Program-made: the position numbers and the translations under genes
Notes under the pieces: model-generated
Database searches by the model: none
Seen by the model: the letters and a program-made list of their open reading frames with translations, nothing else
Told to the model about the DNA's origin: nothing
Shown here: positions 1-64,000 of the stretch, in pieces
Position numbering within the stretch: the first letter of the stretch is position 1
How the letters are laid out: each line of letters begins with the position of its first letter
Source: Podarcis pityusensis
Taxonomy: Eukaryota
Strand: one strand, 5' to 3'
Length of the DNA stretch: 64,000 bases
NCBI GenBank assembly: GCA_964106645.2
Contig: OZ067039.1

Positions 1-2978
1 AGGCTCCACCTCATTTGTGACCTTTGCCTGGCTGGCACCCAGGAGTTTAAATTACATTAAATTAAACGTAGGTTCTGCAGTCACTGATCACGGCACATGC
101 AATTTCATTGGAGAAACGTTGCATTTAAATGGCTGGACTAAAATGAATATTAATAATGTCAACAGCAATGTGGCATCAGCATTCTGAATAATACAGAGAG
201 GCAGCCCTGCAAATTGGATTGGGCCCTGGAACCTGAATTGTCCATGTATCATGCAATAGCTGGGATACATAACAAAATACACCATTGTTTGTTGGCTAGC
301 TGGAGAGAAGAGGTCCTAGAAGCATGTATATCAAATCCTCACAACCAGTTTTTAGACTTTTGAGTGTTCAGGTTAAAGATGGCAGTCAGTGGTAATGGGC
401 TTCATTTGCTTTTGTGAAGTCCAGCAGTTTTTTATATCCCCACATTCTTATGCATGTTTATGCCTTGGTTATTGTAAGAAGAAAGGGTGGTAGAAGATCC
501 AAGAACTGAGCCCTTTCTGGGCACAAGCAAATGAGCGTTTTTTTTAAAAATGGTGGTGGGGTGTGAGTCTCTTGCTTGACTGGAAAGATTGAAGATCCAC
601 CCATTGAGGTTTAGTTCAATATTGTGAAAGAATGAATGACTACATTGTATCTTGCAACGGAAGTGATGCAGCTGGTCTGGACTGGAGAAGGCTAGCCTTC
701 CATTTATTGCTGCTATACTGAAGTCATGAATTAGCAATGCCACATTGCACACACAGGCTAGGCAATGGAGGAGCTGGAGATAAATCAGTGTGATATTCAT
801 ACTGAAAGTGAGACATTGCGCTTTAGGAGCATCCTTGCTATAAGGTGCACTGGTGATTGTGAACTCCTATATGTGAATCCTCGTAGTGTATGAGAAGATG
901 CTGGCTCATATGTGGCTGCTGCTGGAAGGAGCTACTGCCTAGTACATTTTCAGGAGTGTTGTTTCTCTTTCTTTCTCCCTACAGTTTTCACCAAAGCCCC
1001 TTGGGAAGAAGCCTGAAGCCTGAAGTCTGTATCATTGGTTTAATTCTCCTAGACACTATTTGAGATTTCAGATGGTTGAACATATGGGATTAAGATTTAT
1101 GATTCAGTGGAGTGAGGATGCTTCCCCAAACTGGGAAGTGTGGTTGCAGAGTCAAAATCAGAAACGGGGGCCTGTGACCTACAATCTGTCAGCCCCAGCT
1201 AGCATGGTCAATAGCATAGGAAGATAGGAGCTGTAGGCCGAGCACATTTGGTCTAAAGTGATCATGACAGTCTGTAGCAGGGTTTGCCCCATACGTGTGT
1301 GTGTTTTCATGGTGCTAAGTATAATCCAGACTAAAGCTGTTGGGTTGGAAGAAAGATCTCTTAACTTTATTTCCCCTATTAGCAAAACCCTGTCGTTCCA
1401 AGTGGGCAGGAAGTAGCAAGTGTTCTTCCTGTCCATCATGGTTTCACATTGGTTGTTTTTTTCACAGGGAGCAGGCAGAATCTCTCTGGTGTCTCCTTCC
1501 TGGGAATTGCTCTTTTCTGACTTCTGGGGAACTAAAGACTGTCAAGAGAAATGGGAGTCTATAAATTCAGTGAACTTTGTCACTTTCTTTAGGGCTGGCA
1601 TTTATTTTGTCCTACTACAAAAATCAAGGCCAAAATGGAGGTGCCTTCGGAAGTGAAACATCTGAAAGGCTGATCTAGGTGAGTCTAAAGAATTGTGATA
1701 AGTTTAATAAGCAGAAAGCAGTGGGGGGAAAGCAATAGGTTATCACACACCTCTGTTAGAGCTGGTGGTAAGTTTTGCACTAGGGCAGGGGCAACGGTCA
1801 TAGATTTATATTTCCCTCCTCAGAGGAATTTTATGGGGGAGCCATAAATCAAAAAGGGTTGCTGCACTTGTCATTATTTCATTGTATTACCCACCCTCAT
1901 CACCCTAAGGTCCCATGTAGATACTATTCTATCCCCTGCTGCAGTTTATTATTTAGAGCAAGCATGGGGAGCCTGTGCCCCTCTAATATCACTGGATTAA
2001 AGCTCCTATCATCCTTGACCACTGGCCATGCTGTCTGAGGCTGAAGGAAACTGAACTCTAGCATCTGGATGGCCCTGGGTTCCCCATCCTTGATTTAGAG
2101 AGGTGAAAGGAAGGGGAAGAGAAAGGTCAGGAAGTCAGATGCACTATGATAATAATACTTTGTCTTCCCAATTCCCAGGCTTTTGCATAAGCCCTACACC
2201 ACACTTTTTATACCAGCGTTGTGCCTGGTTTCATGGCAGTGTGTTCTGCAGATTTGTGTGGAAGCACTGAACACTCAGTTTAGGGCAAAATGGCAAATCT
2301 AAATGTGAAGAAAGAGAAGACACAACAGTTTCTTTGCCTGTGGTGTGACTCTGACTCCAGTTTGCTTGGCAGAAATAACATTGGATTAATCGGTCAGCTG
2401 CCTGCCTCTCCCCATTGCATTGAGTGGGCTTTCCAATTTTTATTTTATGTACTCATATTAATTTATATATTAACAGTCCACCTTTTTTTTAAAAAAAAGG
2501 AACTTTTTAATTGCATTTGCAAGGCTGCTTTGGGAACTGAATATGGTGGTGTAATGGTGATGTCATGAGTGATAGTTAATCAGCACCACCCACTGCCAGC
2601 TTCTGCTGCAAGCATGCAGAGCCATTTTCAGTCCAGTGTTTGATCCTGGAAAGGGGGGGATGTTTGTAGTGGCTGCAATGAGGGTACTCCAAATCAGCTC
2701 CATTGTTAACTGTAAATGTTGTGTCTGCATCCTAAATGCAAAAACCACGAAGAAACTTGGAGCTGCACTTTAGGAATGGGGACCTGTCTGAAAGCCCATA
2801 AACCAACACAACTAAAATATATTTGTGCTCAGAAGAATGTGGTATGACTGCCCATGAAACTAGTCTGATCATAGTAGAGCAAGTAAACTCCTTTTCACAG
2901 TATTAATTCTACTGATGTCACACCATCTCCACAAAGGATCGTATTCCTTTAATCCATGAGGGGATTCATCTTCTTGGG

Positions 2979-3974
2979 TTATTCACTGAATATTGCATTG
3001 AGCTGGGCCCCAACCACATGATGAGGATAGGAGTCATAGCTCATATCTATGGGGATGTCATACCTGGGCACTGAGGTTGAGAAATGAGAGCTGTGCCCAT
3101 GAGTGCTGCTCAAGCTAACAGATGGGTAGTGGGTCATGAAGCTGTATGATTTTTCCAGGTCTGGAGAACCATCTTGCTTTAGGGAGAAATTTCCACTGAT
3201 GCTCAGGGGAGGTGTCAAGGGGCCCTCATATGCCGGAGATGTGCAGTCTTGGTGGTGGTTGCCAAAGGACGGATCCACAAGGCTTTTGAATGTGGGAGGC
3301 TTTAGGTGTACAAGGTGGGCCTCCATGTTTCCGTACGGTGGACTGGGCAGCCCAGGAGACTGGTAAGAAAAACTGTGGCTGGGCACAGCTGAGTCAGAGA
3401 CAGGGCTTTTCTCCTCATGTTTCTCCAAGAACAGGGTTTGAGGTCCCAGCTGCAGGCAGCCAGCCACCAAGTTGCTGGTTGGTTGGGACAAACCTTTACA
3501 TAGCATCTCGACAAAACCTTTCCCTTCTGGAGTCTGCCCACTTTCCAGGACCTCTGACAAAGCCCATATATAGTTCCTGGCAAGTCTGAGTGTCTCAATT
3601 TTGGACAACTTCTGTGTCTTGGAGTAGCAGGGCATCACCTGCCTAAGGTTATCCAGAGCATCATTGAGCCCATGCATCCGTGTTCGCTCCCGGGCATTAG
3701 CCTTCACCCGGCGGGCCCTGAACCTCTCCATTCTTGCCTTGGTCATCTTCTTCTTCTTTGGGCCCCTTCTTTTTGGCTTCCCACCATCTTCCTCCTCCTC
3801 CTCCTCCTCCTCAATACTGTCATGCTCTTCATTAAGTCCAGCAAGTATCCCATAGGAGGCTTGCCTGCTATCTTCTTCCTTCATCTCATCTTGGGAGCTT
3901 AGGGCTTCATCTATCCATGGTTGAGATGATATGAGCTCGGCCATTTCTTTGGACTTGCTGTAGAGTTTGCTCAT
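2979..3974 (-). CDS. NEUROD4: Neurogenic differentiation factor 4 (bHLH transcription factor), single coding exon, 331 aa
   Basis: Acidic tract, basic region and bHLH ([57 protein letters not shown]), NeuroD C-terminal domain, ends QLNAIFSE. The likely start is the ATG at 3974, just after an acceptor ttttttccag (exon starts 3983); the ORF-track extension to 4037 is intronic. Confidence 0.96.
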
Positions 3975-5007
3975 CCCTTGACCCTGGAAAAAACAGCAAC
4001 CACAAATCCAAATGAATTCAGGAATGAGCAGGTCCACAAGATGACTTTATCATTTTATATAAAGAGGTATGACCCAGGAAGTTATGTTCTACCATTCTGT
4101 TCTAGCCTGTGGTGCTTGTATGCAATGTCAGTCATACACAGTGCAGAACCATTGAAATTAGTGGACAGAAGTAACTTAGGTCAATTAATTTTAATGGGTA
4201 TACTCTGAATAAAAATTTGATGGAGACAACCTTGTCTATTTAGCATATTGTACAGCTTAACCCTGACCTTTTTCTAATCTTCCTATAGCTTTTTATCTGG
4301 AAGCAGGGGTTGGGAACCTGTGGCCCTCCAGATGTTATTGGACTCTCATCAGCCTATGCTCTCAGTGTGGCCTATAGTCAGGACTGGTGGCAGTTGTAGT
4401 CTCATAACATATGGAGGGCCACAGGCTCACCATCCCTGCCATAAACATAGACCTGCACAGCTTGCAAATGCACAAAACCAAAAGAAGCCCACTAGCCTGA
4501 TGGGTGCTTGATACATCACCCCTTCGTGTTTTTTAACTTTTGGGTAGGAAGCAAATGAAGACGGTTTACAAGCCCTGGTGGGGAGACCATACTGGTTGGT
4601 CATAGGCTGCACTGGTCTGAAACAGATGATCAGAATATTTCCTTTAGGGGTGAGAGAAGATTAGATCCACAATTATACCTTGTAAGCTGAGTTCCATGCA
4701 AGCAAATGAAAAAATGCCATAGGCCACATAACAGATTTGTATGGAAAAGCTAATTGGAGTTGTCACCAAATTTTACCAAAAATAAAATCAGATGCTAATT
4801 GGGGTGAGGGGCATCTTCATTCACAGAAACATCTGTAAGGACTTGGAGAGGAAGTTAAAATATATTAAATAATAAAATAGGAATCTCTCTGAGTTTTCAT
4901 AATCACAACACTCTGCTACTCTGAGCATAGTGAGAAGGTGGGATAAAAATCTAAACCTAAAGGTCCCGATTCAACTAAAGTTAATAATCATTCCTTAAAT
5001 AGAAGAT

Positions 5008-5254
5008 GCAGTCATACTTCGGGTTACAGACGCTTCAGGTTGCGTTTTTTCGGGTTACGGACCGCCGAAACCCAGAAGTACCGGAACGGGTTACTTCCAG
5101 TTTTCGGCGGTCACGCATGCACAGAAGCACTAAATTGCACCTTGCGCATGCACAGAAGAGCCGAATCGCAACCCACAAGTGCGCAGACGTACCCCTGTGG
5201 GTTGCGAACATGCATCCCGCACAGATCACGTTCGCAACCTGAGCGTCCACTGTA
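5008..5254. mobile_element. Tc1/mariner (Tigger-like) MITE
   Basis: CpG-rich, imperfect TIRs ending ...GCAACCTGAGCGTCCACTG-TA. Confidence 0.75.
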
Positions 5255-7128
5255 CATAGAATCCAATAGAACAAATTAGTTGAGATTCAATTTAAACCCA
5301 ATTGTTTTTAATGGAACTTACTAAGTTTGGTTGGACATTTTTAGTGATGGAGTCTTAGCTTCATAATTTATTTATCAGATGTCTGTCCTATCATCTATCT
5401 ATCCATCTCTGTTGTTTGAATTTTGAGGCAGAATTTCACATTTCAAATACAGGGACCTACAGCAAAATGTTGTGGTGCAGATTGATCCTACTCAGGGTAG
5501 GAGTCAGCCTCTGGTGAATAATGAATGCTACGACAACACTACAGAGAAAGAACAGGAAAAAACAACAGCCTGGGTTTCATGATAATCAACTGCTTGTCAG
5601 CTTGACGTACTCATTTAATAAAGCTTAATGTGTAAGCAGCTTTGTTGAAAATGTGCCATCCAACTAATCGGTCAACTGGCCGTCGCCTCATCCAGTGTAG
5701 CAAATCCTACTTTTAATATGCCTGATGGGACTTGTATAATGGATTAAAGTGTTAATTGTTGTGCAAATGGGTAGTGTGTCCCATAGGCTCCAAGCAGACC
5801 CTAATTACGTTTTAGTAAGTAATTAGAATGTAGCAAACCTAGCCTTACCCTGGAACACATGTGGGCCAGATACTTGCATGCACCTGATCTGTGACAGCGG
5901 GAGGCCCTGCTCCTAGGGGTGCAGTGCAGTGTTGTGGGGCAAGCATTGAACTAGGCCTGGGGAGATGCAGGTGCAAACCCCCACCCAGCCACAAGGCTTA
6001 CTGGGTAAATATGGGCCAGTCACTGTCTCTTGACAAGAGAGAACAACTTGGGATCCAGCAAGTGAATGCAGCTCCTTTGATGGCTCTCGATAACTTCAAT
6101 GAATGTCACCCTTTTTGCTGCCTACACAGAACTGAAAAACAAGCAAGGAGGCTAAGAAACCCTTAGTAAGTCACCGTACATGGCTAGTGTACTGTCTCTG
6201 GTTTGGTGGGTCACACAAGGTGTGCAAATCTGCAGGCTGCTGTTGAGTATGGTGGTGGTTGACCTGCTGGGTACAAGTGAGACTGCTCAGGCATTGGCTG
6301 CAAGCTGAACCCTGGGCTGGGTTGTGGTGGGGGCTTAACAGATCAGGCGGGTCAGCATCACATCTACAGCCCTGCTGCTCATACTGTCCAGGGTGGAAGG
6401 TACCAGAGGGAGGGGCAGGCAAATTGCTGTGCTGACCTGAAGCTGGTGCAGTGACTGGGCCTGGGCTGGGCCCGCTGCTGTCACACCCGGGTGAGGAAAA
6501 TGTCCTTCGGATATGACACACACTACTCTGCCGGAGCTTAAGGACAACTTCTGTTTCCTTCTACCAATGCCATATAGCTTTGTGAAATGATCTAGAAATG
6601 ATGAAAGCTTAAATCTCAATGATCTTTGGATGAGCTGAAAGTGTAGGCTCCCACTCTCTCACAAAAACTGTCATTGGCAGGCCGGTGAGTGGGGGGGTCC
6701 TCTAGCACTTTTTTTCAGAATTACATGTGAAAGGGCTACAAAAGTGTTTAGTTGTTAGAATGATCCCTGGTTGGCTAGAATTTCTTATATATAGCTGGCA
6801 TTGCCCTCATTCAAAATGGCTCCCTTTCCATTGTGACACCACCAGCAAAATAATATGGGTAATGCTGTGTAGTGACATCATCACATCCAGTTATGTGATC
6901 CAGGATTGACTGAGATTCCTTGAGAAGAAAGGAAATAGGAGGGAAATGGTACTGGAAGCAACAGCACAAGGGGTACTAGTGATTGTGACAAACAGCTGTG
7001 AACAGGCACAACAAATTGTAGGACTAAAATACAACTTTAAAGGTAAAAAACAAATGACTAGCTCTTTCAGCTCAGCTCTAAAATATTCACCATTTTAACT
7101 GAGAACAGAGCAAGACACAATGACCAGG

Positions 7129-9133
7129 TTGGTTGCAACTCATGACAAAAAGGTATTTCTAAATATATTTGGCAAGTGGAAAAATCAAAATAAAACATAA
7201 AATATTTATGGATGCAAAAGAAAGAGGAGATTTTCCCCTGCCAGATATGAGACCATAGTATGAGGCATCCTGTCTTTGTTGGTTAAAGGAATGGATGACT
7301 TTAGAGAATTCACATATTCTAGACTTAGAAGATCACGACAATATTTTTGGTTGGCACGCTTATTTATGGTATGAAAAGGTGAAAGTTCATAAAAGATTTA
7401 CAAATCATATAATTAGGAAAAAATTGTAGAGTATGGGATAAATCCAAGAATTTATTAAAAACACCACTTTGGTTCTCATCACTGAAAGCTATAGTGGTAA
7501 AGAAAAAGAATATGATAGAAGGGAGGGGAACTTACAGAAATTTATTAAAACAAGAGGGAAGAGAGTATAAATTAAAAGAATTAAAAGAATTATAAGGAAA
7601 GTTACCAGCATGGATACACTATCATCATTTGAATGAAGTATTTAAGAAAGATAGGATACGAGGGTTTTGGGAACAAATATCACAATTGGAGAGAGACCTG
7701 ATGGAATGGAATGTAAAAGTGCTGTCTAAAATATTATTGGAATGGGAGACAAAGGATGAGCAAGTAAAATCCTCAATGATACATTGGGAATAGATATTGG
7801 TCATAATATAGGCATGGAAGCATGGGAACGATTGTGGAATATGGATATAAAATTTACAGCATGTTATGGTCTAAGAGAAAAATATATGAAAATGATATAT
7901 CAATGGTATCTAACACTGAGTAAATTGGCAAAAATGTATAAATCTAAATCAAATGTATAAATCTAAAATCTATAGCACAGAATGAACTCAGGCTTGCTAG
8001 AGAGGTTAAAAGCAACAGTTCAAGAAGGACACTGACAAACTGGAACATGTCCAGAGGAGGGCAACCAAAATGGTCAAAGGCCTGGAAACGATGCCTTATG
8101 AGGAACGGCTAAGGGAGCTGGGCATGTTTAGCCTGGAGAAGAGGAGGTTAAGGGGTGATATGATAGCCATGTTCAAATATATAAAAGGATGTCACATAGA
8201 GGAGGGAGAAAGGTTGTTTTCTGCTGCTCCAGAGAAGCGGACACGGAGCAATAGATCCAAACTACAAGAAAGAAGATTCCACCTAAACATTAGGAAGAAC
8301 TTCCTGACAGTAAGAGCTGTTCGACAGTGGAATTTGCTGCCAAGGAGTGTGGTGGAGTCTCCTTCTTTGGGGGTCTTTAAGCAGAGGCTTGACAACCATA
8401 TGTCAGGAGTGCTCTGATGGTGTTTCCTGCTTGGCAGGGGGTTGGACTCGATGACCCTTGTGGTCTCTTCCCACTCTATGATTCTATGAAATAAGTGTTG
8501 GAAATGTAAAGAGAAAGAAGGTTCTTTTTATCATATGTGGTGGTCTTGCAGTAAGGTTAAAGCTTACTAGAAAATGATATATAATGATATGAAAGGGATG
8601 TTTAAAATAATGTTTGTAAAAAAAACCCCAGAAGCTTTCCTTTTGGGAATTATAGGGACAGAACTACCTAAACTGTATAGAAACTTATTTACGTATGCAA
8701 CTACAGCGGCAAGAATGTTTCTCACCCAAAAATGGAAAGAAGCAGAAGTCCTAGCAAAGGAAGAATGGATACAAAAACTTATGGAATATGCAGAAATGGC
8801 GAAACTTACCAGAGGAGTAAGAAATCAAGATAAACTTTTTATAAAAGAATGGAAATGGTTTATTGAATATTTATAGATAAATTCTAAACACATAAGAACA
8901 TTGGCAGGATTATTGTAATAGCATGCAGTTTTACAGGAGTATATATTTAAAGCAGATGAATAAATGAGCAAATTAAGTTAATTTGGATATGCAGAAGATA
9001 TTAAAGTAAATTTTAGGAACTGCAGAAAGAGGGGGAAGGATGTCAAGTTTTGAAATGTTAAAATGATTGTAAAATTAGTGAAATTATAAATCTGAAAAGT
9101 ATCATTTTTAATGATGATGATGATGATGATGAT
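7129..9133 (+). mobile_element. L1/Tx1-type LINE 3' portion, degenerate, with 15-bp TSD
   Basis: ORF2 C-terminus (KCWKCKEKEGSFYHMWWSC...TTAARMFLTQKWK), (ATG)n tail, TSD GACACAATGACCAGG at 7114-7128 and 9134-9148. Confidence 0.88.
7974..8488 (+). mobile_element. CR1 3' fragment nested in the L1
   Basis: Near-identical to 57470-57950; ATTCTATG tail. Confidence 0.93.
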
Positions 9134-10681
9134 GACACAATGACCAGGAGTCAAATAGCCATGCTACAATAGCCCAGTAGGATGCTTGACTACTTGCAAT
9201 GAACAGCAGAACACTGTGATCTATCACAAAGTGGTTATCAAGTCCCCTCAATTTCAGAAGTGATTTACTACATAGCACGAGAGGATGCTTTTTGACAAAC
9301 AGAAACACAAATCCTCCTTGATTATGTGATTCTTTGGATTCAGCCAAATGGGTCACAATTTATGCGCATACAGATTTAAGAATAGCATTAAGAGAAACAG
9401 AAAGAAACTCTGCTAACTTAACATCTGCTAACCTGAATCTGCTTGGAGTAAAAATGTGTATTCTCTTAGTCTCTCTCCCACACATATAATTCCCATTCAT
9501 AAATTTTATTTTATAAATTTTAGGGCTTATGAAAGTGCAAAATAATTTTATTTGACAGGGTAAAACTTTATGCTGTTGCTTCAAAATTCAACACAATTAA
9601 ATGAGTATTTCTATTTTTTAATAACCTTCTTTACTGAATTTAAAAAACCAAATTTGAACAAGCAACAAATGTATTAGGTTTCTTTTAAGATTAAAACCCA
9701 CTGCAAATTCTTGCTAAATTTCAAATATGAACCAAATGTCATCCCATTTATATAGAAAATATGGTTATGCAATTGGTTATTCATGTGCATTTTATTATTA
9801 TTACTATTATTATTATTATGGAAACAATCCAATAATTAGGATCTGCTTTCAGATAGGGACTGTACTAGATAGTATTCAAGGTACTTCCTGATTTCTCAAT
9901 AACATGTACCTAAAAGTTTGTGTCTGGAATTCTGGGCCATTCAGCACATTATGGTGACATTTATCACAGGCTTTGCCGATAAAATATTGTTGATTAGAGC
10001 TTGGTCTTCCACCCCTACCCTGCTGCCCCACTAGGGTTCGACCCTGCAATAAATATATGGATGGAGCAAATCTGTCCAGGTGAAAGAACCTTTACGAGCA
10101 AAGCACTCCCCTACCCCTGGTATGATTCCTCTCTCTCTCTTCCCAAAGCAATGGGATGGAAGGGTTGGCACATCTGGTTAATATTCCTTGACAAGCTGTC
10201 TCTCAATGCACTTGGGGAAGTCTCGGGTAAAGCAGAGCCAGAAGGGGCACAGCCAAGGGGCACAGAAAAAAAGATAATGTTTCCGCATTTGAAATAGCCA
10301 TGGGGCCACCAGATATCTGGTTCCAGCTGCATACACACCATACATTGAAAGTCCCCCCCCTCCAAGAATCCTGGGTACTGTAGTTTGTTAAGGGTGCAGG
10401 AAATTGTGGCTCTAGGGGAGTAAAATACAGTTCCCAGGATTCTTTGAGATTAAAAAATGTGCTTTAAATGTATGGTGTGTATACATCCATATTCTACATT
10501 AGTTTTTCTTTTTATAGATCATAATAGGACCTTCCACACACATACACACACTTATATGTATCATTGTTCCACACATTTCATTTATTCTTATCGGCTTCCA
10601 AATAAATGGGGCATGTTTGGCTTACTAAACAGAGCAAGGGACCACACAGAGTGGCTGGGGCAACCCAGCCAGATGGGCAGG

Positions 10682-10683
<2 letters not shown>

Positions 10684-10719
<36 letters not shown>
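10684..10719. repeat. (AAT)n microsatellite
   Basis: Direct reading. Confidence 0.97.
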
Positions 10720-10720
<1 letters not shown>

Positions 10721-12326
10721 AGTTGCCAAAAATATACAGGAAGAGGAAAGACAAATGTCAAAGATGTAAAATGACTTGTCCTCCTAAGGCAAACCATTGG
10801 TCCATCTATCCCAGTATTACTGACTGATAGCTGCTGTCCAAAGTTTTAGCAAGTGGTACTGGGACCTGAAGCTAGGATTTTCAGTGTGCAAAGCCTGATT
10901 TCTGTTGCAGAGGTATAGCTATTCTCCAGTGCTTAGAAGCAAAAGCAGTGGATTCATGAATTTGCAATAAATTTAAGCAGGATGGGGGGGGGCTCTTTAG
11001 AGGGATGGAATGGAATAACAAGCTGCTCATGGAACAAACAAGATGCTTTACCTCTCAAAGGGAGATTGCAAATATATATGTCAGCGCAATTGCAATGCAT
11101 GGAGCTGTACACTAATCAGTGTTAGACTTATAATTTGCCTAACACTTATTGTGGGTTACATTACGTTTTCACACGTCTTCAAAACAAGCCTTCAAAGGAA
11201 AGCATCAGAATTTGTAGTTTTAGGGATGACCATAACAGCAGCTTCCCCAAAGTCCCCCAGTAAAGGTCATGAGTTGGGATATGAATCTAAATTCCCACAG
11301 AATGAATTCCAGAGCTTTCTAATGGGTCACTAGCTCTGGCTTAGATAAACAGTCCTAAACTCATCCGCTTCCCATGGATGAATTAATCTCAAATTCCAAA
11401 TTATCAAGTCTATGTGGAGAACTATTAATACAAATCAGAACCACCTGTTCTACACTTGTATCACATATGTAAAAAGTCACACCTTTTGTCCAGGAATGAT
11501 ACATTTCCTTCTGTTCTCATAGATTCTCATTCAGATTTAATTGCACATTCTTTCCACTCACCCACAAGCACTGAAAAACATGCAGAAACTCACTCATCTA
11601 TCATTGTTAATCACCTTGACTGTGCATTAATGCCCAAGCAGACAACCAAAATACACAGTGTGAGCATTCTCTCACCTCCAGGTAGTTTGACTATCTGTAC
11701 TACCTTACCACATATTAGATGTAGGTGCATGGTTAGAATCTGTGGTTCAAACAGCCACCAGTTCCCACCCCTAAATGGTGCGCACTGAACTGAAAATGTG
11801 CCGAGGGAGGTAAATAATATGTACAAAGTGATTTTAATTATGTACCTTGTAGACTGGAAGACAGCTCAAGCATAATCTTGGGGTAATGCTCAAACTGATT
11901 AATTACACTTTCCTGAACTCTTAACCCTATTTCGTACCGATAATTAACATGAATAAAGACTTTAATCACACCTGGCTTACACAAACTTACTTTTGCACGT
12001 GGAATTGAGGGTTCTAGATGGGAACAAATTTGTGAGTTCAGATTCAGACCTGTAGGCCGTAACTTAAGGAAAAGAACATACAATTTCAGTTTGCACCACC
12101 CTTTTAGTCAGAAGGAAATGCCTTTTAAAAAAACAAAAAAGCAGTATTTGGCAAATGACTCCCAGCCCCTCTTACCGTGCTAAAGGGTAGCCTTTTGACC
12201 ACCTCCCGCTTGCTCCTTGTTGACAACAGAAGCCAACAAAAGTTTCTTGAGTGTTCAGTGTTCCTCGAACATTCTTCCACAGCGGTAGGACCTTTCAGCA
12301 CCAGAGGCCGGGGACAGCTCCCTCAC

Positions 12327-13000
12327 CTCCGCTATAGGAAAAGAGCCTCTGTCTTTAGTCCCGGGTTGCCTTCGAGCCTTTCCCGGTCTCTCTTTTCTCC
12401 CACCCACTGGCGCAGGCTGGCGCTAGAAAACACAAAATAACAGGCTCTCCTCTGGGTCACGGCTGTCGACCCTATGCCTCTCTGTTCGCTGGGTTTTCAG
12501 CGCGGTCTCGGCACTTAGAAGGGGTTCAGGAACTTTCCTCTGCTGCTTCCTCTTCCAGAACCACAAGTTCTCCGGGCAGCTCCTCCTCTTGCTTCTGGAG
12601 AACTCCTCGGGATCCCGACACTTTTGAAAAGCTTTCTGGTGTTGGCGATTTCCGCTTGACTGGAACCTCCGGGAGCTCCTCCCACTTGGGGTAGAGAAAA
12701 GAGAGTGCAAAGCAGCAAGGACGCCTGCACTGGACGTCTGCAAGGAAAGTTTTCTAGTCTGCTTCCTTTCCCTCCCTTTAGTTTCTGGAACCCCAGCCAG
12801 CGCTGAATTTCTGAAATAAAAGGTTTAGCATCCCACCTCCCAGAAAACTACAGAGCTTGACATCAAAGCACCCGCTTTCCCATCTCTGCCATCTCAGATG
12901 CAGGGCAGAAGTAGCTGTGGCTTCTTGGGGCATGTGTGCGCATGAAGAGAAAACCTGCACATGTTCCGAGGCCGTTATGTAGATATATTGCGGAGTTAAA
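12327..13000 (-). promoter_or_regulatory. NEUROD4: Probable NEUROD4 non-coding first exon and promoter
   Basis: CpG-richer, repeat-free segment ending in a donor GGAG|gtgagg (exon end 12327), ~8.3 kb above the coding-exon acceptor; CAGATG E-box near 12895. NeuroD genes typically have a non-coding exon 1. The 5' boundary is approximate. Confidence 0.5.
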
Positions 13001-13715
13001 GCTTTCTTTAACACCCTAGCTCAGATTAAGCCTTGTTAGCAGAGGGGGAGGAAGGACGATGCTAACACCACTTAAGGCATTTAAAATCCTACTATGTGGG
13101 AAATGATGTTTAGTTTCTAAAATGAGAGGCGATGCCTTGTAAGCCCTGACTGCTGTGGGCATTTTATTGCAGCCATTCAGTGCTGAGGACTCTGTACCTG
13201 AACACAAGAAGGGCCCTGCTGGATCAGACCAAAGGCACTTCTAGTTTCCCAAAGTGGTTATCCATATGTCTCTGGAGAGTCTTCAAGAAGGACCACTTGT
13301 CATTCCCAGCAAGTGGCAACCATAGGCATATTGCCTCTGGCTCTGGAGGTAATATATAGCAGTCATTACTAGGAGACATTGATTGCCTTACTTCCATGCT
13401 CATCCATGCTCAAATGTACAAACTTTACCATTATTTCATGCCTAAGAAGGCCAAGCTCAGCTACCAGGGGACAAGCAAAGCCCCAGTGAGCCTTGTCTCA
13501 AATTAAGTCCTGCTGTGACAAGGCTAAATGTCATGTTTGGCATGAAACCTATCTTGTCTTATATGCATGCATGCTCACACGTGTTGGTAGTTTCCTAGAG
13601 TATGTGATGATAAATGCAAACAGATGACAAAAAACTAAAATTAAATTGATAAAAATACAAAATGTTAAAAATTCCACTCACTTCTGTTCACCCACCTCTA
13701 TCCAGTTCTAAATGC

Positions 13716-13925
13716 AGGTAAGTAGCTGTGTTAGTCTGACACAGTTGAAATATATATTAAAAAAAATTTAAAATGTCCAGTAGCACCTTAGAGACCAACT
13801 AAGTTTGATCTTGGTATAAGCTTTTGTGTGTATCTGAAGAAGTGTGCATGCACATGAAAGCTTATACCAAGAACAAACTTAGTTGGTCTCTAAGGTGCTA
13901 CTGGACAATTTTTTAATTTTTTTAT
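13716..13925. mobile_element. Penelope-like inverted terminal pair (hairpin)
   Basis: GTCCAGTAGCACCTTAGAGACCAACTAAGTTTG...CAAACTTAGTTGGTCTCTAAGGTGCTACTGGAC inverted repeat. Confidence 0.78.
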
Positions 13926-15336
13926 ACAGTTCTAAATATTTCGTCTTGCTTACCAATGTTTAACTTTTCAGTGTGTGTGTGCATGAACACACACACAGCA
14001 AGAATATACCGTAAGAGAGGTTGGGCAATAGATTTATTCACTGGCTTTAATTGCATAGGGAGATTTACTGCATTTTCATCCTAATTACCGTATCTTAACT
14101 TAATTTGTTAAGAGCTTCCTGAAACATCAACTTGAAGACCATTACATGTTTCAGGTGGATGTTCACCATGTCCTGCACCAACACCAGCTATTACGCTTCT
14201 CTCTCTCTTCCTCACCTCTTGTGAACATGCAGAATAATAGGGATAGAGTTGGCAGGGGTCTTACAGTATAGGTCGTTACCATTGAGGAGTTTCCTCTATT
14301 CAGCTAAAATCAAACACCAGGAACTTGTGACTTAAACCCATTAATCTCTTCCTGTCCTCTGGGGCAGAACATTTTTTTGTTATGACAGAAGCAGGAACAC
14401 TAGAGATGTGAAGTCCCCCCGCCCCAAGCACTAGAAATATTACCTCTGCCTTCCTCACTAGCATGATCCACACCATTTCAAACCTTTTGTAATAATCCAT
14501 GAGGACTAGAAACCTTGCAGTTTTTTTAACAGTGGAAATTGAGGCAATAATTATAAATGACAGAAAATGCTTAGCAACTGCTGAAAAGAAGACCCCACAT
14601 CCACCTTTCCCTGCTAACATTTATGTTGCCATTGTGTCATTGATTTCCCTGGCAGACAAAGAAGCGCAACAGGTATAAACTACCAAAATAACATGACTTC
14701 ATATTTTTTCCCTTATGAAATAGGGCAGAGAGGAGGAGACGCAGAATTGTCACTCTCAACAGCATCCATGATGGTCACCGTCTTAAGCAGACTTACTTAT
14801 GAGGACAGGAATGAGGAAACTTTGGCCCTTCAGATGTTCCTGGCTGAGGCTGATGGGAGTTGGAGTCCAGGATCATCTGGAGGACCCCATCCCTGTACTA
14901 GGAAGTAAGCCACAACGGGACTTACTTCTGATTAAACAACATGCTCAGAATTGCACTGAAGGATGAGAATGAAGTCTGTTTTGCCACGACTGGCTCTCTG
15001 CTGAACATGCTTGTGACGGGGCAGCAGAAAGGTGGGATGGGAGCAGGTGACTTGCCATTGCCATTAACTCTCCCTTCTCTGTTATTAGTAGCACCAGCCA
15101 GATTCACCAGGCTCCCTGCTGAATGTAATTACTGGTTTGAGCTCCTAAGAGGGTCTATATGGCATGTGCTTCTCTCTCCCACATGCCAACACCAGGCACA
15201 CTCAATTCAAGTTATCATCATCTCACACAGAGCTTGCCCTCTCGGAGTCTGGGATTATCAGGACTACTAATTAATTCATTAGCTGATGGGTGGTGTTATG
15301 TCCTCTTCATCTCCAGACTGGGATGCTCAGGGAGGG

Positions 15337-15340
<4 letters not shown>

Positions 15341-15374
<34 letters not shown>
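15341..15374. repeat. (GT)n microsatellite
   Basis: Direct reading. Confidence 0.97.
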
Positions 15375-15376
<2 letters not shown>

Positions 15377-18300
15377 CAGAGAACAGATTGCGGCCCATCA
15401 ATCTGCCTGTTGAGGCACTCGCTTTGCTTGTGCCACTTCCCCCTCCACCAGCAGATGGTTCCAACAGGTTCAGAGGGTGCCTTTCCTTTGGCAGGAGACA
15501 AAAGCAAGAGAGGCAGCAGCCAATGAGAAAACGCTGGCAGTTGGAGGGGTGCATGAATACAAATATTCCTGTTTGTGTGTTTCCCGGATGGTGCATGCAA
15601 AGGAGCAAGGATTTGAACTCACAGAATGAGAAGCCCTCATGTCTGCACGAGTGACCCCTGGTGAACCGAGCAGAGAGCGGACAGCCCATTGTTTCCCCTT
15701 CAAAGCAGAGCTTGAGGAGCCCACGTGCCAGGGGGCTAATCCTATTGTCAAGAGGCCCCACATCTGTCAGACTTAATGGGGGGAATCTCCTCTCCCTTAG
15801 TCCCTCTCTGGCCAGGAAGCTCGCAGTCAAGGCGCTCTCTTTTCCTGTGGGACCAGGACCCTCCCTGCAGACAGAAAACAGAGTATCAGGGAAAAGTCTA
15901 CGCTCAGCTATATGCCCTGCAATGCTGATTTTCTGTGTAAAGCATCCTTCCCGCAAATGGGATACATTCAAACAGGCAACACTCCCCATGCAGCTGCAAG
16001 GGGGGGGTGTTTTCCCCTCATAGCCAGCATGATTGGTCCTCTCTCGTGTGGAGGAGCTCTATGTGCATATCTAAGCATGTACATAGAGCCCTAAGTATTT
16101 ATTACCATTTTTTATTATTACCTAGCTTGCTTCCAGGAACCTCAAGGTGAAGTTCATGGTTCTCCCGCTCCTTAGTTATTTATTTAATTATCAATCTCCT
16201 TCCACACACATGGCTCAAAATTATGGACAAACTGCACCAAAAACCGCTCAAAAGCAACACAGAAAATAACAGCATGGCTGAGTGTAGATTTGAATCCTGG
16301 ACTCCCAGGTCCCAATTTGACACTCTAACCACTTTATTGGGTCCTCCCTTAACATACCAGCCAGCTTTCCTTTAAAAGCTTTTAACAAATGTGCGCATAG
16401 GGCTCTGCCATGCTATTTCCCCGGTCCTTGCATTACTTTGCTGCTGTCTCTGCTGCTCTCTCAGGGTCTGGCAGTTAATCTCAGGCGAAAGAGCTTCACC
16501 CCAGGCCAGGACCAGGTACTGCAATATGTTTCCATCCGGGTAACTGTGCAGTTTGCAGTCTCTGTCCCTTCCTGGTGGCAGTCATGAGTGATGAAGGAGG
16601 GGAGAACAAAAATATAAAATGTCTTAGAGCTCTGTTTGGCTGGGGATTCCGTTTCCTTGTGGAGTACACGTTCCCATATGTACCTACTACCTTTAGAAAG
16701 TATTGTATCACACAAAGCAACCAAGCCACAAAACTGTTGTCTATCAAGATGATCCTCTTCCAGCAAACACTCAACCCACCCAACTCCACAGTTTTCCATT
16801 TTTCTTTTTCATCTGACACTAAATGTGGTTAGTAGTCCTCATTGGGCCAGGGGGTTTTTTGGAGGGGAGGGGGGAAAGTGCTATTCCCTTAGGGTTGTTT
16901 TTTTTCTGCTTCTGCAGACTACAGGGTTCCCCTGAGCATGCTAATACATCTCCCTTGTTTCTCGGGTTGGTTTGTGTTTATTGAGCATTCATCCTGATTT
17001 CCCTCTGAGGAGGTTAGACAATGAGCATTCATCCTGATTTGCTGGCAGGGAGTTTAGACGAAGTCCCACCAAGCCAAGTGCTACTCCCTGTCACTTTCCT
17101 TAATGCAGAAACTTCCATCTTTGGGGGGGGAAAGACTCGCAAATAACTACAATTCTGTTATCTGAATTTTCGAGCATGTGCTTGAATCCTGACCACAGCA
17201 ATGGCCTGGAAATACCTTCAGCGACCCTGCACTGGTTCCATTTCTGTCGTCACTTCCCCCCTGAGTTTGCTGTTAGAGGGAGTGATTTTTATTGTCCTGT
17301 ACCAATTCCATTCTGCAAATGAGAATGATAATCTGGATTTACAAAATGGAATTCCACTACCCAGAATGAAGCCTGATCTACCAAATGATGCTTCTTTGTC
17401 TGCAATTGCAGCTTTATTAAGTACCTGTATGTCACTGTGTATTTTACTCGCCCGTTCTCCATCTCCCTGCAAATCCTACATGCCTACTGGGCTTTCCTGG
17501 GGTAATCCCCTTTCTACCTCTGGGTCTTCTGCAAGACACCCCTTCCCCCCGCATCCTCTCACTGCATCAGGCAGCTTTCCTAAAGTTTCCAGATACTGCC
17601 TTTGGCAGATACCTGCCATGTGCTCAGATGTTGACACCGGAGCCCAAATTTGTGAGCCTTTTTTTTTAATCCGTTCCAGAGCTGACTGTCTTCTTTCCCA
17701 GGCTGCCCTGTCATACACGCCCCAAGCGCCGACTTGGTGACTCTGAGCCAGCCAGCCCTGCTGGAGCCGGCAAACGGCTTCTTCTTTCAGCGCACATGCT
17801 CCCCTGATTGGATCCGCTGCTGCACATTGTATTCCTCCGGCACCTCCTCAGAAGGCCCAGGGACCCATCTGTCAGCCGGCAGCACATCAACAGGCCTTGT
17901 GGCGCTTCTCCCCCCCCCCCCACTACCGCCCTCTGTGCCCCCGCTTCCTCCACCCATTCATTCCCCTCCAGGACCTAGAGATGAGAATCCTCTCACCATT
18001 CACTATTCCATGTGAAATTTGGACCTACCAATCAGGACCAGTTTGGGGTCCTCTGCTCTTTTTGGTGGGGAAGACAAAAGCTGCGTTAGTTGCAGTGATT
18101 ATTCCCCTTGTCCAAAAACAACAGAAGTAGCTGTGCAGAGGAGGAGAGGAATAGGACCAATGAAGGGGGCAGCCAGAGACGAGGGGAGTCCCTGGGGAAG
18201 AGAGGGGTCCTACTTAACTTTCTGGTTCATGGAAGGGGGTGCAGGCACTATCACTCCCACGGAGTTCTAATCTTAGCCTGTAAAGAGATGCTGGTTTGGG

Positions 18301-21300
18301 GACTGCCAGTTATTGCTGTGACATTGCAGGTGGGGGCAGCAAAGGTGGAAATGCAACAACAGCAATAAAAAAAGATAAAAATAAACCAACTTTCCTAAGT
18401 CTGACCTGGCAATAGGAGGTGGGGGGGTGAATATCAGTATTTCATATATTTATTATTTGCTTGTTTTGAACATTTCTAAATCCTCATTTTCATCCAAAGC
18501 ATAGATTACAGGGTGGCGTATGCAAAAATCAAGTAGTAAAGCAACAAAATAATAAACCAGCACCGTGAAATGTGAAGGGGAAGATAGACTTGGCCTGGAC
18601 AGCCCTTCAAACAATGGGTTTCCCTCTGCCATTCCTTCAGAGAGAGGACTCCTTTATGAAGTGGGTCACATGGCCACCCTGTTGAGCGATGTCATTAGAA
18701 TCATAGAACTGCCTACCTTTCAACTTGCAAAACTGGGATGTACGTCTTCTGGGACATGCTTCCAGGTGAGTCATGGGACCTGTGTCTCGCTCTCACCCCC
18801 AAAAAGCACTTGGGGAGAGGGAGATCTCACGTATTTTGGGGTGCCATACAGGGTGAGAGTGCAGCACGAGGGTGTGGGGGTTTGCGGCACCCAAAATGGT
18901 TGCTGAGATCTCATGCGAAAAAGCAGGATGTCCCTTTTTTCTGGGGCACTTGGAAGGTATGGAACTGTAGAGTTGGAAGGGACCCTCAGGAACATCTAGT
19001 CCAACCCCCTGCAATGCAGGGATCTCAACTAAAGCATCCATGACAGGTAGCCATCCACCATCTTTTGTCAAACAGCTCTTACTGTCTGAAAGTTATTCCT
19101 GATGTTCAGTTGGTATCTCATTTCTTGTAACTTGAATCCATCAGTTCCCATCACCCAAAAGTTCTTGGGAGATAGTTCCAGAATACTAATGCATTTCAAC
19201 ATTAAATAAACAAGAAAACAAATCAAAAAAACCTTTAACATCAATTGGTTAATTTCTGAAATCTTTTTATCAATATTTTCAATCAGTATTTTGTACTGTG
19301 ATGTAAACAGCTGAGAGATACCTTTCTGATTAAGCAGCGTATGAATCTTGCTAAATAAGCAAGTGTCCAATTTGTACCTATTAGTTCCCATGTCCACAAC
19401 CTTCTTTAAAACAACCATAACAAAAAGCCTCCTCTGTCTGCAGCCACCCTTGCTTTGTGCTTCCACCCGGTGTTCCCACAAGCCCCCACCCTCTTGCACT
19501 GCTGTCCTGACTGTCCACTGCATGAGATGCAGCTGTGAGCCTTGGCACTTCTATCTGTCAGGAAGGAGAGCCCTCTGGCCACTGCCCTTTGTCATACAGA
19601 ACAGGCTCCAAACACCCCTGCCTTCCCCCCACAGTGCTAGTGCCATCACTCAACCTGACAGGCATGGGCCAAGAGACAGGCCAGCATGATCACTGGCCAG
19701 GCCAGCAGGATGCAGGGCCTGCCTTTGCTGTGCCTCTTGAGCAGCTAACACCTGATTCCCCCTTTAATTGTATCTTCCCCACACTTCCCCAGTGTCATGC
19801 TAATCGGAGCCCATTTGCTGCAGCTGCCTCTATTCAATTAGGGCTATCACATAATATGCAGTAATTCTATTTCCATGCAGAATCTCAGGCCCTCTTGGGC
19901 ATAGGGTGCAGGGGCTGGGGGAAAGGGGGAGAAGGCATGCAGTGGAGGTGTCCTTTGCCAATATTTACTTCTGCATTTTGATTCCATTTTTCTTTTTGAG
20001 AGAGGGTGGGCTAGGGCAGGAGATTGGATTAGCCTCTATTGTAGGAGCTAAGAAGTAGAGGAGCACAGCAACCAAGCATGCATGAGAGGATGGCCATCAT
20101 TAGCTAAAGGAATTTGCATTAGGCACTGAACATATAGGGTGACCCAACCAAAGGAGGGTCACCCTATATGCAAAGGAGGATGATAGCCCTGTGTTCTAGC
20201 AGTTGTGAAGGAGAGAAAATTTTCACTGCTGGAACTTGTTCTGTGGAGAGGAGAAACACTGACTACTTTGCAAGAAAGGAAGAGGAGCTGTCAGGTCTGA
20301 CCCTTGTGATGGCCAGAGCCTACGGGCCCGTAAGGAGGCTGTATTTGAGGACGCTGAGACTTCAAGGGTGGTGGGACTAGACTCATGTCATTTCCAAGGG
20401 CCCGTTATAGGATTACCTGATTGCACATGGGCAAAACTAGGAATAGTGAGAAAAGATGCAAGATTCTGGGTTTGAAAAGGGCCACAAAGTTATATATTGC
20501 CCAAATGGATCTGCAACAGAAGATGATCAGTTTAACCATCCACCAAGGCAGTAAAGGCCACCTCCCCTTGTCTTATTCCCACAACTTTGGCCATCTCATA
20601 CTGGCTCTGAAACCCAGTAGCAGTTGCAGCTCAAGCCATTTATCCAGGTTCTCCATGTATATTTATTCATGACAGCATAACAAAGCATAAGAAAAGTCCC
20701 GCCGGATCTGGCCAAAGGCACATCTACGGCAGCATCCTCTCCTCACAGTGGCCAACCAGATGCCTGTGGGAAGCCCACGAGCAGCACCTGAGTTGCCCCA
20801 GCCACTTTTGCACCTCTCTCCACGGCTCCACCCACCACTGGTATGTGGCCCCCTGGAAGGCTGACTATAAAGGAATGTGGCCCTTGATTCTGTAAAGGTT
20901 TCTCTACCCCTGCCTTAAAGGGTCGCTGGATAGTGCAAGTCATGGACTTTGAATACTTGATACCGCTATGCAAATGTTAAGTATTATTATTACTGCTATG
21001 GTGCCTTCTCCTGGGATGTGGCATGAAAGCTTCTGCATTTTGTTCAGCGTCAGCTCAAGACATGGTTAGTGACCCTCTGGAATGCCAAAGTTTTTTTCAA
21101 GAAAATAAAAAGTTTGGATAAGTATCTGTCTGGAGGGGGACTTGGACAAAGTGATCCATTTGATCCATTTTCTATTCTGTATGAGAACACCGAGCAGCTG
21201 AAGGCAGAAGTCGTCAGAAGGTCTCTCCCCCCCCCCCCCAAGCTCTTCTCCAGAATCAAAGCCGCTGTTGCCATTACGCAGCATCCAGGATTCAGCAGTT

Positions 21301-23560
21301 GGTGAGTCTCCGTGGCCCAGCGGGCTGAGCTGCCTGCTTAGCATCTGAATGAGCTTTAGAAAGCTAACATGATTTGATTTAAGGGTTTCAATAGCCCAAA
21401 CAATGTTCTCTCACGGGCAGGAAGTCCCATGGGCCTTAGGGGGGTTGACTTGCAAGAGGGTCTCCACACCCTCCTCTGTCTCCTCCCTCCCCTGCTTCTA
21501 AGACAGGGTCTGAGGGTCACACTCTTCACTAACTAGAAGGCAAAAGCCCACAGTGGTGCAGTTTTGATTTACTGTGTGGAACCGTAGTTGCTGTTACCAT
21601 TAATATTATTAAACAGATGGCAAAAGTCTAGAGTGTTTCAGGTATGACATTGTAGTATTAGTTACTATTATTGATATTAATATTATTTAATAGATGACAA
21701 AAGCTCAGAGTGTTGCAGATATGACATTGCAGAACTTATATATCATGTAATATCTTCCATCAATTTCTAATACATAAAAATGTCCATAAATTACAGGTAT
21801 TTGGGTGTGTATTGTTCTGGCACTGCTGTTGTATTCTTCTTGCTTTATCTGCAATGTAGAAGCAGAGAGGCAAATCTAACACTGATTAGGCACATGAGAA
21901 ACATTACATTAAAGGCAGGCACTGGTATCTTTCTACAGAGGACTAGACTCGGCTGATGGCCAAATGAATCTGTGTTTGGGACTGAGATGGCAAAGACTAT
22001 TTTAGATAGGAGCTGCCTAACTTATGGGAAGAGAACTCAGTTCAAGGCCAATCTTTGTTCTCTTGTCTACTTCTGATGATCCTCTGTCCAGACACAAATC
22101 ACCCTGGCCTTGGCTTATGCACAGGCTCAAGACCTTAGGTAACCCAGACCCCACCTAGCCTTGAGGCCAAGAGCTGTTTCTGTGCAGACAGCTGAAGTCT
22201 AACAGTTCCCATCTGCAAATGGTAGTGAAATGCATCCTGAGATCTGCCCCAGGGGGTTCTACAAGCTGGCATGGGTCTTACATAAAGGTACACTAGATGG
22301 AGCACAAAACCGTCATCTATGAGCAGTCAAGGCAAGGACAGAGTGAGGCATCCCCATGGGCTGAGTCTTCATACTAGTTGTTTTGAGACCTAGCAGAATT
22401 AAGTGCTTAAGTCAAAAATTTAAAAATGGACTGTGTACAAAAAATTACCATAGATCTCATATTTCTGAAACTTCATAAACTAAAAAACAAAAAACCCGAA
22501 TATGGCCATATGCAAAATGTTGATGTAGCTCATAGCATATTTTGAGATAGTCTGGAAGCACCCCAAACTATCTACCATATTTTTGGGTGGGATTCAATGA
22601 CATGCCAGCAAATCTGGATTGCACAATTATTCTTGATCTAGAGGTCTTGTGCAACAAACCTGCTTCCTCCAAAGATGGCCTTTTTGCAATAAGAAAAATG
22701 GTGGGGAAACAAACTGAAAAGTGTGTGATAACACTTGCTTTAACATAAGGTTATCAGCTCTCTCTGCAAACAAATCAGAATGAATGCTCATTTAACAGAT
22801 GGTCTGGAAGTGCCCTCACTTGCCTTTAAAATACACTTTAACCACCCCTGCAATCCCAGCCCCACTTACCTGGGAGTAAGTCCCACATAATTCAATAGGA
22901 CTTACTTCTGAGTAGACACCATAGCAACATGCTCTAAGATGCTGTTCACATAGCCCTTCACTATGACCCCCCCCCCCTTTCCACTCTTTTGCCGATAAGC
23001 AGGTTTAACTGTATTTGAGGCCAGGAACAGGAATTCACAAGCTCATTTAATGCTCATTTTGCAGCTTTAGTCAAAGACATACCTTCTCACAAATCAATGA
23101 GGCATACTCCCAGGTAAGTGAGTTCAGGACTTCAGCCTTAACCATCTCTTGCATGAAGCAAGCAAAATGTGGATCAGTTAAGTATGGGTATGGGTGTGAG
23201 CATGTGTGATATTAAAATAAATAAACAAATAATCAGCAGAATTGACCCGCTCATGAAAGTAGTGATGCATCTGAAATAAAAGCTCTAAAAATGAGTCAAC
23301 TTCATAAATGTTCATCCTTCCTAATAAGGGTGTCATGCCATAAGTTCAGCCTTTTCTCTCGGCTGCATGGTACTTCTGTTTTACTTCTAAGCAATCTGGC
23401 TTTTGCTGCCCTCTGCTGAAAAGAAGATGACACTCCTTCTTCTGAATGTTTCTCATTCAGCTCAGGCCAGATCTAGCAGATGATGTGGATTTCCTATCAA
23501 AAGTCGCAATTCCACAAATCTTCCTCCTCAGTCCATGCCTTCCACTAATATGTAATACTG

Positions 23561-23829
23561 CAGAGAAGCGGACACGGAGCAATGGATCCAAACTACAAGA
23601 AAGAAGATTCCACCTAAACATTAGGAAGAACTTCCTGACAGTAAGAGCTGTTTGACAGTGGAATTTGCTGCCAAGGAGTGTGGTGGAGTCTCCTTCTTTG
23701 GAGGTCTTTAAGCAGAGGCTTGACAACCATATGTCAGCAGTGCTCTGATGGTGTTTCCTGCTTGGCAGGGAGTTGGACTCGATGGCCCTTGTGGTCTCTT
23801 CCAACTCTATGATTCTATGATTCTATGAT
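23561..23829 (+). mobile_element. CR1 3' end, same young family
   Basis: Near-identical to the 3' end of the CR1 at 55597-57956. Confidence 0.93.
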
Positions 23830-25359
23830 CTAGCCATATTTCCTTCAAAGAGCTCAAGGTGGTCCCACTTTATGAATGTCTAGTATGCAAAAATTCACTC
23901 ACGCAATATAAGGAATTAGTACCCAAACTTCACTATACATGCTGCAGATTCAAATAGCCAAACAGAGAGCATTCCTTGCTTGCCTTTTGCTGGTTGGTTG
24001 AAGAGCAGAGGGAGGGAGGGGGGTGATGCAAAACCTGTGTGCACATGGGACTCTCACCCCCCATTTTATCCTCACAACAACCCTAGGAGGTGGGTTAGGC
24101 TGGAAGAGAGAAACAGCCCAAGGTTACCCAGGGAGCTTCAAGGATGAGTGGGACTTGATCCCCAGTCTCCTAGATCCTAGTCTGACACTCTAACCACTAC
24201 ACCAAACTGCCTCTGAGGGGGAGATATGGGAATTAACTGAATATGCCTGTTAGAATTGAAATACTGGAAATGCTGCTTTGGGTGCCAGTATCACATCTCC
24301 AGTATCATCTAGTGCCATCCTTAGTCTGCCTGTTTGAAGGGCTGCTTTGCCCATTAGACTCTCACTGCTTGAAAGCACATGCATTGTGCAAGAACACTTG
24401 CCAACCAATTGGGATTGCTTGCAGCACTTTGTCTAGTGTGTGCTCAGTGGCAAACTCAGTTGTCTCCATAATATGTGAAGCAACCCCAAGGTACACTACC
24501 TTCTCTCCTGCCTGCTTTGCCGGAATGATGTGGTCAGCTTCTTAGGTGAGGAGCTGGCTTTTCAAAGGTGATGTTCTGCATGTGGAAGCTCCTGACTCCC
24601 AGGGCAGTTTCCTATATCCACATGTCCCTACATTTTTGGAGGTTTTCATTCTTCAACTCCTAGACAAGAAATCATCACCGTCCTTGCTATTAGGAACTAA
24701 AGGTCACCTGTGGGGGCGGGAAACCAAGAGGTTTGGCTCAAAGACAGCTGGATGGAAGAGGAAGGAATGTTCTGCTCTGGATTACTCCTATGCCTACACA
24801 TGCAACAACCTCATCTCAACTGCAGACCCCAGTTGTTGAGCTGTGGGCATAGTTTAGCCACTATTTGGATGCTTGGCAGGAGCCTCTGGCATCTGCCTTG
24901 GCATTTCCCATGGGTTTGTGGCATGGCTGCCCTGGATGCCATCAGATACTATTTCTGTCTCTGGCACAGAGTGCAAAGGAGGCAGCCTCCCCTGCCGCCA
25001 ACCCCTTCCTTGTTCTTAGCTAGATTTCACATTTGCGGGGATAGCTTTTCAGATGTACAGTATGTGTGCATAGAGAGCACTACCAAAATACAAAAACCAA
25101 AGTGCATTTTTAACAGCATGTGATTATTTTCATTATGCCTTGTGACAACAACAACATTGTTCACAGGTAAAACTGTCTTTTTAAAAGAGATTTGTTTCTC
25201 TGACCTGTATATTGCTGGGTGCCCCCCCCCCCCAATCATTTGCAGGCATTGTGGAACTGATTTTCAGGGGCTTGTGAAAGTGGGGAAGTACAGTAGTGAA
25301 GTTGCTGGCAGCAAAAATGAAGCACTGACATGAGTGAGGGTAACTTCTTTGAGGTCCTT

Positions 25360-25444
25360 TAGGGTTACCATATTTCAGAAAGTGACACAAAAGTTGATGA
25401 CCTTTTCTTGCAAAATCTCCAGAAATGACACGTATGGCAACCCT
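25360..25444. mobile_element. Short hAT (Blackjack-like) MITE
   Basis: TIR TAGGGTTACCA / TGGCAACCCT, flanking AGGTCCTT duplication; related element at ~44662-44905. Confidence 0.75.
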
Positions 25445-27603
25445 AGGTCCTTCCTGTAAAGATTTAAGATGGCATCCGGTCAGCTCTTTCATCAAGGCCT
25501 CAATAGTGTCACTAACGCTTTTCCTGGGTCTGATCTGGGTTGGGGAGGAATGCTTCAGGGGAGGGACTGCTATTTCCTAAGCTACTCTAAAATTTGAGAG
25601 CCTGTAACCCCACAAAAAATCATTTCTGGGTCTGTTTGTGACATTTTCCTCACCTCGGTCTTTCCTAGGAATTCATGCTCTTTTTGCACCATCCTATCTC
25701 CCCTGCTTTCTCTTGTACCCATCACAAAACAGTAAAGTCTGCCCTTGTGAGCAAACCTCTGCAGCTATTAATCTAAAATTTGGCAGCCCTTGCTCCCTCA
25801 GAAGGTTAACTGTGCCTGAAAATTGCATCTGATTTTATAAAAAGGGACAAAAAATATACCCAGTTTTAGATTTCTCCTGATAGTGAAAGTGGGAGTGGGA
25901 ACAGAGCTAATTCAGTCCTGACTATCAAGAAAATCTGAGAGAGACAGAGCTGCTCCAAAGCAGCATTGAATTGAATCCAGCAGAGTTCTTCTTATGTTCT
26001 TCTAAAATACCATATCTGTTATTTTTTTAAAATGGGGATAGCCTTACCTGCAATACAATTTTCCTATTAGAAAAATGGTGGGGAGGGTATGATATAAAAG
26101 AGCCCTTTTGGATCAGACCAAAGGTTCATCTAGTTCAGCATCCTGGCCACACAAAAAATACCTCTGAGCATCATTGCAAACTCCATCCAGACTCAGTCAA
26201 TGTTAGTCCAGGAAGCTCCTGATCTGAGTGGCAGCTGATTCTGATGAATGAAGATGCTGCCTTAGAGTCCTGCAGCCCACAGTCTTTTTTTTCCTCTCCC
26301 CCTTCCTTTTTTAATGAGTTTCTGTATCATCTTACTGTTTTGTGATATTTTGGTTGGGCTAATAAAGGTATTGCCCCAATATGGATGAAAGATTTCATAG
26401 TAAGTTTAACTTAGTAGATTTGTAGGGTGTCAGCATGCACATTTTGGGGATGGAAGCAGTGCAGTATTAAGTGGTACAATGTTCAAAGAGGGCAACTTAA
26501 TGGGAGACGATACAGCAGTGGTCTTTACTCCTTACAGATTTTGCATTAACTCTATGCCATTGTTAAACAGTTTTGACTCAAAAATGAGGATGTGAAAGTT
26601 TGAGGTCAAATTTCTGAAACATGGACCCACTCAAAAAGTCTCCAGATTTCACATTTTTATTTTAGCTCTCAACTACATGCTAAACCTTATCTAAAAGCTC
26701 ATCTGAGCCAGCGACTCTATGATTTGTATTTTGCACAGTGCAGAAGACACAAAGCACACACTGCTTGAATCATGGATCAAATGTAGTTGTTTAGTCAATG
26801 CTTGAGTTTATTTCCTCTGAATGGTGAGATGGTGACAACACACAACCTTATATCACTGGAATCAGGCTATTCCCTTGCTTTTCTTATAATGGGACCACTA
26901 TGTGGCCACAGGTGGTGTGTTACAGGATGGATACAATTTCTGAAACAGAAAGAGATTTTAAAGTTGGAGCAGTTGGAGCCAAGAGCCAGATCAAGGCCAG
27001 TGAGCGTCCATGCAGAGCTGAGATGAGTTCGAATTAACCTTTAAAAGAAAACAAAAAACTCAGGGGCTGTCCCTTGGAGGCAACTTTTTAAGAATCCCAG
27101 AAGTTTGCTTCTAAACTAGCGTCAGGTAATGAAAGCCCAATTATGGAAGAGGTGCACTAGAAGAGCAATGTGCAGGGAAGGAATGGCTTAAGCACATTAT
27201 GGGCACCCCACAGGTCTCTGCTCCAAGCCACCTCCTCCTTACTGCTTTTCCTTAGAAAAAGCAGCTATTGAGGTTTGGTTACAGAGATTTACTTCCAAGT
27301 AAATTTGCTTAGAATTAGTCTGTAAGTAATGGCTGCGTCCTCTGATTGGCAGGTGATGGGTGCTTCCAGAAGGCTGATTAGTGAGTGTCTGTTCTTGATT
27401 TGTTTGTGCAAAATTCTTATGAGATTGTACAACATCACCATCTAGTGGTTGTTACCTCCACACATTCTCACTTTTCTTATCAGACTTTTTGCAGTAAGAA
27501 AAATGATAGAGAACTGCATGGCATAACAAGCCCTGGATGCAAATATTGTGTGAACAATTAAGGATGGATGCTCAACAAACAACCAGTCTGGGAGTTCTCT
27601 GTG

Positions 27604-28045
27604 CAGTGGTGTAGTGGTTTGCTGGTGCCTGGGGGCCTGCACATGTGTGCACACAGCAGGGGGACAGAGTGCTGATAGTGAATGGAACCCACAATGCCAG
27701 CCCAGCCCTCACCACTGCTGCAACCGCCCCTCCCCGGAGCCAAGCGGGGCCACACACCACTTCCTGCCCATCTACGCAGGGAGCCTGGCCAGTCAATGCA
27801 GCCCCTGGTGGGCAAATCCCCCTGATGCCCACAGGCGAGGTGAGGAGGACACAACAGCCATGTGCCCTTTGATCCCAGTCTCTCAAAGCGTCCTTCTCAG
27901 GCCACCCTGCCAACCCTGCACCACTATGTGAGCAGCCTAGGGCTGGCAGGAAAGCATGAGAAGCCAAATGCACAGCACTGCACCCCCTTAAAAAATGTGC
28001 CCAGGGCCATTGTTCTGGCATCCCCCCCCCCATGCTATGCCACTG
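27604..28045. mobile_element. Degenerate hAT-like element
   Basis: Ends CAGTGGTGTAG... / ...CTATGCCACTG, GC-rich interior. Confidence 0.55.
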
Positions 28046-28049
28046 TTTC

Positions 28050-28394
28050 TATGTCCAAATTTGTTTTATTTCCCTCTTCCAAAAACATCATAAATTTCCA
28101 ATGCTTTCTCCTTTGAAGTGAACATGTAAAGTCTGACTTTAATTCCCTACCATTCAGGGCATGGATAGAATGAAATGTAGCATTGACATCCTCAAGCCAT
28201 TTTATGTCTATTGGGAAGAAATACAGGAATCACCTTACATTGTTATGCTTATTTGAAATTGGATAGTTCATACTTCCTCGTTTCTGATGGCGAAAAGGCC
28301 ACACTACTGATCTGCATTGATTAGCAGAGCTAGCTATGAATGAAAAGGAAATAATGGATTCGCCTGATACTTACTGAATGTAACTAGCCTCTAT
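28050..28394 (-). other. Gene A terminal exons: 20-nt exon 28394-28375 and 3' UTR exon 28283 to ~28050
   Basis: ttttaacacag / gtaagt micro-exon; 91-nt intron with a gctaat branch-like site and ccttttcgccatcag acceptor; AATAAA at 28070-28065. Confidence 0.55.
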
Positions 28395-28761
28395 CTGTGT
28401 TAAAACGGAAAGTGGAGCTTTTGTTAGCATTCCATGGTTAACACCCTGTGCCACTGCCTGTTCTTCCTTTAAAACAGTGGTACCACATGCACAAAACTGC
28501 TCACTGTAAACACAGCCCTGTCAAACCTACAGCGGTGCATTGTAGACCGACTTCATAAATTGAAGGCAAGTAGAGACGGGCTGAGACAATGCATGAAATG
28601 TCACCAGTTGTCATTAACCTCAACATTTTCAGGACTCTCCCCTTTGAGTATTTATGCCCTGGCAGCTATATCTACTTTAGATCCCCTGCCCTGCATCGCC
28701 TCTCTCCAACGCCCATCTCTTTTCATTTTCTCTTTACTCTCTTCTTAAACTCACCATTTTC

Positions 28762-28844
28762 TTACTTTCCCCAAAATGACAAAGTCCACTTGTTCTTCAT
28801 AGCACCAACTGATTCCAAACCTTTTGCAAAGATGTCAAACAAAG
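28762..28844 (-). CDS. Gene A helix exon: ALFDIFAKGLESVGAMKNKWTLSFWGK-stop
   Basis: Acceptor gcttttcttccag; only the phase-1 frame is open; alternative donors AA|gtaaga and ATG|gtgagt (exon end 28755). Confidence 0.75.
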
Positions 28845-28936
28845 CTGGAAGAAAAGCTTTCTGACGGCCATGGGTGGTCTCTGGATTGGGAGGAAAATGA
28901 GAGCTCGTGAGCCACACCTTCTCTGGTTTTTCTTTC

Positions 28937-29090
28937 TTAAGAACATAAGAAGAGCCTGCTGGATCCTGTTCTCCTAGTGACCAACCAGACACTCCTGGGC
29001 AGCTTGCAAGCAGGACACAAGCCTTCTTGCCCCTTGTGATTCCCAGCAACTGGCATTCTGAGGCAGGCTGCCTCTGATACTGGAGGCATT
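28937..29090 (-). mobile_element. L2-like LINE 3' tail (representative; others near 13207, 20690, 26100, 34975, 63370)
   Basis: TAAGAACATAAGAAGAGCCTGCTGGATC terminal motif. Confidence 0.6.
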
Positions 29091-30252
29091 CCTTCCTTTG
29101 TACCTCTGTGTGTGTGTGTCAGCTCCCCAGACAACAGATCAAATGTTACTAGCACTAATCCAAATGTTGCACTACTATTGGCACAATGTTATATGTTCAC
29201 ATTATATATGAGCACCGCTTCTGTGGGCTGGTCTTCCAATTCTGTAAAAAAAAAAAGTTCTAGCCCATTTGTTCATTGCTTTGTGTTATTCGCTGTGGAG
29301 ACATATGAAGCACTGGATTTCTGAAGCAATGTTCTGCTTTGGACCCAAGGCAACATGAATCATGCAGTGACCCATTTTTCAAAGTGTGATCAGAATGGAA
29401 TCTTGCCTGTCATACACATGGCCAACCATCACACCAAGTCACCAAATCATATTTATAACAGTGGGTACAAAGCAGATGGTAGCTGCAGCCAGTTGATTGG
29501 AAAGGAGACCGAGTCCTACCCTCCCCAAGCAGATGATGGGAAATATCAAAGTTCATTATGCAAATCCTCTTTCACTGCTATTGCTGGTGGACCTCAATGA
29601 GCAACGTCACCATGGTGCTGACTGTGCAATATTCTCATCTTGTGCAACCTGCCATGCACAAAGAGAACATACTTTCCCCATGCAGGATTGGGGTAACTTG
29701 TGCAGAACATGCTCATTGCACAGATATTCAGAATTAACCTCACTATGCTCAAAGGGAGTTATTCCAGGTTAGAGTCATAGCATTGCAGCCTAAGAACAAT
29801 TCACAAAGCATGAACTAGCAACTTGTTTTGGGGAGATGGTGTGCTATTATAAAATCAAAAAGTCAAAATGGATCCCCATGATAACATATTTCCAGAATAC
29901 AAATACCATAGCCAGCCATACAGATCCATGAACACAGCACTAATAAAGTAGGAATGGTGAATAACATCCATCATCCTGAGCAGTAGCCATGCTAGCTGGG
30001 ACTGCTGGGAGTTGGAGTGCACCAACATCTGGAGGGCCACTGGTTCCCCATCGCTGTCATAAAAGTAAATCGCTCCACAGGCTTATGATACACATTAGTT
30101 GTAGGAGGAGGGGAAGTTGTACCAGAAGTGGAGGGAGAGTTGTTATCTGGGAAAGGGAAAGCAAATCATTCCCCTATCACCATGTTGCTGTGGATAAGTT
30201 GTGTGCTATGATTCAGATACTTGCTTAAATTGCTGGACCAAGAAGAACTCAC

Positions 30253-30285
30253 CGTCACTGGCGGTGCTCGCTTCTGCAGAAATCG
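30253..30285 (-). CDS. Gene A exon 3c: TISAEASTASD (older paralogous copy)
   Basis: 33-nt phase-1 exon, cttcttatttacag / gtgagt; flanks are similar to those of 3a/3b. Confidence 0.75.
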
Positions 30286-30459
30286 CTGTAAATAAGAAGG
30301 CATGGCAACATGAAACAGAATTCCTCTAATACCCAGACACAGAGGGCAAAACTTCAACCATTCCTGCAAGAATTCTTCAGTTCTGAAGAATACTATTCCA
30401 TTTCCCCCAACTTCCAATAAAAGAAACACGCAATTATTTTACGCCCACAGCTGAGTTTG

Positions 30460-30926
30460 CAGCTAAGTGTTTAGAATGGCAGATGTTATGCAGTATGCTA
30501 GAAAGCACCGCCATTCGACTTCCAAAACATTCGAAAACCAAAGCGTGGCTTTTGATTGGCTGCAGGAAGCTGCTGCAGCCAGTCAGAAGCCACAGAAGCC
30601 CTGTTGGATGTTCAGCTTCCAAAAATAGTTCGCAAATCAGAACAGTCACTTCCAGGTTTGCAATGTTTGGGAGCCAAAACATTTGACTCAAAAAGGCGTT
30701 TGAAAACCAAGGTACAACTGTAATTCCTCAGGCTCTTAAGAACTGTTACTTAGAGCACATTTGTAAGCATATACAGTCGTGCCTTGGAAGTTGAACGCCT
30801 TGTGAGTCAAATGTTTTGGCTCCTGAATGTCACAAACCCAGAAGTGGCTGTTCCAGTCTGAGAACTATTTTTGGAAGCCACACTTTGGTTTTTGAATGTT
30901 TTGGAAGTTGAATGGACTTCCGGAAC
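30460..30926. mobile_element. Two degenerate Tigger-like MITE fragments
   Basis: ...CCAAGGTACAACTG-TA and TA-CAGTCGTGCCTTGG... ends with mutually inverted internal sequence. Confidence 0.65.
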
Positions 30927-31633
30927 TGTGAAGGAAAAGCTGAAGGTTTTTTACACACAAGATATTAGGCAATCCATGAATCATTGTTCTCTCCACAATT
31001 GTATTTAATTAAAGTAAAACATCATTTTGAGAACTATCTATATGATTTACCAATCTGTTCACTTAGGAAGGCATTTGTGGCTCTGAGTTTTCAGACAATG
31101 CCCTCAGAGTATTTAGATGGTTGCTGCAGGAAAATTCTAGTAGAAAAGAGACTTTCTCTACGTGGCACTCAAGCAACAGAAGACCTATACTGTTAAGTAC
31201 TTACTGTCCTATGTATTCTGAGCTGAAACCTAAGTACATTTGTGAACTATTGTGTAAGATGCCTGATGTGGACTATCAATTGAAGGTCACATATTTGCCG
31301 TCTGGCTCTGATAAGTTTGAGACAGACAACATGGCGAGATTCATTGTTGCATCCCCAAAACTAAGAATGTGCATTAAAGACAATATGGCAAACTATAAAA
31401 TCTGATCAATGATGTAATATAGAAATGTATTTGTGTAGGTCTGCATTTCAAAGTATAGATGTATAAATTGGTTACCACTGTATTTAACAGTGTATCTATG
31501 CATATTCTGCACAATATCCATAGAATACTTATATTCCCTTTTTGTTTAAAATAACCAGGATGGTTGCAACAACAAATAAACTTTGACTTCAACTTTGAGA
31601 TACTTTGAAATTGCTGGACCAAGAATAACTCAC

Positions 31634-31666
31634 TGTCACTGGTGGTGCTCACTCCTGCAGAATCTG
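31634..31666 (-). CDS. Gene A exon 3b: TDSAGVSTTSD (identical copy of 3a)
   Basis: 33-nt phase-1 exon, same splice sites as 3a. Confidence 0.72.
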
Positions 31667-31802
31667 CTGTGGATAAGAGGACATGGCAGTATGAAACAGA
31701 ATTCCTCCAATACACAGAATAATACACAGTTCAATATTTGAATTTTTCCTGCAAAAAGTATTCTTTAATTTCCTCCCAACCTCCATTAAATGGCCAGTGT
31801 CA

Positions 31803-33194
31803 AAGAAAAATGGAATCCAAAATTGATTTTCAAAGATGAGGAGGGAAGATACATAGCAGTAGAAATTACAGCACAAGGGGGAAAATACTTGTTATTGGGA
31901 ATTTATGCACCTAATGATGGCAAGGCAGAATTCTTTAAGAATTTGGAAACAAGGCTTATGGATCATTTGGATTACAAATTAATTCCAATGGGAGATTTGA
32001 ATGGAGTTGCATCTACTTTAATGGATAGGAGACAGAGACAAAAAATACTGAATGCCGGCAGATTACCTAAGATTTTTTATATATATAACTGACAAATTTG
32101 ATCTGTCAGACATATGGAGAGTCAGAAATCTAACTGAAATCTAACTGAAAAAGACTTCACATTTTTTCAGATACAAATCAATCATTTTTGAGAATCGACT
32201 ATTTATAGATATCCAGAGAAATTTCTCACCTTCTCACCCCTTGCCTTTTCCTGTAAGACCTATTACAGTCGTTAAGAGTCGTCAGCAGGCTCATCTCAGC
32301 TATCTGCCAATCTCCCATTCCCACCACCCTTCTGAGTAATACCCCTCCCCATATAGAAGGATCTGGCAACTTCTGTTTCAGTGTATCTGAAGAAGTGTGC
32401 TTGCACACGAAAGCTCATACAAAGAACTAACTTAGTTGGTCTTAAAGGTGCTACTGGAAGGATTTTTTTTATTTTGACTATGGCAGACCAACACGGCTAC
32501 CTATCTGTAACTGTGTCCCAAGGTGAAAGACTTCTGGGGAAAGATTCATAATGAATTGAAAAAAATGTTGAAATATTCATTTATTAAGAAACCAGAAGCC
32601 TTTATACTTGGAATAATAGGTTTGGAATTGCCCAAGAAAGATGTCAGATTATTTTTGTATGCCACAACTGCAGCTAGAATTTTGTTGGCCAAAAATTGGA
32701 AACTACAAGAAGTACCAACAGTGGAGGAATGGCAGATGAAGATGATGGACTTTTGGGAGCTAGCTGACCTGACAGGAAGAGTCCGCGACCAGAAGGATGA
32801 GGAATACCAAGAGGAATGGAAGAAATTAAAAGATTATTTAGCTAAATATGTTAAGAAAATTTAAATAGAATGACTTGCGAGTATCAGGTAGGCCTAGGAT
32901 TTAAATATGTGATGTTCTAGAATACTATGTTAAAAGTTAAAAAGAAAAGAAAGAAAGATGTAAATTGGTTAAGTAAATTTTATGTGAAATTAGTTTAGGA
33001 AAACTGCTACAATGATTTATATGGAAACTCAGCCGGGGGGATTTGAGGAAGTCACCTAACAATGTTTACAAAAGTGGAACTATTACAGTTAGGGTATATG
33101 TTTGTTTGTTTGTTTGATGGTTTCTTTTTATGTTTGTTGATAAGTTTGTTATAAATGTGGAAAACTAATTTAAAAAATTGAAGGGGGGAAAAAA
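31803..33194 (+). mobile_element. L1/Tx1-type LINE, internally deleted (endonuclease piece + ORF2 C-terminus + 3' UTR/A tail)
   Basis: DEEGRY...IYAPN...MGDLN endonuclease motifs; CPKVKDFW...TTAARILLAKNWK C-terminus; Penelope piece at the junction. Confidence 0.85.
32225..32512 (+). mobile_element. Penelope-like element terminus
   Basis: TCTGAAGAAGTGTGC..GCACACGAAAGCTCATAC...TTAGTTGGTCTTAAAGGTGCTACTGGA terminal motif. Confidence 0.75.
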
Positions 33195-33274
33195 CAGGAT
33201 GGTTGCAACAACAAATAAACTTTGACTTCGACTTTGAGATACTTCCTGAAATTGCTGGACCAAGAATAACTCAC

Positions 33275-33307
33275 TGTCACTGGTGGTGCTCACTCCTGCA
33301 GAATCTG
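33275..33307 (-). CDS. Gene A exon 3a: ADSAGVSTTSD
   Basis: 33-nt phase-1 exon, ctcttatccacag / gtgagt. Confidence 0.75.
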
Positions 33308-33606
33308 CTGTGGATAAGAGGACATGGCAGTATGAAACAGAATTCCTCCAAAACACAGAACAATACACAGTTCAATATTTGAATCTATCCTGCAAAAAGT
33401 ATTCTTTAATTTCCTCCCAACCTCCATTAAATGGCCAGTGTCATACACTAGAGAGTGCCATCTGTCTGGAAAATTCTACATGTGCAGGATTTTTATTACA
33501 TATTATGTGGATGGACTAGATCTATCACAGTCACCATGAGCTGCACTTTCCAGTCACTGATCTGTGCTTTAAAGCTCTGTGTTGAAGTGGTTTGGGTTTT
33601 TTTATC

Positions 33607-33727
33607 CCAGTGCTTTCCCCAGGAAAACCCACATTTAGCAATGAATTAGAACAAATAATGGCAAACCAGATTGCTGTTTGCTCCAATTCAGTGGTAAAGT
33701 GCAGGTTTTCCTGGGGAAAGCACTGGG
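33607..33727. mobile_element. Small palindromic MITE in gene A intron 2
   Basis: CCCAGTGCTTTCCCCAGGAAAACC...GGTTTTCCTGGGGAAAGCACTGGG inverted repeat. Confidence 0.7.
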
Positions 33728-34230
33728 ACAAAAAGAACCCCTCTCAGACACAGAACTCTGGATGAGCCTCATGACAGCAGGCCAAGGTGCAACACAGAAA
33801 ACCACATTAAGTAAGAGGGCAATGTGTGTACTAACCAAGTTGGACTGGGGCAAATGTCTTTAAGATCAATGCATGAGATCTCTTTTCAGAGAACATGAAC
33901 TACAAACCTGTCAGGATTTCTCTCTCCATCTCTCTCTCTCTCACACACAGACAGGTGGTTGTATAAATTTATAAATTTGCAAAGCCACAATTTACTAGTC
34001 AACCCTGTCTCACCCAAAATGAAAGCCATCAAAGAAGAAGTCTTCAAGCTTAGCATTAATAAAACATAAAGGCAAAATCTCCTTCTGATCCTCTGATGTT
34101 CACCACTTGTAGGAATAGTCTGTGAAGATATATTAAGCATTTAGGGTGGGGGTGATGTTGTAGGTTGGGAGCACCATCTGCCTGGGATTTTTTTTAGCAC
34201 TGTCTGATTTAAATACAATGCTAGATGTGT

Positions 34231-34232
<2 letters not shown>

Positions 34233-34262
<30 letters not shown>
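34233..34262. repeat. (AC)n microsatellite
   Basis: Direct reading. Confidence 0.97.
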
Positions 34263-34264
<2 letters not shown>

Positions 34265-34794
34265 CTTTATTCAGATGGACAGTGAACGTCATGCTTAAAT
34301 CAGCCAACACCAACTTCTGCATGCCAGGTATCTGTAGCCTGAGTGCCTACATGATGGCATCCTGATGCTTCTCATGGACTGTGTAGCAGTGACCCATATT
34401 CCACAGGCAGCTGGCCATGTGGGATCCTACTCAAGTTTTCCAAACAGATGTATCCTCATGTATAAATCAGGCTTGGCAGATGTGCCACCCTTTCTTATGT
34501 GAATCGGGACTTCTTTTGTTTCCCCTCTCACTTTAGAGTGGCTACTGTGCAGGCAGTCTGATGATTATAAAGTGAGTCTGCTATGACTGCCTATGCAGAA
34601 AATAAAGAATAACTCTGCCTGGATGACTCTATGGTGATGATCTAGATATACAAGTGCCCTAGAATCTGGATCCGCCATGGCATTCTGCTGCCCTCTTAAC
34701 GCAGTTACTACAGTCACATTGTCCCAAGGAATATTCTACTGGGCAAATTATTCAAAAGGCTCAAGTGCACATGCTTAAAATGTTCAACACTTAC

Positions 34795-34836
34795 CAGTGC
34801 TGGGAGTCAACTCAGTGCTGGGAGGAGGTGATGTCT
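34795..34836 (-). CDS. Gene A exon 2: ETSPPPSTELTPST (mucin-like)
   Basis: 42-nt symmetric phase-1 exon, ttctgtcctcattctag / gtaagt. Confidence 0.78.
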
Positions 34837-35476
34837 CTAGAATGAGGACAGAAGATCTCACAACTATTATCCTGAATAATGCTAAATGCTCACTTGTTGA
34901 AACTAGCATTTTCCTCTGTGTCATTCAAACCTTTGCATGCCTAGCTGATGTGAACACAGCTCATTGAAATAAGAAGAATTCTGCTGGATCTTACCAAAGG
35001 TCCATCTAGTCCAACATCCTTTTTCTAACTTTGGCCAGCCAGTGCTTCCAAGAAGTCCATAAACAAACAAGAAAGGCCTTAACCCTCTTCTGTAGTTTAT
35101 GGCCAGTGTGCAGTCCTCAGCTGTAAACTACTTATGCTCCTGGAAGTTCTATTTTCTTATCATTGGTAACTTCATAGATGTCAGCAGATGTATCCTCATT
35201 GAATTTGCCTAAACCAGGGATGCGGCCCTTCATATATGTTGCACTATGGCTCCTGTCATTCATCTCTATACTAGCTGAGGCTGATGGGGATTGCTGTCCA
35301 AAAACATCTGGAGGAGTACAGGTTCCCCATCACTGTCTGAAACCATTATTGGAGCCACCTTAGCTTGTGCATCATAGCTATCACTTGGGGGGGGTATGAA
35401 TTCCATCCTTTATTTATGGAATTCGCCCCAAGGAGGAGGGAAACACACTGGGCCATTGAGAATTACATACCTCCAG

Positions 35477-37159
35477 GACTTCCGGGTTGGCGCCATCGCC
35501 GAATGGCGGACTCCCTCTGAGCTCCGGAGGGAGCCTGCTCGGCAGGGGCTGGGTCCTACCGCACCGGCGATGCGGGGACCCTTAAAAACCACGGCCACGG
35601 AGGCCGTGGACATGGAGACTCGGCTGGCACCGCTAGCGCCCTCCCGACTCGTGAAGGAGCCTTTTTAAAGGCTACGGATCGGGTGCCGGGGAGAAGCGTG
35701 GTGCTTTGAGTCCTCTGCTATCCCTGCCGAGCGCAGCCGCATGCCATCCGGCGGAGAGCGCTGACTTCTTCCATTGAAAATTCGGACTTCTTAACAACAA
35801 CCCGTGAGTAATTTGGAAACCGGGTTTAAAAGGAGAAAAAAAAAAGAATTTTTTTTTCGGATTGGACACGAGCGGGGGGGGATCCAAAAAGGAAGTCAGT
35901 CCCCTCCCCTATTGTAAACCTTCCAAAACAAGGACGGGGAAACCAAGGTCCAAAAAGATGTGTATTGCTGATTAAAACTAAGAATTCCACGATGGGGAAC
36001 TATAAGAACTGTGCTGGAGGAAGAATCGAGGGAGAAGAAACGTAACCCCCCCCCCCTGGGAACCGGGGTGATTGAAGAGAGAGCCTGGTGAAAAGAGTCG
36101 GAGATTTTGACAGCTGTCAAAGTAGCTGTCAAAGTCGGAAAGCAGAGAGGATTTTATTATGCGAACTTTCCTGGTTAAATTTGTTACAATTTGCTATAAC
36201 TCGTTAAAACTTGGATACAAAATGGCGAAATCATGGATAACAATCGGACTTTTGGACTAGAGAAAACAAAGTTACAACAATCCCCCTAGAGGAGTTTTGG
36301 GACATTACAAAGATGGTCGCAAGTGGAAAAATACCATTGGAATTTTACAGGACTGGTTATCTTCTGGGAAAGCTGCAAAACGGAAATAATATTTTGTCTA
36401 CAGGGTGTTTAGCTAAAGGAGACAATAGAATTTTCTATTGAAGAAAGGAAGGGACTGAACGCAAGTTTTCGTTCCTGAATAATAATAATCCCTGTAGAGT
36501 TACTAAGCTTCTGAATTAGAACGTTTCAGCAGCGGAACAAGAGGAAACTGGACTACAACTTGGAAAGAACAATGGGGGGAGTTTTATTAAAGATTTGAAG
36601 TTAAATGTTTTAAAAAATAATTATAAAAAGAAAAAGCTAGCAAGGAATTGGGGGAAATAGGTGATTTATGGACTTTAAGAATTCCAGGCAGATAATATGG
36701 TTTGGTGGTCAGGGGGAAATTAAACCGGGGACAGGGGGGGGGAGAACTAAAATCCAAAGGCTTGTCAACTTTTTCTTCTGAATGAGCTTTTTTTTCATCT
36801 ATTATACTTTTTATTTCTTATTTTTTATATTTCTATTGTGTGGGGTGTCTTTATCATTAAAAAAAAGGGAAATTGTGGAATGAAAATGGGGTGGGCCCTG
36901 GGGAGAGAATTTTTGTCTTTTATTAAGGGTATTGATGAGGAGTGTATAAATTTTAAATTCGAATAATGGTCTAAACAAATTAAGTTTCAAATTAGAACTG
37001 AGAGCTTGTGGAGCCAACAATATGAAAGGGGAATACGGTAGGGGTGGGGGAAGGGGGGAGTCCCGGAAAGTGGATGTATGAAAATAAGGCTTTGAATGTA
37101 CTTTAATCTTTACTTTCCGTATTTTTGAAAATCTTAATAAATATCATTTAAAAAAAAGA
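35477..37159 (+). mobile_element. Non-autonomous L1-type retroposon (1.7 kb) with 19-bp TSD
   Basis: Starts GACTTCCGG with a CpG-rich head, ends AATAAA..A-tail; TSD GAGAATTACATACCTCCAG at 35458-35476 and 37160-37178; no long ORF. Confidence 0.8.
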
Positions 37160-37172
37160 GAGAATTACATAC

Positions 37173-37221
37173 CTCCAGACACTAGAGCGCAAACCAGCAG
37201 GAGTCCCCATATCATCTTCAT
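37173..37221 (-). CDS. Gene A exon 1: signal peptide MKMIWGLLLVCALVSG
   Basis: ACCATGA start context (in-frame upstream ATG at 37227), hydrophobic core, small residues at -3/-1, phase-1 donor GAG|gtatgt; CATAAG box at 37313-37308. Confidence 0.8.
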
Positions 37222-37850
37222 GGTCATGAATGACTTGGGAGGTTTTCAGGAATTCAGGGCAGCCTAAAGAAGCCGAGGAATGTTGTGGTCTGATCCACTC
37301 TCACTGGCTTATGAAGGAAGGAAACGCCAATGAAAATGGTTGGGTAGTGGGGAGTGGAATCGTGGAGGAAATCAGGATCCTGGTGATGAAACAATTGGAC
37401 ATATAAATTGGACAGATAACAATTGGATAAATATGCAAACAGAAGAATTAAGATGGCACACAGCACTTGTGGCACATGAGAATAGACACAATGTTAATTG
37501 GTCTTCTAGATAAAGGGAGAGGCAAGGAAATTAATTGCTGTACCAAGGCTTTCTAATCTGTTTACTCAGAAAAGGGATTTTGGCTTTCTTCTTTCTGCCT
37601 CTGGCAAATCCTGGCTGAGGCGTGGACGGTGGTATCTTCTCCTGATGCACCTCACTTTAGGCTTCTCAAAGGGTGTGAAAGCAAATGTATGGCTTCTAGA
37701 CAACGTGGCACAAATGTGGTTTGATGTTTGTGGAGAATTCAGGCTCCTTGAAAATATCGTATTTCACTTAAAGGAAAAATATGTCTAACTCCAATACCTG
37801 CAAATAGATGTTTGAAAATGTAAAAAAGAAAAAGGAAAAAAGGAAAAAAA

Positions 37851-38015
37851 AGAGGTAAGGGACCCCTGACAGTTAAGTCCAGTCGCAGACAACTCTGGGG
37901 TTGCAGTGATTATTTCACTTTACAGGCCGAGGGACCCTGCATTTGTCCGCAGACCTTCTGATTGGCAAGCCCAAGAGGCTCAGTGGTTTAGACCACAGTG
38001 CCTCCCGCATCCCCA
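37851..38015. mobile_element. Sauria SINE, internally deleted
   Basis: AGGTAAGGGACCCCTGACAGTTAAGTCCAGTCGCAGAC...GGCAAGCCCAAGAGGCTCAGTGGTTTAGACCACAG. Confidence 0.75.
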
Positions 38016-39584
38016 TTTGAAAATGTACCTATCTTAATTCTCAGAATGTGACTGAGGAGTGGGATTATTATTACCAGTAGGAGGTGCCTGGTGCTGCCCA
38101 GGATTTTTTATAATAAAAAAAAAAGTTGTTGTTGTTGTTTAAAAAAGCAGGCAAAAAGCAGGCAAAGTCACACCAAAGTCACATTTGGGTCTTCCATATT
38201 GATTCAAAATGGCAGCCAGAGTCTAAACATCAATGAAGAGCACCACCCCCACCTCAGGAACCCTTGTGCAAAGTTTGGTGGTGGTATCTCGAGAGGGACC
38301 TGAAAGTATAAAGAACAAAGAACGAAATGGAAAGAGAAACCACTTTCCAAAGTATATGGTAGATTATGATTATCATTATGAATTGCATTTATAGCCCTCT
38401 TTTTTCTCCAAGGAGCCCAGGGTGGCATACATGGTTCTCCTCCTTCTCCTTTAATCCCCATAACAGCCCTGTGAGGTTGGATCAGGGTGCAAGATTTGCA
38501 GGGCCCAGGAGGCATTGAAGCCACAGCTGGCATCTCCTTCTCCATTCATGCCAACATTGCTGAGGCTTACCTGGAATTATTTACCTGGAACATAAATATA
38601 TTTAAGTTCCAGGTAAATATCCAGGAACTGTTTTGTTATATCCAGGAACTGGAAATTTTAATCTTAAATCCAAATAGGAGTGTGGCATTGCTCTCATTCA
38701 CTTAGCATATACAAGAGGCAGTTAATATGACCGTTACAGCCTTGCAGTGACAAATTCCTGCAGGGTAACTATGAAAGGCTGCTAGAACAAAAACAACTGA
38801 GTCTTGTGGGACTTTAAAGACTTGCAGATTTACCACAAAGAAAGAAAGAAAATCTTCTCTCCAATCTGGAATTGGGTGCAAAGTACCACCCATCAACTGC
38901 CCTGGTAATCCTGATGCTCTGCTTGGTAGAATAACTGGAGCCAAGGCATATTCAACAATAGGAATAGGGAATCTGTGGCCCTTTAGATGCATTACGGTGG
39001 GTCATGCTAACTGGAGCCAATGCAATTTGGAGTCCAATAACATATGGAGGGTCACAGGCTTCTAATCCCTGCTCAACCACCCCAATTTAAAAGGACATCC
39101 CGAAATTACAAAAGCTACCCCTAGCTTCTGATTAAATCCCAGAATGTCCCATTTTTGGATCCAGCACCCTGGCATGAGCCAGCTGGCTCTTGAGAAAGCT
39201 TGGGAGCAAAAAAACCACCCCAAGCATCTTGATTTGGATCAGCAAATTGGAAGGGTATGTTTGGCTTTCAGGAGCCAGATTTGTGGATAATGGCCAATTT
39301 GTCATGTCCTGGCTCCACTCCAGTTTATGTAAATGGTGGCATTCATCCTCAGGGCATCCTGTATTTATTTATACACACTGACTGTTTTCTCCATAATTAA
39401 CATCATTATGATGCAATATCTCAACTAAACTCGTAATATTTCTCTGCTAGCTCCTTTGATTGGTTTCTGTCACTTACATAAAGTCAGCAGTGTAGGTACT
39501 CTGCTCAGTGTCAATCAGTATTCTGGCTTCATCACAGCATCTTGAGTGTCAAGAAACATTGAGGCTGCTGTCTGTGTTTCTGCA

Positions 39585-39645
39585 ATGAAGACTCTTTGGA
39601 TCCTTCTCCTGCTGGCAACTTCCACTTGGGCTTTTGTTGCTGTGG
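39585..39645 (+). CDS. Gene B exon 1: signal peptide MKTLWILLLLATSTWAFVAV
   Basis: GCAATGA start, hydrophobic core, phase-1 donor G|gtaagt; CATAAA box at 39477-39482; shares MKxxWxLLL with gene A. Confidence 0.8.
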
Positions 39646-40197
39646 GTAAGTAGAGAGGGGCCACCCAGCAAGTGTTTCTTATTTGGGGTGTTTTCTGACC
39701 TGCTGTGAGAAACCTCTACAGGTGTCCAGTATGAAAGAAACAGTTCTGTGTTTAGTGACCATGCCAAATGTTTTTAATTACCTGATTTGAAACACAAATC
39801 TGCCCAGCTCATAATGCTCAGGTATTATGCGCTGCGCTGCCGGAGCACAATTTCTGTTCTCATCCTGAAGCAAAGTTCTTAACCTGAGGTACTATTTCTG
39901 GGTTAGCAGAGTCTGTAACCTGAAGCATCTGTAACCTGAGGTACCACTGTATATGCATTAATATTATAACCCAGGAGAGAAAACACACACACAAATTCTT
40001 TACAAATGCTTGCTAAAATAGCTCATAGACACTGGGTCAATTCCAAGCTAACTCTTGAGGGATTTTATCATGGGTAGTTGAACACTGGTGATTTTTTTCC
40101 AGAGATGGGGGGAAATTGTATTTTGTTTGCATTTTAATGTGAAACTGCCTAATTTATACAAGCAGAAGTTCAATTATCCTTCAACATTCACACTTCT

Positions 40198-40337
40198 GGG
40201 ATAGCTCAGTTGATGGATCACAAAACGCTTACTCAGGTTCATGGGTCTGAGCCCCCCATTGAGCAAAATATTCACACATTGCAGGAGGTTGGGCTAGATG
40301 AGCCTCATGGTCCCTTCCAACTCTATAATTCTAAGAT
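40198..40337 (+). mobile_element. tRNA-derived SINE with CR1-like tail
   Basis: GGGATAGCTCAGTTG A-box-like head; ...GGTCCCTTCCAACTCTATAATTCTAAGATT tail. Confidence 0.7.
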
Positions 40338-40589
40338 TTGCACGTCTCCAGGTTTTGCAATGCCATTCTCCAACCAAAAAATGTGTACAAAATTCTGGGA
40401 AAGTGAAAATGAAAATGCACAGACAAGTGAAAACAACATAGTCAAATGCATTGCATTAGGGGAAATTTCTTGTAAAAATGTATATATTTGCCCAAACGTG
40501 TATTTTAGGAGAAAGATGCACTGAAATGCTGTCTTTCTGTGAACTTTTTTTATTATTTAAAAAAGAACATTTACACCCATCTCGTCTAG

Positions 40590-40634
40590 ATTCCAGCAAT
40601 GCTCCTCGAGAGTCGCGATCCAGCTCCGCTCCTG
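40590..40634 (+). CDS. Gene B exon 2: DSSNAPRESRSSSAP
   Basis: 45-nt symmetric phase-1 exon, catctcgtctag / gtaagc. Confidence 0.75.
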
Positions 40635-40831
40635 GTAAGCAGATTGACACCCCTGGTGGGAAGGGCACTGAGCCTAACTTGGTGACTGATGTTAATGTGT
40701 GTGGAAATCCTAAAAAGTAGGTCCACTGTAAGATGAACTAGAAACAAAACAGCGTAATACATGGGGAGGTGAGCAGACACTTTTTGTGCTAAGCAATCCT
40801 GCAAATGGCTGGGAAATCTTCTATAGCTCAG

Positions 40832-40879
40832 ACTCTGAGCCAACTACTGAAACGTTAGAGACAGAGACAGCACCTCAAA
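40832..40879 (+). pseudogene. Gene B candidate exon 3: DSEPTTETLETETAPQ, donor apparently mutated (GGAAGA)
   Basis: 48-nt phase-1-compatible Thr/Glu-rich segment after ctatagctcag, followed by ggaaga instead of gtaaga. Confidence 0.4.
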
Positions 40880-41105
40880 GGAAGAAAATAGTGAAAGATT
40901 TAAAAAATAATATTTCTGAAACAACCCCCCATCCCACCACATCTCATCTCAAGCTTTTGGAGTTGAAGGGGCAATTGCTGGGGTGGGGAGGGAGCAGGGC
41001 TGTCCAGTGTGGGAATCAAGCCATTTGAAGCAATTCACAGAAGGGACTAATTATTATTTTTTCCATGGCACCCAGGGGCAATTTCTGGACGCGCATTCCT
41101 CACAG

Positions 41106-41189
41106 ATCTGGCCGGTGTGCTTGGCAGTACCTCTGAAGTGTTTGGTGAACTTTTCACTCAAATGGTTACGTCCGTTTTGGGGGGGAAAG
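41106..41189 (+). CDS. Gene B helix exon: DLAGVLGSTSEVFGELFTQMVTSVLGGK
   Basis: 84-nt symmetric phase-1 exon, cattcctcacag / gtaagt; amphipathic periodicity. Confidence 0.78.
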
Positions 41190-41655
41190 GTAAGTGTTGG
41201 AGGACATTGCAAGTGGGGAGCATTTTTCAAAACAAGCTTGTGTGGTGAGCATGAGAGGGGGAAAGTCCCAGTGTGATGTGGAGAGAAGTGGATGAGGTTT
41301 TTTAAAATGCAAACGCAATGCAAGGAAACTGCTCTAGGGCTGCTCAGTCTAGAAGAGCTCATGTGCCAGCAGACAGAGGGTGGAATTCAATGCCATACTG
41401 TGACAAACGTTCTGCCAGGCCCCTGCAATGTATTTTGCACAAGTTCCCACAAGAAAGTATAACTGCTGTGGCCATTTCCACCTTCCATTAAAAAGATGTG
41501 GGTGTGTGGCCTTGGGAGGCTGCGAGGAAGGTAGGGACCCCCCCCCCCCCGAGGGAAGGGAGACAAAGGCAGGGAGAGAGATGCAACAGGATTACTGGGA
41601 GGTGAGGAGGATGGTAATAGTGAAGAAGTTAACCCTGCTGAACTTTTCTTGATAG

Positions 41656-41720
41656 GCACCAGAGAACTGAGGAGAGAGGCTCATGGATCTCCAGGCTCCG
41701 AGCCAAGCAACAGGAACTGA
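41656..41720 (+). CDS. Gene B last coding exon: GTRELRREAHGSPGSEPSNRN-stop
   Basis: 75-nt exon 41656-41730, cttttcttgatag / gtaagc, TGA at 41718-41720. Confidence 0.65.
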
Positions 41721-41912
41721 TTAGCCATGGGTAAGCAGCTCCAAGTCATAAGGTACTGGGCACTATCTGGAGGGCCACAAGTTTCCCATTCCTTGCTTGA
41801 ACTTCTGCCCCAGACATGAAATGAAACAACAGCTGTCCAGTCCTTCAGTTTCTTCTGTATGGTGAATGTTGCTGTATTAAGAATGTTGACTTTAAGTCAT
41901 GTTCAATTTCAG

Positions 41913-42290
41913 ATATTTGCAGCAATGGTACAATTGGACTTCTGCATGGTCTAGAGCAGTCCTTTCCAACAGGTCGGTCGTGGGATGTCCCTGGTCCTGG
42001 TCGATCCTGGTCGATTGCGGGATCCTGATGCCCCACCCCCACCCCCAAAAAAGCAGCTCAACAACTTTGGCTCATCCCCCCCCCCCAAAAAAAGCTCAAG
42101 AACTCTGGTCAATCCAATGGGTAGATCACTGTCATTTTTTTTATAGTGGGAGTAGATCGCAGTCTCTTGGAAGCTGGACAGCCCTGGTCTAGAGAATGAA
42201 GGAGGCTTTGACATCCTGGTGTTTGCCATCCTGGTAGATTGCCACATATCTATACCAATTGATCAATAAAGTTCTAGTCAAGCAAATCAT
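41913..42290 (+). other. Gene B terminal (3' UTR) exon containing a hAT MITE
   Basis: Acceptor gttcaatttcag, AATAAA at 42265-42270. Confidence 0.5.
41957..42186. mobile_element. hAT (Charlie-like) MITE with 8-bp TSD GTCTAGAG
   Basis: TSD at 41949-41956 and 42187-42194; imperfect CAG.. TIRs. Confidence 0.85.
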
Positions 42291-42549
42291 TGGCATTTGA
42301 CTCTATGCACCTTATTTGTGGCTTTCTGTATAGCAATGCATGATTATACATTCTCAATAACCTGACACACTAACATGTGTTTTTCAAGATACATTGGCTA
42401 GGATTCATGTAACCAGACCCACCACTTAGCCTTGTGCAAATGTTTCTGCTTATGCAATGGGGCTTCCTCCCATCTCCCCCATGCTCCTCATAGGTCTGGA
42501 GAACCCCAAGAACAGCACAGGGGGTGAGGAGAGGGAGGGTTGTACTGCC

Positions 42550-42946
42550 TGACAAGCTGCAATGGTTGTGTTGGAGGAATTTCAACAGGGGCAAATGTAA
42601 GGTTCTGCACATAGGCAGGAAGAACCAGTTGCACAAATATAACTTGGGGGACAGCTGGCTGACCAGCACTACATGTGAAAAGGATCTGGGGGTCTTAACA
42701 GACGCAAGCTTAACAGCAGTCTACAAGGTGATGCAGCAGCAAAAAAGCTAATGCTATTCTAGGCTGCATCAACAGAAGTCTAGTGCACTGGGCAGTGGAA
42801 AAGACTCCCTCAGGAGGTGGTGGGCTCTCCTTCAGTGGAGGTTTTTAAGCAGCGGTTAGGTCTGCCATGGATGCTTTAGTAGAGATTACTGCACTGCAGG
42901 GGGTTGGACTAGAATACCCTTCCAACTCCACAATTCTGTGATTCTA
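42550..42946 (+). mobile_element. Older CR1 3' fragment
   Basis: FNRGKCKVLHIG...CEKDLGVL motif and degenerate CR1 tail. Confidence 0.8.
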
Positions 42947-45900
42947 AGAATCGCTGGAGGATTGCAGCACTGAATTCCACCCACAGAATTTGTCATTCAT
43001 GCTTTACCCTTAAAACTTCCTTATACAATTTATTTTATTTCATTAAATTTACATACTGCTTGATTGTGAAACAACCAACCACCTCAAAGCAGTTTATAAA
43101 AAGAATAAACCATAAAATTATTGATAAAAACAGTTAATAACAACTATTCAAAACATTCAGAGGAGAAAATAAAACTAGAGATAAACACACACCATCATTC
43201 TAATAGGGCAGGCTTGTCCACATAAGAGCACATTCCTTGATTTATGCAAAACCAGACCAACCCAGGCCACAGCCAGGAATAATATTTGAGCCTCTTCGGT
43301 TAGAAGGCTAATCACCCGATCAATGTCCTACTTGCTAGGCTCTTTCTCAGTTTGTGGTAGGAGGGTAATTTATTAATGCTTGGGCCATTCACATATAAGA
43401 TAAATAAGATAGATAAATACAATGCAAAATCCAAGTCAAAGTATTGCATAAAGTAACATTACTGCCTAGAATCATACATAAAACATCTTCAAAATACTAT
43501 GTAAATCACATGTAGCATGTATGAAATTTACAAACTGAAATTCAATACAGATAAAAAACATTAATTATTAAAATATATTATGCTTAAATAAGCACATCCT
43601 CCAAGCAGTCGACTGCCATCTCCTCAACAACTCCTGCCCAGGTTTCCATTGCTGCTAAAAAGAGAGACCTTGTGTCCAACAGAAGGTAGAAAATGTTTTG
43701 TGGAATGGTACTGGATGAGTAAGAACAGATCCCAGAAATTTGGTGCTTGGTTCAGAATAAAGTGAACCAAAGAACAAATAGTGAAGCAGTTCCTCAACTT
43801 CTGGGGCCCCACAAATACACAAGCAGAGCGCCAAGGGAGTATGAGAGTGCTGACAATCATAGCTGTGAGCATTGTTTGGAAACAAAGGGCTGCAAATGCT
43901 TGCCTAAGCTTTGGAAATGTGAGCTTTGCAAGGTAAGCAGCCATTTGGTGGTCCAATTTGTAAAGTCTATATTAATTCAAAAATTTAGAATTATTAATGT
44001 TCTGTCTGGCAAGGACATTATATGTATTTTCCACCATGGAAAATATATAGAATGTCCTTGCCAGAGAAGACATTAATAATTCTAAATAATTCTAAATTTT
44101 CCAAATTCAGAGCAGAAAAATGATTGAATGGAGTAGGATATGAATAAAGCACCTTCCAATATTTTAAGTTCCAACTTTTGCAGTTTGATACCTGCTCCAA
44201 ACATAACTTGGGGAATACCCTACCAGGAGACACTTTTATGATTCACCAGTATGGATGGGGAAACGGATGGGAGATCGAATGGAGGGGGAATCTACCTCTG
44301 CCCTGACCAAAGCTGAAGGAGTGCCAGGTGGAAGTCTTAACAATTCCCCAGAAATGTATTTTGGAGGGCCTAGTTTAGCCCATCCTCAAATAGCCATCCT
44401 CAGACAGCCACACCGTACAGGATCTGAGCAATAACTTTACTTTGAAATATTTTCAGGGCTAGCACAACCAGATCTAAGAATTGCCCCAATTGTTCTCATA
44501 GCCACTGCTCTGATAGCTTCTAACTGGATGCCAAGATTCTTAAATACTTGGCATTGTTCAATTTGGTGACCATTAATAGACCATTAATAGACCAGTTCCT
44601 CAATTAGGAACAATAAACAGTTATCCGTATTAGTGGTGGCCAGTTTATAATACCACAATAGTAGGGTTGGAGTTTTTTGGCCAAAGTTCCTAAGCTTTTT
44701 TCTTTTTCTTTTTTAGCAAAATTGCAAAAAAATAATAATGCTGTTTTAAGCTATTTTTATGGAAAGTGGGCAAAAGCAGCACTGCCAACATTGGCTGCCA
44801 TACATCCGGATTTTACAGGACATTTTCCTGATTTCCATCCAGACATTGCTAGAGGCAGTGGTATTCCAGATATGTCCAGGAAATTCCAGACGTATGGCAA
44901 CCCTATACAACAGGCTTCTGTCGATCAAATCAAAGACTGATGCTAAGTCGACAAAGGCAACAAGTAAGTGTTTGGTAGGTCCAGCAGTTGCTTATTGGGC
45001 TAAGAAATGCAAGACAGGCAGTGGTCAATAGTGCTTTCCCTTTTCCTAAAACCAGCCCGTTCAGGAAGGATAATGTGGTTAATAGATTTCCAGTCGTCCA
45101 ATTTCTTTAGCAAATATTTACTATATAGTTTAGGATCAGATCAAATGGTACATTGTTTGGTTTTGTAGGTTCAGGTGTCTATGCCAATTCCTTTAAAAAT
45201 AGAAATTAGTTTGTTTCATGTGTTCACAGTCGAATAATGAAGAATACATTTTAATAATTTAAAATTTAAAAATTACATGACATTTCAGAAATGGTGTGGA
45301 ACATTTCCCCTGTGGAAATTGCTCTTTTTACTTTCAGTTCCGTAAGTCACATGTTGATGCGACAGCTATCCCCACATGCCTTTTTTTTTTTTAGTGTTTA
45401 ATTAGACAATCTCTTGGATCAAGATTTGAGCTAGATGACAAAAGAAATTGTTGGAGGAAACACACTGTCTTGAGCAAGCCTCAAAAGCCATTGAGCCAAG
45501 ACAGGAAGTCCTGGCTAAAAGCCAGCGTGCCCCACGACCCCTACACCAATTTGCGCGCTTCCCAGTGTGAGCAATACTTTATGGGGAACACTGAGCAATT
45601 TCCCACAGGTACTTCATCATTGTTTTAAGGCCACAAACCATCCGCTACACTCCATGTTTCCTTCTTGCCAGCTTCATTGGTTCTGCTCTAGTTATTTGCC
45701 TTTTAATCAAAGTTTGCCTATTATATAAAGTCATCTGCCTTTTAATTTTTTTAAAATGCCAAAATGGAGTAGGGTCTTGGGGCCACAAATATCTTCTGTT
45801 ATGCTAGATACAGGCCATGGGTTAGCCAACCCTGCTTTACAAGAATAAAGGCAAGTCACTACAATTTAGCACCCACAGTGCACTTGTGGCTCTGAAGCAG

Positions 45901-45985
45901 ATAACATGTAGCAGCTCACTGCTAAGTTCACAAGCATTTGATCTGCCAGCTTTCTGGCTTACGGCTCACACTCTTAGCCACTGTG

Positions 45986-46680
45986 CTACCTCAACTCTGT
46001 CAAGATGTCCATACCGTTCTCCCCTCTGGTGGGTGAGTCCCTTTCTGCTGACCACTCCCCAAGGGATTCTTCACTGCTTTCCTCTGGAGATGAAACCACT
46101 TCTAGAGAATGGTGTCCATAACAGTACAGTTCTTGATGGCCAAGGTGGTCTGGCCCCTCCATGCTTTCTCCGCAGTGAGAAAGCCACGGTTCCAACTTTG
46201 AATGAGATGTAGCTTGAGGGCAGTAGTGGGAAGAAATCACAGGAGTCAGCTCCACTATGGTAGACTCTGAAGAGTCACTTCCCATTCTGCCATGATGAAA
46301 GGGGACTTCAGGGAGCGCTGTGTGAGTCTCATCCTTCACGCCTTCCACATCAAAGTGGAACTTGTCTCTGCGGGCTTTTTCCATCACTTCCCACACTACC
46401 TGTTCCAGACGACTCATAGAAGATGGCACAGCAGAAGGTCCTTGAGGCCCTCCTCGGGCGGAAGTGTACAAGCACATCGTGGAAATGGCTTTTTGCAAAC
46501 GCTTGAGAGGAGGCAGAGACTCTGGCTGGGAAGGAACATTCCAAGAATCTGGGATGTCTGGGAAAGCCCAGAACAAGTGGGCAGGGGAAATCTTTTGGAT
46601 GGGAGTCTTAGACACATAAGAGTAGAGGCAGAAGAAAGCATCAGCCGTTACAGCCAGAGTCTGGACTTGCTTGAACCGAC
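45986..46680 (-). CDS. TESPA1: TESPA1 coding exon 8 (SRFKQVQTLAVTADAFFCLYSYVSKTP...), to TAG
   Basis: Acceptor ctttcacag; conserved RFKQVQTLAVTADAFFCLYSYVSKTP. Summed CDS is 1362 nt = 453 aa + stop. A weak donor (AG|gtagca, 45990) overlaps the stop, so a further exon cannot be excluded. Confidence 0.88.
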
Positions 46681-47076
46681 CTGTGAAAGGAAGGATAGAA
46701 AGTGTCAGAGGAAAACCAAGAGACCCTAGCTTCCAGCTCTTCCAGGTCACATCTGTATGGCAGGGACTGTACACACACCTGAAAACTAGGCCTGGTTTCA
46801 TTTTCCTGGGTTCTAGTTTTTTTTTTCTGTCTTCCTCTTGCCTAAGCAAAGGCTTTTGTTTGGTCCTGTCTTCTGCTCCTGGTCCCAGTTCTACCTGCTT
46901 TCCTATGTTCCATCAAGAACAGAGGTCCTTTCCCATCACCTGCTACCTGAGCTCTTTTCAGATTTCAACCAAAGATGCCAAGGGTTGAACATGGGAGCTT
47001 CTCTACATGCTCTGAGCCTCACCCTTTGATATCACAGTCCCAGAACTGACAGCCATGAAATGCTTGTGGCACTTAC

Positions 47077-47285
47077 TTGCTAACATCAAGCAAGGATCCT
47101 CCATCTCTAACCGTTGCACCTGGGCTCTGAGGAAGAGCTGGAAATCAATGCCCTCAGCTTGGGAGGGAACGGAGAAGAACCGAGATGGGATCCAAGATGC
47201 AGCCTGTGTCTCCTCTTGTATGAAGCCCAGGTTGCACAAGATGCTCTCAGCATCAGCTTCATAGAGATCCAGCACCTCAGAGATG
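47077..47285 (-). CDS. TESPA1: TESPA1 coding exon 7, KRAP/IP3R-binding domain
   Basis: SISEVLDLYEADAESILCNLGF...IPSRFF...PSQAEGIDFQLFLRAQVQRLEMEDPCLMLA; cctag / gtaagt. Confidence 0.95.
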
Positions 47286-47757
47286 CTAGGCAGAGAAGAT
47301 AAGAGTGTGAATGCAGAAGTATCCCAACTGATTACTGAACCATTTTCAGGTCATAGCCCCACAAATACACCACTAGGTATGTCCGCAAGCCCCTTTCCTT
47401 CAGAGAATAACGGGCAGCATCTGTGGGATTTCCTCACCCCCAATTTATCTTCCTCACAGCCTTGTGTGGTGAAAGAGGGTGCTTGCAATAATATTCATGG
47501 TGGTGTCTGGTAGAGAAAGCAAACACAGAGCCCTCTGTATGTTGTTGGACCATAATTCCCATCAGCCCCAGCCTGCTCAACTAACCGTCAGGGATGGCGG
47601 GAGCTGTGGTCCATGACATCCAGAGGGCACCAGGTCAGCTGCCTCCAATGTACAGACCAGAGGCTAGGTATCTCTGCTCCAATCACTGCTGGTTTGTTAG
47701 TGGTGTAGGTAGATCTTTAAGCCAGTCCAAGTCCTACACAATACAATCCATGCTTAC

Positions 47758-47856
47758 CTGGAGCTGGTCTTGTTAGTGCTGCCTGAGAAGGCACTGGAAG
47801 TCATGCTGTGATCCAGATTGAGATGTTGGGAAGGCCAGAATGTATGTTTTTGGGAC
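47758..47856 (-). CDS. TESPA1: TESPA1 coding exon 6 (SQKHTFWPSQHLNLDHSMTSSAFSGSTNKTSS)
   Basis: 99 nt, NAGNAG acceptor cacagcag, donor gtaagc; TNKTSSS motif. Confidence 0.9.
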
Positions 47857-48168
47857 CTGCTGTGGAAGAAGAGACAGTGAAGAGACACATCTGCATGCAT
47901 ACCCACATCCCTTTTGGTGTGCATGTAGGAAGACAAAAAGGGAGGGCAAGCTGGCAGTCACAGCCAGCTGCACACTTGCACAAGACTGATAGTGTGACAA
48001 CACCCTACAATGTTATTAGACAAATATGCAGCCAGTATCTCATTTCAGAAATAAAACTAGAAATCTCAGCCCCGCCCTGCCCCCCCAAAACAAATTTAAA
48101 TTCTGGATTTCAGATTTCTCCAAACTTTGGCTCTAGCAACGCTAACCTCCTTAACTCTTGTTTCTCAC

Positions 48169-48205
48169 CTAGGCTCAGCTCTGTCTCTGTCCAGTAGCAC
48201 CATTG
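48169..48205 (-). CDS. TESPA1: TESPA1 coding exon 5 (AMVLLDRDRAEP)
   Basis: 37 nt, ttcttctttccag / gtgaga; phase 1 to 2 keeps the frame. Confidence 0.82.
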
Positions 48206-48383
48206 CTGGAAAGAAGAAAAGAAAGGTCTCTCATGAGCAAAGGATACATTGCATTCCTACGAAGAGAGCTGACGGCCAAGGAGCATATTGGCAGAGTTGC
48301 ACCATCAAATTAGCATTTTGCCACCCATCCATGGGCCATCTGGAAAGAAGGCTTGCTCACACCCAACAATCCTCATCACTTAC

Positions 48384-48437
48384 CTTCTGCTCCCAGGCTA
48401 AGGTCATCTTCAAAGCTGGTTCTGTTGCTGCAGGATC
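48384..48437 (-). CDS. TESPA1: TESPA1 coding exon 4 (GSCSNRTSFEDDLSLGAE)
   Basis: 54 nt, cctgtag / gtaagt; SFEDDLxLGAE motif. Confidence 0.92.
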
Positions 48438-48967
48438 CTACAGGATAACACAAATACATAGTCACTCAGAGCAAGCATCCACAGGTGGAAAAGGGACTGG
48501 GTGAGACCAAAAGGCTGAGTGGCTTTCTCTATGCAGTTTTATTATGGACATGCCACAACACAGCTCTACATGGGCAGGGCTGTGTGAAGGCTACAGTTCC
48601 ACAGAAGAACAGGAAATCCAAACAGTGTAGAATTCAGCTTCCTAAAATGCTCAGATTTTTCTTTCTTTCTAATCCCTGTGAAAATAGGCTTGTAAGTTTG
48701 CAAGCAATGCCTGCTGAAATCTCAGAAACCTAATGAGTTTCTGAATAAGATTTCCAGCGAAGGGGGGAGCAGTTTAATGCCTTGTATACCCCCTTGCTTT
48801 CCCCCTCAAATTAGTATGTATTATTGTTTAATTAACTTATGAATCACTTTACAAAAGCATTGTAAGGCGAATTACAAGCAAACAATAAAAATAACTAAAG
48901 TAGGTTTTGAAACAATACCAGAAACAACAGCGGCTGCCTTTCAATATTTTTTAGAGAAAACATTGAT

Positions 48968-50020
48968 GACTTCCGGTGCTTTCTGCCTTAATGGGTTCAG
49001 CTCCCACATTAGCGGAGATCATTTGCAGAGAAAAACAAAGATGATTTTGAGGGTAATTGTCCTTGCAAGTTCCCCCCAGGGCTCGGGGGGACTGAACTTC
49101 ACCCGCAGACCGTTTTGGCTCTCGCTCCGGCATGGAATCTGGGAGGCAGGAAGATGCTGGGTGCCAAAGCACTTTGCCTATCGGTAACTCCCCGACACAG
49201 CCATTAAGATGCAGAGGCTCTTCTATTTAATAGGGTGAAATTGACTCTAATTTACAGACGTGTGCAGGATGGATGGGACAAGATTATAAACTGGCAAGTG
49301 AATCAGCTACTGAGTCGCAATGTTTAGAACTGGTAAGATTTCCTTTGTAGAAAAATATGGTATGTGAGGGGGGGAGCCTTTTATATATACCATGTTTGCT
49401 ACATAAATAATTCGGCAAACCTCCCCCTAAATGCCAACAAACTGATAAAAAGCAAGAGGAGAAAAAGAGAGTGGGGTTATATTTATGCATTAATATGAAA
49501 ATATAACTGTGTGAGAACATTGAAATGATTTAAAGCACTGGACTTCCACTTATCACAATTTGGACTATGGGCCGAAATTACATGGGAAAAGAGGAAGAGA
49601 AAGAGCAAAAAAGTGTAAGTAGAGATGCTGCGTACAACATGATCAGAAGAGGAAAAATGAAGAAACAAATGGAAAAATAAACTTCTCACACAGGGAATTT
49701 ACGGGATATAGAACTCCTTCTGCAGAAATAAAATTTATTAAATGTGTTAATACGAATGGAAGTCCAGAACTCTGTAGTTGTTGATAACAGACTACGATCA
49801 GGACTGAATGTAATTGGATTAATCAAGATTTCGGAAGCAGGAAGAAATAATAACTTTGCACTTTGAAACCCAGCACACGGGAAGTCACACAAATTGTATA
49901 ATTGGCCTTATAATTTATATATATTTGGATATGAATTGTAATTTGACATTGATAAAATGTGGCTGCTATTGGACTTTAGTAATTGAAAATTAATTGATTT
50001 ATTTTTTTTTTGAAAAATAG
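48968..50020 (+). mobile_element. Second GACTTCCGG-headed non-autonomous retroposon (older)
   Basis: Same 5' motif and CpG head; imperfect TSD AAAACATTGAT / AAAACATGGAT. Confidence 0.6.
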
Positions 50021-50708
50021 AAAAAACATGGATTGGTTGATTGATTGATTATATTTCTATGTTGCTTTTCATTCAAATGAATCCCAATACAGCTTACAAA
50101 CAATAAAAAAAAGAACATCACAAATACAGCATAAATTATATAGAATAATTAACAAATCATCAATAAAAACAAGTACAACCTATAAAACACTCTTAAAGCA
50201 TCAACTAAAAAATGAGCTAAACATCACAATTAAAGCAAAAGTAATATTATATGATTAACAAACCAATACAGCATTTATAATCTATAAAATAATATCAACA
50301 GCATTAACAAAATAGCAACCCAAAAATAAGCTAAGAACTGTTAAGGTCATACACACATTCTCCACACCCCTAGGGCTCATAATCTTTCACTCTGTTCAGC
50401 TCAATAACATACACATGACGCCCTTCTAAAGGTTCATGAATGAGGCTGTGTACATAACCATACATTAAAGTACATTTGAAGCACACACACCCAAGAACCC
50501 TGGGAACTATATTTTACCTATCAGAGAGCTACAATTCCCAGCACCCTTTAATAAACTACATTTCCTGGGACTTTTTGTTTGGGTGTGCACACGCTCAAAA
50601 TGTGCTTTAAATGTATGGTGTGTGTGTGCAGTCCAAACTTTAGCCTACCTTACTTCATGTTTGAGAAGGCAGACCGAGCAAATAACAGAAATTGCAGAAA
50701 TCACTTAC

Positions 50709-50761
50709 CAGCATAGGCACCCGGAGCAGAGATGCTCTCTGAGAAGGGGTCCAGTGAAGAG
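50709..50761 (-). CDS. TESPA1: TESPA1 coding exon 3 (SSSLDPFSESISAPGAYA)
   Basis: 53 nt, ctttcag / gtaagt; phase 2 to 1 links exons 2 and 4 in frame. Confidence 0.8.
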
Positions 50762-51054
50762 CTGAAAGCCAGAATCAAGAGCTGCATCATTACAGCTATA
50801 GGAGTTCCTAAACCCTTTTGCCATTTCTCTCCTAGGACCTAGCCGGAACATCACAGACAATTAAGTCCCACTCAGCAAACAGTGGCACCACCAGGGCTGG
50901 TGCTGCATTAGGCAGAGCAAGGCAGCTGCCTCAGGCAGCAGATGCAAAGCTGCAGGGGACAGATAGAGCTCTGAGTGCCGCATGGCTACCCCGGGACCCC
51001 TACACTAGCCTCCTGTCCTCTAGTGCAGTGGAGGATACCGCCCATTCACTAGTA

Positions 51055-51349
51055 CAGTGGTGCCTCACAAGACGAAATTAATCCGTTCCGCAAGTCTCTT
51101 CGTCTTGCGGTTTTTTCGTCTTGCGAAGCATGGCTATTAGCGGCTTAGCGGCTTAGCGGCTATTAACGGCTTAGCGGCTTAGCGGCTTTAAGAAAAAGGA
51201 AACAAACTCGCAAGAACTCGCAAGACGTTTCGTCTTGCGAAGCAAGCCCATAGGGAAATTCGTCTTGTGGAACGACTCAAAAAACGGAAAACTCTTTCGT
51301 CTAGCGAGTTTTTCGTCTTGCGAGGCATTCGTCTTGCGGGGCACCACTG
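51055..51349. mobile_element. Tc1/mariner (Tigger/pogo-like) MITE
   Basis: TIRs CAGTGGTGCCTCACAAGACGAA / TTCGTCTTGCGGGGCACCACTG, TA TSDs, internal GCGGCTTA repeats. Confidence 0.9.
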
Positions 51350-51556
51350 TATTGAAGGAAAATCCTAGTCCAATTGGCTTCCGTATGTTCCTTGGGAGAG
51401 AGCAACATCTTGTCCTTCACCTCAGGCAGCAAAATGTCTTGAACTGGCCCTGATTGCCTTAAGTGCTAACCTCCAGTTTGCAGATCTGAAGCCCTACAGT
51501 CCAGGAAATCCACAAATGACAATGCCAGTACTGTGTGTGGAGTGAAACTCTACACC

Positions 51557-51692
51557 AGGTGTGAGGAACCTTTAGTCTTCCAGATATTGCTGAACTACAA
51601 CTCCCATCAGGCCCAGTAAACATGGCCAATGGCCAGGGATGGTGGGAGTTGTAGTTCAGCAACATCTGAAGGGCCAAAGGTTCCCCTTACCT
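51557..51692. mobile_element. Short hAT MITE (representative; related copies near 1965, 4305, 14820, 29960, 35215, 38965, 47530, 51880, 54325)
   Basis: GGAACCTT..CCAGATATTGCTGAACTACAACTCCCATC...GGGAGTTGTAGTTCAGCAACATCTG..AGGTTCC palindrome. Confidence 0.8.
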
Positions 51693-52122
51693 GCTCCAGA
51701 CAGTCACTCTATCCTGAGTTCAAAAGTTCTAAAAACCTGGGTGGGACCAAGGAAGAGCCCCCCTTTGGAAGCCACACTTCCATAATGCAACAGTTACTGA
51801 AATGAAAAAGGAACGTTAGAAATCAAGGCAGAAGCTCTTGCATTATCCCCAGTAAAACTAGTGCAATGAACTGAGTGTGATTAGGAATCTATAGTTCTCC
51901 AGATGTTGCTGTACCACAACTCCCATCATCTTTGACCATTAGCTATGCTGGCTGGGGCTGATGGGAGTTTGAGCCCAAGAACCACATGTTCTTTATCCCT
52001 GTTGCAAAATATGTGCATATCTAAAAATGCTCCTGATTCTTGAAATCAAAATATAACTTCTGACAATGTCATGATCCTTTCGGGTAGTGACCTCCTCCAT
52101 GACCTCTCTCAGGTAGACTCAC

Positions 52123-52165
52123 CTGCATTCCTGCAGCCAGCTCTCAATCTTATTGGATGAGCTCC
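52123..52165 (-). CDS. TESPA1: TESPA1 coding exon 2 (GSSSNKIESWLQEC)
   Basis: 43 nt, ttccaacag / gtgagt, matches the NKIEDWLQDC motif, frame-consistent. Confidence 0.9.
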
Positions 52166-53164
52166 CTGTTGGAAACAAAGAAAAAGTGCTAGGGCTCCTC
52201 ACAGACTGGATAAGTTACTGTGATGATCCACATCTCTGCTGGGGCCAAATGCAGCCATCTAAGGCTTGTTAGCCAGCCTCTCAGCAAACCACGTGGGCAG
52301 GATGCCTGATGTCGCCACTACATAGGCAGTAGCAAAAGAAGAGGAGAATGAGGAAGAGGAAGAACACCTGAAAGTGAGTAATGGAATGAATGTGGTTTAA
52401 ACATATGAATAATTAAATGAACTCATTATTTGGTAGTCATTATGGCCCTGTGAGCCCTTATTGCTGCTGAACAGCTGCATAACAGTGGAGGGTGCAATTT
52501 GCATAGAAGCAGGAGGAAGAATGCTTAACCCTTCCCTTCCCTGCAGCTTTCCCTCCAGCTATCTGATTGCTTTTCCTTAAAAAAAAAGTGTATATATACA
52601 CACATCAAATATACAATAAAAAAGAAAAAACATATATACATACATTAAAAAGGAAAAAGAAAAAGACCTCCAAAACAAACATTTTCTAATACACTTCTAC
52701 GTAAGGAGTACAAGCCGCCTCTGACTGCTTTTCCACATGGTTGCCTGCTGTGCTGGACTTCTTTTCTCCATGCTCAAGGAATAAGAGCTCACCATTCTAA
52801 AATTAAGTTAGAACAACCCTGTGTTAGCTGTTGGCATAAAAAATGACATGTATGGGAGGGGGGGATTTGCAAAAGAGAAGCAGTACTGGGAAGAGAGACA
52901 TGACCCTTTCCCTGACCACTGCTTTCCCTCACAATCCAACTGGTGCTTTTTACTCCATCAGAGATTCTAATAAGTTTTTACTGAAAAGCAGCAGGGAGGA
53001 GAGGTTGTGAAGGAAAAGAAATGAGTGTGGAAGGATTAAAACCCCTCCCCACCAGGGGAGAAAAAGCAAGTGGGAAGAAGATGCTGAACCTTTCCCCCCA
53101 TCCAGCCCTGCTTGTCTCCTGAAATGCTCTCCCCATGTTGCTTTTGACTTTCAGGCTCTGAGCC

Positions 53165-53605
53165 AGCCCATCTTGCCCATAGAGGCTAGTGGCACCGGGG
53201 CGTCAAGTTCTGGAGGGCGCCAGGCAAGAGTCCAGGGAACACCGAATGAGCGCGCTAAGTGAGCGAGGGCGCATGTGCCGCTCCCGCCGAGCGTCAGCTC
53301 AGTTTCCCCCCTTTTCCCCTGCAGACACCGAATTCTGCGGGGTGCCAGAAGGCTAAAAGGGAAAAAACCGAGCCAACACTCGGCGGAAGCGATGCATGTG
53401 CCCTCACTCGCTTGGCGCAGGCCCGCTCACTTGGTGTGCTGCCTGCCGTGGCCACCACAGCAAGAAGCGGCCAGCTGAGCCGGGAGGCGCCTGCCCTCCA
53501 GCTGCTGCCCGCCTCCTCCAGTCCTAAAAAAAGGTTGACAACTCTGGGAAAGGGGGGGCACCAGAGGGATCTTTGCACCACAGCGCCGGATATTAAGACG
53601 GCCCT
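53165..53605. mobile_element. GC-rich hAT-like non-autonomous element
   Basis: CpG-rich block ending ...TAAGACGGCCCT; 5' TIR degenerate. Confidence 0.5.
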
Positions 53606-55312
53606 CGCTCTGACACCAGATGTAAGCTTGGGGTACCATTCTAGACTCTGGAATTGAACCATGGTCATGAACACTTACTTAAAAATGCAAGTAAGTCTGC
53701 CCTATTGCATTTGCAGGCCCTCTTGCTGATTTGGCTGAGGGAGGCCCTCAACTGCTGCTGCAAAGTCCCTCCTTGATAACACCACTGAGTAAGTGCAGCG
53801 GAGGAGAATGCAGCTCAAGGTGGCTATCACAGAGGAGGAAGCAGGGTGGAAGAGCACAACATCCCTTTCTAAACAGCCACATTCCTGTTTCCACACATCG
53901 TTTATTCTTTGCACACAACCCATGTTCTGACAGACAAGGATGCGCTGCCATCCTGCCCAGTGAGACCGCTTAGAAAGCAACACACACAGAATCTGCTGCA
54001 TTCAAAGTCCAAGTGGGTCTCCCCTGCCCAGAAAATGCACTTTTTTATGTTCGCTTTGCCAATAACATATGAGTTGCATAATGTAACATGGATGTTATTT
54101 TATTTGTGCTGCAGGGGGGAGTGGAAACCTTCTGCCCATTTTCCATACTTGTAATAGAAAAAAGAGAAAGTGAGAGAAAGTGGGGGAGGAAGAAGTGCAG
54201 AGGGGACATTGAAATGGCTCAGGGGAATGCATGGGTGCCTGACTACACGGGGGAGGCTGACAGCTCAGTGGTGGAGCTCATGGCTTGCTTACAAAATCTC
54301 TAGAATCTCAGCTAGCAAAAGGCTAGGGTGGGGTAGTGCCCTCCAGATGTTGTTAAGCAGTTTAGCCCTGGCCAGCATGACCAATGGTGAGAACTGGAGT
54401 TCAGCAACATCTGGAGCAACTTTTGTCTCCATGGACCACTTGAAAATGCTAATGGTGGGCCACTTAATGAGTTTTCTGCCTGCTGTAGCAATTGTAATGT
54501 AACATACTAGATGCTGTGCAATTTTAAATTGTATTTTATTGCTGCTTTTGTTTCCCTGCATATGCTATATATTTTACTGTAATGCAATTTGCATTCCATA
54601 GAATTCAAATGGCAAGGTAGTACAAGAGAGCTCAAGAAATAAAAGAAGCAATAGAGATGCAATTTAAAATCCATATGAGTACTGAATGTCCCATGCTGTG
54701 GACCACCTGAATGAAGTTGTGGACCACTGGTAGTCCCCAGACCACAGTTTCAAATGCCCTGATTTAGAGGATGCCACAGTGGCTACCTACCCCTGAGTTA
54801 GAGAATCATCTCTAGGAGAGGTTCTTGTTGTCAGGGCTGGGTTTAATGGGCCAGTGGCTTGATGCAGGAAGAAGAAAGGCACTGTGGGAACAAAGCTCTC
54901 ACCACATCACTCTGCTGAGTGTTTGCATGTGTGAGTATTGGCTCACAGCCAAAGTGATAGAAATGCCTATCAACAAATTGACTCAGTTTGTAAGTATTAC
55001 TTTCTTCTTTCCCACCCATCCCCAAATGCTATTTCAGAGAGGCCGCCCACCTTTCTTTCTAAAACACCACATTAGTGTTTGTGCATTTATCTGTTCATTC
55101 ATATAGTTATATGCATATGAAAAGTTTTGAAAATGGGGGTTGAAAACAAGAAGTTTGGGGGTGAGAAGCATGGGCAGACAAGCCCATTAGCACCACACAC
55201 ATACAGGTTCTGTATCAAACATTTTGACCTTCTTTCCAAGCTCAATTCTGGAAAGAAAATGCTTATTTGGGCAGACCACAGTGAGGTTGCTTCCAGAGCA
55301 TTTCCACTTTTC

Positions 55313-55487
55313 NNNNNNNNNNNNNNNNNNNNNNNNNNNNNNNNNNNNNNNNNNNNNNNNNNNNNNNNNNNNNNNNNNNNNNNNNNNNNNNNNNNNNNNN
55401 NNNNNNNNNNNNNNNNNNNNNNNNNNNNNNNNNNNNNNNNNNNNNNNNNNNNNNNNNNNNNNNNNNNNNNNNNNNNNNNNNNNNNNN
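55313..55487. other. Assembly gap (175 N)
   Basis: Run of N. Confidence 1.
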
Positions 55488-55596
55488 GAAGCTTCCAGTT
55501 TATCAGAGGGAGAAAGCATTCCCCAAGGGGGGAGGGAGAGCAGTGAATCTAATAGAAGAGAGCAACAGGAACAACAGGGAGGGACCGGCTGTTCAC

Positions 55597-57956
55597 TGGC
55601 CTTGCAGACAACTTCATTGTCCAGTAAGTGGGAGAAGCAACAAGAGGAACAGCCATTTTAGATCTGGTCCTAACCAATGTTGATGACCTGGTTAGTGGGG
55701 TAGAAGTGGAAGGATCATTAGGCGCGAGTGATCATGCTCTTCTGAAGTTTACTATACAGCGGAAAGGAGCAGCCAAGCATACTAGGACTCAATTTCTTGA
55801 CTTTAAGAAAGCCGACTTCATAAAACTTAGGGAAGTGCTGGGTAGGTCCCATGGACAGTAATACTAAAAGGAAAGGGAGTTCATGATGGCTGGGAGTTTG
55901 TTAAGAGGGAGATACTAAAAGCACAACGTCAGGCAATACCAATGAGATGGAAACATGGAAGGTGCCTAAAGAAGCCAGGGTGGCTATCTAAAGAACTTTT
56001 AACTGAGTTAAGATTTAAAAAGGATGTGTACAAAAAATGGAAAAGGGGGGAAACCACCAAAGTGAAATTCAAACAAATAGCCAGCACGTGTAGACACAAA
56101 GTCAGAAAAGCTAAAGCACAGAATGAACTCAGGCTTGCTAGAGAGGTTAAAAGCAACAAAAAAGGCTTTTATGGGTATGTTCGTAGCAAAAGGAAGAACA
56201 AAGAAACAGTGGGGTCACTCAGAGGAGAAGATGGTGAAATGCAAACAGGGGACACAGAAAGGGCTGAACTCCTCAATGCCTTCTTTGCCTCAGTCTTCTC
56301 CGATAAAGAAAACAATGCCCGACCTGAAGAATTTGGAGCAAATGATTCAGCAGAGGAAACACAGCCCAGAATAACTAAGAAGATAGTACAAGAATACTTG
56401 GCTAGTTTAGATGTATTCAAGTCTCCAGGGCCAGATGAACTGCATCCAAGAGTATTAAAAGAACTGGCAGATGTGATCTCAGAACCACTGGCAGTCATCT
56501 TTGAGAATTCCTGGAGAACAGGCGAAGTCCCGGCAGACTGGAGGAGGGCAAATGTTGTCCCTATTTTCAAAAAGGGGAAAAGAGAGGACCCAAATAATTA
56601 CCGCCCAGTCAGTCTGACATCAATACCAGGGAAGATTCTGGAGCAGATCATTAAGCAAACAGTCTGTGAGCACCTAGAAAGGAATGCTGTGATCACCAAT
56701 AGTCAGCATGGATTTCTGAAAAATAAGCCATGTCAGACTAACCTGATCTCGTTTTTTGACAGAATTACAAGCCTGGTAGATGAAGGGAACGCAGTGGATG
56801 TAGCCTACCTTGATTTCAGCAAGGCATTTGACAAGGTGCCCCATGATATTCTTGTAAAGAAGCTGGTCAAATGCGGTCTTGACTATGCTACCACTCAGTG
56901 GATTTGTAACTGGCTGACTGACTGAACCCAAAGGGTGCTCATCAATGGTTCCTCTTCATCCTGGAGAAGAGTGACTAGTGGGGTGCCACAGGGTTCTGTC
57001 TTGGGCCCGGTCTTATTCAACATCTTTATCAGCGACTTGGATGATGGACTCAATGGCATCCTGATCAAATTTGCAGATGACACCAAACTGGGAGGGGTGG
57101 CTAACACCCCAGAGGACAGGATCACACTTCAAAACGACCTTGACAGATTAGAGAACTGGGCCAAAACAAACAAGATGAATTTTAACAGGGAGAAATGTAA
57201 AGTATTGCACTTGGGCAAAAATATGAGAGGCACAAATACAAGAGGGGTGACACCTGGCTTGAGAGCAGTACATGTGAAAAGGATCTAGGAGTCTTGGTTG
57301 ACCACAAACTTGACATGAGCCAACAGTGTGACGCGGCAGCTAAAAAAGCCAATGCAATTCTGGGCTGCATCAATAGGAGTATAGCATCTAGATCAAGGGA
57401 AGTAATAGTGCCACTGTATTCTGCTCTGGTCAGACCTCACCTGGAGTACTGTGTCCAGTTCTGGGCACCACAGGTCAAGAAGGACACTGACAAACTGGAA
57501 CGTGTCCAGAGGAGGGCAACCAAAATGGTCAAAGGCCTGGAAACGATGCCTTATGAGGAACGGCTAAGGGAGCTGGGCATGTTTAGCCTGGAGAAGAGGA
57601 GGTTAAGGGGTGATATGATAGCCATGTTCCAATATATAAAAGGATGTCACATAGAGGAGGGAGAAAGGTTGTTTTCTGCTGCTCCAGAGAAGCGGACACG
57701 GAGCAATGGATCCAAACTACAAGAAAGAAGATTCCACCTAAACATTAGGAAGAACTTCCTGACAGTAAGAGCTGTTCGACAGTGGAATTTGCTGCCAAGG
57801 AGTGTGGTGGAGTCTCCTTCTTTGGAGGTCTTTAAGCAGAGGCTTGACAACCATATGTCAGGAGTGCTCTGATGGTGTTTCCTGCTTGGCAGGGGGTTGG
57901 ACTCGATGGCCCTTGTGGTCTCTTCCAACTCTATGATTCTATGATTCTATGATTCT
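55597..57956 (+). mobile_element. CR1 LINE, 5'-truncated, nested in the 5' LTR
   Basis: CR1 ORF2 ([40 protein letters not shown]), (ATTCTATG)n tail; several stops/frameshifts; the LTR resumes exactly (gttcac|aggaaagg) with no TSD. Confidence 0.96.
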
Positions 57957-58303
57957 AGGAAAGGCAAGGGTTAAGTTCTAGCTCAGATTCGGAGGAGGGG
58001 AGATACAGGCCAGCTCTAGCCAGGAGGTTAGAAAAAAGAGCGGGAAAACGAAGGGAAAGGCGCCTTCGCCATTTTGAGGGTGGCTGGTCACGGAGAAGCA
58101 GAGCTCAGAAGGTATCTGAAATAAGTGACTCTGAGGAATAATAGTTAAGAACTGTTTATAAGATTATTTTGTTAATACACAATAAAAAGTTATAAAAGAA
58201 CAAGAAGCGTTTGTGTGGTGATCTAAAGAGGACAACGACCAGTCCTGACAGAATACCTTCTGCTCTGCGCCTCTTCACTATAAGTAAAGAAGGAGAAGCC
58301 AAA

Positions 58304-59350
58304 ATGGAGGGAGCTGTGGCACCAGTTGGGCAAGGAGAAACCCCAGCACTCCAGCTAACATTACAGGACTTATGGCAACAGAACTTACAGTTGAAAAGTC
58401 AAGTCGACGTACTATTGGCAGCACTGGGTGAACATAGAACCATGTTGCATGCGACGCGGGGAGACAGAGTGAGTCAAACATTTACTGTGCGTCCACGTAG
58501 CTTCAAGGGAGAAAGCTCTGAATACATGGCTTTCAAGACAGAAATTTCTTACATAATTGAGATAAAGGATAAAGAATTTCAATCTGAGCAAGAGAAGGTT
58601 GCTTATGTGATTAATTTCTTGGAAGGGAGGGCTAAGGACTGTGTTATACCCCTAATATCTCGGAGGGATGCCGCCCTAGGAAATCTACAAATTTTTCTGC
58701 AGTATCTAGACACGATTTTCTTAGACCCTGCGCATGAAACAACCACAGCTAGGCAGCTGTTGAGAATGAGACAAGGAAAAGACACTGTGGGAGTTTATTG
58801 GTCCAACTTTAGTTTGCTGGTGCAGAAATTAAAATGGGATCTGAATTCCCCAACAGTTGCAGCCCTTTTTAGGGAAGGACTGAATAATGAGATTTTAGAC
58901 CAATTGGCCCAAATGCCAGAACCTAGTTCCTTGGACTCTCTGGTCCGAACGTGCCTGCAATTGAGCCTACGCATAGAACGGAGGGCTAGTGAAAAGAAGG
59001 AACAATGGAGACCGCGATGGTGGGAAAACAATATCGAAAGTACAGAAAGCAGAATGGGCAATGTGCCAGGACGAGAGCGGCCAGAGCCCATGGAATTAGG
59101 GGCAGCCAGACCCCTCCCAGTTACTACCTCTTCCATGGTAAGAGGAAATGAAGGGAGAGGAAGAGACACGAGGCGTTGCTTTGTCTGTGGAAAACCAGGG
59201 CATCTAGCACGACAATGTCGCAATTGTAAAGAATGGGAGTCTCTATCTGGAGCAGACATGGGAGAAGACAATTGCCTGAAGGAACTGCATCAGGGAAACA
59301 AATGTCCCTGGCTGGAAATGGGAGCTTGCAGCCGGGTGGAGGAACAATAG
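58304..59350 (+). CDS. gag: Retrotransposon Gag (capsid + CCHC zinc knuckle)
   Basis: PEG10/sushi-like capsid (KVAYVINFLEGRA, RQGKDTVGVY, EPMELG), CFVCGKPGHLARQC. Confidence 0.92.
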   Translation: MEGAVAPVGQGETPALQLTLQDLWQQNLQLKSQVDVLLAALGEHRTMLHATRGDRVSQTFTVRPRSFKGESSEYMAFKTEISYIIEIKDKEFQSEQEKVAYVINFLEGRAKDCVIPLISRRDAALGNLQIFLQYLDTIFLDPAHETTTARQLLRMRQGKDTVGVYWSNFSLLVQKLKWDLNSPTVAALFREGLNNEILDQLAQMPEPSSLDSLVRTCLQLSLRIERRASEKKEQWRPRWWENNIESTESRMGNVPGRERPEPMELGAARPLPVTTSSMVRGNEGRGRDTRRCFVCGKPGHLARQCRNCKEWESLSGADMGEDNCLKELHQGNKCPWLEMGACSRVEEQ

Positions 59351-62300
59351 AAGGCTCTCAATCAGAACCACCTATCCCAGGACTAACGGTGAAGGTGCAA
59401 CTACAACTACCCAATGGACATAGGGTCCAGGTAGAGACGCTGTTAGACTCAGGAGCGTCAGCAGATTTCATAGACCAGAAATTGGTACAGGAACACAAAA
59501 TCGCTTTGTTACCTTTGAATTTCCCACTACGAGTGAAAACAATCGACGGCAGACCGCTACTGTCAGGAGAAGTGACTTACAAGACTCCACCAATGAGAAT
59601 GGATATGAGTCATCACTCAGAGACCAGGGCATTTCATGTGACCAAACTAGCTGGGCACCCGATAGTCCTGGGCATGAGTTGGCTCAATCGTCACAATCCA
59701 GTGATTGCCTGGCATCAAAGGTCTTTGGTTTTTGGTTCGATCTATTGTATGACACATTGTTTGGGGCAAAAGGGGAAAATCTCTGTGGAAGTAATGGGAA
59801 CAGAGGTGGAAGGGAAGTTGATGGGGAATGAAAGTGAGATTTCGTCACAATATATTGCTTATCGGGATGTTTTTTGTGAAAAAGAAGTGGATAAACTTCC
59901 ACCACATAGGCCCTATGATTGCAAGATAGATCTAGTCCCTGGGGCACAGTTGCCACCAAGCAAGATATATGCCATGTCCGAAGTAGAATCTGCAGCATTG
60001 AGGGTGTTCCTGCAAAAGAATTTGCAGAGAGGTTTTATTAGAGAGTCCACGGCCTTGGGGGGTGCTCCCGTCTTTTTTGTCAAAAAGAAAGGGGAGGAAG
60101 AAGCACCGAGATTAGTATGTGACTTCAGAATCCTTAATAGCCAAATGAAGCCTCGTGTGTGCCCACTGCCACGTATAGATGACCTCTTAGAGAGAGTAAG
60201 GTCAGCCAAAGTCTTTACCAAGCTTGATCTACGAGGAGCATATAATCTGATAAGGGTCAGAGAAGGGGATGAGTGGAAAACCAGTTTTTGTACTAAGTAT
60301 GGTGCATTTGAATTCTTGGTAATGCCTTTTGGCTTGCAAAATGGCTCAGGGGTATTTCAAACCTTCATCAATCACGTCTTGGCAGGTATACTGGATCAGT
60401 TCTGTGTCTCTTATTTAGATGACCTCTTAATATATAGTGAAAGTATGGAAGAACATGTAAAACATGTCACGCAGGTGTTAGAGAGATTGAGGACCAACAG
60501 GTTATATGTGAAGTTAGAAAAGTGTAAGTTCCACACACAAAATGTGGAGTTCCTGGGATATTGCATTTCCCACAAAGGGGTCACATGGACCCCAGTAAAG
60601 TTCAGGCAGTGGTGGAATGGGAGGCACCTAAAACTAAGAAAGATCTACAGATGTTTTTAGGATTTGCTAATTTCTACCGTAAATTCATAGGTAATTACTC
60701 CAAAATCACAACACCACTGACTGATTGTCTAAGAGGCAAGGGGATATTCAGATGGTCTGAGGAAGCACAGAAGGCCTTTGATAAATTAAAGGCGGTGTTT
60801 GCTTCAGAAAAATATCTTATGCACCTAGATCCAAGTAAACGTATGAAGGTAGAAACTGATGCCTCTGATAGGGCTATTGGGGCCATTCTGCTGCAAAAGG
60901 ACAAGGAAGGGGACTGGAGACCCTGTGCATTCTACTCTAGAAAATTAAATCAATCAGAACAAAACTACACCATATTTGATAAGGAACTTTTAGCTGCGCA
61001 TGCTGCCTTTAAAGTGTGGAGACATTTTTTGGAAGGGGTATCACATCAGGTGGTGGTACAAACAGATCATAAGAATTTAGAGTATTGGAGAACTGCTAGA
61101 CAGCTAAACCAAAGGCAAATTAGGTGGGCGGAATTTTTTGCTGGGTTTAATTTTAGGATTGAGTACATACCTGGGCATCAAAACGTTCGTGCAGATGCGC
61201 TATCGCGCAAACCTGAGTATATGGAAGGAGAAGCACCTCCCAAGTTGCGAGAAATGCTGAGATCGGATCAGTGGGGGTGTGCAGCCGTAGTAGTGGACGG
61301 CAGGGAATTCCTGCGATTGACAGTAACAGATGAGTTTGCACAAAAGAAAATGGAGGAACTGAGAAAAGGTAGAGGGGAAGAGGAAGGTTTCAAGGAAAAA
61401 GGTGGATTGTTGTACAGGAGAGGGGTGCTGTATGTACCTGCAGGTGAATTAAGAGTTAAAGTGTTGAGGCAACATCATGATAACCCGACTGCAGGACATT
61501 TTGGTAGAGAAAAGACCCTGTATCAGATCACACGGCAGTTCTGGTGGCCAAAGTTGAGGGAGGAGATAACGCAATATGTAAGAGGTTGTGAAGTATGTCA
61601 ACGAGCCAAGGCACCCAGAGCAGCTCCTGCAGGGTTGTTACAACCTATGCCCACGCCGGGAAGGCCTTGGGATGTGGTGTCTATGGATTTTATAACGGAT
61701 CTACCATCATCGCATAGGCAGACAGTGATCTTTGTGGTGGTTGACATGCTAACCAAGATGGCGCATTTCATACCATGTGCCAAAATTCCGACCGCGCAGG
61801 AAACTGCAAAGATGTTTTTAGATAATATTTTTAGGTTGCATGGTATGCCATCACAAATCATTTCAGATAGAGGGGCCCAATTTACATCACAATTTTGGAG
61901 GAGGTTAATGCAGTTACTAGATGTGGAGCTAAGCCTCACGTCGGCGAGACACCCGCAAACCAATGGGGAAGCTGAAAGAACGAATGCAACACTACAACAA
62001 TATCTGAGGTGTTATGCTGGTTATCAGCAGAGCGGGTGGTTAGAGAAGTTGAGTCTAGCAGAGTTTGCGTATAATAATGCAATGCATGTATCTACGGGCA
62101 GAGCCCCATTTGTGACAAACTATGGCTTGCACCCAAGGGCATTCCCAGGTCAAGAGGAGCAGTTAGCAGTACCAGCAGCAGAACAAATGATAGAGGAGTT
62201 GAGGTGCATTCATGAGATATTGAAAGAGGATTTGGAAGAAGCTAAAGAGGCTTACAAGAGAGCTGCAGACAGGCACCGGCGAGTTGGGGAAGAAATCCAA

Positions 62301-63161
62301 GTAGGGAGCTGGGTATGGCTGTCTACCAAGGGACTACCAATACGAGGGAGGTGTAAAAAGCTAGAACCAAGGAGATTGGGACCTTTCCAAGTAAAGGCTC
62401 AAATTAACCCAGTTGCTTTCAAGCTTCATTTACCTGAAAATATGAGAATACACCCTGTATTTCATAGATCTTTATTGTCAGTGTTTGTACCAGCACATAA
62501 GTATCAAAGTTCAAGGGAACCACCTCCTTTTCCCACCATGATGGGGGAAGAGGAGACCGAAGTGGAAGAGATATTAGACTCGAGAATAAGTAGGAGGAAA
62601 TTACAGTATTTGGTTGCATGGAAAGGGTTAGATGAGTCTGAGAACTCATGGGAACCAGCAGAAAAAATTAACGTTCCAGAATTGCAGAGAGAATTTCATA
62701 GAAAATATCCCCACAAGCCAAAACCCCATAACTGGCATATTCAAGAAATTTTTGAAGAGACAGATAGCGAGGAGGAAGAGTTCATAGGGTTCGGTCCTTC
62801 AGAAACAGAGGAGAGCAAGAAGAAGGAAGGGGGGCTTAGGGGAGGGGGTGATGTCAGGGAAGAGTTAGAAGTTTCCAGTTTATCAGAGGGAGAAAGCATT
62901 CCCCAAGGGGGGAAGGAGAGCAGTGAATCTAATAGAAGGGAGCAAGAGGAACAACAGGGAGGGACCAGCTGTTCACAGGAAAGGCAAGGGTTCAGTTCTA
63001 GCTCAGATTCAGAGGAGGGGAGATACAGGCCAGCTCTAGCCAGGAGGTTAGAAAAAAGAGCGGGAAAACGAAGGGAAAGGCGCCTTCGCCATTTTGAGGG
63101 TGGCTGGTCACGGAGAAGCAGAGCTCAGAAGGTATCTGAAATAAGTGACTCTGAGGAATAA
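59299..63161 (+). pseudogene. pol: Retrotransposon Pol (PR-RT-RNaseH-IN-chromodomain) with one frameshift lesion near 60583
   Basis: LLDSGA protease, YLDD RT, TDAS/DALSR RNase H, HHCC + DDE integrase, GPF motif, chromodomain. The ORF breaks at GTC AC ATG GAC (apparent 1-nt deletion) between track ORFs 59233-60660 and 60561-63161. Confidence 0.93.
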
Positions 63162-63270
63162 TAGTTAAGAACTGTTTATAAGATTATTTTGTTAATACAC
63201 AATAAAAAGTTATAAAAGAACAAGAAGCGTTTGTGTGGTGATCTGAAGAGGACAACGACCAGTCCTGACA

Positions 63271-63304
63271 GATAGATAGATGATAGATAGATAGATAGAT
63301 AGAT

Positions 63305-63347
<43 letters not shown>

Positions 63348-63350
63348 GAT
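63271..63350. repeat. (GATA)n microsatellite abutting the 3' LTR
   Basis: Direct reading. Confidence 0.97.
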
Positions 63351-63683
63351 ACTGGCTCAAGGAGTTGGCCCTATTGGATCAGACCAAAAATCCATCTAAT
63401 TCAGCACCCTCTTCTCAGAATGGCCATCCAGAGGCCTAAGGGAAGCCCACAAACAAAAGGATGCATCAAAGCAAGCTGTACTAAAGGAATGAAAAATTGG
63501 GCCATTAATTTCAATGGGACCCAAGTTCAGCTCACTTAGCCTGTGTCAGCTTCTACCTACCACCCCCATAAAACAGCTTGTCTACAAGCCATGGAGATTG
63601 TATACACTGTCTGAAAGCACCTCACACTGAAATATTATTACATAATGAGAGTAGGAGTAAATGTGTGTAAGCAGTTTCCCCAC

Positions 63684-63855
63684 CTTGCAAGAAACCATCC
63701 TCCAAGAATGAGGGTTCAAGAGCTTTTTGGGGTGTGCAGGATGCCTCCTCTTCAGCATGGGACCCCTCTTCTTCTACAGCCACACTTGGCTTGGCCCATG
63801 CCCTCCGGCGCTCCCACGAAGAGTGGCTCAGCCAGGAGGTGAAGTTGTTGTCCAT
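63684..63855 (-). CDS. TESPA1: TESPA1 coding exon 1 (MDNNFTSWLSHSSWERRRAWAKPS...LEDGFLQG)
   Basis: SWERRRAW N-terminal motif of the TESPA1/ITPRID family; acceptor ttccctag (exon starts 63868), donor AG|gtgggg, phase 1. Confidence 0.88.
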
Positions 63856-64000
63856 AACTGGCAAGACCCTAGGGAAGAACAAAATGTTGGGGTGCTGAGG
63901 TCATAGGATGCTCAGCTTTGTAGCAGTTATCAATCTTCTCCACTTGGGGCAGTTTTGAGTTACTTGACTGCCTTTTCATATCCTGGGTAAGGAGTTTCTC

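What the first reader, a model, noticed from the sequence alone, without database searches (positions are those of the whole stretch)
28050..42290. Hidden head-to-head pair of small secreted-protein genes: candidate lizard members of the dermcidin/lacritin/MUCL1/GLYCAM1 cluster
Seen: two micro-exon genes missed by the ORF track, with canonical splice sites and phase-1 introns throughout the coding part. Gene A (-), 90 aa: MKMIWGLLLVCALVSG|ETSPPPSTELTPST|ADSAGVSTTSD|TDSAGVSTTSD|TISAEASTASD|ALFDIFAKGLESVGAMKNKWTLSFWGK. Gene B (+), 84-100 aa: MKTLWILLLLATSTWAFVAV|DSSNAPRESRSSSAP|(DSEPTTETLETETAPQ)|DLAGVLGSTSEVFGELFTQMVTSVLGGK|GTRELRREAHGSPGSEPSNRN. Both have CATAA boxes, MKxxWxLLL signals, similar helix-exon 3' ends (TTTTGGGG..AAA(G)gtaag), a non-coding last exon with AATAAA, and a stop <50 nt from the last junction (should escape NMD). 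Established (from recall): in human, LACRT(-), DCD(-) and MUCL1(+) lie directly 3' of TESPA1(-) and encode signal + Ser/Thr/Pro-rich + (for DCD, LACRT, GLYCAM1) amphipathic-helix secreted gland proteins, described essentially from mammals. Here the order is A(-), B(+), TESPA1(-), and gene A shares LESVG with dermcidin. Inference: the family predates the synapsid/sauropsid split and encodes lizard skin/femoral/ocular/oral gland secretions.
Basis: partly seen in the sequence, partly recalled or inferred. Interest (0 to 1): 0.93.

Follow-up and report, generated by a model that had tools for sequence, protein, structure and literature searches.

The report
Lizard relatives of milk antimicrobial genes
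Two small unannotated wall-lizard genes, together with a matching bird gene, appear to belong to the gene cluster that makes antimicrobial proteins of mammalian milk, sweat and tears, so this supposedly mammal-only cluster probably predates mammals.

Summary
Both genes have intact, gene-like structures in this Podarcis genome; expression was not shown. All introns between coding exons are AG/GT and phase 1. Gene B keeps its frame in Zootoca and Lacerta, and its mature-peptide exons change about twice as fast as flanking DNA. Corrections: optional exon B2b has no donor; both helix exons probably start 30-36 nt earlier (A 102 aa, B 94 aa). TESPA1 flanks of ten other species gave a chain of evidence. 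Two birds carry a gene of the same exon plan in the same interval; the swan helix exon picks out lacertid B3 first among 11,159 candidate exon ends. The bird signal exon is 74% identical in DNA to a platypus gene at the MUCL1-like position, and that gene is PlatAMP/EchAMP, a milk antibacterial protein published as monotreme-specific. One inversion links sauropsid and mammalian gene order. Best reading: an amniote-wide cluster of secreted gland prepropeptides releasing a C-terminal helix (homology 0.8; antimicrobial role about 0.5). No direct match to dermcidin or lacritin was obtained, blind HMM searches fail, and the tissue is unknown. Earlier scan notes concern this window only.

The parts
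37308..37331 (-). Gene A core promoter: ATTGG element and CATAA (TATA-like) box
   Evidence: Sequence. Promoter plus exon 1 differ at 2 of 158 bases from Zootoca against 6.4% background (P 0.002). The 10-nt box core is also in the swan promoter.
37173..37221 (-). Gene A exon 1, signal peptide (16 aa, phase-1 donor)
   Evidence: Protein identical in Zootoca. Ranks 2 of 6,201 ATG starts against the swan signal exon.
35477..37159 (+). L1-like insertion in A intron 1; its 19-bp target-site duplication (35458-35476, 37160-37178) includes the exon-1 donor
   Evidence: Absent in Zootoca; duplication read. L1 identity is inferred from the GC-rich start and poly-A end.
34795..34836 (-). Gene A exon 2, 42-nt Ser/Thr/Pro micro-exon
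   Evidence: 7 of 13 residues S/T; weak match to swan exon 2 (p 0.05).
33275..33307 (-). Gene A exon 3, 33-nt Ser/Thr micro-exon
31634..31666 (-). Gene A exon 4, copy of exon 3 inside a 253-bp duplication (31550-31802 and 33189-33443) that flanks an L1-like fragment
30253..30285 (-). Gene A exon 5, older copy of the 33-nt micro-exon
   Evidence: (79-84% identity to the other copies).
28755..28880 (-). Gene A helix exon: acceptor 28880 (alternative 28844), stop 28764-28762, donors after 28766 and after 28755
   Evidence: helix over residues 9-37; best non-self exon-end match in the window is B3, 1 of 2,171.
28065..28394 (-). Gene A 3' non-coding exon or UTR with AATAAA at 28070-28065 (acceptor uncertain; 28394 is one candidate)
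   Evidence: inferred.
39457..39483 (+). Gene B core promoter: ATTGG element and CATAA box
   Evidence: aligns with Pogona, where the box reads TATAA.
39585..39645 (+). Gene B exon 1, signal peptide (20 aa, phase-1 donor)
   Evidence: Kept in Zootoca and Lacerta. Pogona ortholog scores 154 against a null maximum of 53.5.
40590..40634 (+). Gene B exon 2, 45-nt Ser-rich micro-exon
   Evidence: Splice sites and frame kept in two lacertids; 13-20% substitutions.
41076..41189 (+).
   Evidence: helix model, pLDDT 82; best match to swan exon 3 among 11,159 exon ends.
41656..41730 (+). Gene B exon 4: short tail, stop at 41718-41720, donor after 41730
   Evidence: Frame and stop kept in two lacertids; the donor is GC in Zootoca.
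42147..42290 (+). Gene B 3' end with AATAAA at 42265 (last acceptor uncertain)
   Evidence: Poly(A) region conserved in lacertids and Pogona.
45986..63876 (-). TESPA1 coding exons (synteny anchor)
   Evidence: 98% identical to Podarcis lilfordi TESPA1; exon map.
2979..3974 (-). NEUROD4 coding exon (synteny anchor)
   Evidence: Pfam Neuro_bHLH and HLH; 77% DNA match to the swan gene.

Best explanation
A and B are head-to-head paralogues from an inverted duplication and are lizard members of an amniote-wide cluster of small secreted exocrine-gland prepropeptides that lies 3' of TESPA1. In mammals the cluster holds EchAMP/PlatAMP and, by position, MM1, MUCL1, GLYCAM1, LACRT and DCD. Shown: gene structure, conservation, synteny and the similarity chain lizard-bird-platypus. 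Inferred mechanism: the signal is removed, the Ser/Thr spacer is O-glycosylated, and a helix of about 30 residues is cut free after a basic residue and trimmed, possibly amidated, at its Gly-Lys end. It would then act at a skin or mucosal surface, most likely against microbes. Homology about 0.8; processing model about 0.55; antimicrobial role about 0.5; tissue unknown.
For: Synteny: birds read PPP1R1A, TESPA1, interval, NEUROD4; the window reads TESPA1, B, A, NEUROD4; platypus has NEUROD4 head-to-head with TESPA1. One inversion converts the orders, and the mammalian cluster is reported beside TESPA1 (PMC5054531). Exon plan: swan 58/33/129/8, platypus 58/45/93/74, B 61/45/114/65 nt, all phase 1; swan and B both have a donor just after the stop and a downstream AATAAA. 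Sequence: donor-anchored test puts lacertid B3 in the top six places of 11,159, reverse ranks 1, 1 and 2 of 7,246, and A6 finds B3 first of 2,171. Swan and platypus signal exons match at 37 of 50 bases without gaps, z 10.7, HMM E 0.001. The platypus gene is EchAMP/PlatAMP: ASG-AK cleavage site, 14 basic and 14 acidic residues, forward primer 17 of 20 (PMC3541144). Selection: no coding indels against about 3 expected per species; B2+B3 substitute at 12-16% against 6.2% (P 5e-4, 2e-5, 5e-3). Lacerta has Gly-Lys-Arg and swan Gly-Lys-Lys at the helix end. DCD and lacritin release bactericidal C-terminal fragments (PMC7948570).
Against: No read, peptide or tissue evidence. Blind HMM searches do not link lizard and bird exons. 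Direct lizard-platypus similarity is weak (DNA z about 3, signal exon only), and the EchAMP mature part shows no match. No Pfam, PDB, Atlas or protein-database hit. Hydrophobic moment is above shuffles only in swan (p 0.003), not in the lizards (p 0.09-0.32). The B helix is net acidic. The anchored test was designed after the match was seen, the three lacertids are not independent, and the competing hits in bird loci include Gly/Leu-rich repeats. A was checked in another species only for promoter and exon 1.
Confidence: 0.72

Rival explanations
1. Same family, but the lizard proteins serve chemical signalling (species or identity cues in femoral or cloacal secretions) rather than defence.
For: Fast, mostly non-synonymous change in the mature exons; acidic B helix; several Podarcis femoral protein spots are unidentified (PMC6557888).
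Against: Birds lack femoral glands (own knowledge) yet keep an intact gene. Pogona B has lost its start codon and internal exons. None of the peptides listed matches A or B, though that search used a restricted database.
Confidence: 0.25
2. Same family, working as a small mucin or surface-film stabiliser (lacritin- or MUCL1-like) in ocular, oral or skin secretions, with little bactericidal effect.
For: Repeated expansion of Ser/Thr micro-exons in A, in skink (five to six copies) and in gecko; lacritin fragments stabilise tear film (PMC7948570).
Against: Basic-residue sites flank the helix and the Gly-Lys end is shared with swan; accelerated evolution is less expected of a lubricant.
Confidence: 0.2
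3. The lizard genes are real but arose independently of the bird and mammal genes; shared position and phase-1 introns are coincidence or common features of secreted proteins.
For: Blind HMM searches fail; a phase-1 intron after a signal exon is common (own knowledge); lizard signals lack the Ala-Gly-x-Ala-Cys core shared by bird and platypus.
Against: Reciprocal top ranks in the donor-anchored test; same exon plan including a donor just after the stop; B-oriented micro-exon genes at the same place in skink, gecko and anguid.
Confidence: 0.13
4. A and/or B are silent remnants.
For: No annotation in lacertid RefSeq loci; A carries two L1-like insertions, one at its first donor; Pogona B is broken.
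Against: Intact frames and splice sites in three genera, constrained A promoter, excess of substitutions without indels; one probable RNA run holds 0.15 of the region's words against 0.01-0.03 background.
Confidence: 0.07

Closest known systems
EchAMP / PlatAMP (monotreme milk antibacterial protein, PMC3541144)
   Same: About 90 aa; signal on its own phase-1 exon; 45-nt second exon; four coding exons; 6-7 kb 3' of TESPA1 in B's orientation; signal exon 74% identical to the bird gene.
   Different: Mature part not alignable to the lizard proteins; no Gly-Gly-Lys helix end; proven milk expression and activity, whereas the lizard tissue is unknown.
Marsupial Milk 1 (MM1) and eutherian MUCL1
   Same: Short, fast-evolving secreted proteins beside TESPA1 (MM1 about 8 kb away, 98-99 aa; PMC5054531).
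   Different: Sequence and intron phase not compared here; orthology to B rests on position only.
Dermcidin and lacritin
   Same: Same locus; signal, spacer and a C-terminal helix released by proteases (PMC1761701, PMC7948570); from recall, same strand as TESPA1, like gene A and the bird gene.
   Different: No Pfam or PDB match from any exon; dermcidin is listed as Haplorrhini-specific (PMC5554394); one-to-one orthology is not supported.
GLYCAM1 / lactophorin / marsupial VELP
   Same: Four exons, mucin-like part, milk antibacterial activity, same human region (PMC5054531).
   Different: Longer (141-164 aa); no Pfam match.
Amphibian skin antimicrobial prepropeptides (analogy from recall)
   Same: Conserved signal, spacer, hypervariable helix that starts after a basic residue, Gly-Lys end.
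   Different: Ser/Thr micro-exon spacer instead of an acidic pro-piece; no dibasic site before the helix; no database match. Works-like only.

Membership tests
TESPA1-linked gland-protein cluster (EchAMP, MM1, MUCL1, GLYCAM1, LACRT, DCD) | Lies directly 3' of TESPA1 in the PPP1R1A-NEUROD4 block | tested here: met
   PMC5054531 for koala and human; one inversion separates the orders.
TESPA1-linked gland-protein cluster | Signal peptide on its own first coding exon, ending in phase 1 | tested here: met
   49 and 61 nt in the window, 58 in swan and platypus, 64 in potoo. SignalP was not available.
TESPA1-linked gland-protein cluster | Four to six short coding exons joined in phase 1 | tested here: met
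   Met against platypus PlatAMP and swan. In potoo the last junction is phase 2, as at the first donor of A's helix exon.
TESPA1-linked gland-protein cluster | Same intron phases in human DCD, LACRT, MUCL1 and in GLYCAM1 | not tested
   No human sequence used; the papers read give exon number for GLYCAM1 only.
TESPA1-linked gland-protein cluster | Ser/Thr-rich, O-glycosylatable spacer | tested here: met
   Spacer exons 40-54% S/T. Glycosylation itself was not predicted.
TESPA1-linked gland-protein cluster | C-terminal amphipathic helix | tested here: inconclusive
   Helix predicted; hydrophobic moment not above shuffles in the lizards.
TESPA1-linked gland-protein cluster | Sequence homology to a named mammalian member | tested here: inconclusive
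   Indirect chain via birds is significant in anchored tests; the direct match is weak and blind HMM searches fail.
TESPA1-linked gland-protein cluster | Expression in an exocrine gland and secretion | not testable with these tools
TESPA1-linked gland-protein cluster | Antimicrobial activity of the protein or its C-terminal fragment | not testable with these tools
   Needs an assay.
Dermcidin or GLYCAM1 protein families | Match to the Pfam model or to a solved structure | tested here: not met
   No hit at E up to 10 for single exons or the helix alignment. Short queries limit power; the platypus exons also gave no family hit.
Amphibian skin antimicrobial prepropeptides | Acidic pro-piece ending in a dibasic site before the peptide | tested here: not met
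   Spacer is Ser/Thr-rich; the site before the helix is a single Arg or Arg-Gln-Lys.

The most novel reading that the evidence does not exclude
EchAMP, MM1, MUCL1, GLYCAM1, lacritin and dermcidin, each described as lineage-specific, descend from one phase-1 micro-exon gene of the amniote ancestor that encoded a skin-gland antimicrobial prepropeptide. Living lizard and bird members show the pre-mammalian state from which milk, sweat and tear proteins were recruited, and their expression sites would point to the ancestral gland.
Probability: 0.55. Interest if true: 0.88.

Novelty: new member of a known kind. Interest (0 to 1): 0.76.

Why it matters
Papers treat these proteins as mammalian novelties: dermcidin as Haplorrhini-specific (PMC5554394), EchAMP as monotreme-specific (PMC3541144, repeated in a 2026 preprint) and MM1 as marsupial-specific without homologues (PMC5054531). 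Sauropsid members would date the cluster to the amniote ancestor, turn several 'orphans' into fast-evolving members of one family, and make the idea that milk arose from antimicrobial skin-gland secretions (own knowledge) testable by asking which reptile and bird glands express them. They also give candidate identities for unassigned small proteins in lizard secretions. Ten literature searches found no report of non-mammalian members, but the library lacks most subscription journals.

Tried and rejected
Those bases were masked in my working copy and sent to no search afterwards; they had been part of the earlier run search. The N run at 55313-55487 was left unfilled. No human contig or sequence was fetched. 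Blank searches: protein database for both helix exons, representatives, Atlas, Pfam, PDB (16, 17, 61; only chance hits in 62, 76). Blind HMM lizard-bird searches failed. Rejected: B2b as an exon; a gecko start resembling B1 at L003:31569, which lies in a LINE (42); a signal-like stretch at window 16275, which has a phase-0 weak donor and looks like a repeat; a gecko stretch resembling A6 at L003:27749, which has no donor (unresolved, 56); a second bird gene on the opposite strand, where only a TAATCC element is conserved. The python flank held no recognisable member within 10 kb. Fold search was not run because the models are single helices.
Full report
Setting. The window is from a Podarcis wall lizard: its TESPA1 is 97-98% identical to P. 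lilfordi and slightly less to P. muralis and P. raffonei. NEUROD4 lies at 3974-2979 and TESPA1 at 63876-45986, both on the minus strand. The two candidate genes lie between them, 6.4 and 8.8 kb from the TESPA1 stop.

Observation. The exons exist as described, with AG/GT ends and phase-1 junctions. A strict scan for signal-peptide exons found only A1, B1 and one weak hit in 64 kb, and micro-exons are enriched (3 against 0.23 expected). There are two corrections. B2b lacks a GT donor in three lacertids and is frame-shifted in Zootoca. Both helix exons have an in-frame upstream acceptor: 41076 for B, the only one intact in Zootoca, and 28880 for A. With these, the exons measure 114 and 115 nt to the first donor, both read basic residue then Ala-Phe-Leu near their start, and the proteins are 94 and 102 aa. 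Both promoters have ATTGG about 14 nt before a CATAA box.

Conservation. In Zootoca and Lacerta, B1-B4 keep frame, stop and splice sites, with no coding indel against about 3 expected in each species (P about 0.05 each). B2 and B3 substitute at 12-16% against 6.2% in flanking DNA in all three pairs (P 5e-4, 2e-5, 5e-3; non-CpG 3e-3, 2e-4, 0.03), mostly non-synonymously, while the signal exon is conserved. This suggests positive selection, but no codon model was run. A's promoter and exon 1 differ from Zootoca at 2 of 158 bases (P 0.002); A's other exons lay outside the fetched flanks. Pogona has B's promoter, exon 1 and poly(A) region in collinear order, but the start codon reads CTG and the internal exons were not found. 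Skink, gecko and anguid each show B-oriented, phase-1 micro-exons and a short last exon in the same interval. Their signal exons lie beyond the 10-kb flank, so these are partial models. The python flank showed nothing.

Synteny. Swan and potoo read PPP1R1A, TESPA1, interval, with NEUROD4 next in swan, as in the window. Platypus has NEUROD4 head-to-head with TESPA1, the order I recall for human. One inversion of TESPA1 with its 3' interval converts one order into the other and would carry that interval to where the mammalian cluster lies (PMC5054531).

Birds. Both birds hold an unannotated gene in that interval, in A's orientation: TATA-like box, signal exon, a 27- or 33-nt micro-exon, a helix exon, a short stop exon with a donor just after the stop, and a downstream AATAAA. 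The swan exons were wrongly fused into the RefSeq TESPA1 model. The swan helix exon ends Phe-Gly-Gly-Lys-Lys; lacertid B3 ends Leu-Gly-Gly-Lys. They align without gaps over 35 residues, scoring 37-39 for Lacerta and Zootoca (30 for the window) where the two bird orthologues score 40. Against 11,159 stop-free stretches ending at a donor in eight squamate loci, the swan exon's six best matches were all lacertid B3; in reverse it ranked 1, 1 and 2 of 7,246. A6 found B3 first of 2,171 in the window, supporting paralogy, and ranked the swan exon 32 of 7,246. Blind HMM searches did not recover these links, so the sequence signal is weak and depends on exon boundaries.

Platypus. A four-exon phase-1 gene (58/45/93/74 nt, 89 aa) lies 6.9 kb 3' of TESPA1 in B's orientation. 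Its signal exon matches the swan's at 11 of 18 residues and 37 of 50 bases (z 10.7), is the swan exon's best non-bird match in all loci, and is found by a bird profile at E 0.001. It is PlatAMP, the orthologue of echidna EchAMP: same ASG-AK cleavage site, 14 basic and 14 acidic residues, and the paper's forward primer matches its 5' UTR at 17 of 20 bases (PMC3541144). EchAMP is a milk protein with shown antibacterial activity, published as monotreme-specific. Its mature part does not align with the sauropsid proteins.

Mechanism. Shown: gene structure, Ser/Thr-rich spacers, predicted single helices. Inferred: secretion, O-glycosylation of the spacer, release of a 31-32 residue helix after Arg or Lys, and trimming or amidation at Gly-Lys; Lacerta (Gly-Lys-Arg) and swan (Gly-Lys-Lys) have textbook amidation contexts. 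A's peptide would be net +2 and B's net -2. Dermcidin and lacritin release bactericidal C-terminal fragments by proteolysis (PMC7948570). Amphipathicity is significant only in swan. I favour surface defence (about 0.5) over chemical signalling (0.25) and film or mucin function (0.2); these can coexist.

Expression. Not shown. One probable RNA run of a congener holds 0.15 of the words of 37000-42400 against 0.01-0.03 in most other RNA rows. A B transcript with unspliced 3' end plus A exon 1 and repeat background would give about 0.13, so this is a hint only. I did not repeat it, masked those bases, and sent them to no later search. The joined models were never searched, the N run was not filled, and no human sequence was used.

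Comparison and verdict. The genes meet the positional and structural features of the TESPA1-linked gland-protein cluster, are inconclusive on direct sequence homology and amphipathicity, and fail Pfam/PDB membership of dermcidin and GLYCAM1. They are best filed as new, non-mammalian members of the cluster, not as dermcidin or lacritin orthologues. Searches of the paper library found no earlier report. Interest 0.76.

Noticed in passing
L006:22209-20570 (-), platypus: The full four-exon PlatAMP/EchAMP gene lies 3' of TESPA1 at the MUCL1/MM1-like position and is not among the called genes of this locus; the 2013 paper lacked its last exon and its neighbourhood.
   Followed up: yes
L008:17588-18790 (+), swan; L007:17641-19480 (+), potoo: Unannotated bird gene of the same plan; in swan two of its exons are fused into the RefSeq TESPA1 protein (P0026 residues 411-459), an annotation error.
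   Followed up: yes
L007:15580-15640 and 17495-17510; L008:15203-15247 and 17410-17430: Conserved paired TAATCC-type sites (OTX/PITX class, from recall) just upstream of the bird gene's TATA box, and a second, inverted copy about 2 kb further upstream.
   Followed up: partly
L002:34745-28584 (-), skink: Array of 24-nt Ser/Thr micro-exons repeated at about 1,008-nt spacing, followed by a last exon with two cysteines near the C-terminus.
   Followed up: partly
L003:31205-26842 (-), gecko: Thr-rich micro-exons with Asn-x-Thr sites and a last exon rich in Trp and basic residues that looks like an antimicrobial peptide.
   Followed up: partly
L009:40220-38530 (-), Pogona: B orthologue with start codon changed to CTG and no recognisable internal exons; a downstream in-frame ATG would give a 15-residue leader.
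   Followed up: partly
window 35458-37178: L1-like insertion, absent in Zootoca, whose 19-bp target-site duplication copies the donor of A exon 1; it is antisense to A.
   Followed up: partly
window 31550-33443: A 253-bp duplication around an L1-like fragment created exon A4 from A3; unusually long for a target-site duplication.
   Followed up: partly
window 58098-63161: Gypsy-type LTR element with gag and pol frames inside TESPA1 intron 1; CR1-type pieces at 55628-57872. Described only.
   Followed up: no
window 15246-15471 and 5566-5764: Non-coding elements conserved with swan upstream of and within NEUROD4.
   Followed up: no
L010:10001-15305, python: The annotated python TESPA1 is only 305 aa, against 430-480 in lizards, and no small-gene remnant was seen within 10 kb downstream.
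   Followed up: no

Follow-up and report, generated by a model that had tools for sequence, protein, structure and literature searches.

The 64,000-nucleotide stretch of Podarcis pityusensis DNA analysed here (the window) carries on its minus strand, in this order, TESPA1, a predicted gene that we call gene A, and a NeuroD-family gene. A 230-residue exon frame of TESPA1 is 99% identical to TESPA1 of Podarcis lilfordi, the next match being at 68%. The NeuroD-family gene matches the Pfam family Neuro_bHLH with an E value of 5e-48, and by its sequence and synteny it is putatively NEUROD4. Gene A lies 3' of TESPA1, with 8,759 nt between the TESPA1 stop codon and the gene A ATG. An assignment of gene A to the 3' part of TESPA1 was ruled out because Podarcis TESPA1 ends at 45986, and in a comparison of the 5-45 kb region with 120 TESPA1 proteins the gene A exons gave no match (best E values 0.11 to 0.98, scattered). 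The features referred to below are:

45986 to 63876, minus strand: TESPA1, the upstream neighbour, on the strand of gene A; exons mapped, KRAP_IP3R_bind domain
37173 to 37227, minus strand: gene A exon 1, coding part; 18-residue predicted signal peptide, phase-1 donor
35477 to 37159: LINE-like retro-insertion in gene A intron 1, with a 19-nt target-site duplication (37178-37160 and 35476-35458)
34795 to 34836, minus strand: gene A exon 2; 42 nt, phase 1-1, Ser/Thr/Pro-rich; acceptor score 9.5, donor score 10.7
33275 to 33307, minus strand: gene A exon 3a; 33 nt, phase 1-1, Ser/Thr/Asp-rich
31634 to 31666, minus strand: gene A exon 3b; identical to 3a, within a 255-nt direct repeat (96.5% identical)
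30253 to 30285, minus strand: gene A exon 3c; an older copy
28755 to 28880, minus strand: gene A helix exon as modelled; 126 nt, phase 1-1, its 3' part being the 90-nt exon of the first-pass annotation
28762 to 28764, minus strand: in-frame TAA after Trp-Gly-Lys, 7 nt before the exon end
28375 to 28394, minus strand: candidate 20-nt exon; acceptor score 8.6, donor score 5.9
28065 to 28207, minus strand: candidate last exon, from the acceptor at 28207 to an AATAAA at 28070-28065; 3' UTR in this genome
2979 to 3974, minus strand: NeuroD-family bHLH gene, the downstream neighbour

Exon chain and predicted product of gene A

The gene A model encodes a 104-residue precursor, about 86 residues of which follow the predicted signal peptide, and the mature part is without cysteine. 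In exon 1 further ATGs occur at 37221 and 37215. As judged without a dedicated signal-peptide predictor, neither strand of the window has another first exon that looks like one for a signal peptide; in a chance control, 20 Markov-simulated windows contained two such donors under criteria that were set post hoc. When candidate exons were called by fixed rules between 5 and 45 kb, 7 of 25 on the two strands were symmetric and open, and on the minus strand the four (of 17) that were symmetric and open in phase 1 were exactly exons 2 and 3a-c. Ser and Thr make up 40-53% of each of these exons. The 51-residue spacer of the precursor holds 25 Ser/Thr, nine Asp/Glu and no Lys/Arg, which bears out the acidic Ser/Thr spacer that the first-pass annotation had placed upstream of the helix, and the tail has a charge of +4 in the 104-residue model. 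The AG/GT ends, the phase and the 104-codon open frame are intact across all six coding exons. Splice scores were taken from a simple home-made position weight matrix, a crude measure that gave 8.1-17.6 for the eight TESPA1 and NEUROD acceptors used in calibration. A TATAAA at 38393 was set aside as a promoter candidate, since it resembles by eye the tail of a repeat. The protein database that we word-searched includes Podarcis TESPA1 and many squamate proteins and does not contain gene A, which thus appears to be unannotated rather than out of scope. Taken together, gene A is probably a real, unannotated secreted-protein gene in Podarcis.

The introns of gene A have been repeatedly entered by mobile elements. 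The target-site duplication of the retro-insertion in intron 1 copies the exon 1 donor, with the first copy intact and a second at 35471, both scoring 9.1. The 255-nt direct repeat (31550-31802 and 33189-33443) takes in exons 3a and 3b together with flanking LINE-like fragments, and reflects either recent duplication of the exon or an error of the assembly. Exon 3c, identical to 3a at 26 of 33 positions, is no better conserved than its flanks (45 of 60 and 36 of 40), and six of its seven changes alter the residue in an alignment read by eye; no purifying selection is therefore seen in this comparison. Elsewhere in the window, intron 1 of TESPA1 contains a near-complete Ty3/gypsy chromodomain LTR retrotransposon (57957-63272, plus strand), with gag, protease, RT, RNase H, integrase and chromo domains over three frames and 296-nt LTRs that are 99% identical, and its insertion is probably recent. 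It adjoins an RT-bearing LINE fragment (RVT_1; 55846-57958, plus strand), the 3' end of which recurs at about 8015-8489 and 23558-23833 with 97-98% identity. A 175-nt run of N, an assembly gap at 55313-55487, is flanked by a 112-nt piece resembling the end of the LTR element. Finally, a purine-rich stretch seen by eye at about 12176-12500 on the minus strand, with a good donor at its end, is possibly a non-coding first exon of the NeuroD gene.

The helix exon and its Gly-Lys end

The stretch under study is most likely the last coding exon of gene A. It had been described as a 90-nt minus-strand exon (28844-28755) bounded by AG and GT and in phase 1 at both ends; these properties and the translation, with the TAA at 28764-28762, were confirmed, but the start probably lies elsewhere. 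An acceptor at 28880, 36 nt upstream of 28844, scores 10.0 and has two branch-point-like sites, whereas the acceptor at 28844 scores 4.4, is without a branch-point-like site and has AGs at -18 and -14. Because the former outscores the latter, the helix exon probably begins at 28880 and is 126 nt long, adding 12 residues that would include an Arg-Gln-Lys a few residues ahead of the helix.

On a helical wheel of 100 degrees per residue, the eight hydrophobic residues named in the first-pass annotation do fall together, at 40-200 degrees, while L22 (300 degrees) and W25 (240 degrees) are off that face. The hydrophobic-moment calculation that it had proposed was run here and showed a modest amphipathicity limited to the first half of the peptide, the sliding moment declining from 0.65 there to 0.16-0.26 in the last windows. 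The best 18-mer moment (0.50) was matched by 385 of 5,000 shuffles, so that the amphipathicity is not significant against shuffled sequences, and by 39 of 1,502 ORF tails drawn from the window, a set that includes the query's own tail; the best 11-mer moment (0.65) was attained by 690 of the 5,000 shuffles. The side-chain charge of the 27-mer is +2, as first stated, and would be +1 if the terminal Lys were removed as the amidation hypothesis has it. AlphaFold2, run on the single sequence and without a control peptide, placed a helix over residues 9-37 of a 38-mer with a mean pLDDT of 74. The helix is real, though ordinary taken alone, and the helix exon has no paralogue within the window.

The Trp-Gly-Lys-stop at the end of a predicted secreted precursor has the X-Gly-(Lys/Arg)n form of PAM-amidated peptides. 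Among the 1,502 ORF tails, seven end in Gly-Lys, 16 in Gly-Lys/Arg, and five combine a moment at the level of the query with Gly plus zero to two basic residues. Trimming of Gly-Lys to a Trp-amide, as suggested by this ending, may occur, and we give it somewhat less than even weight. The 104-residue model contains no R-x-x-R, just as it contains none of the dibasic sites whose absence had already been pointed out.

It had further been argued that two donors yield the same C-terminus. Both donors are present, one within the exon, after 28766, and one at the exon end, 7 nt past the TAA, with a score of 9.8; splicing of the upstream donor to the 20-nt exon (28394-28375) gives Lys followed by TAG, as had been described. 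The two are not independent, since the T at 28764 belongs both to the TAA and to the upstream GT (28765-28764), and they therefore count as one observation. The identical ending also requires the 20-nt exon, since a junction with 28207 encodes another C-terminus. Entered from the upstream donor, the 20-nt exon stops immediately; read in phase 1 it stops three codons further on, and the ending would again be Gly-stop. Were the TAA absent, inclusion of the 20-nt exon would still terminate the protein no more than seven residues beyond this point. Lys followed by a stop after a phase-2 donor was found at only 4 of 151 strong acceptors, and this scarcity lends some weight to the two-donor argument. 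The TAA lies 7 nt from the last junction, or 27 nt if the 20-nt exon is included. A stop this near the last junction is in the usual zone of escape from nonsense-mediated decay, so the mRNA should by that rule escape decay.

The stop can be read in another way, already raised in the first-pass annotation: the TAA may be derived, either by a recent nonsense mutation or through an error of base calling. Originally the gene, lacritin-like, would have read on, ending either seven residues further, in the 20-nt exon, or in the last exon after a second helix. In that case Gly-Lys would be an accidental end, which fits the assignment to the lacritin family made below and does not fit amidation. In favour of a derived TAA are the symmetry of the 126-nt exon and the strong donor 7 nt beyond the stop, and the candidate last exon is open in phase 1 for 56 codons, the first 17 of them predicted helical. 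The lacritin C-terminus consists of two amphipathic helices (PMC7948570), and the terminal peptide of lacritin starts Lys..Glu-Asn where gene A has Lys-stop-Glu-Asn, a weak likeness. However, openness over 56 codons arises by chance at 20 of the 151 strong acceptors, the AATAAA falls inside the last-exon frame, and the moment of the last-exon helix was attained by 421 of 5,000 shuffles. Nor does the last-exon frame have a protein match: a word search gave three candidates, none at E 10, and no Pfam family was found. The top ESM Atlas matches of this frame (0.90, unnamed clusters) were discarded as within the chance range. A proposed correspondence of the exon end to the lacritin exon 4/5 junction was dropped as well, the two being apparently one codon out of register. 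We regard a derived TAA as unlikely, if still a serious contender.

Gene A and the cluster beside TESPA1

In human, the 3' side of TESPA1 is occupied by the genes of the lacritin/dermcidin/GLYCAM1 cluster, of which three share its strand, while NEUROD4 is found on the opposite side and is head-to-head with TESPA1. In the lizard one strand carries both TESPA1 and the NeuroD gene (2979-63876), and this difference from the human arrangement suggests a local inversion. Since gene A is 3' of TESPA1 and NEUROD4 lies on the other side in human, an inversion must in fact be assumed if the loci are to correspond; a single inversion of the TESPA1-plus-cluster block would convert the human order to that of the lizard.

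In koala, MM1 encodes 98-99 residues and neighbours a lacritin/dermcidin-like gene; its distance from TESPA1 is about 8 kb, and its side is given as 'upstream', whereas gene A is 3' of TESPA1. The orthologous human region contains DCD, LACRT, a GLYCAM1 pseudogene and MUCL1 (PMC5054531); MUCL1, DCD and lacritin have been placed at 12q13 (PMC3688712). Like these genes, gene A is adjacent to TESPA1; it is 8,759 nt from the TESPA1 stop and on the TESPA1 strand. Also like them, it predicts a small precursor for secretion, in which the signal peptide occupies a separate first exon and is followed by a Ser/Thr-rich N-terminal part and a C-terminal amphipathic helix, the last being predicted and of modest moment. 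The proposal of the first-pass annotation, that the precursor is secreted and combines an acidic spacer with a potential defence helix, is supported by the anatomy of gene A and, more strongly, by the position of the locus, which that annotation had not noticed.

Sequence searches, in which the queries were single exons of 26-56 residues each, did not place gene A. The helix exon had no match in a word search of 64-207-residue proteins, none at E 10 among PDB sequences (a library of chains of 20 residues or more) or Pfam families, none by phmmer among 1,835,955,588 protein representatives, and no usable match in the ESM Atlas. The likeness to frog aureins that had been remarked on at the start of the helix thus received no support from PDB sequences, Pfam or the 1.84 billion proteins, and is probably convergent; the libraries do not reach down to very short peptides. 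The helix-exon motif was absent from the open-access literature searched and from the femoral-gland supplements of PMC9000839 and PMC10465503 (944 characters for the latter), and no reptile member of the cluster was reported in the open-access literature searched. Marsupial and eutherian GLYCAM1 are only 19-23% identical and MM1 is described as without detectable homology (PMC5054531). Null searches are expected for a cluster whose members diverge this fast.

We favour, with moderate confidence, the reading that gene A is a diverged squamate member of the lacritin/dermcidin/GLYCAM1/MUCL1/MM1 cluster whose helix is freed by extracellular proteases. It is on position and anatomy, rather than on sequence, that gene A is best read as a squamate counterpart of the cluster.

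The version put forward in the first-pass annotation, in which gene A evolved independently of the mammalian cluster as a precursor of the frog type and its product is a Trp-amidated peptide with an antimicrobial or signalling role, draws on much of the same anatomy. A signal peptide, an acidic spacer and a cationic helix are followed by Gly-Lys-stop, Lys-then-stop after a phase-2 donor is as scarce as described above (4 of 151), and the 20-nt exon also gives Gly-stop in phase 1. In addition, squamate oral glands do amidate peptides. Nevertheless, the precursor has neither a dibasic nor an R-x-x-R site, one base is common to the donor and the stop, the charge after trimming is only +1, and the position of gene A at a locus of gland genes would become a coincidence, all of which makes this version quite improbable. 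It is equally hard to credit that gene A makes no peptide, being either a pseudogene in decay or transcribed without being translated: its absence from the annotated proteins of a well-annotated genus, the several transposon insertions in its introns and the exon 3 copies without a purifying signal would fit, but six coding exons keep their splice ends, phase and 104-codon frame, the signal exon is intact, and small, low-complexity, gland-restricted genes are often missed by annotation.

If gene A is a diverged cluster member, its product would be an approximately 86-residue glycoprotein secreted by an exocrine gland (skin, femoral, eye or oral), with an O-glycosylated spacer that would hold the tail in solution. 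Cleavage near the Arg-Gln-Lys or within the helix by extracellular proteases (such as cathepsin D, trypsin-like enzymes or carboxypeptidases) might then free an amphipathic peptide of about 28-31 residues, which by analogy with lacritin and dermcidin fragments could bind lipid films or microbial membranes. Proteolysis of the dermcidin/lacritin type would make the absence of a dibasic site expected, and conversion of Gly-Lys to a Trp-amide would be a possible extra step rather than a requirement. In the femoral-gland proteome of the sand lizard, searched against annotated proteins only, cathepsin D takes the first and third ranks and a carboxypeptidase rank 14 (PMC9000839), which by analogy makes the femoral gland a candidate site, and not a finding, for the processing of the gene A peptide. 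Because gene A is unannotated, it would be invisible to such database-dependent proteomics, and it is a candidate for one of the components of lacertid gland secretions that have escaped identification. A more far-reaching scenario, which we think rather improbable, has the cluster already present in the amniote ancestor and one lizard member with a frog-like Gly-Lys end giving rise to a Trp-amidated antimicrobial or chemical-signal peptide of skin or femoral-gland secretion.

Dermcidin has been listed as primate-specific (bioRxiv 10.1101/090860), and the locus and build of gene A hint that a cluster supposed to be confined to mammals is much older. If gene A is homologous to the cluster, genes for defence peptides of sweat, tears and milk would predate the synapsid-sauropsid split, gene A would provide an outgroup outside the mammals for tracing how dermcidin, lacritin and the milk protein GLYCAM1 originated, and the finding would bear on the idea that milk proteins derive from the defence secretions of skin glands.

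Comparison with known secreted precursors

Frog skin precursors (aurein, temporin, dermaseptin) consist of a signal peptide, an acidic spacer and an amphipathic helix with a Gly-based amidation signal, and gene A has a signal peptide, an acidic spacer, a helix and a Gly-Lys end. In contrast to these precursors, gene A has a mucin-like spacer spread over several exons, is without a database match and lacks a Lys-Arg site before the helix; in the 104-residue model no Lys-Arg convertase site of the kind that directly precedes the mature peptide in aurein-type precursors was found. The frog-precursor likeness is best read as convergence.

Gene A resembles GLYCAM1/PP3/VELP, MUCL1 and MM1 in its locus and in the small, mucin-like, secreted character of the proteins. 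No sequence similarity to these proteins was detected, GLYCAM1 is encoded by four exons and is 141-164 residues long, and the expression of GLYCAM1, MUCL1 and MM1 in milk or sweat is without a direct lizard equivalent. The likeness to dermcidin extends to the locus, a precursor of about 100 residues and a C-terminal helix, which in dermcidin is freed by extracellular proteases, its processing involving cathepsin D, an endopeptidase and carboxypeptidases (PMC7948570). It differs in that DCD-1L has 48 residues, is anionic and ends in a free carboxyl group (PMC13056121), and the gene A helix exon is without a Pfam or PDB match.

With lacritin gene A shares no detectable sequence similarity, and it differs further in its Gly-Lys end and in having three spacer exons of 33 nt each. 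It also ends after one helix, without a counterpart, unless the TAA is read through, of the terminal lacritin helix that is bactericidal once cleaved (PMC12147183). In lacritin, exon 1 carries the signal peptide, exons 2-3 encode about 65 residues (PMC7442861), and tear proteases cleave an amphipathic helix that spans residues 65-88 (PMC7948570). Gene A likewise has a TESPA1-side locus, a signal-peptide exon 1, acidic Ser/Thr-rich N-terminal exons and a predicted amphipathic helix from about residue 65-70; fragments of lacritin are freed by gland-fluid proteases, as those of gene A may be.

Follow-up and report, generated by a model that had tools for sequence, protein, structure and literature searches.

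Does an L1 insertion account for the duplication of a coding exon in the lizard Podarcis pityusensis? The question arises in a stretch of 64,000 nucleotides (GenBank assembly GCA_964106645.2, contig OZ067039.1), here called the window, where a block of about 250 nucleotides occurs twice, once on each side of a broken L1 element. A preliminary description had proposed that the two blocks are a giant target-site duplication (TSD) of that element. The duplicated block around the broken L1, with one exon in each copy, is a real feature, and its origin is considered here from the sequence, from related organisms, and from published systems.

Contigs were examined from 4 of 24 runs of four organisms, namely X2 (organism A, from a sample and study other than the best-matching one), X3 (organism B), X10 (organism D), and X20 (organism C). 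X20 is presumed to be an RNA run, its joint alone marking it as spliced RNA. The contig evidence consists of the longest and best-supported rows shown, and the literature cited by PMC number was drawn on in excerpt.

The duplicated block and the L1 insert

Sequence alignment places the left copy of the block, the putative 5' TSD, at positions 31556 to 31802 of the plus strand (247 nt, or 255 nt when counted from the TT/AAAA cut at 31548) and the right copy, the putative 3' TSD, at 33195 to 33443 (249 nt, also plus strand). In a similarity search within the window the copies were 97.2% identical (E value, 8e-119), and they differ by five substitutions and one 2-nt indel; these seven differing columns agree with the roughly seven differences counted by eye in the preliminary description of the direct repeats. 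Each copy contains a 33-nt exon of 11 serine- and threonine-rich codons on the minus strand (31634 to 31666 in the left copy and 33275 to 33307 in the right copy). The letters of the two exons are the same, and a splice-site scan of the minus strand found that the AG acceptor and the GT donor are kept in both, so that the earlier statement that each copy has a complete, identical exon with both splice sites is confirmed. In both copies the exon is symmetric (phase 1-1), with a length that is a multiple of three. The donor of the left exon is used in RNA of organism C; the right exon is predicted only. Because full identity of the two exons has a chance of 0.40 to 0.46, it is no sign of selection.

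An older paralogous block, overlooked in the preliminary description together with its exon, was identified by similarity search at 30212 to 30421 (plus strand). It is 78% identical to the young copies, with the match extending over 30212 to 30378, and includes a third 33-nt exon (30253 to 30285, minus strand) that differs from the young exons at 7 of 33 nucleotides. When the differences between the young copies were polarised on this older block, both copies were found to carry derived changes. There is no L1 beside the older block, and the 33-nt exon had thus been duplicated once earlier by other means. The older block aligns weakly onward with the downstream flank of the young copies (the score was equalled in 1% of 300 shuffles), and its onward alignment with the L1 is not above chance (equalled in 11%). 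Upstream of the left copy, the ORF at 31067 to 31402 had no match in Pfam or in the Atlas and only a weak 46-nt match within the window (43863 to 43908); our guess is that it is the end of an older LINE, with a tail that makes up the initial 45 nt of the block.

The 1,392 nt between the two copies hold two L1 pieces. The first (31803 to 32215, plus strand, right boundary approximate) is an endonuclease piece of ORF2 that is 5' truncated at about residue 73 and shows 64% identity to residues 73 to 166 of the Podarcis muralis L1 ORF2 P0001. The second (32514 to 33194, plus strand) comprises the C terminus of ORF2, with 60% identity to residues 1128 to 1236 of the same protein, followed by the 3' untranslated region and a decayed purine/A tail. 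P0001 was the only match among 35 candidates, and these identities to one Podarcis L1 ORF2 place the inserted DNA in the L1 clade. About 2.8 kb of ORF2, including the reverse transcriptase domain, is missing, and in its place lies a nested repeat of ~300 nt at 32216 to 32513 (strand not assigned, left boundary approximate). This repeat is present in very high copy; its summed contig depth in X2 is about 19,000 times that of the flanks, and it matches positions 13828 to 13920 of the window at 87%. It may be Penelope-like. The preliminary description had overlooked that the L1 is in two pieces with a nested repeat.

The endonuclease piece has an open frame of 97 codons, after which the frame is broken, and the C-terminal piece has one of 116 codons; both fit a young L1 copy. 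In X2 the depth over the endonuclease piece is roughly 10 times and that over the tail 360 times the depth of the flanks, and this gradient, in which depth is no copy number, is the pattern of a 5'-truncated family. Similarity to L1 ORF2 begins at 31799 to 31803, where the left copy ends, and the 3' part of the L1 finishes with six G and then six A directly before the right copy. The repeats therefore adjoin both L1 ends, as had been described, but the A-tail that had been assigned to the element is short and decayed. Both L1 pieces presumably derive from a single insertion.

Splicing of the host gene and its predicted product

The host gene lies on the minus strand. A first coding exon of 18 signal-peptide-like codons, ending in phase 1, is predicted at 37173 to 37227 from hydrophobicity and a splice scan, and a 42-nt phase 1-1 exon rich in serine, threonine, and proline is predicted at 34795 to 34836 with strong splice scores. 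The 3' exons come from RNA record 17 of X20 (depth 200), which joins 26938 to 28754 over 1,815 nt at a site one letter off GT-AG. They are a last coding exon of 126 nt with 39 codons to the stop (28755 to 28880) and a terminal noncoding exon (26677 to 26939) with AATAAA at 26812 and 26661. Two other candidates, at 26063 and 21850, were discarded after the RNA had fixed the 3' exons.

The predicted product has about 104 residues with a serine- and threonine-rich middle. A hydrophobicity scan of the gene found no membrane-spanning exon or stretch, and the C-terminal peptide encoded by the spliced 3' exons is short and soluble. The mucin-like stalk of the preliminary description was thus not borne out, and a secreted mucin-like protein fits the predicted product better. 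The extra exon is predicted to add 11 residues to this protein in frame.

RNA from organism C bears on the use of the duplicated exon. X20 record 22 bridges the junction of block and L1 (169 + 313 nt), departs from the genome exactly at the donor of the left exon (31634), and continues for 63 further letters; the record keeps the upstream intron. Record 21 of the same run stops 30 nt within the third 33-nt exon, that of the older block. Because record 21 ends there, in a merge at the exon start, and given the 30-letter overlap rule, the 63 letters would comprise a further 33-nt exon and 30 nt from the old paralogous exon. Read in this way, the L1-adjacent exon of organism C would be spliced onward, probably to yet another copy.

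The window also contains two recognizable neighbors. An exon with a KRAP_IP3R_bind domain was identified by Pfam at 47077 to 47284 (E value, 6e-28), and a Neuro_bHLH (NeuroD-family) gene was identified by Pfam at 2982 to 4046. From their domains and from synteny, these are likely TESPA1 and NEUROD4, respectively. The scans predict for the host gene a signal peptide and a short serine- and threonine-rich chain with no membrane anchor. Pfam, a word search, phmmer, and the Atlas all gave no homologue for the last coding exon, which is a weak test for a query of about 40 residues. A C-terminal amphipathic helix is a feature of the GLYCAM1, LACRT, DCD, and MUCL1 proteins; for the lizard protein the best C-terminal hydrophobic moment was reached by about 20% of 5,000 shuffles. 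Neither dermcidin nor lacritin occurred in the general reptile papers listed.

In mammals, TESPA1 borders GLYCAM1, LACRT, DCD, and MUCL1, as well as the marsupial gene MM1, and the members of this gland-protein cluster are described as fast evolving and with little mutual similarity (PMC5054531). The lizard gene is likewise predicted to encode a short, secreted protein rich in serine and threonine, and it lies next to a KRAP_IP3R_bind-domain gene, presumably TESPA1, so that its position agrees with that of the cluster, and to a NeuroD-family gene. Unlike a recognized member, it showed no sequence similarity to the members in our searches. Kinship with GLYCAM1, LACRT, DCD, and MUCL1 is therefore offered as a lead only, based on neighborhood and layout, and the gene is not filed as a member.

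The duplication in related organisms and its age

A duplication of this kind might also arise when haplotypes with and without the L1 are merged into a false duplication during assembly. Such artefacts are known to leave near-identical direct repeats on either side of a repeat, and the window has a gap of 175 N elsewhere. However, the copies are 2.0% apart, whereas the second sample of organism A differs from the window at only 3 of 6,982 letters (7 of the 8 X2 records shown; record 13 was left out). In X2, a contig entering from the upstream flank (31243 to 31802) terminates precisely where the block does, and its successor begins at 33414, within the last 30 nt of the right copy. A fork of this kind is expected if two different sequences follow the block. 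At the 5' diagnostic sites the first contig matches the right copy, and at the four 3' sites it matches the left copy. Its depth of 32.3 compares with 32.4 expected for two collapsed copies and with 27.3 +/- 1.8 in seven neighbors. A heterozygous state would match this depth less sharply, and depth by itself leaves room for it. Within the L1, at 31881, a depth of 23 of 523.6 has the letter of the window. On the strength of the X2 fork, the near-identity of X2 to the window, and the contig of organism C that bridges block and L1, misassembly is very unlikely, and we regard a merger of haplotypes as the least credible of the explanations considered.

In organisms A, B, and D, the upstream flank is continuous with the left copy (contig records 13, 29, and 6), and in the same three organisms the right copy continues into the downstream flank (records 14, 30, and 8). 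The order flank-block-flank is thus ancestral. The zero cover at 31591 in X3 and X10 is a gap of no evidential value, and the same applies to the right copy, the 42-nt exon, and the first coding exon, on which none of the X20 contigs falls.

Since the junction of block and L1 is also present in organism C, the L1 must have inserted before organisms A and C diverged. The block copies differ at 5 of 247 sites, or 2.0% (95% range, 0.7 to 4.7). Among the records shown, organism A differs from C at 67 of 2,771 sites (2.4%), from D at 153 of 5,821 (2.6%), and from B at 40 of 5,408 (0.74%; record 30 left out). These values are consistent with a duplication that would date to about the A/C split, an age that is also required if it arose together with the shared L1. 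Gene conversion could give it a younger look. Substitution rates are about 1 to 2 per billion per year, and from this rate and the 2% divergence the duplication would be millions of years old.

Signals from organism B are mixed. Its record 30 passes through 33443 unforked, with a single-copy depth of 9.83, where 12.2 would be expected for two copies and neighbors have 9.9 +/- 2.1. Over position 31879 the letter of the window is absent from all five contigs, yet at 32173 a depth of 8.3 has the letter that the window shows there. Organism B likely has one intact block, which may reflect recombination between the two copies or a deletion that came later. Given that B lies nearer to A than C does, its block would represent a pre-insertion outgroup allele only if the locus had remained polymorphic. 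In organism D, the contigs fork within the block (record 8 starts at 33391), an L1-like piece covers 31849 to 32132 at a depth of 11.9 and with no bridging junction, and the upstream flank at 31427 is covered by two contigs with a summed depth of 38.2 against about 19 for single copy, which suggests a further duplication in D. A further exon copy is probably present in both C and D. The number of exons thus seems to vary among the relatives, with likely one intact copy in B and likely one more in C. In the rows shown, none of the three other organisms had two block copies and no L1, and a pre-insertion allele (one block and no L1) in an outgroup was not seen among organisms B, C, and D.

Origin of the repeats and relation to known systems

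An endonuclease-type site of L1, TT/AAAA, lies at 31546 to 31551 of the plus strand, with the cut between 31547 and 31548. The preliminary description had placed the left copy just after a TTT/AAAA site; such a site is present, but it precedes the strict start of the repeat by 8 nt and is not flush with it. Positions 0 to 8 nt after such a site make up 1.4% of the local sequence (25800 to 37500), or 4.9% under a relaxed motif. For the repeat to reach the cut site, two small changes are required in the right copy, and the sole account of the offset is that the first letters of the right copy may have decayed. A short TSD was not found at the L1 ends, where the longest shared word is 6 nt and A-rich. 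The polarity of the repeats is as expected for a TSD, with the 3' tail of the element against the right copy and its truncated 5' end against the left copy. At 247 to 255 bp, the putative TSD compares with the usual 5 to 30 bp and falls into a rare class of long TSDs (PMC5223499). The same gene contains a second L1-type insertion at 35477 to 37159 (plus strand), which has a perfect 19-bp TSD (35458 to 35476 and 37160 to 37178) that copies the donor of the first coding exon; it is an internal control indicating that normal TSDs occur in this gene too.

We consider it probable, at about 0.7, that the 247-bp blocks are an unusually long TSD of one germline L1 insertion. This is the best reading because of the polarity of the repeats, the TT/AAAA site, the absence of a short TSD, and a repeat divergence (2.0%) near that between A and C (2.4%). 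The L1 endonuclease would have nicked TT/AAAA at 31547/31548 and primed reverse transcription there, and the second strand would have been opened about 250 nt away, at 31802, rather than at 7 to 20 nt. A 5'-truncated cDNA of about 4 kb, long enough to include part of the endonuclease domain, would then have been joined at 31802, and fill-in would have duplicated the block, including the exon and its two splice sites. Subsequently, the high-copy repeat would have integrated into the L1, and ORF2 would have lost about 2.8 kb. Repeats of this length likely recombine, which would explain the single intact block in organism B. The insertion chemistry, the single origin of the L1 pieces, and an equal age of L1 and repeats are what we infer under this account. 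Several observations count against a long TSD, namely the 8-nt offset from the cut site, the A-tail of six A after six G, the rarity of TSDs above 100 bp in HeLa cells (PMC5223499), and the duplication of the exon with no L1 elsewhere in the gene, by which a prior duplication is not far-fetched. The giant TSD put forward in the preliminary description thus stands as the best-supported reading but not as a proven one, with a less likely pseudo-TSD as its main rival, and its mechanism had already been published.

In a pseudo-TSD, flank and block would already have been in tandem, the L1 would have inserted at the TT/AAAA of the second unit, its 5' end would have joined the end of the first block, and the DNA between would have been deleted, so that the repeats would be older than the L1. 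Such a course explains the endonuclease site, the position of the tail, and the absent short TSD equally well. The same exon had been duplicated before in this gene, organism D has two contigs and doubled depth over the upstream flank, and the RNA of organism C has 33 letters beyond what the genome of organism A offers. Target-site deletions by LINEs have been published (PMC2666801), and the model has been discussed for long repeats of HERV-K (PMC5488345). However, it needs two rare events, and three prior units to suit organism C. The divergence of the repeats is not above that of the species split, the L1 frames look young, and a relative with two copies and no L1 was not among the three other organisms in the rows shown. 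We regard a pseudo-TSD as unlikely.

An insertion without target-primed reverse transcription is improbable. Here, a break or a stalled fork would have been repaired by template switching, which would have copied an internally deleted genomic L1 fragment and re-entered 247 bp upstream. The internal deletion of the L1 and its poor A-tail would suit such a course, and the L1 insertion in human CDKL5 is itself chimeric and was partly ascribed to strand annealing (PMC8087252). A templated patch should end anywhere, however, whereas the insert ends at the natural 3' end of an L1 and the left copy starts at an endonuclease site. It is very improbable that an ordinary L1 insertion struck, by chance, the junction of a prior head-to-tail duplication of 247 bp. 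The exon has been duplicated recurrently and L1-type elements have struck the gene twice, but landing within the junction has a likelihood of about 1.8% even inside the duplicated blocks, the junction has no endonuclease site, and a short TSD is absent. We also rejected unequal crossing-over between L1s on the two sides of the block, as no L1 piece lies outside either copy.

The closest published counterpart is a de novo, 5'-truncated L1 in human CDKL5, the 119-bp TSD of which duplicated exon 3 (PMC8087252). The two cases share a 5'-truncated L1, an endonuclease consensus site, and a long TSD that includes a whole small exon with both splice sites. In CDKL5, both exon copies were shown in mRNA by RT-PCR, whereas the lizard copies are predicted. 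The CDKL5 exon of 35 nt is frameshifting, and the insertion was pathogenic, mosaic, and de novo; in contrast, the lizard exon of 33 nt is symmetric, the putative TSD is about twice as long, and the insertion is old (2% repeat divergence), with its block/L1 junction also present in a related species (PMC8087252 for the human case). In cultured cells, L1 TSDs of 217, 242, 275, and 277 bp, as well as larger ones, have been recorded, and TSDs of more than 100 bp made up under 10% of L1 events in HeLa cells (PMC5223499). The same report predicted that long TSDs can duplicate exons and can be lost by repeat recombination. The zebrafish element ZfL2-2 produced a TSD of 1,228 bp in one of 25 insertions in DT40 cells (PMC2666801). 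Unlike the lizard insertion, these cell-culture events were somatic and involved engineered elements in mostly repair-deficient cells, and no natural inherited example is given in the excerpts of the two reports (PMC5223499 and PMC2666801). In the human germline, HERV-K (HML-2) has TSDs of 250 and 111 bp (PMC5488345). These resemble the lizard blocks in that repeats of the same size flank a retroelement in the germline, and they come with the caveats that pseudo-TSDs occur and that empty alleles can be re-made by recombination. They differ from an L1 TSD in that they arise by integrase chemistry and not by target-primed reverse transcription, and exon duplication is not mentioned in the excerpt of that report (PMC5488345).

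Because both long TSDs (PMC5223499) and an exon duplication in an L1 TSD (PMC8087252) have been published, the mechanism itself is less surprising. Exon duplication by an L1 TSD and TSDs of this length are known; the new element here would be an in-frame copy that appears to have been inherited across species. An inherited, in-frame exon duplication by an L1 TSD was not found in the literature searched, a coverage from which subscription journals are mostly absent. A further-reaching proposal is that the TSD acts as a heritable, LTR-like recombination cassette that tunes the number of exons (one intact in B, two in A, and three in C, all spliced in frame) and thereby alters the glycosylated length of a reptile counterpart of GLYCAM1, lacritin, dermcidin, or MUCL1. 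We advance it tentatively, as a possibility that is somewhat unlikely.

If the long TSD is true, the locus would be a natural case, millions of years old, of in-frame exon duplication by a long TSD, and it would represent a route of exon gain that is overlooked by TSD-finding programs, which usually seek short repeats. The host gene is a by-catch, a predicted secreted mucin-like gene in the neighborhood of the mammalian cluster of milk, tear, and sweat proteins. With four close relatives that seemingly differ in copy number, the persistence and loss of such repeats are directly testable.

Host gene and its neighborhood

The exons lie in an unnamed, predicted secreted mucin-like gene on the minus strand (positions 26677 to 37227), which is based on prediction and on the 3' exons seen in RNA; these 3' exons are spliced in related organism C at a depth of 200. 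No homologue was found with the 40-residue last coding exon as the query (Pfam, word search, phmmer, and Atlas). The gene is placed between TESPA1-like and NEUROD4-like genes, and mammalian GLYCAM1, LACRT, DCD, and MUCL1 occupy the same genomic neighborhood, beside TESPA1, according to a published study (PMC5054531). The NeuroD-family gene (2979 to 4046) and the exons encoding a KRAP_IP3R_bind domain (about 45986 to 52165) are both on the minus strand. Human NEUROD4 and TESPA1 are arranged head-to-head, and the gene order in the window may thus differ from the human one.

Mobile elements

A second L1-type element lies within the host gene on the plus strand (35458 to 37178, including its target site duplication, TSD) and seems to comprise a 5' UTR, ORF1, and A-tail; no ORF2 match to the Podarcis L1 protein P0001 was found in it. 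The perfect 19-bp TSD duplicates the splice donor of the first exon. Because its summed contig depth in organism A, the source of the window, is far above that in relatives B and D, the element seems to belong to a young nonautonomous family amplified in A.

A young LTR retrotransposon (57957 to 63272), with 296-nt repeats that are 99% identical and Pfam protease and RT domains, has integrated where a CR1-type LINE (about 55600 to 57950) ends; an echo of its 3' part (55488 to 55599) lies next to the assembly gap. Another L1 ORF2 3' fragment (7122 to 8873) contains a nested CR1-type piece (about 8010 to 8489) that is 98.5% identical to positions 57470 to 57944.

History of the exon array

A decayed ORF and a tail of AATAAA and short repeats (30969 to 31600) may mark an older LINE's 3' end, in which case the duplicated block would begin with 45 nt of that element's tail. 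An older copy of the exon block (30212 to 30421), 78% identical, has no adjoining L1. The exon array has grown in at least two steps. Organism D (run X10) yielded two contigs at double depth over 31244 to 31583, and organism C (run X20) yielded a spliced contig with 33 extra letters at 31634; there are thus signs of a further copy of the flank and exon in both organisms.
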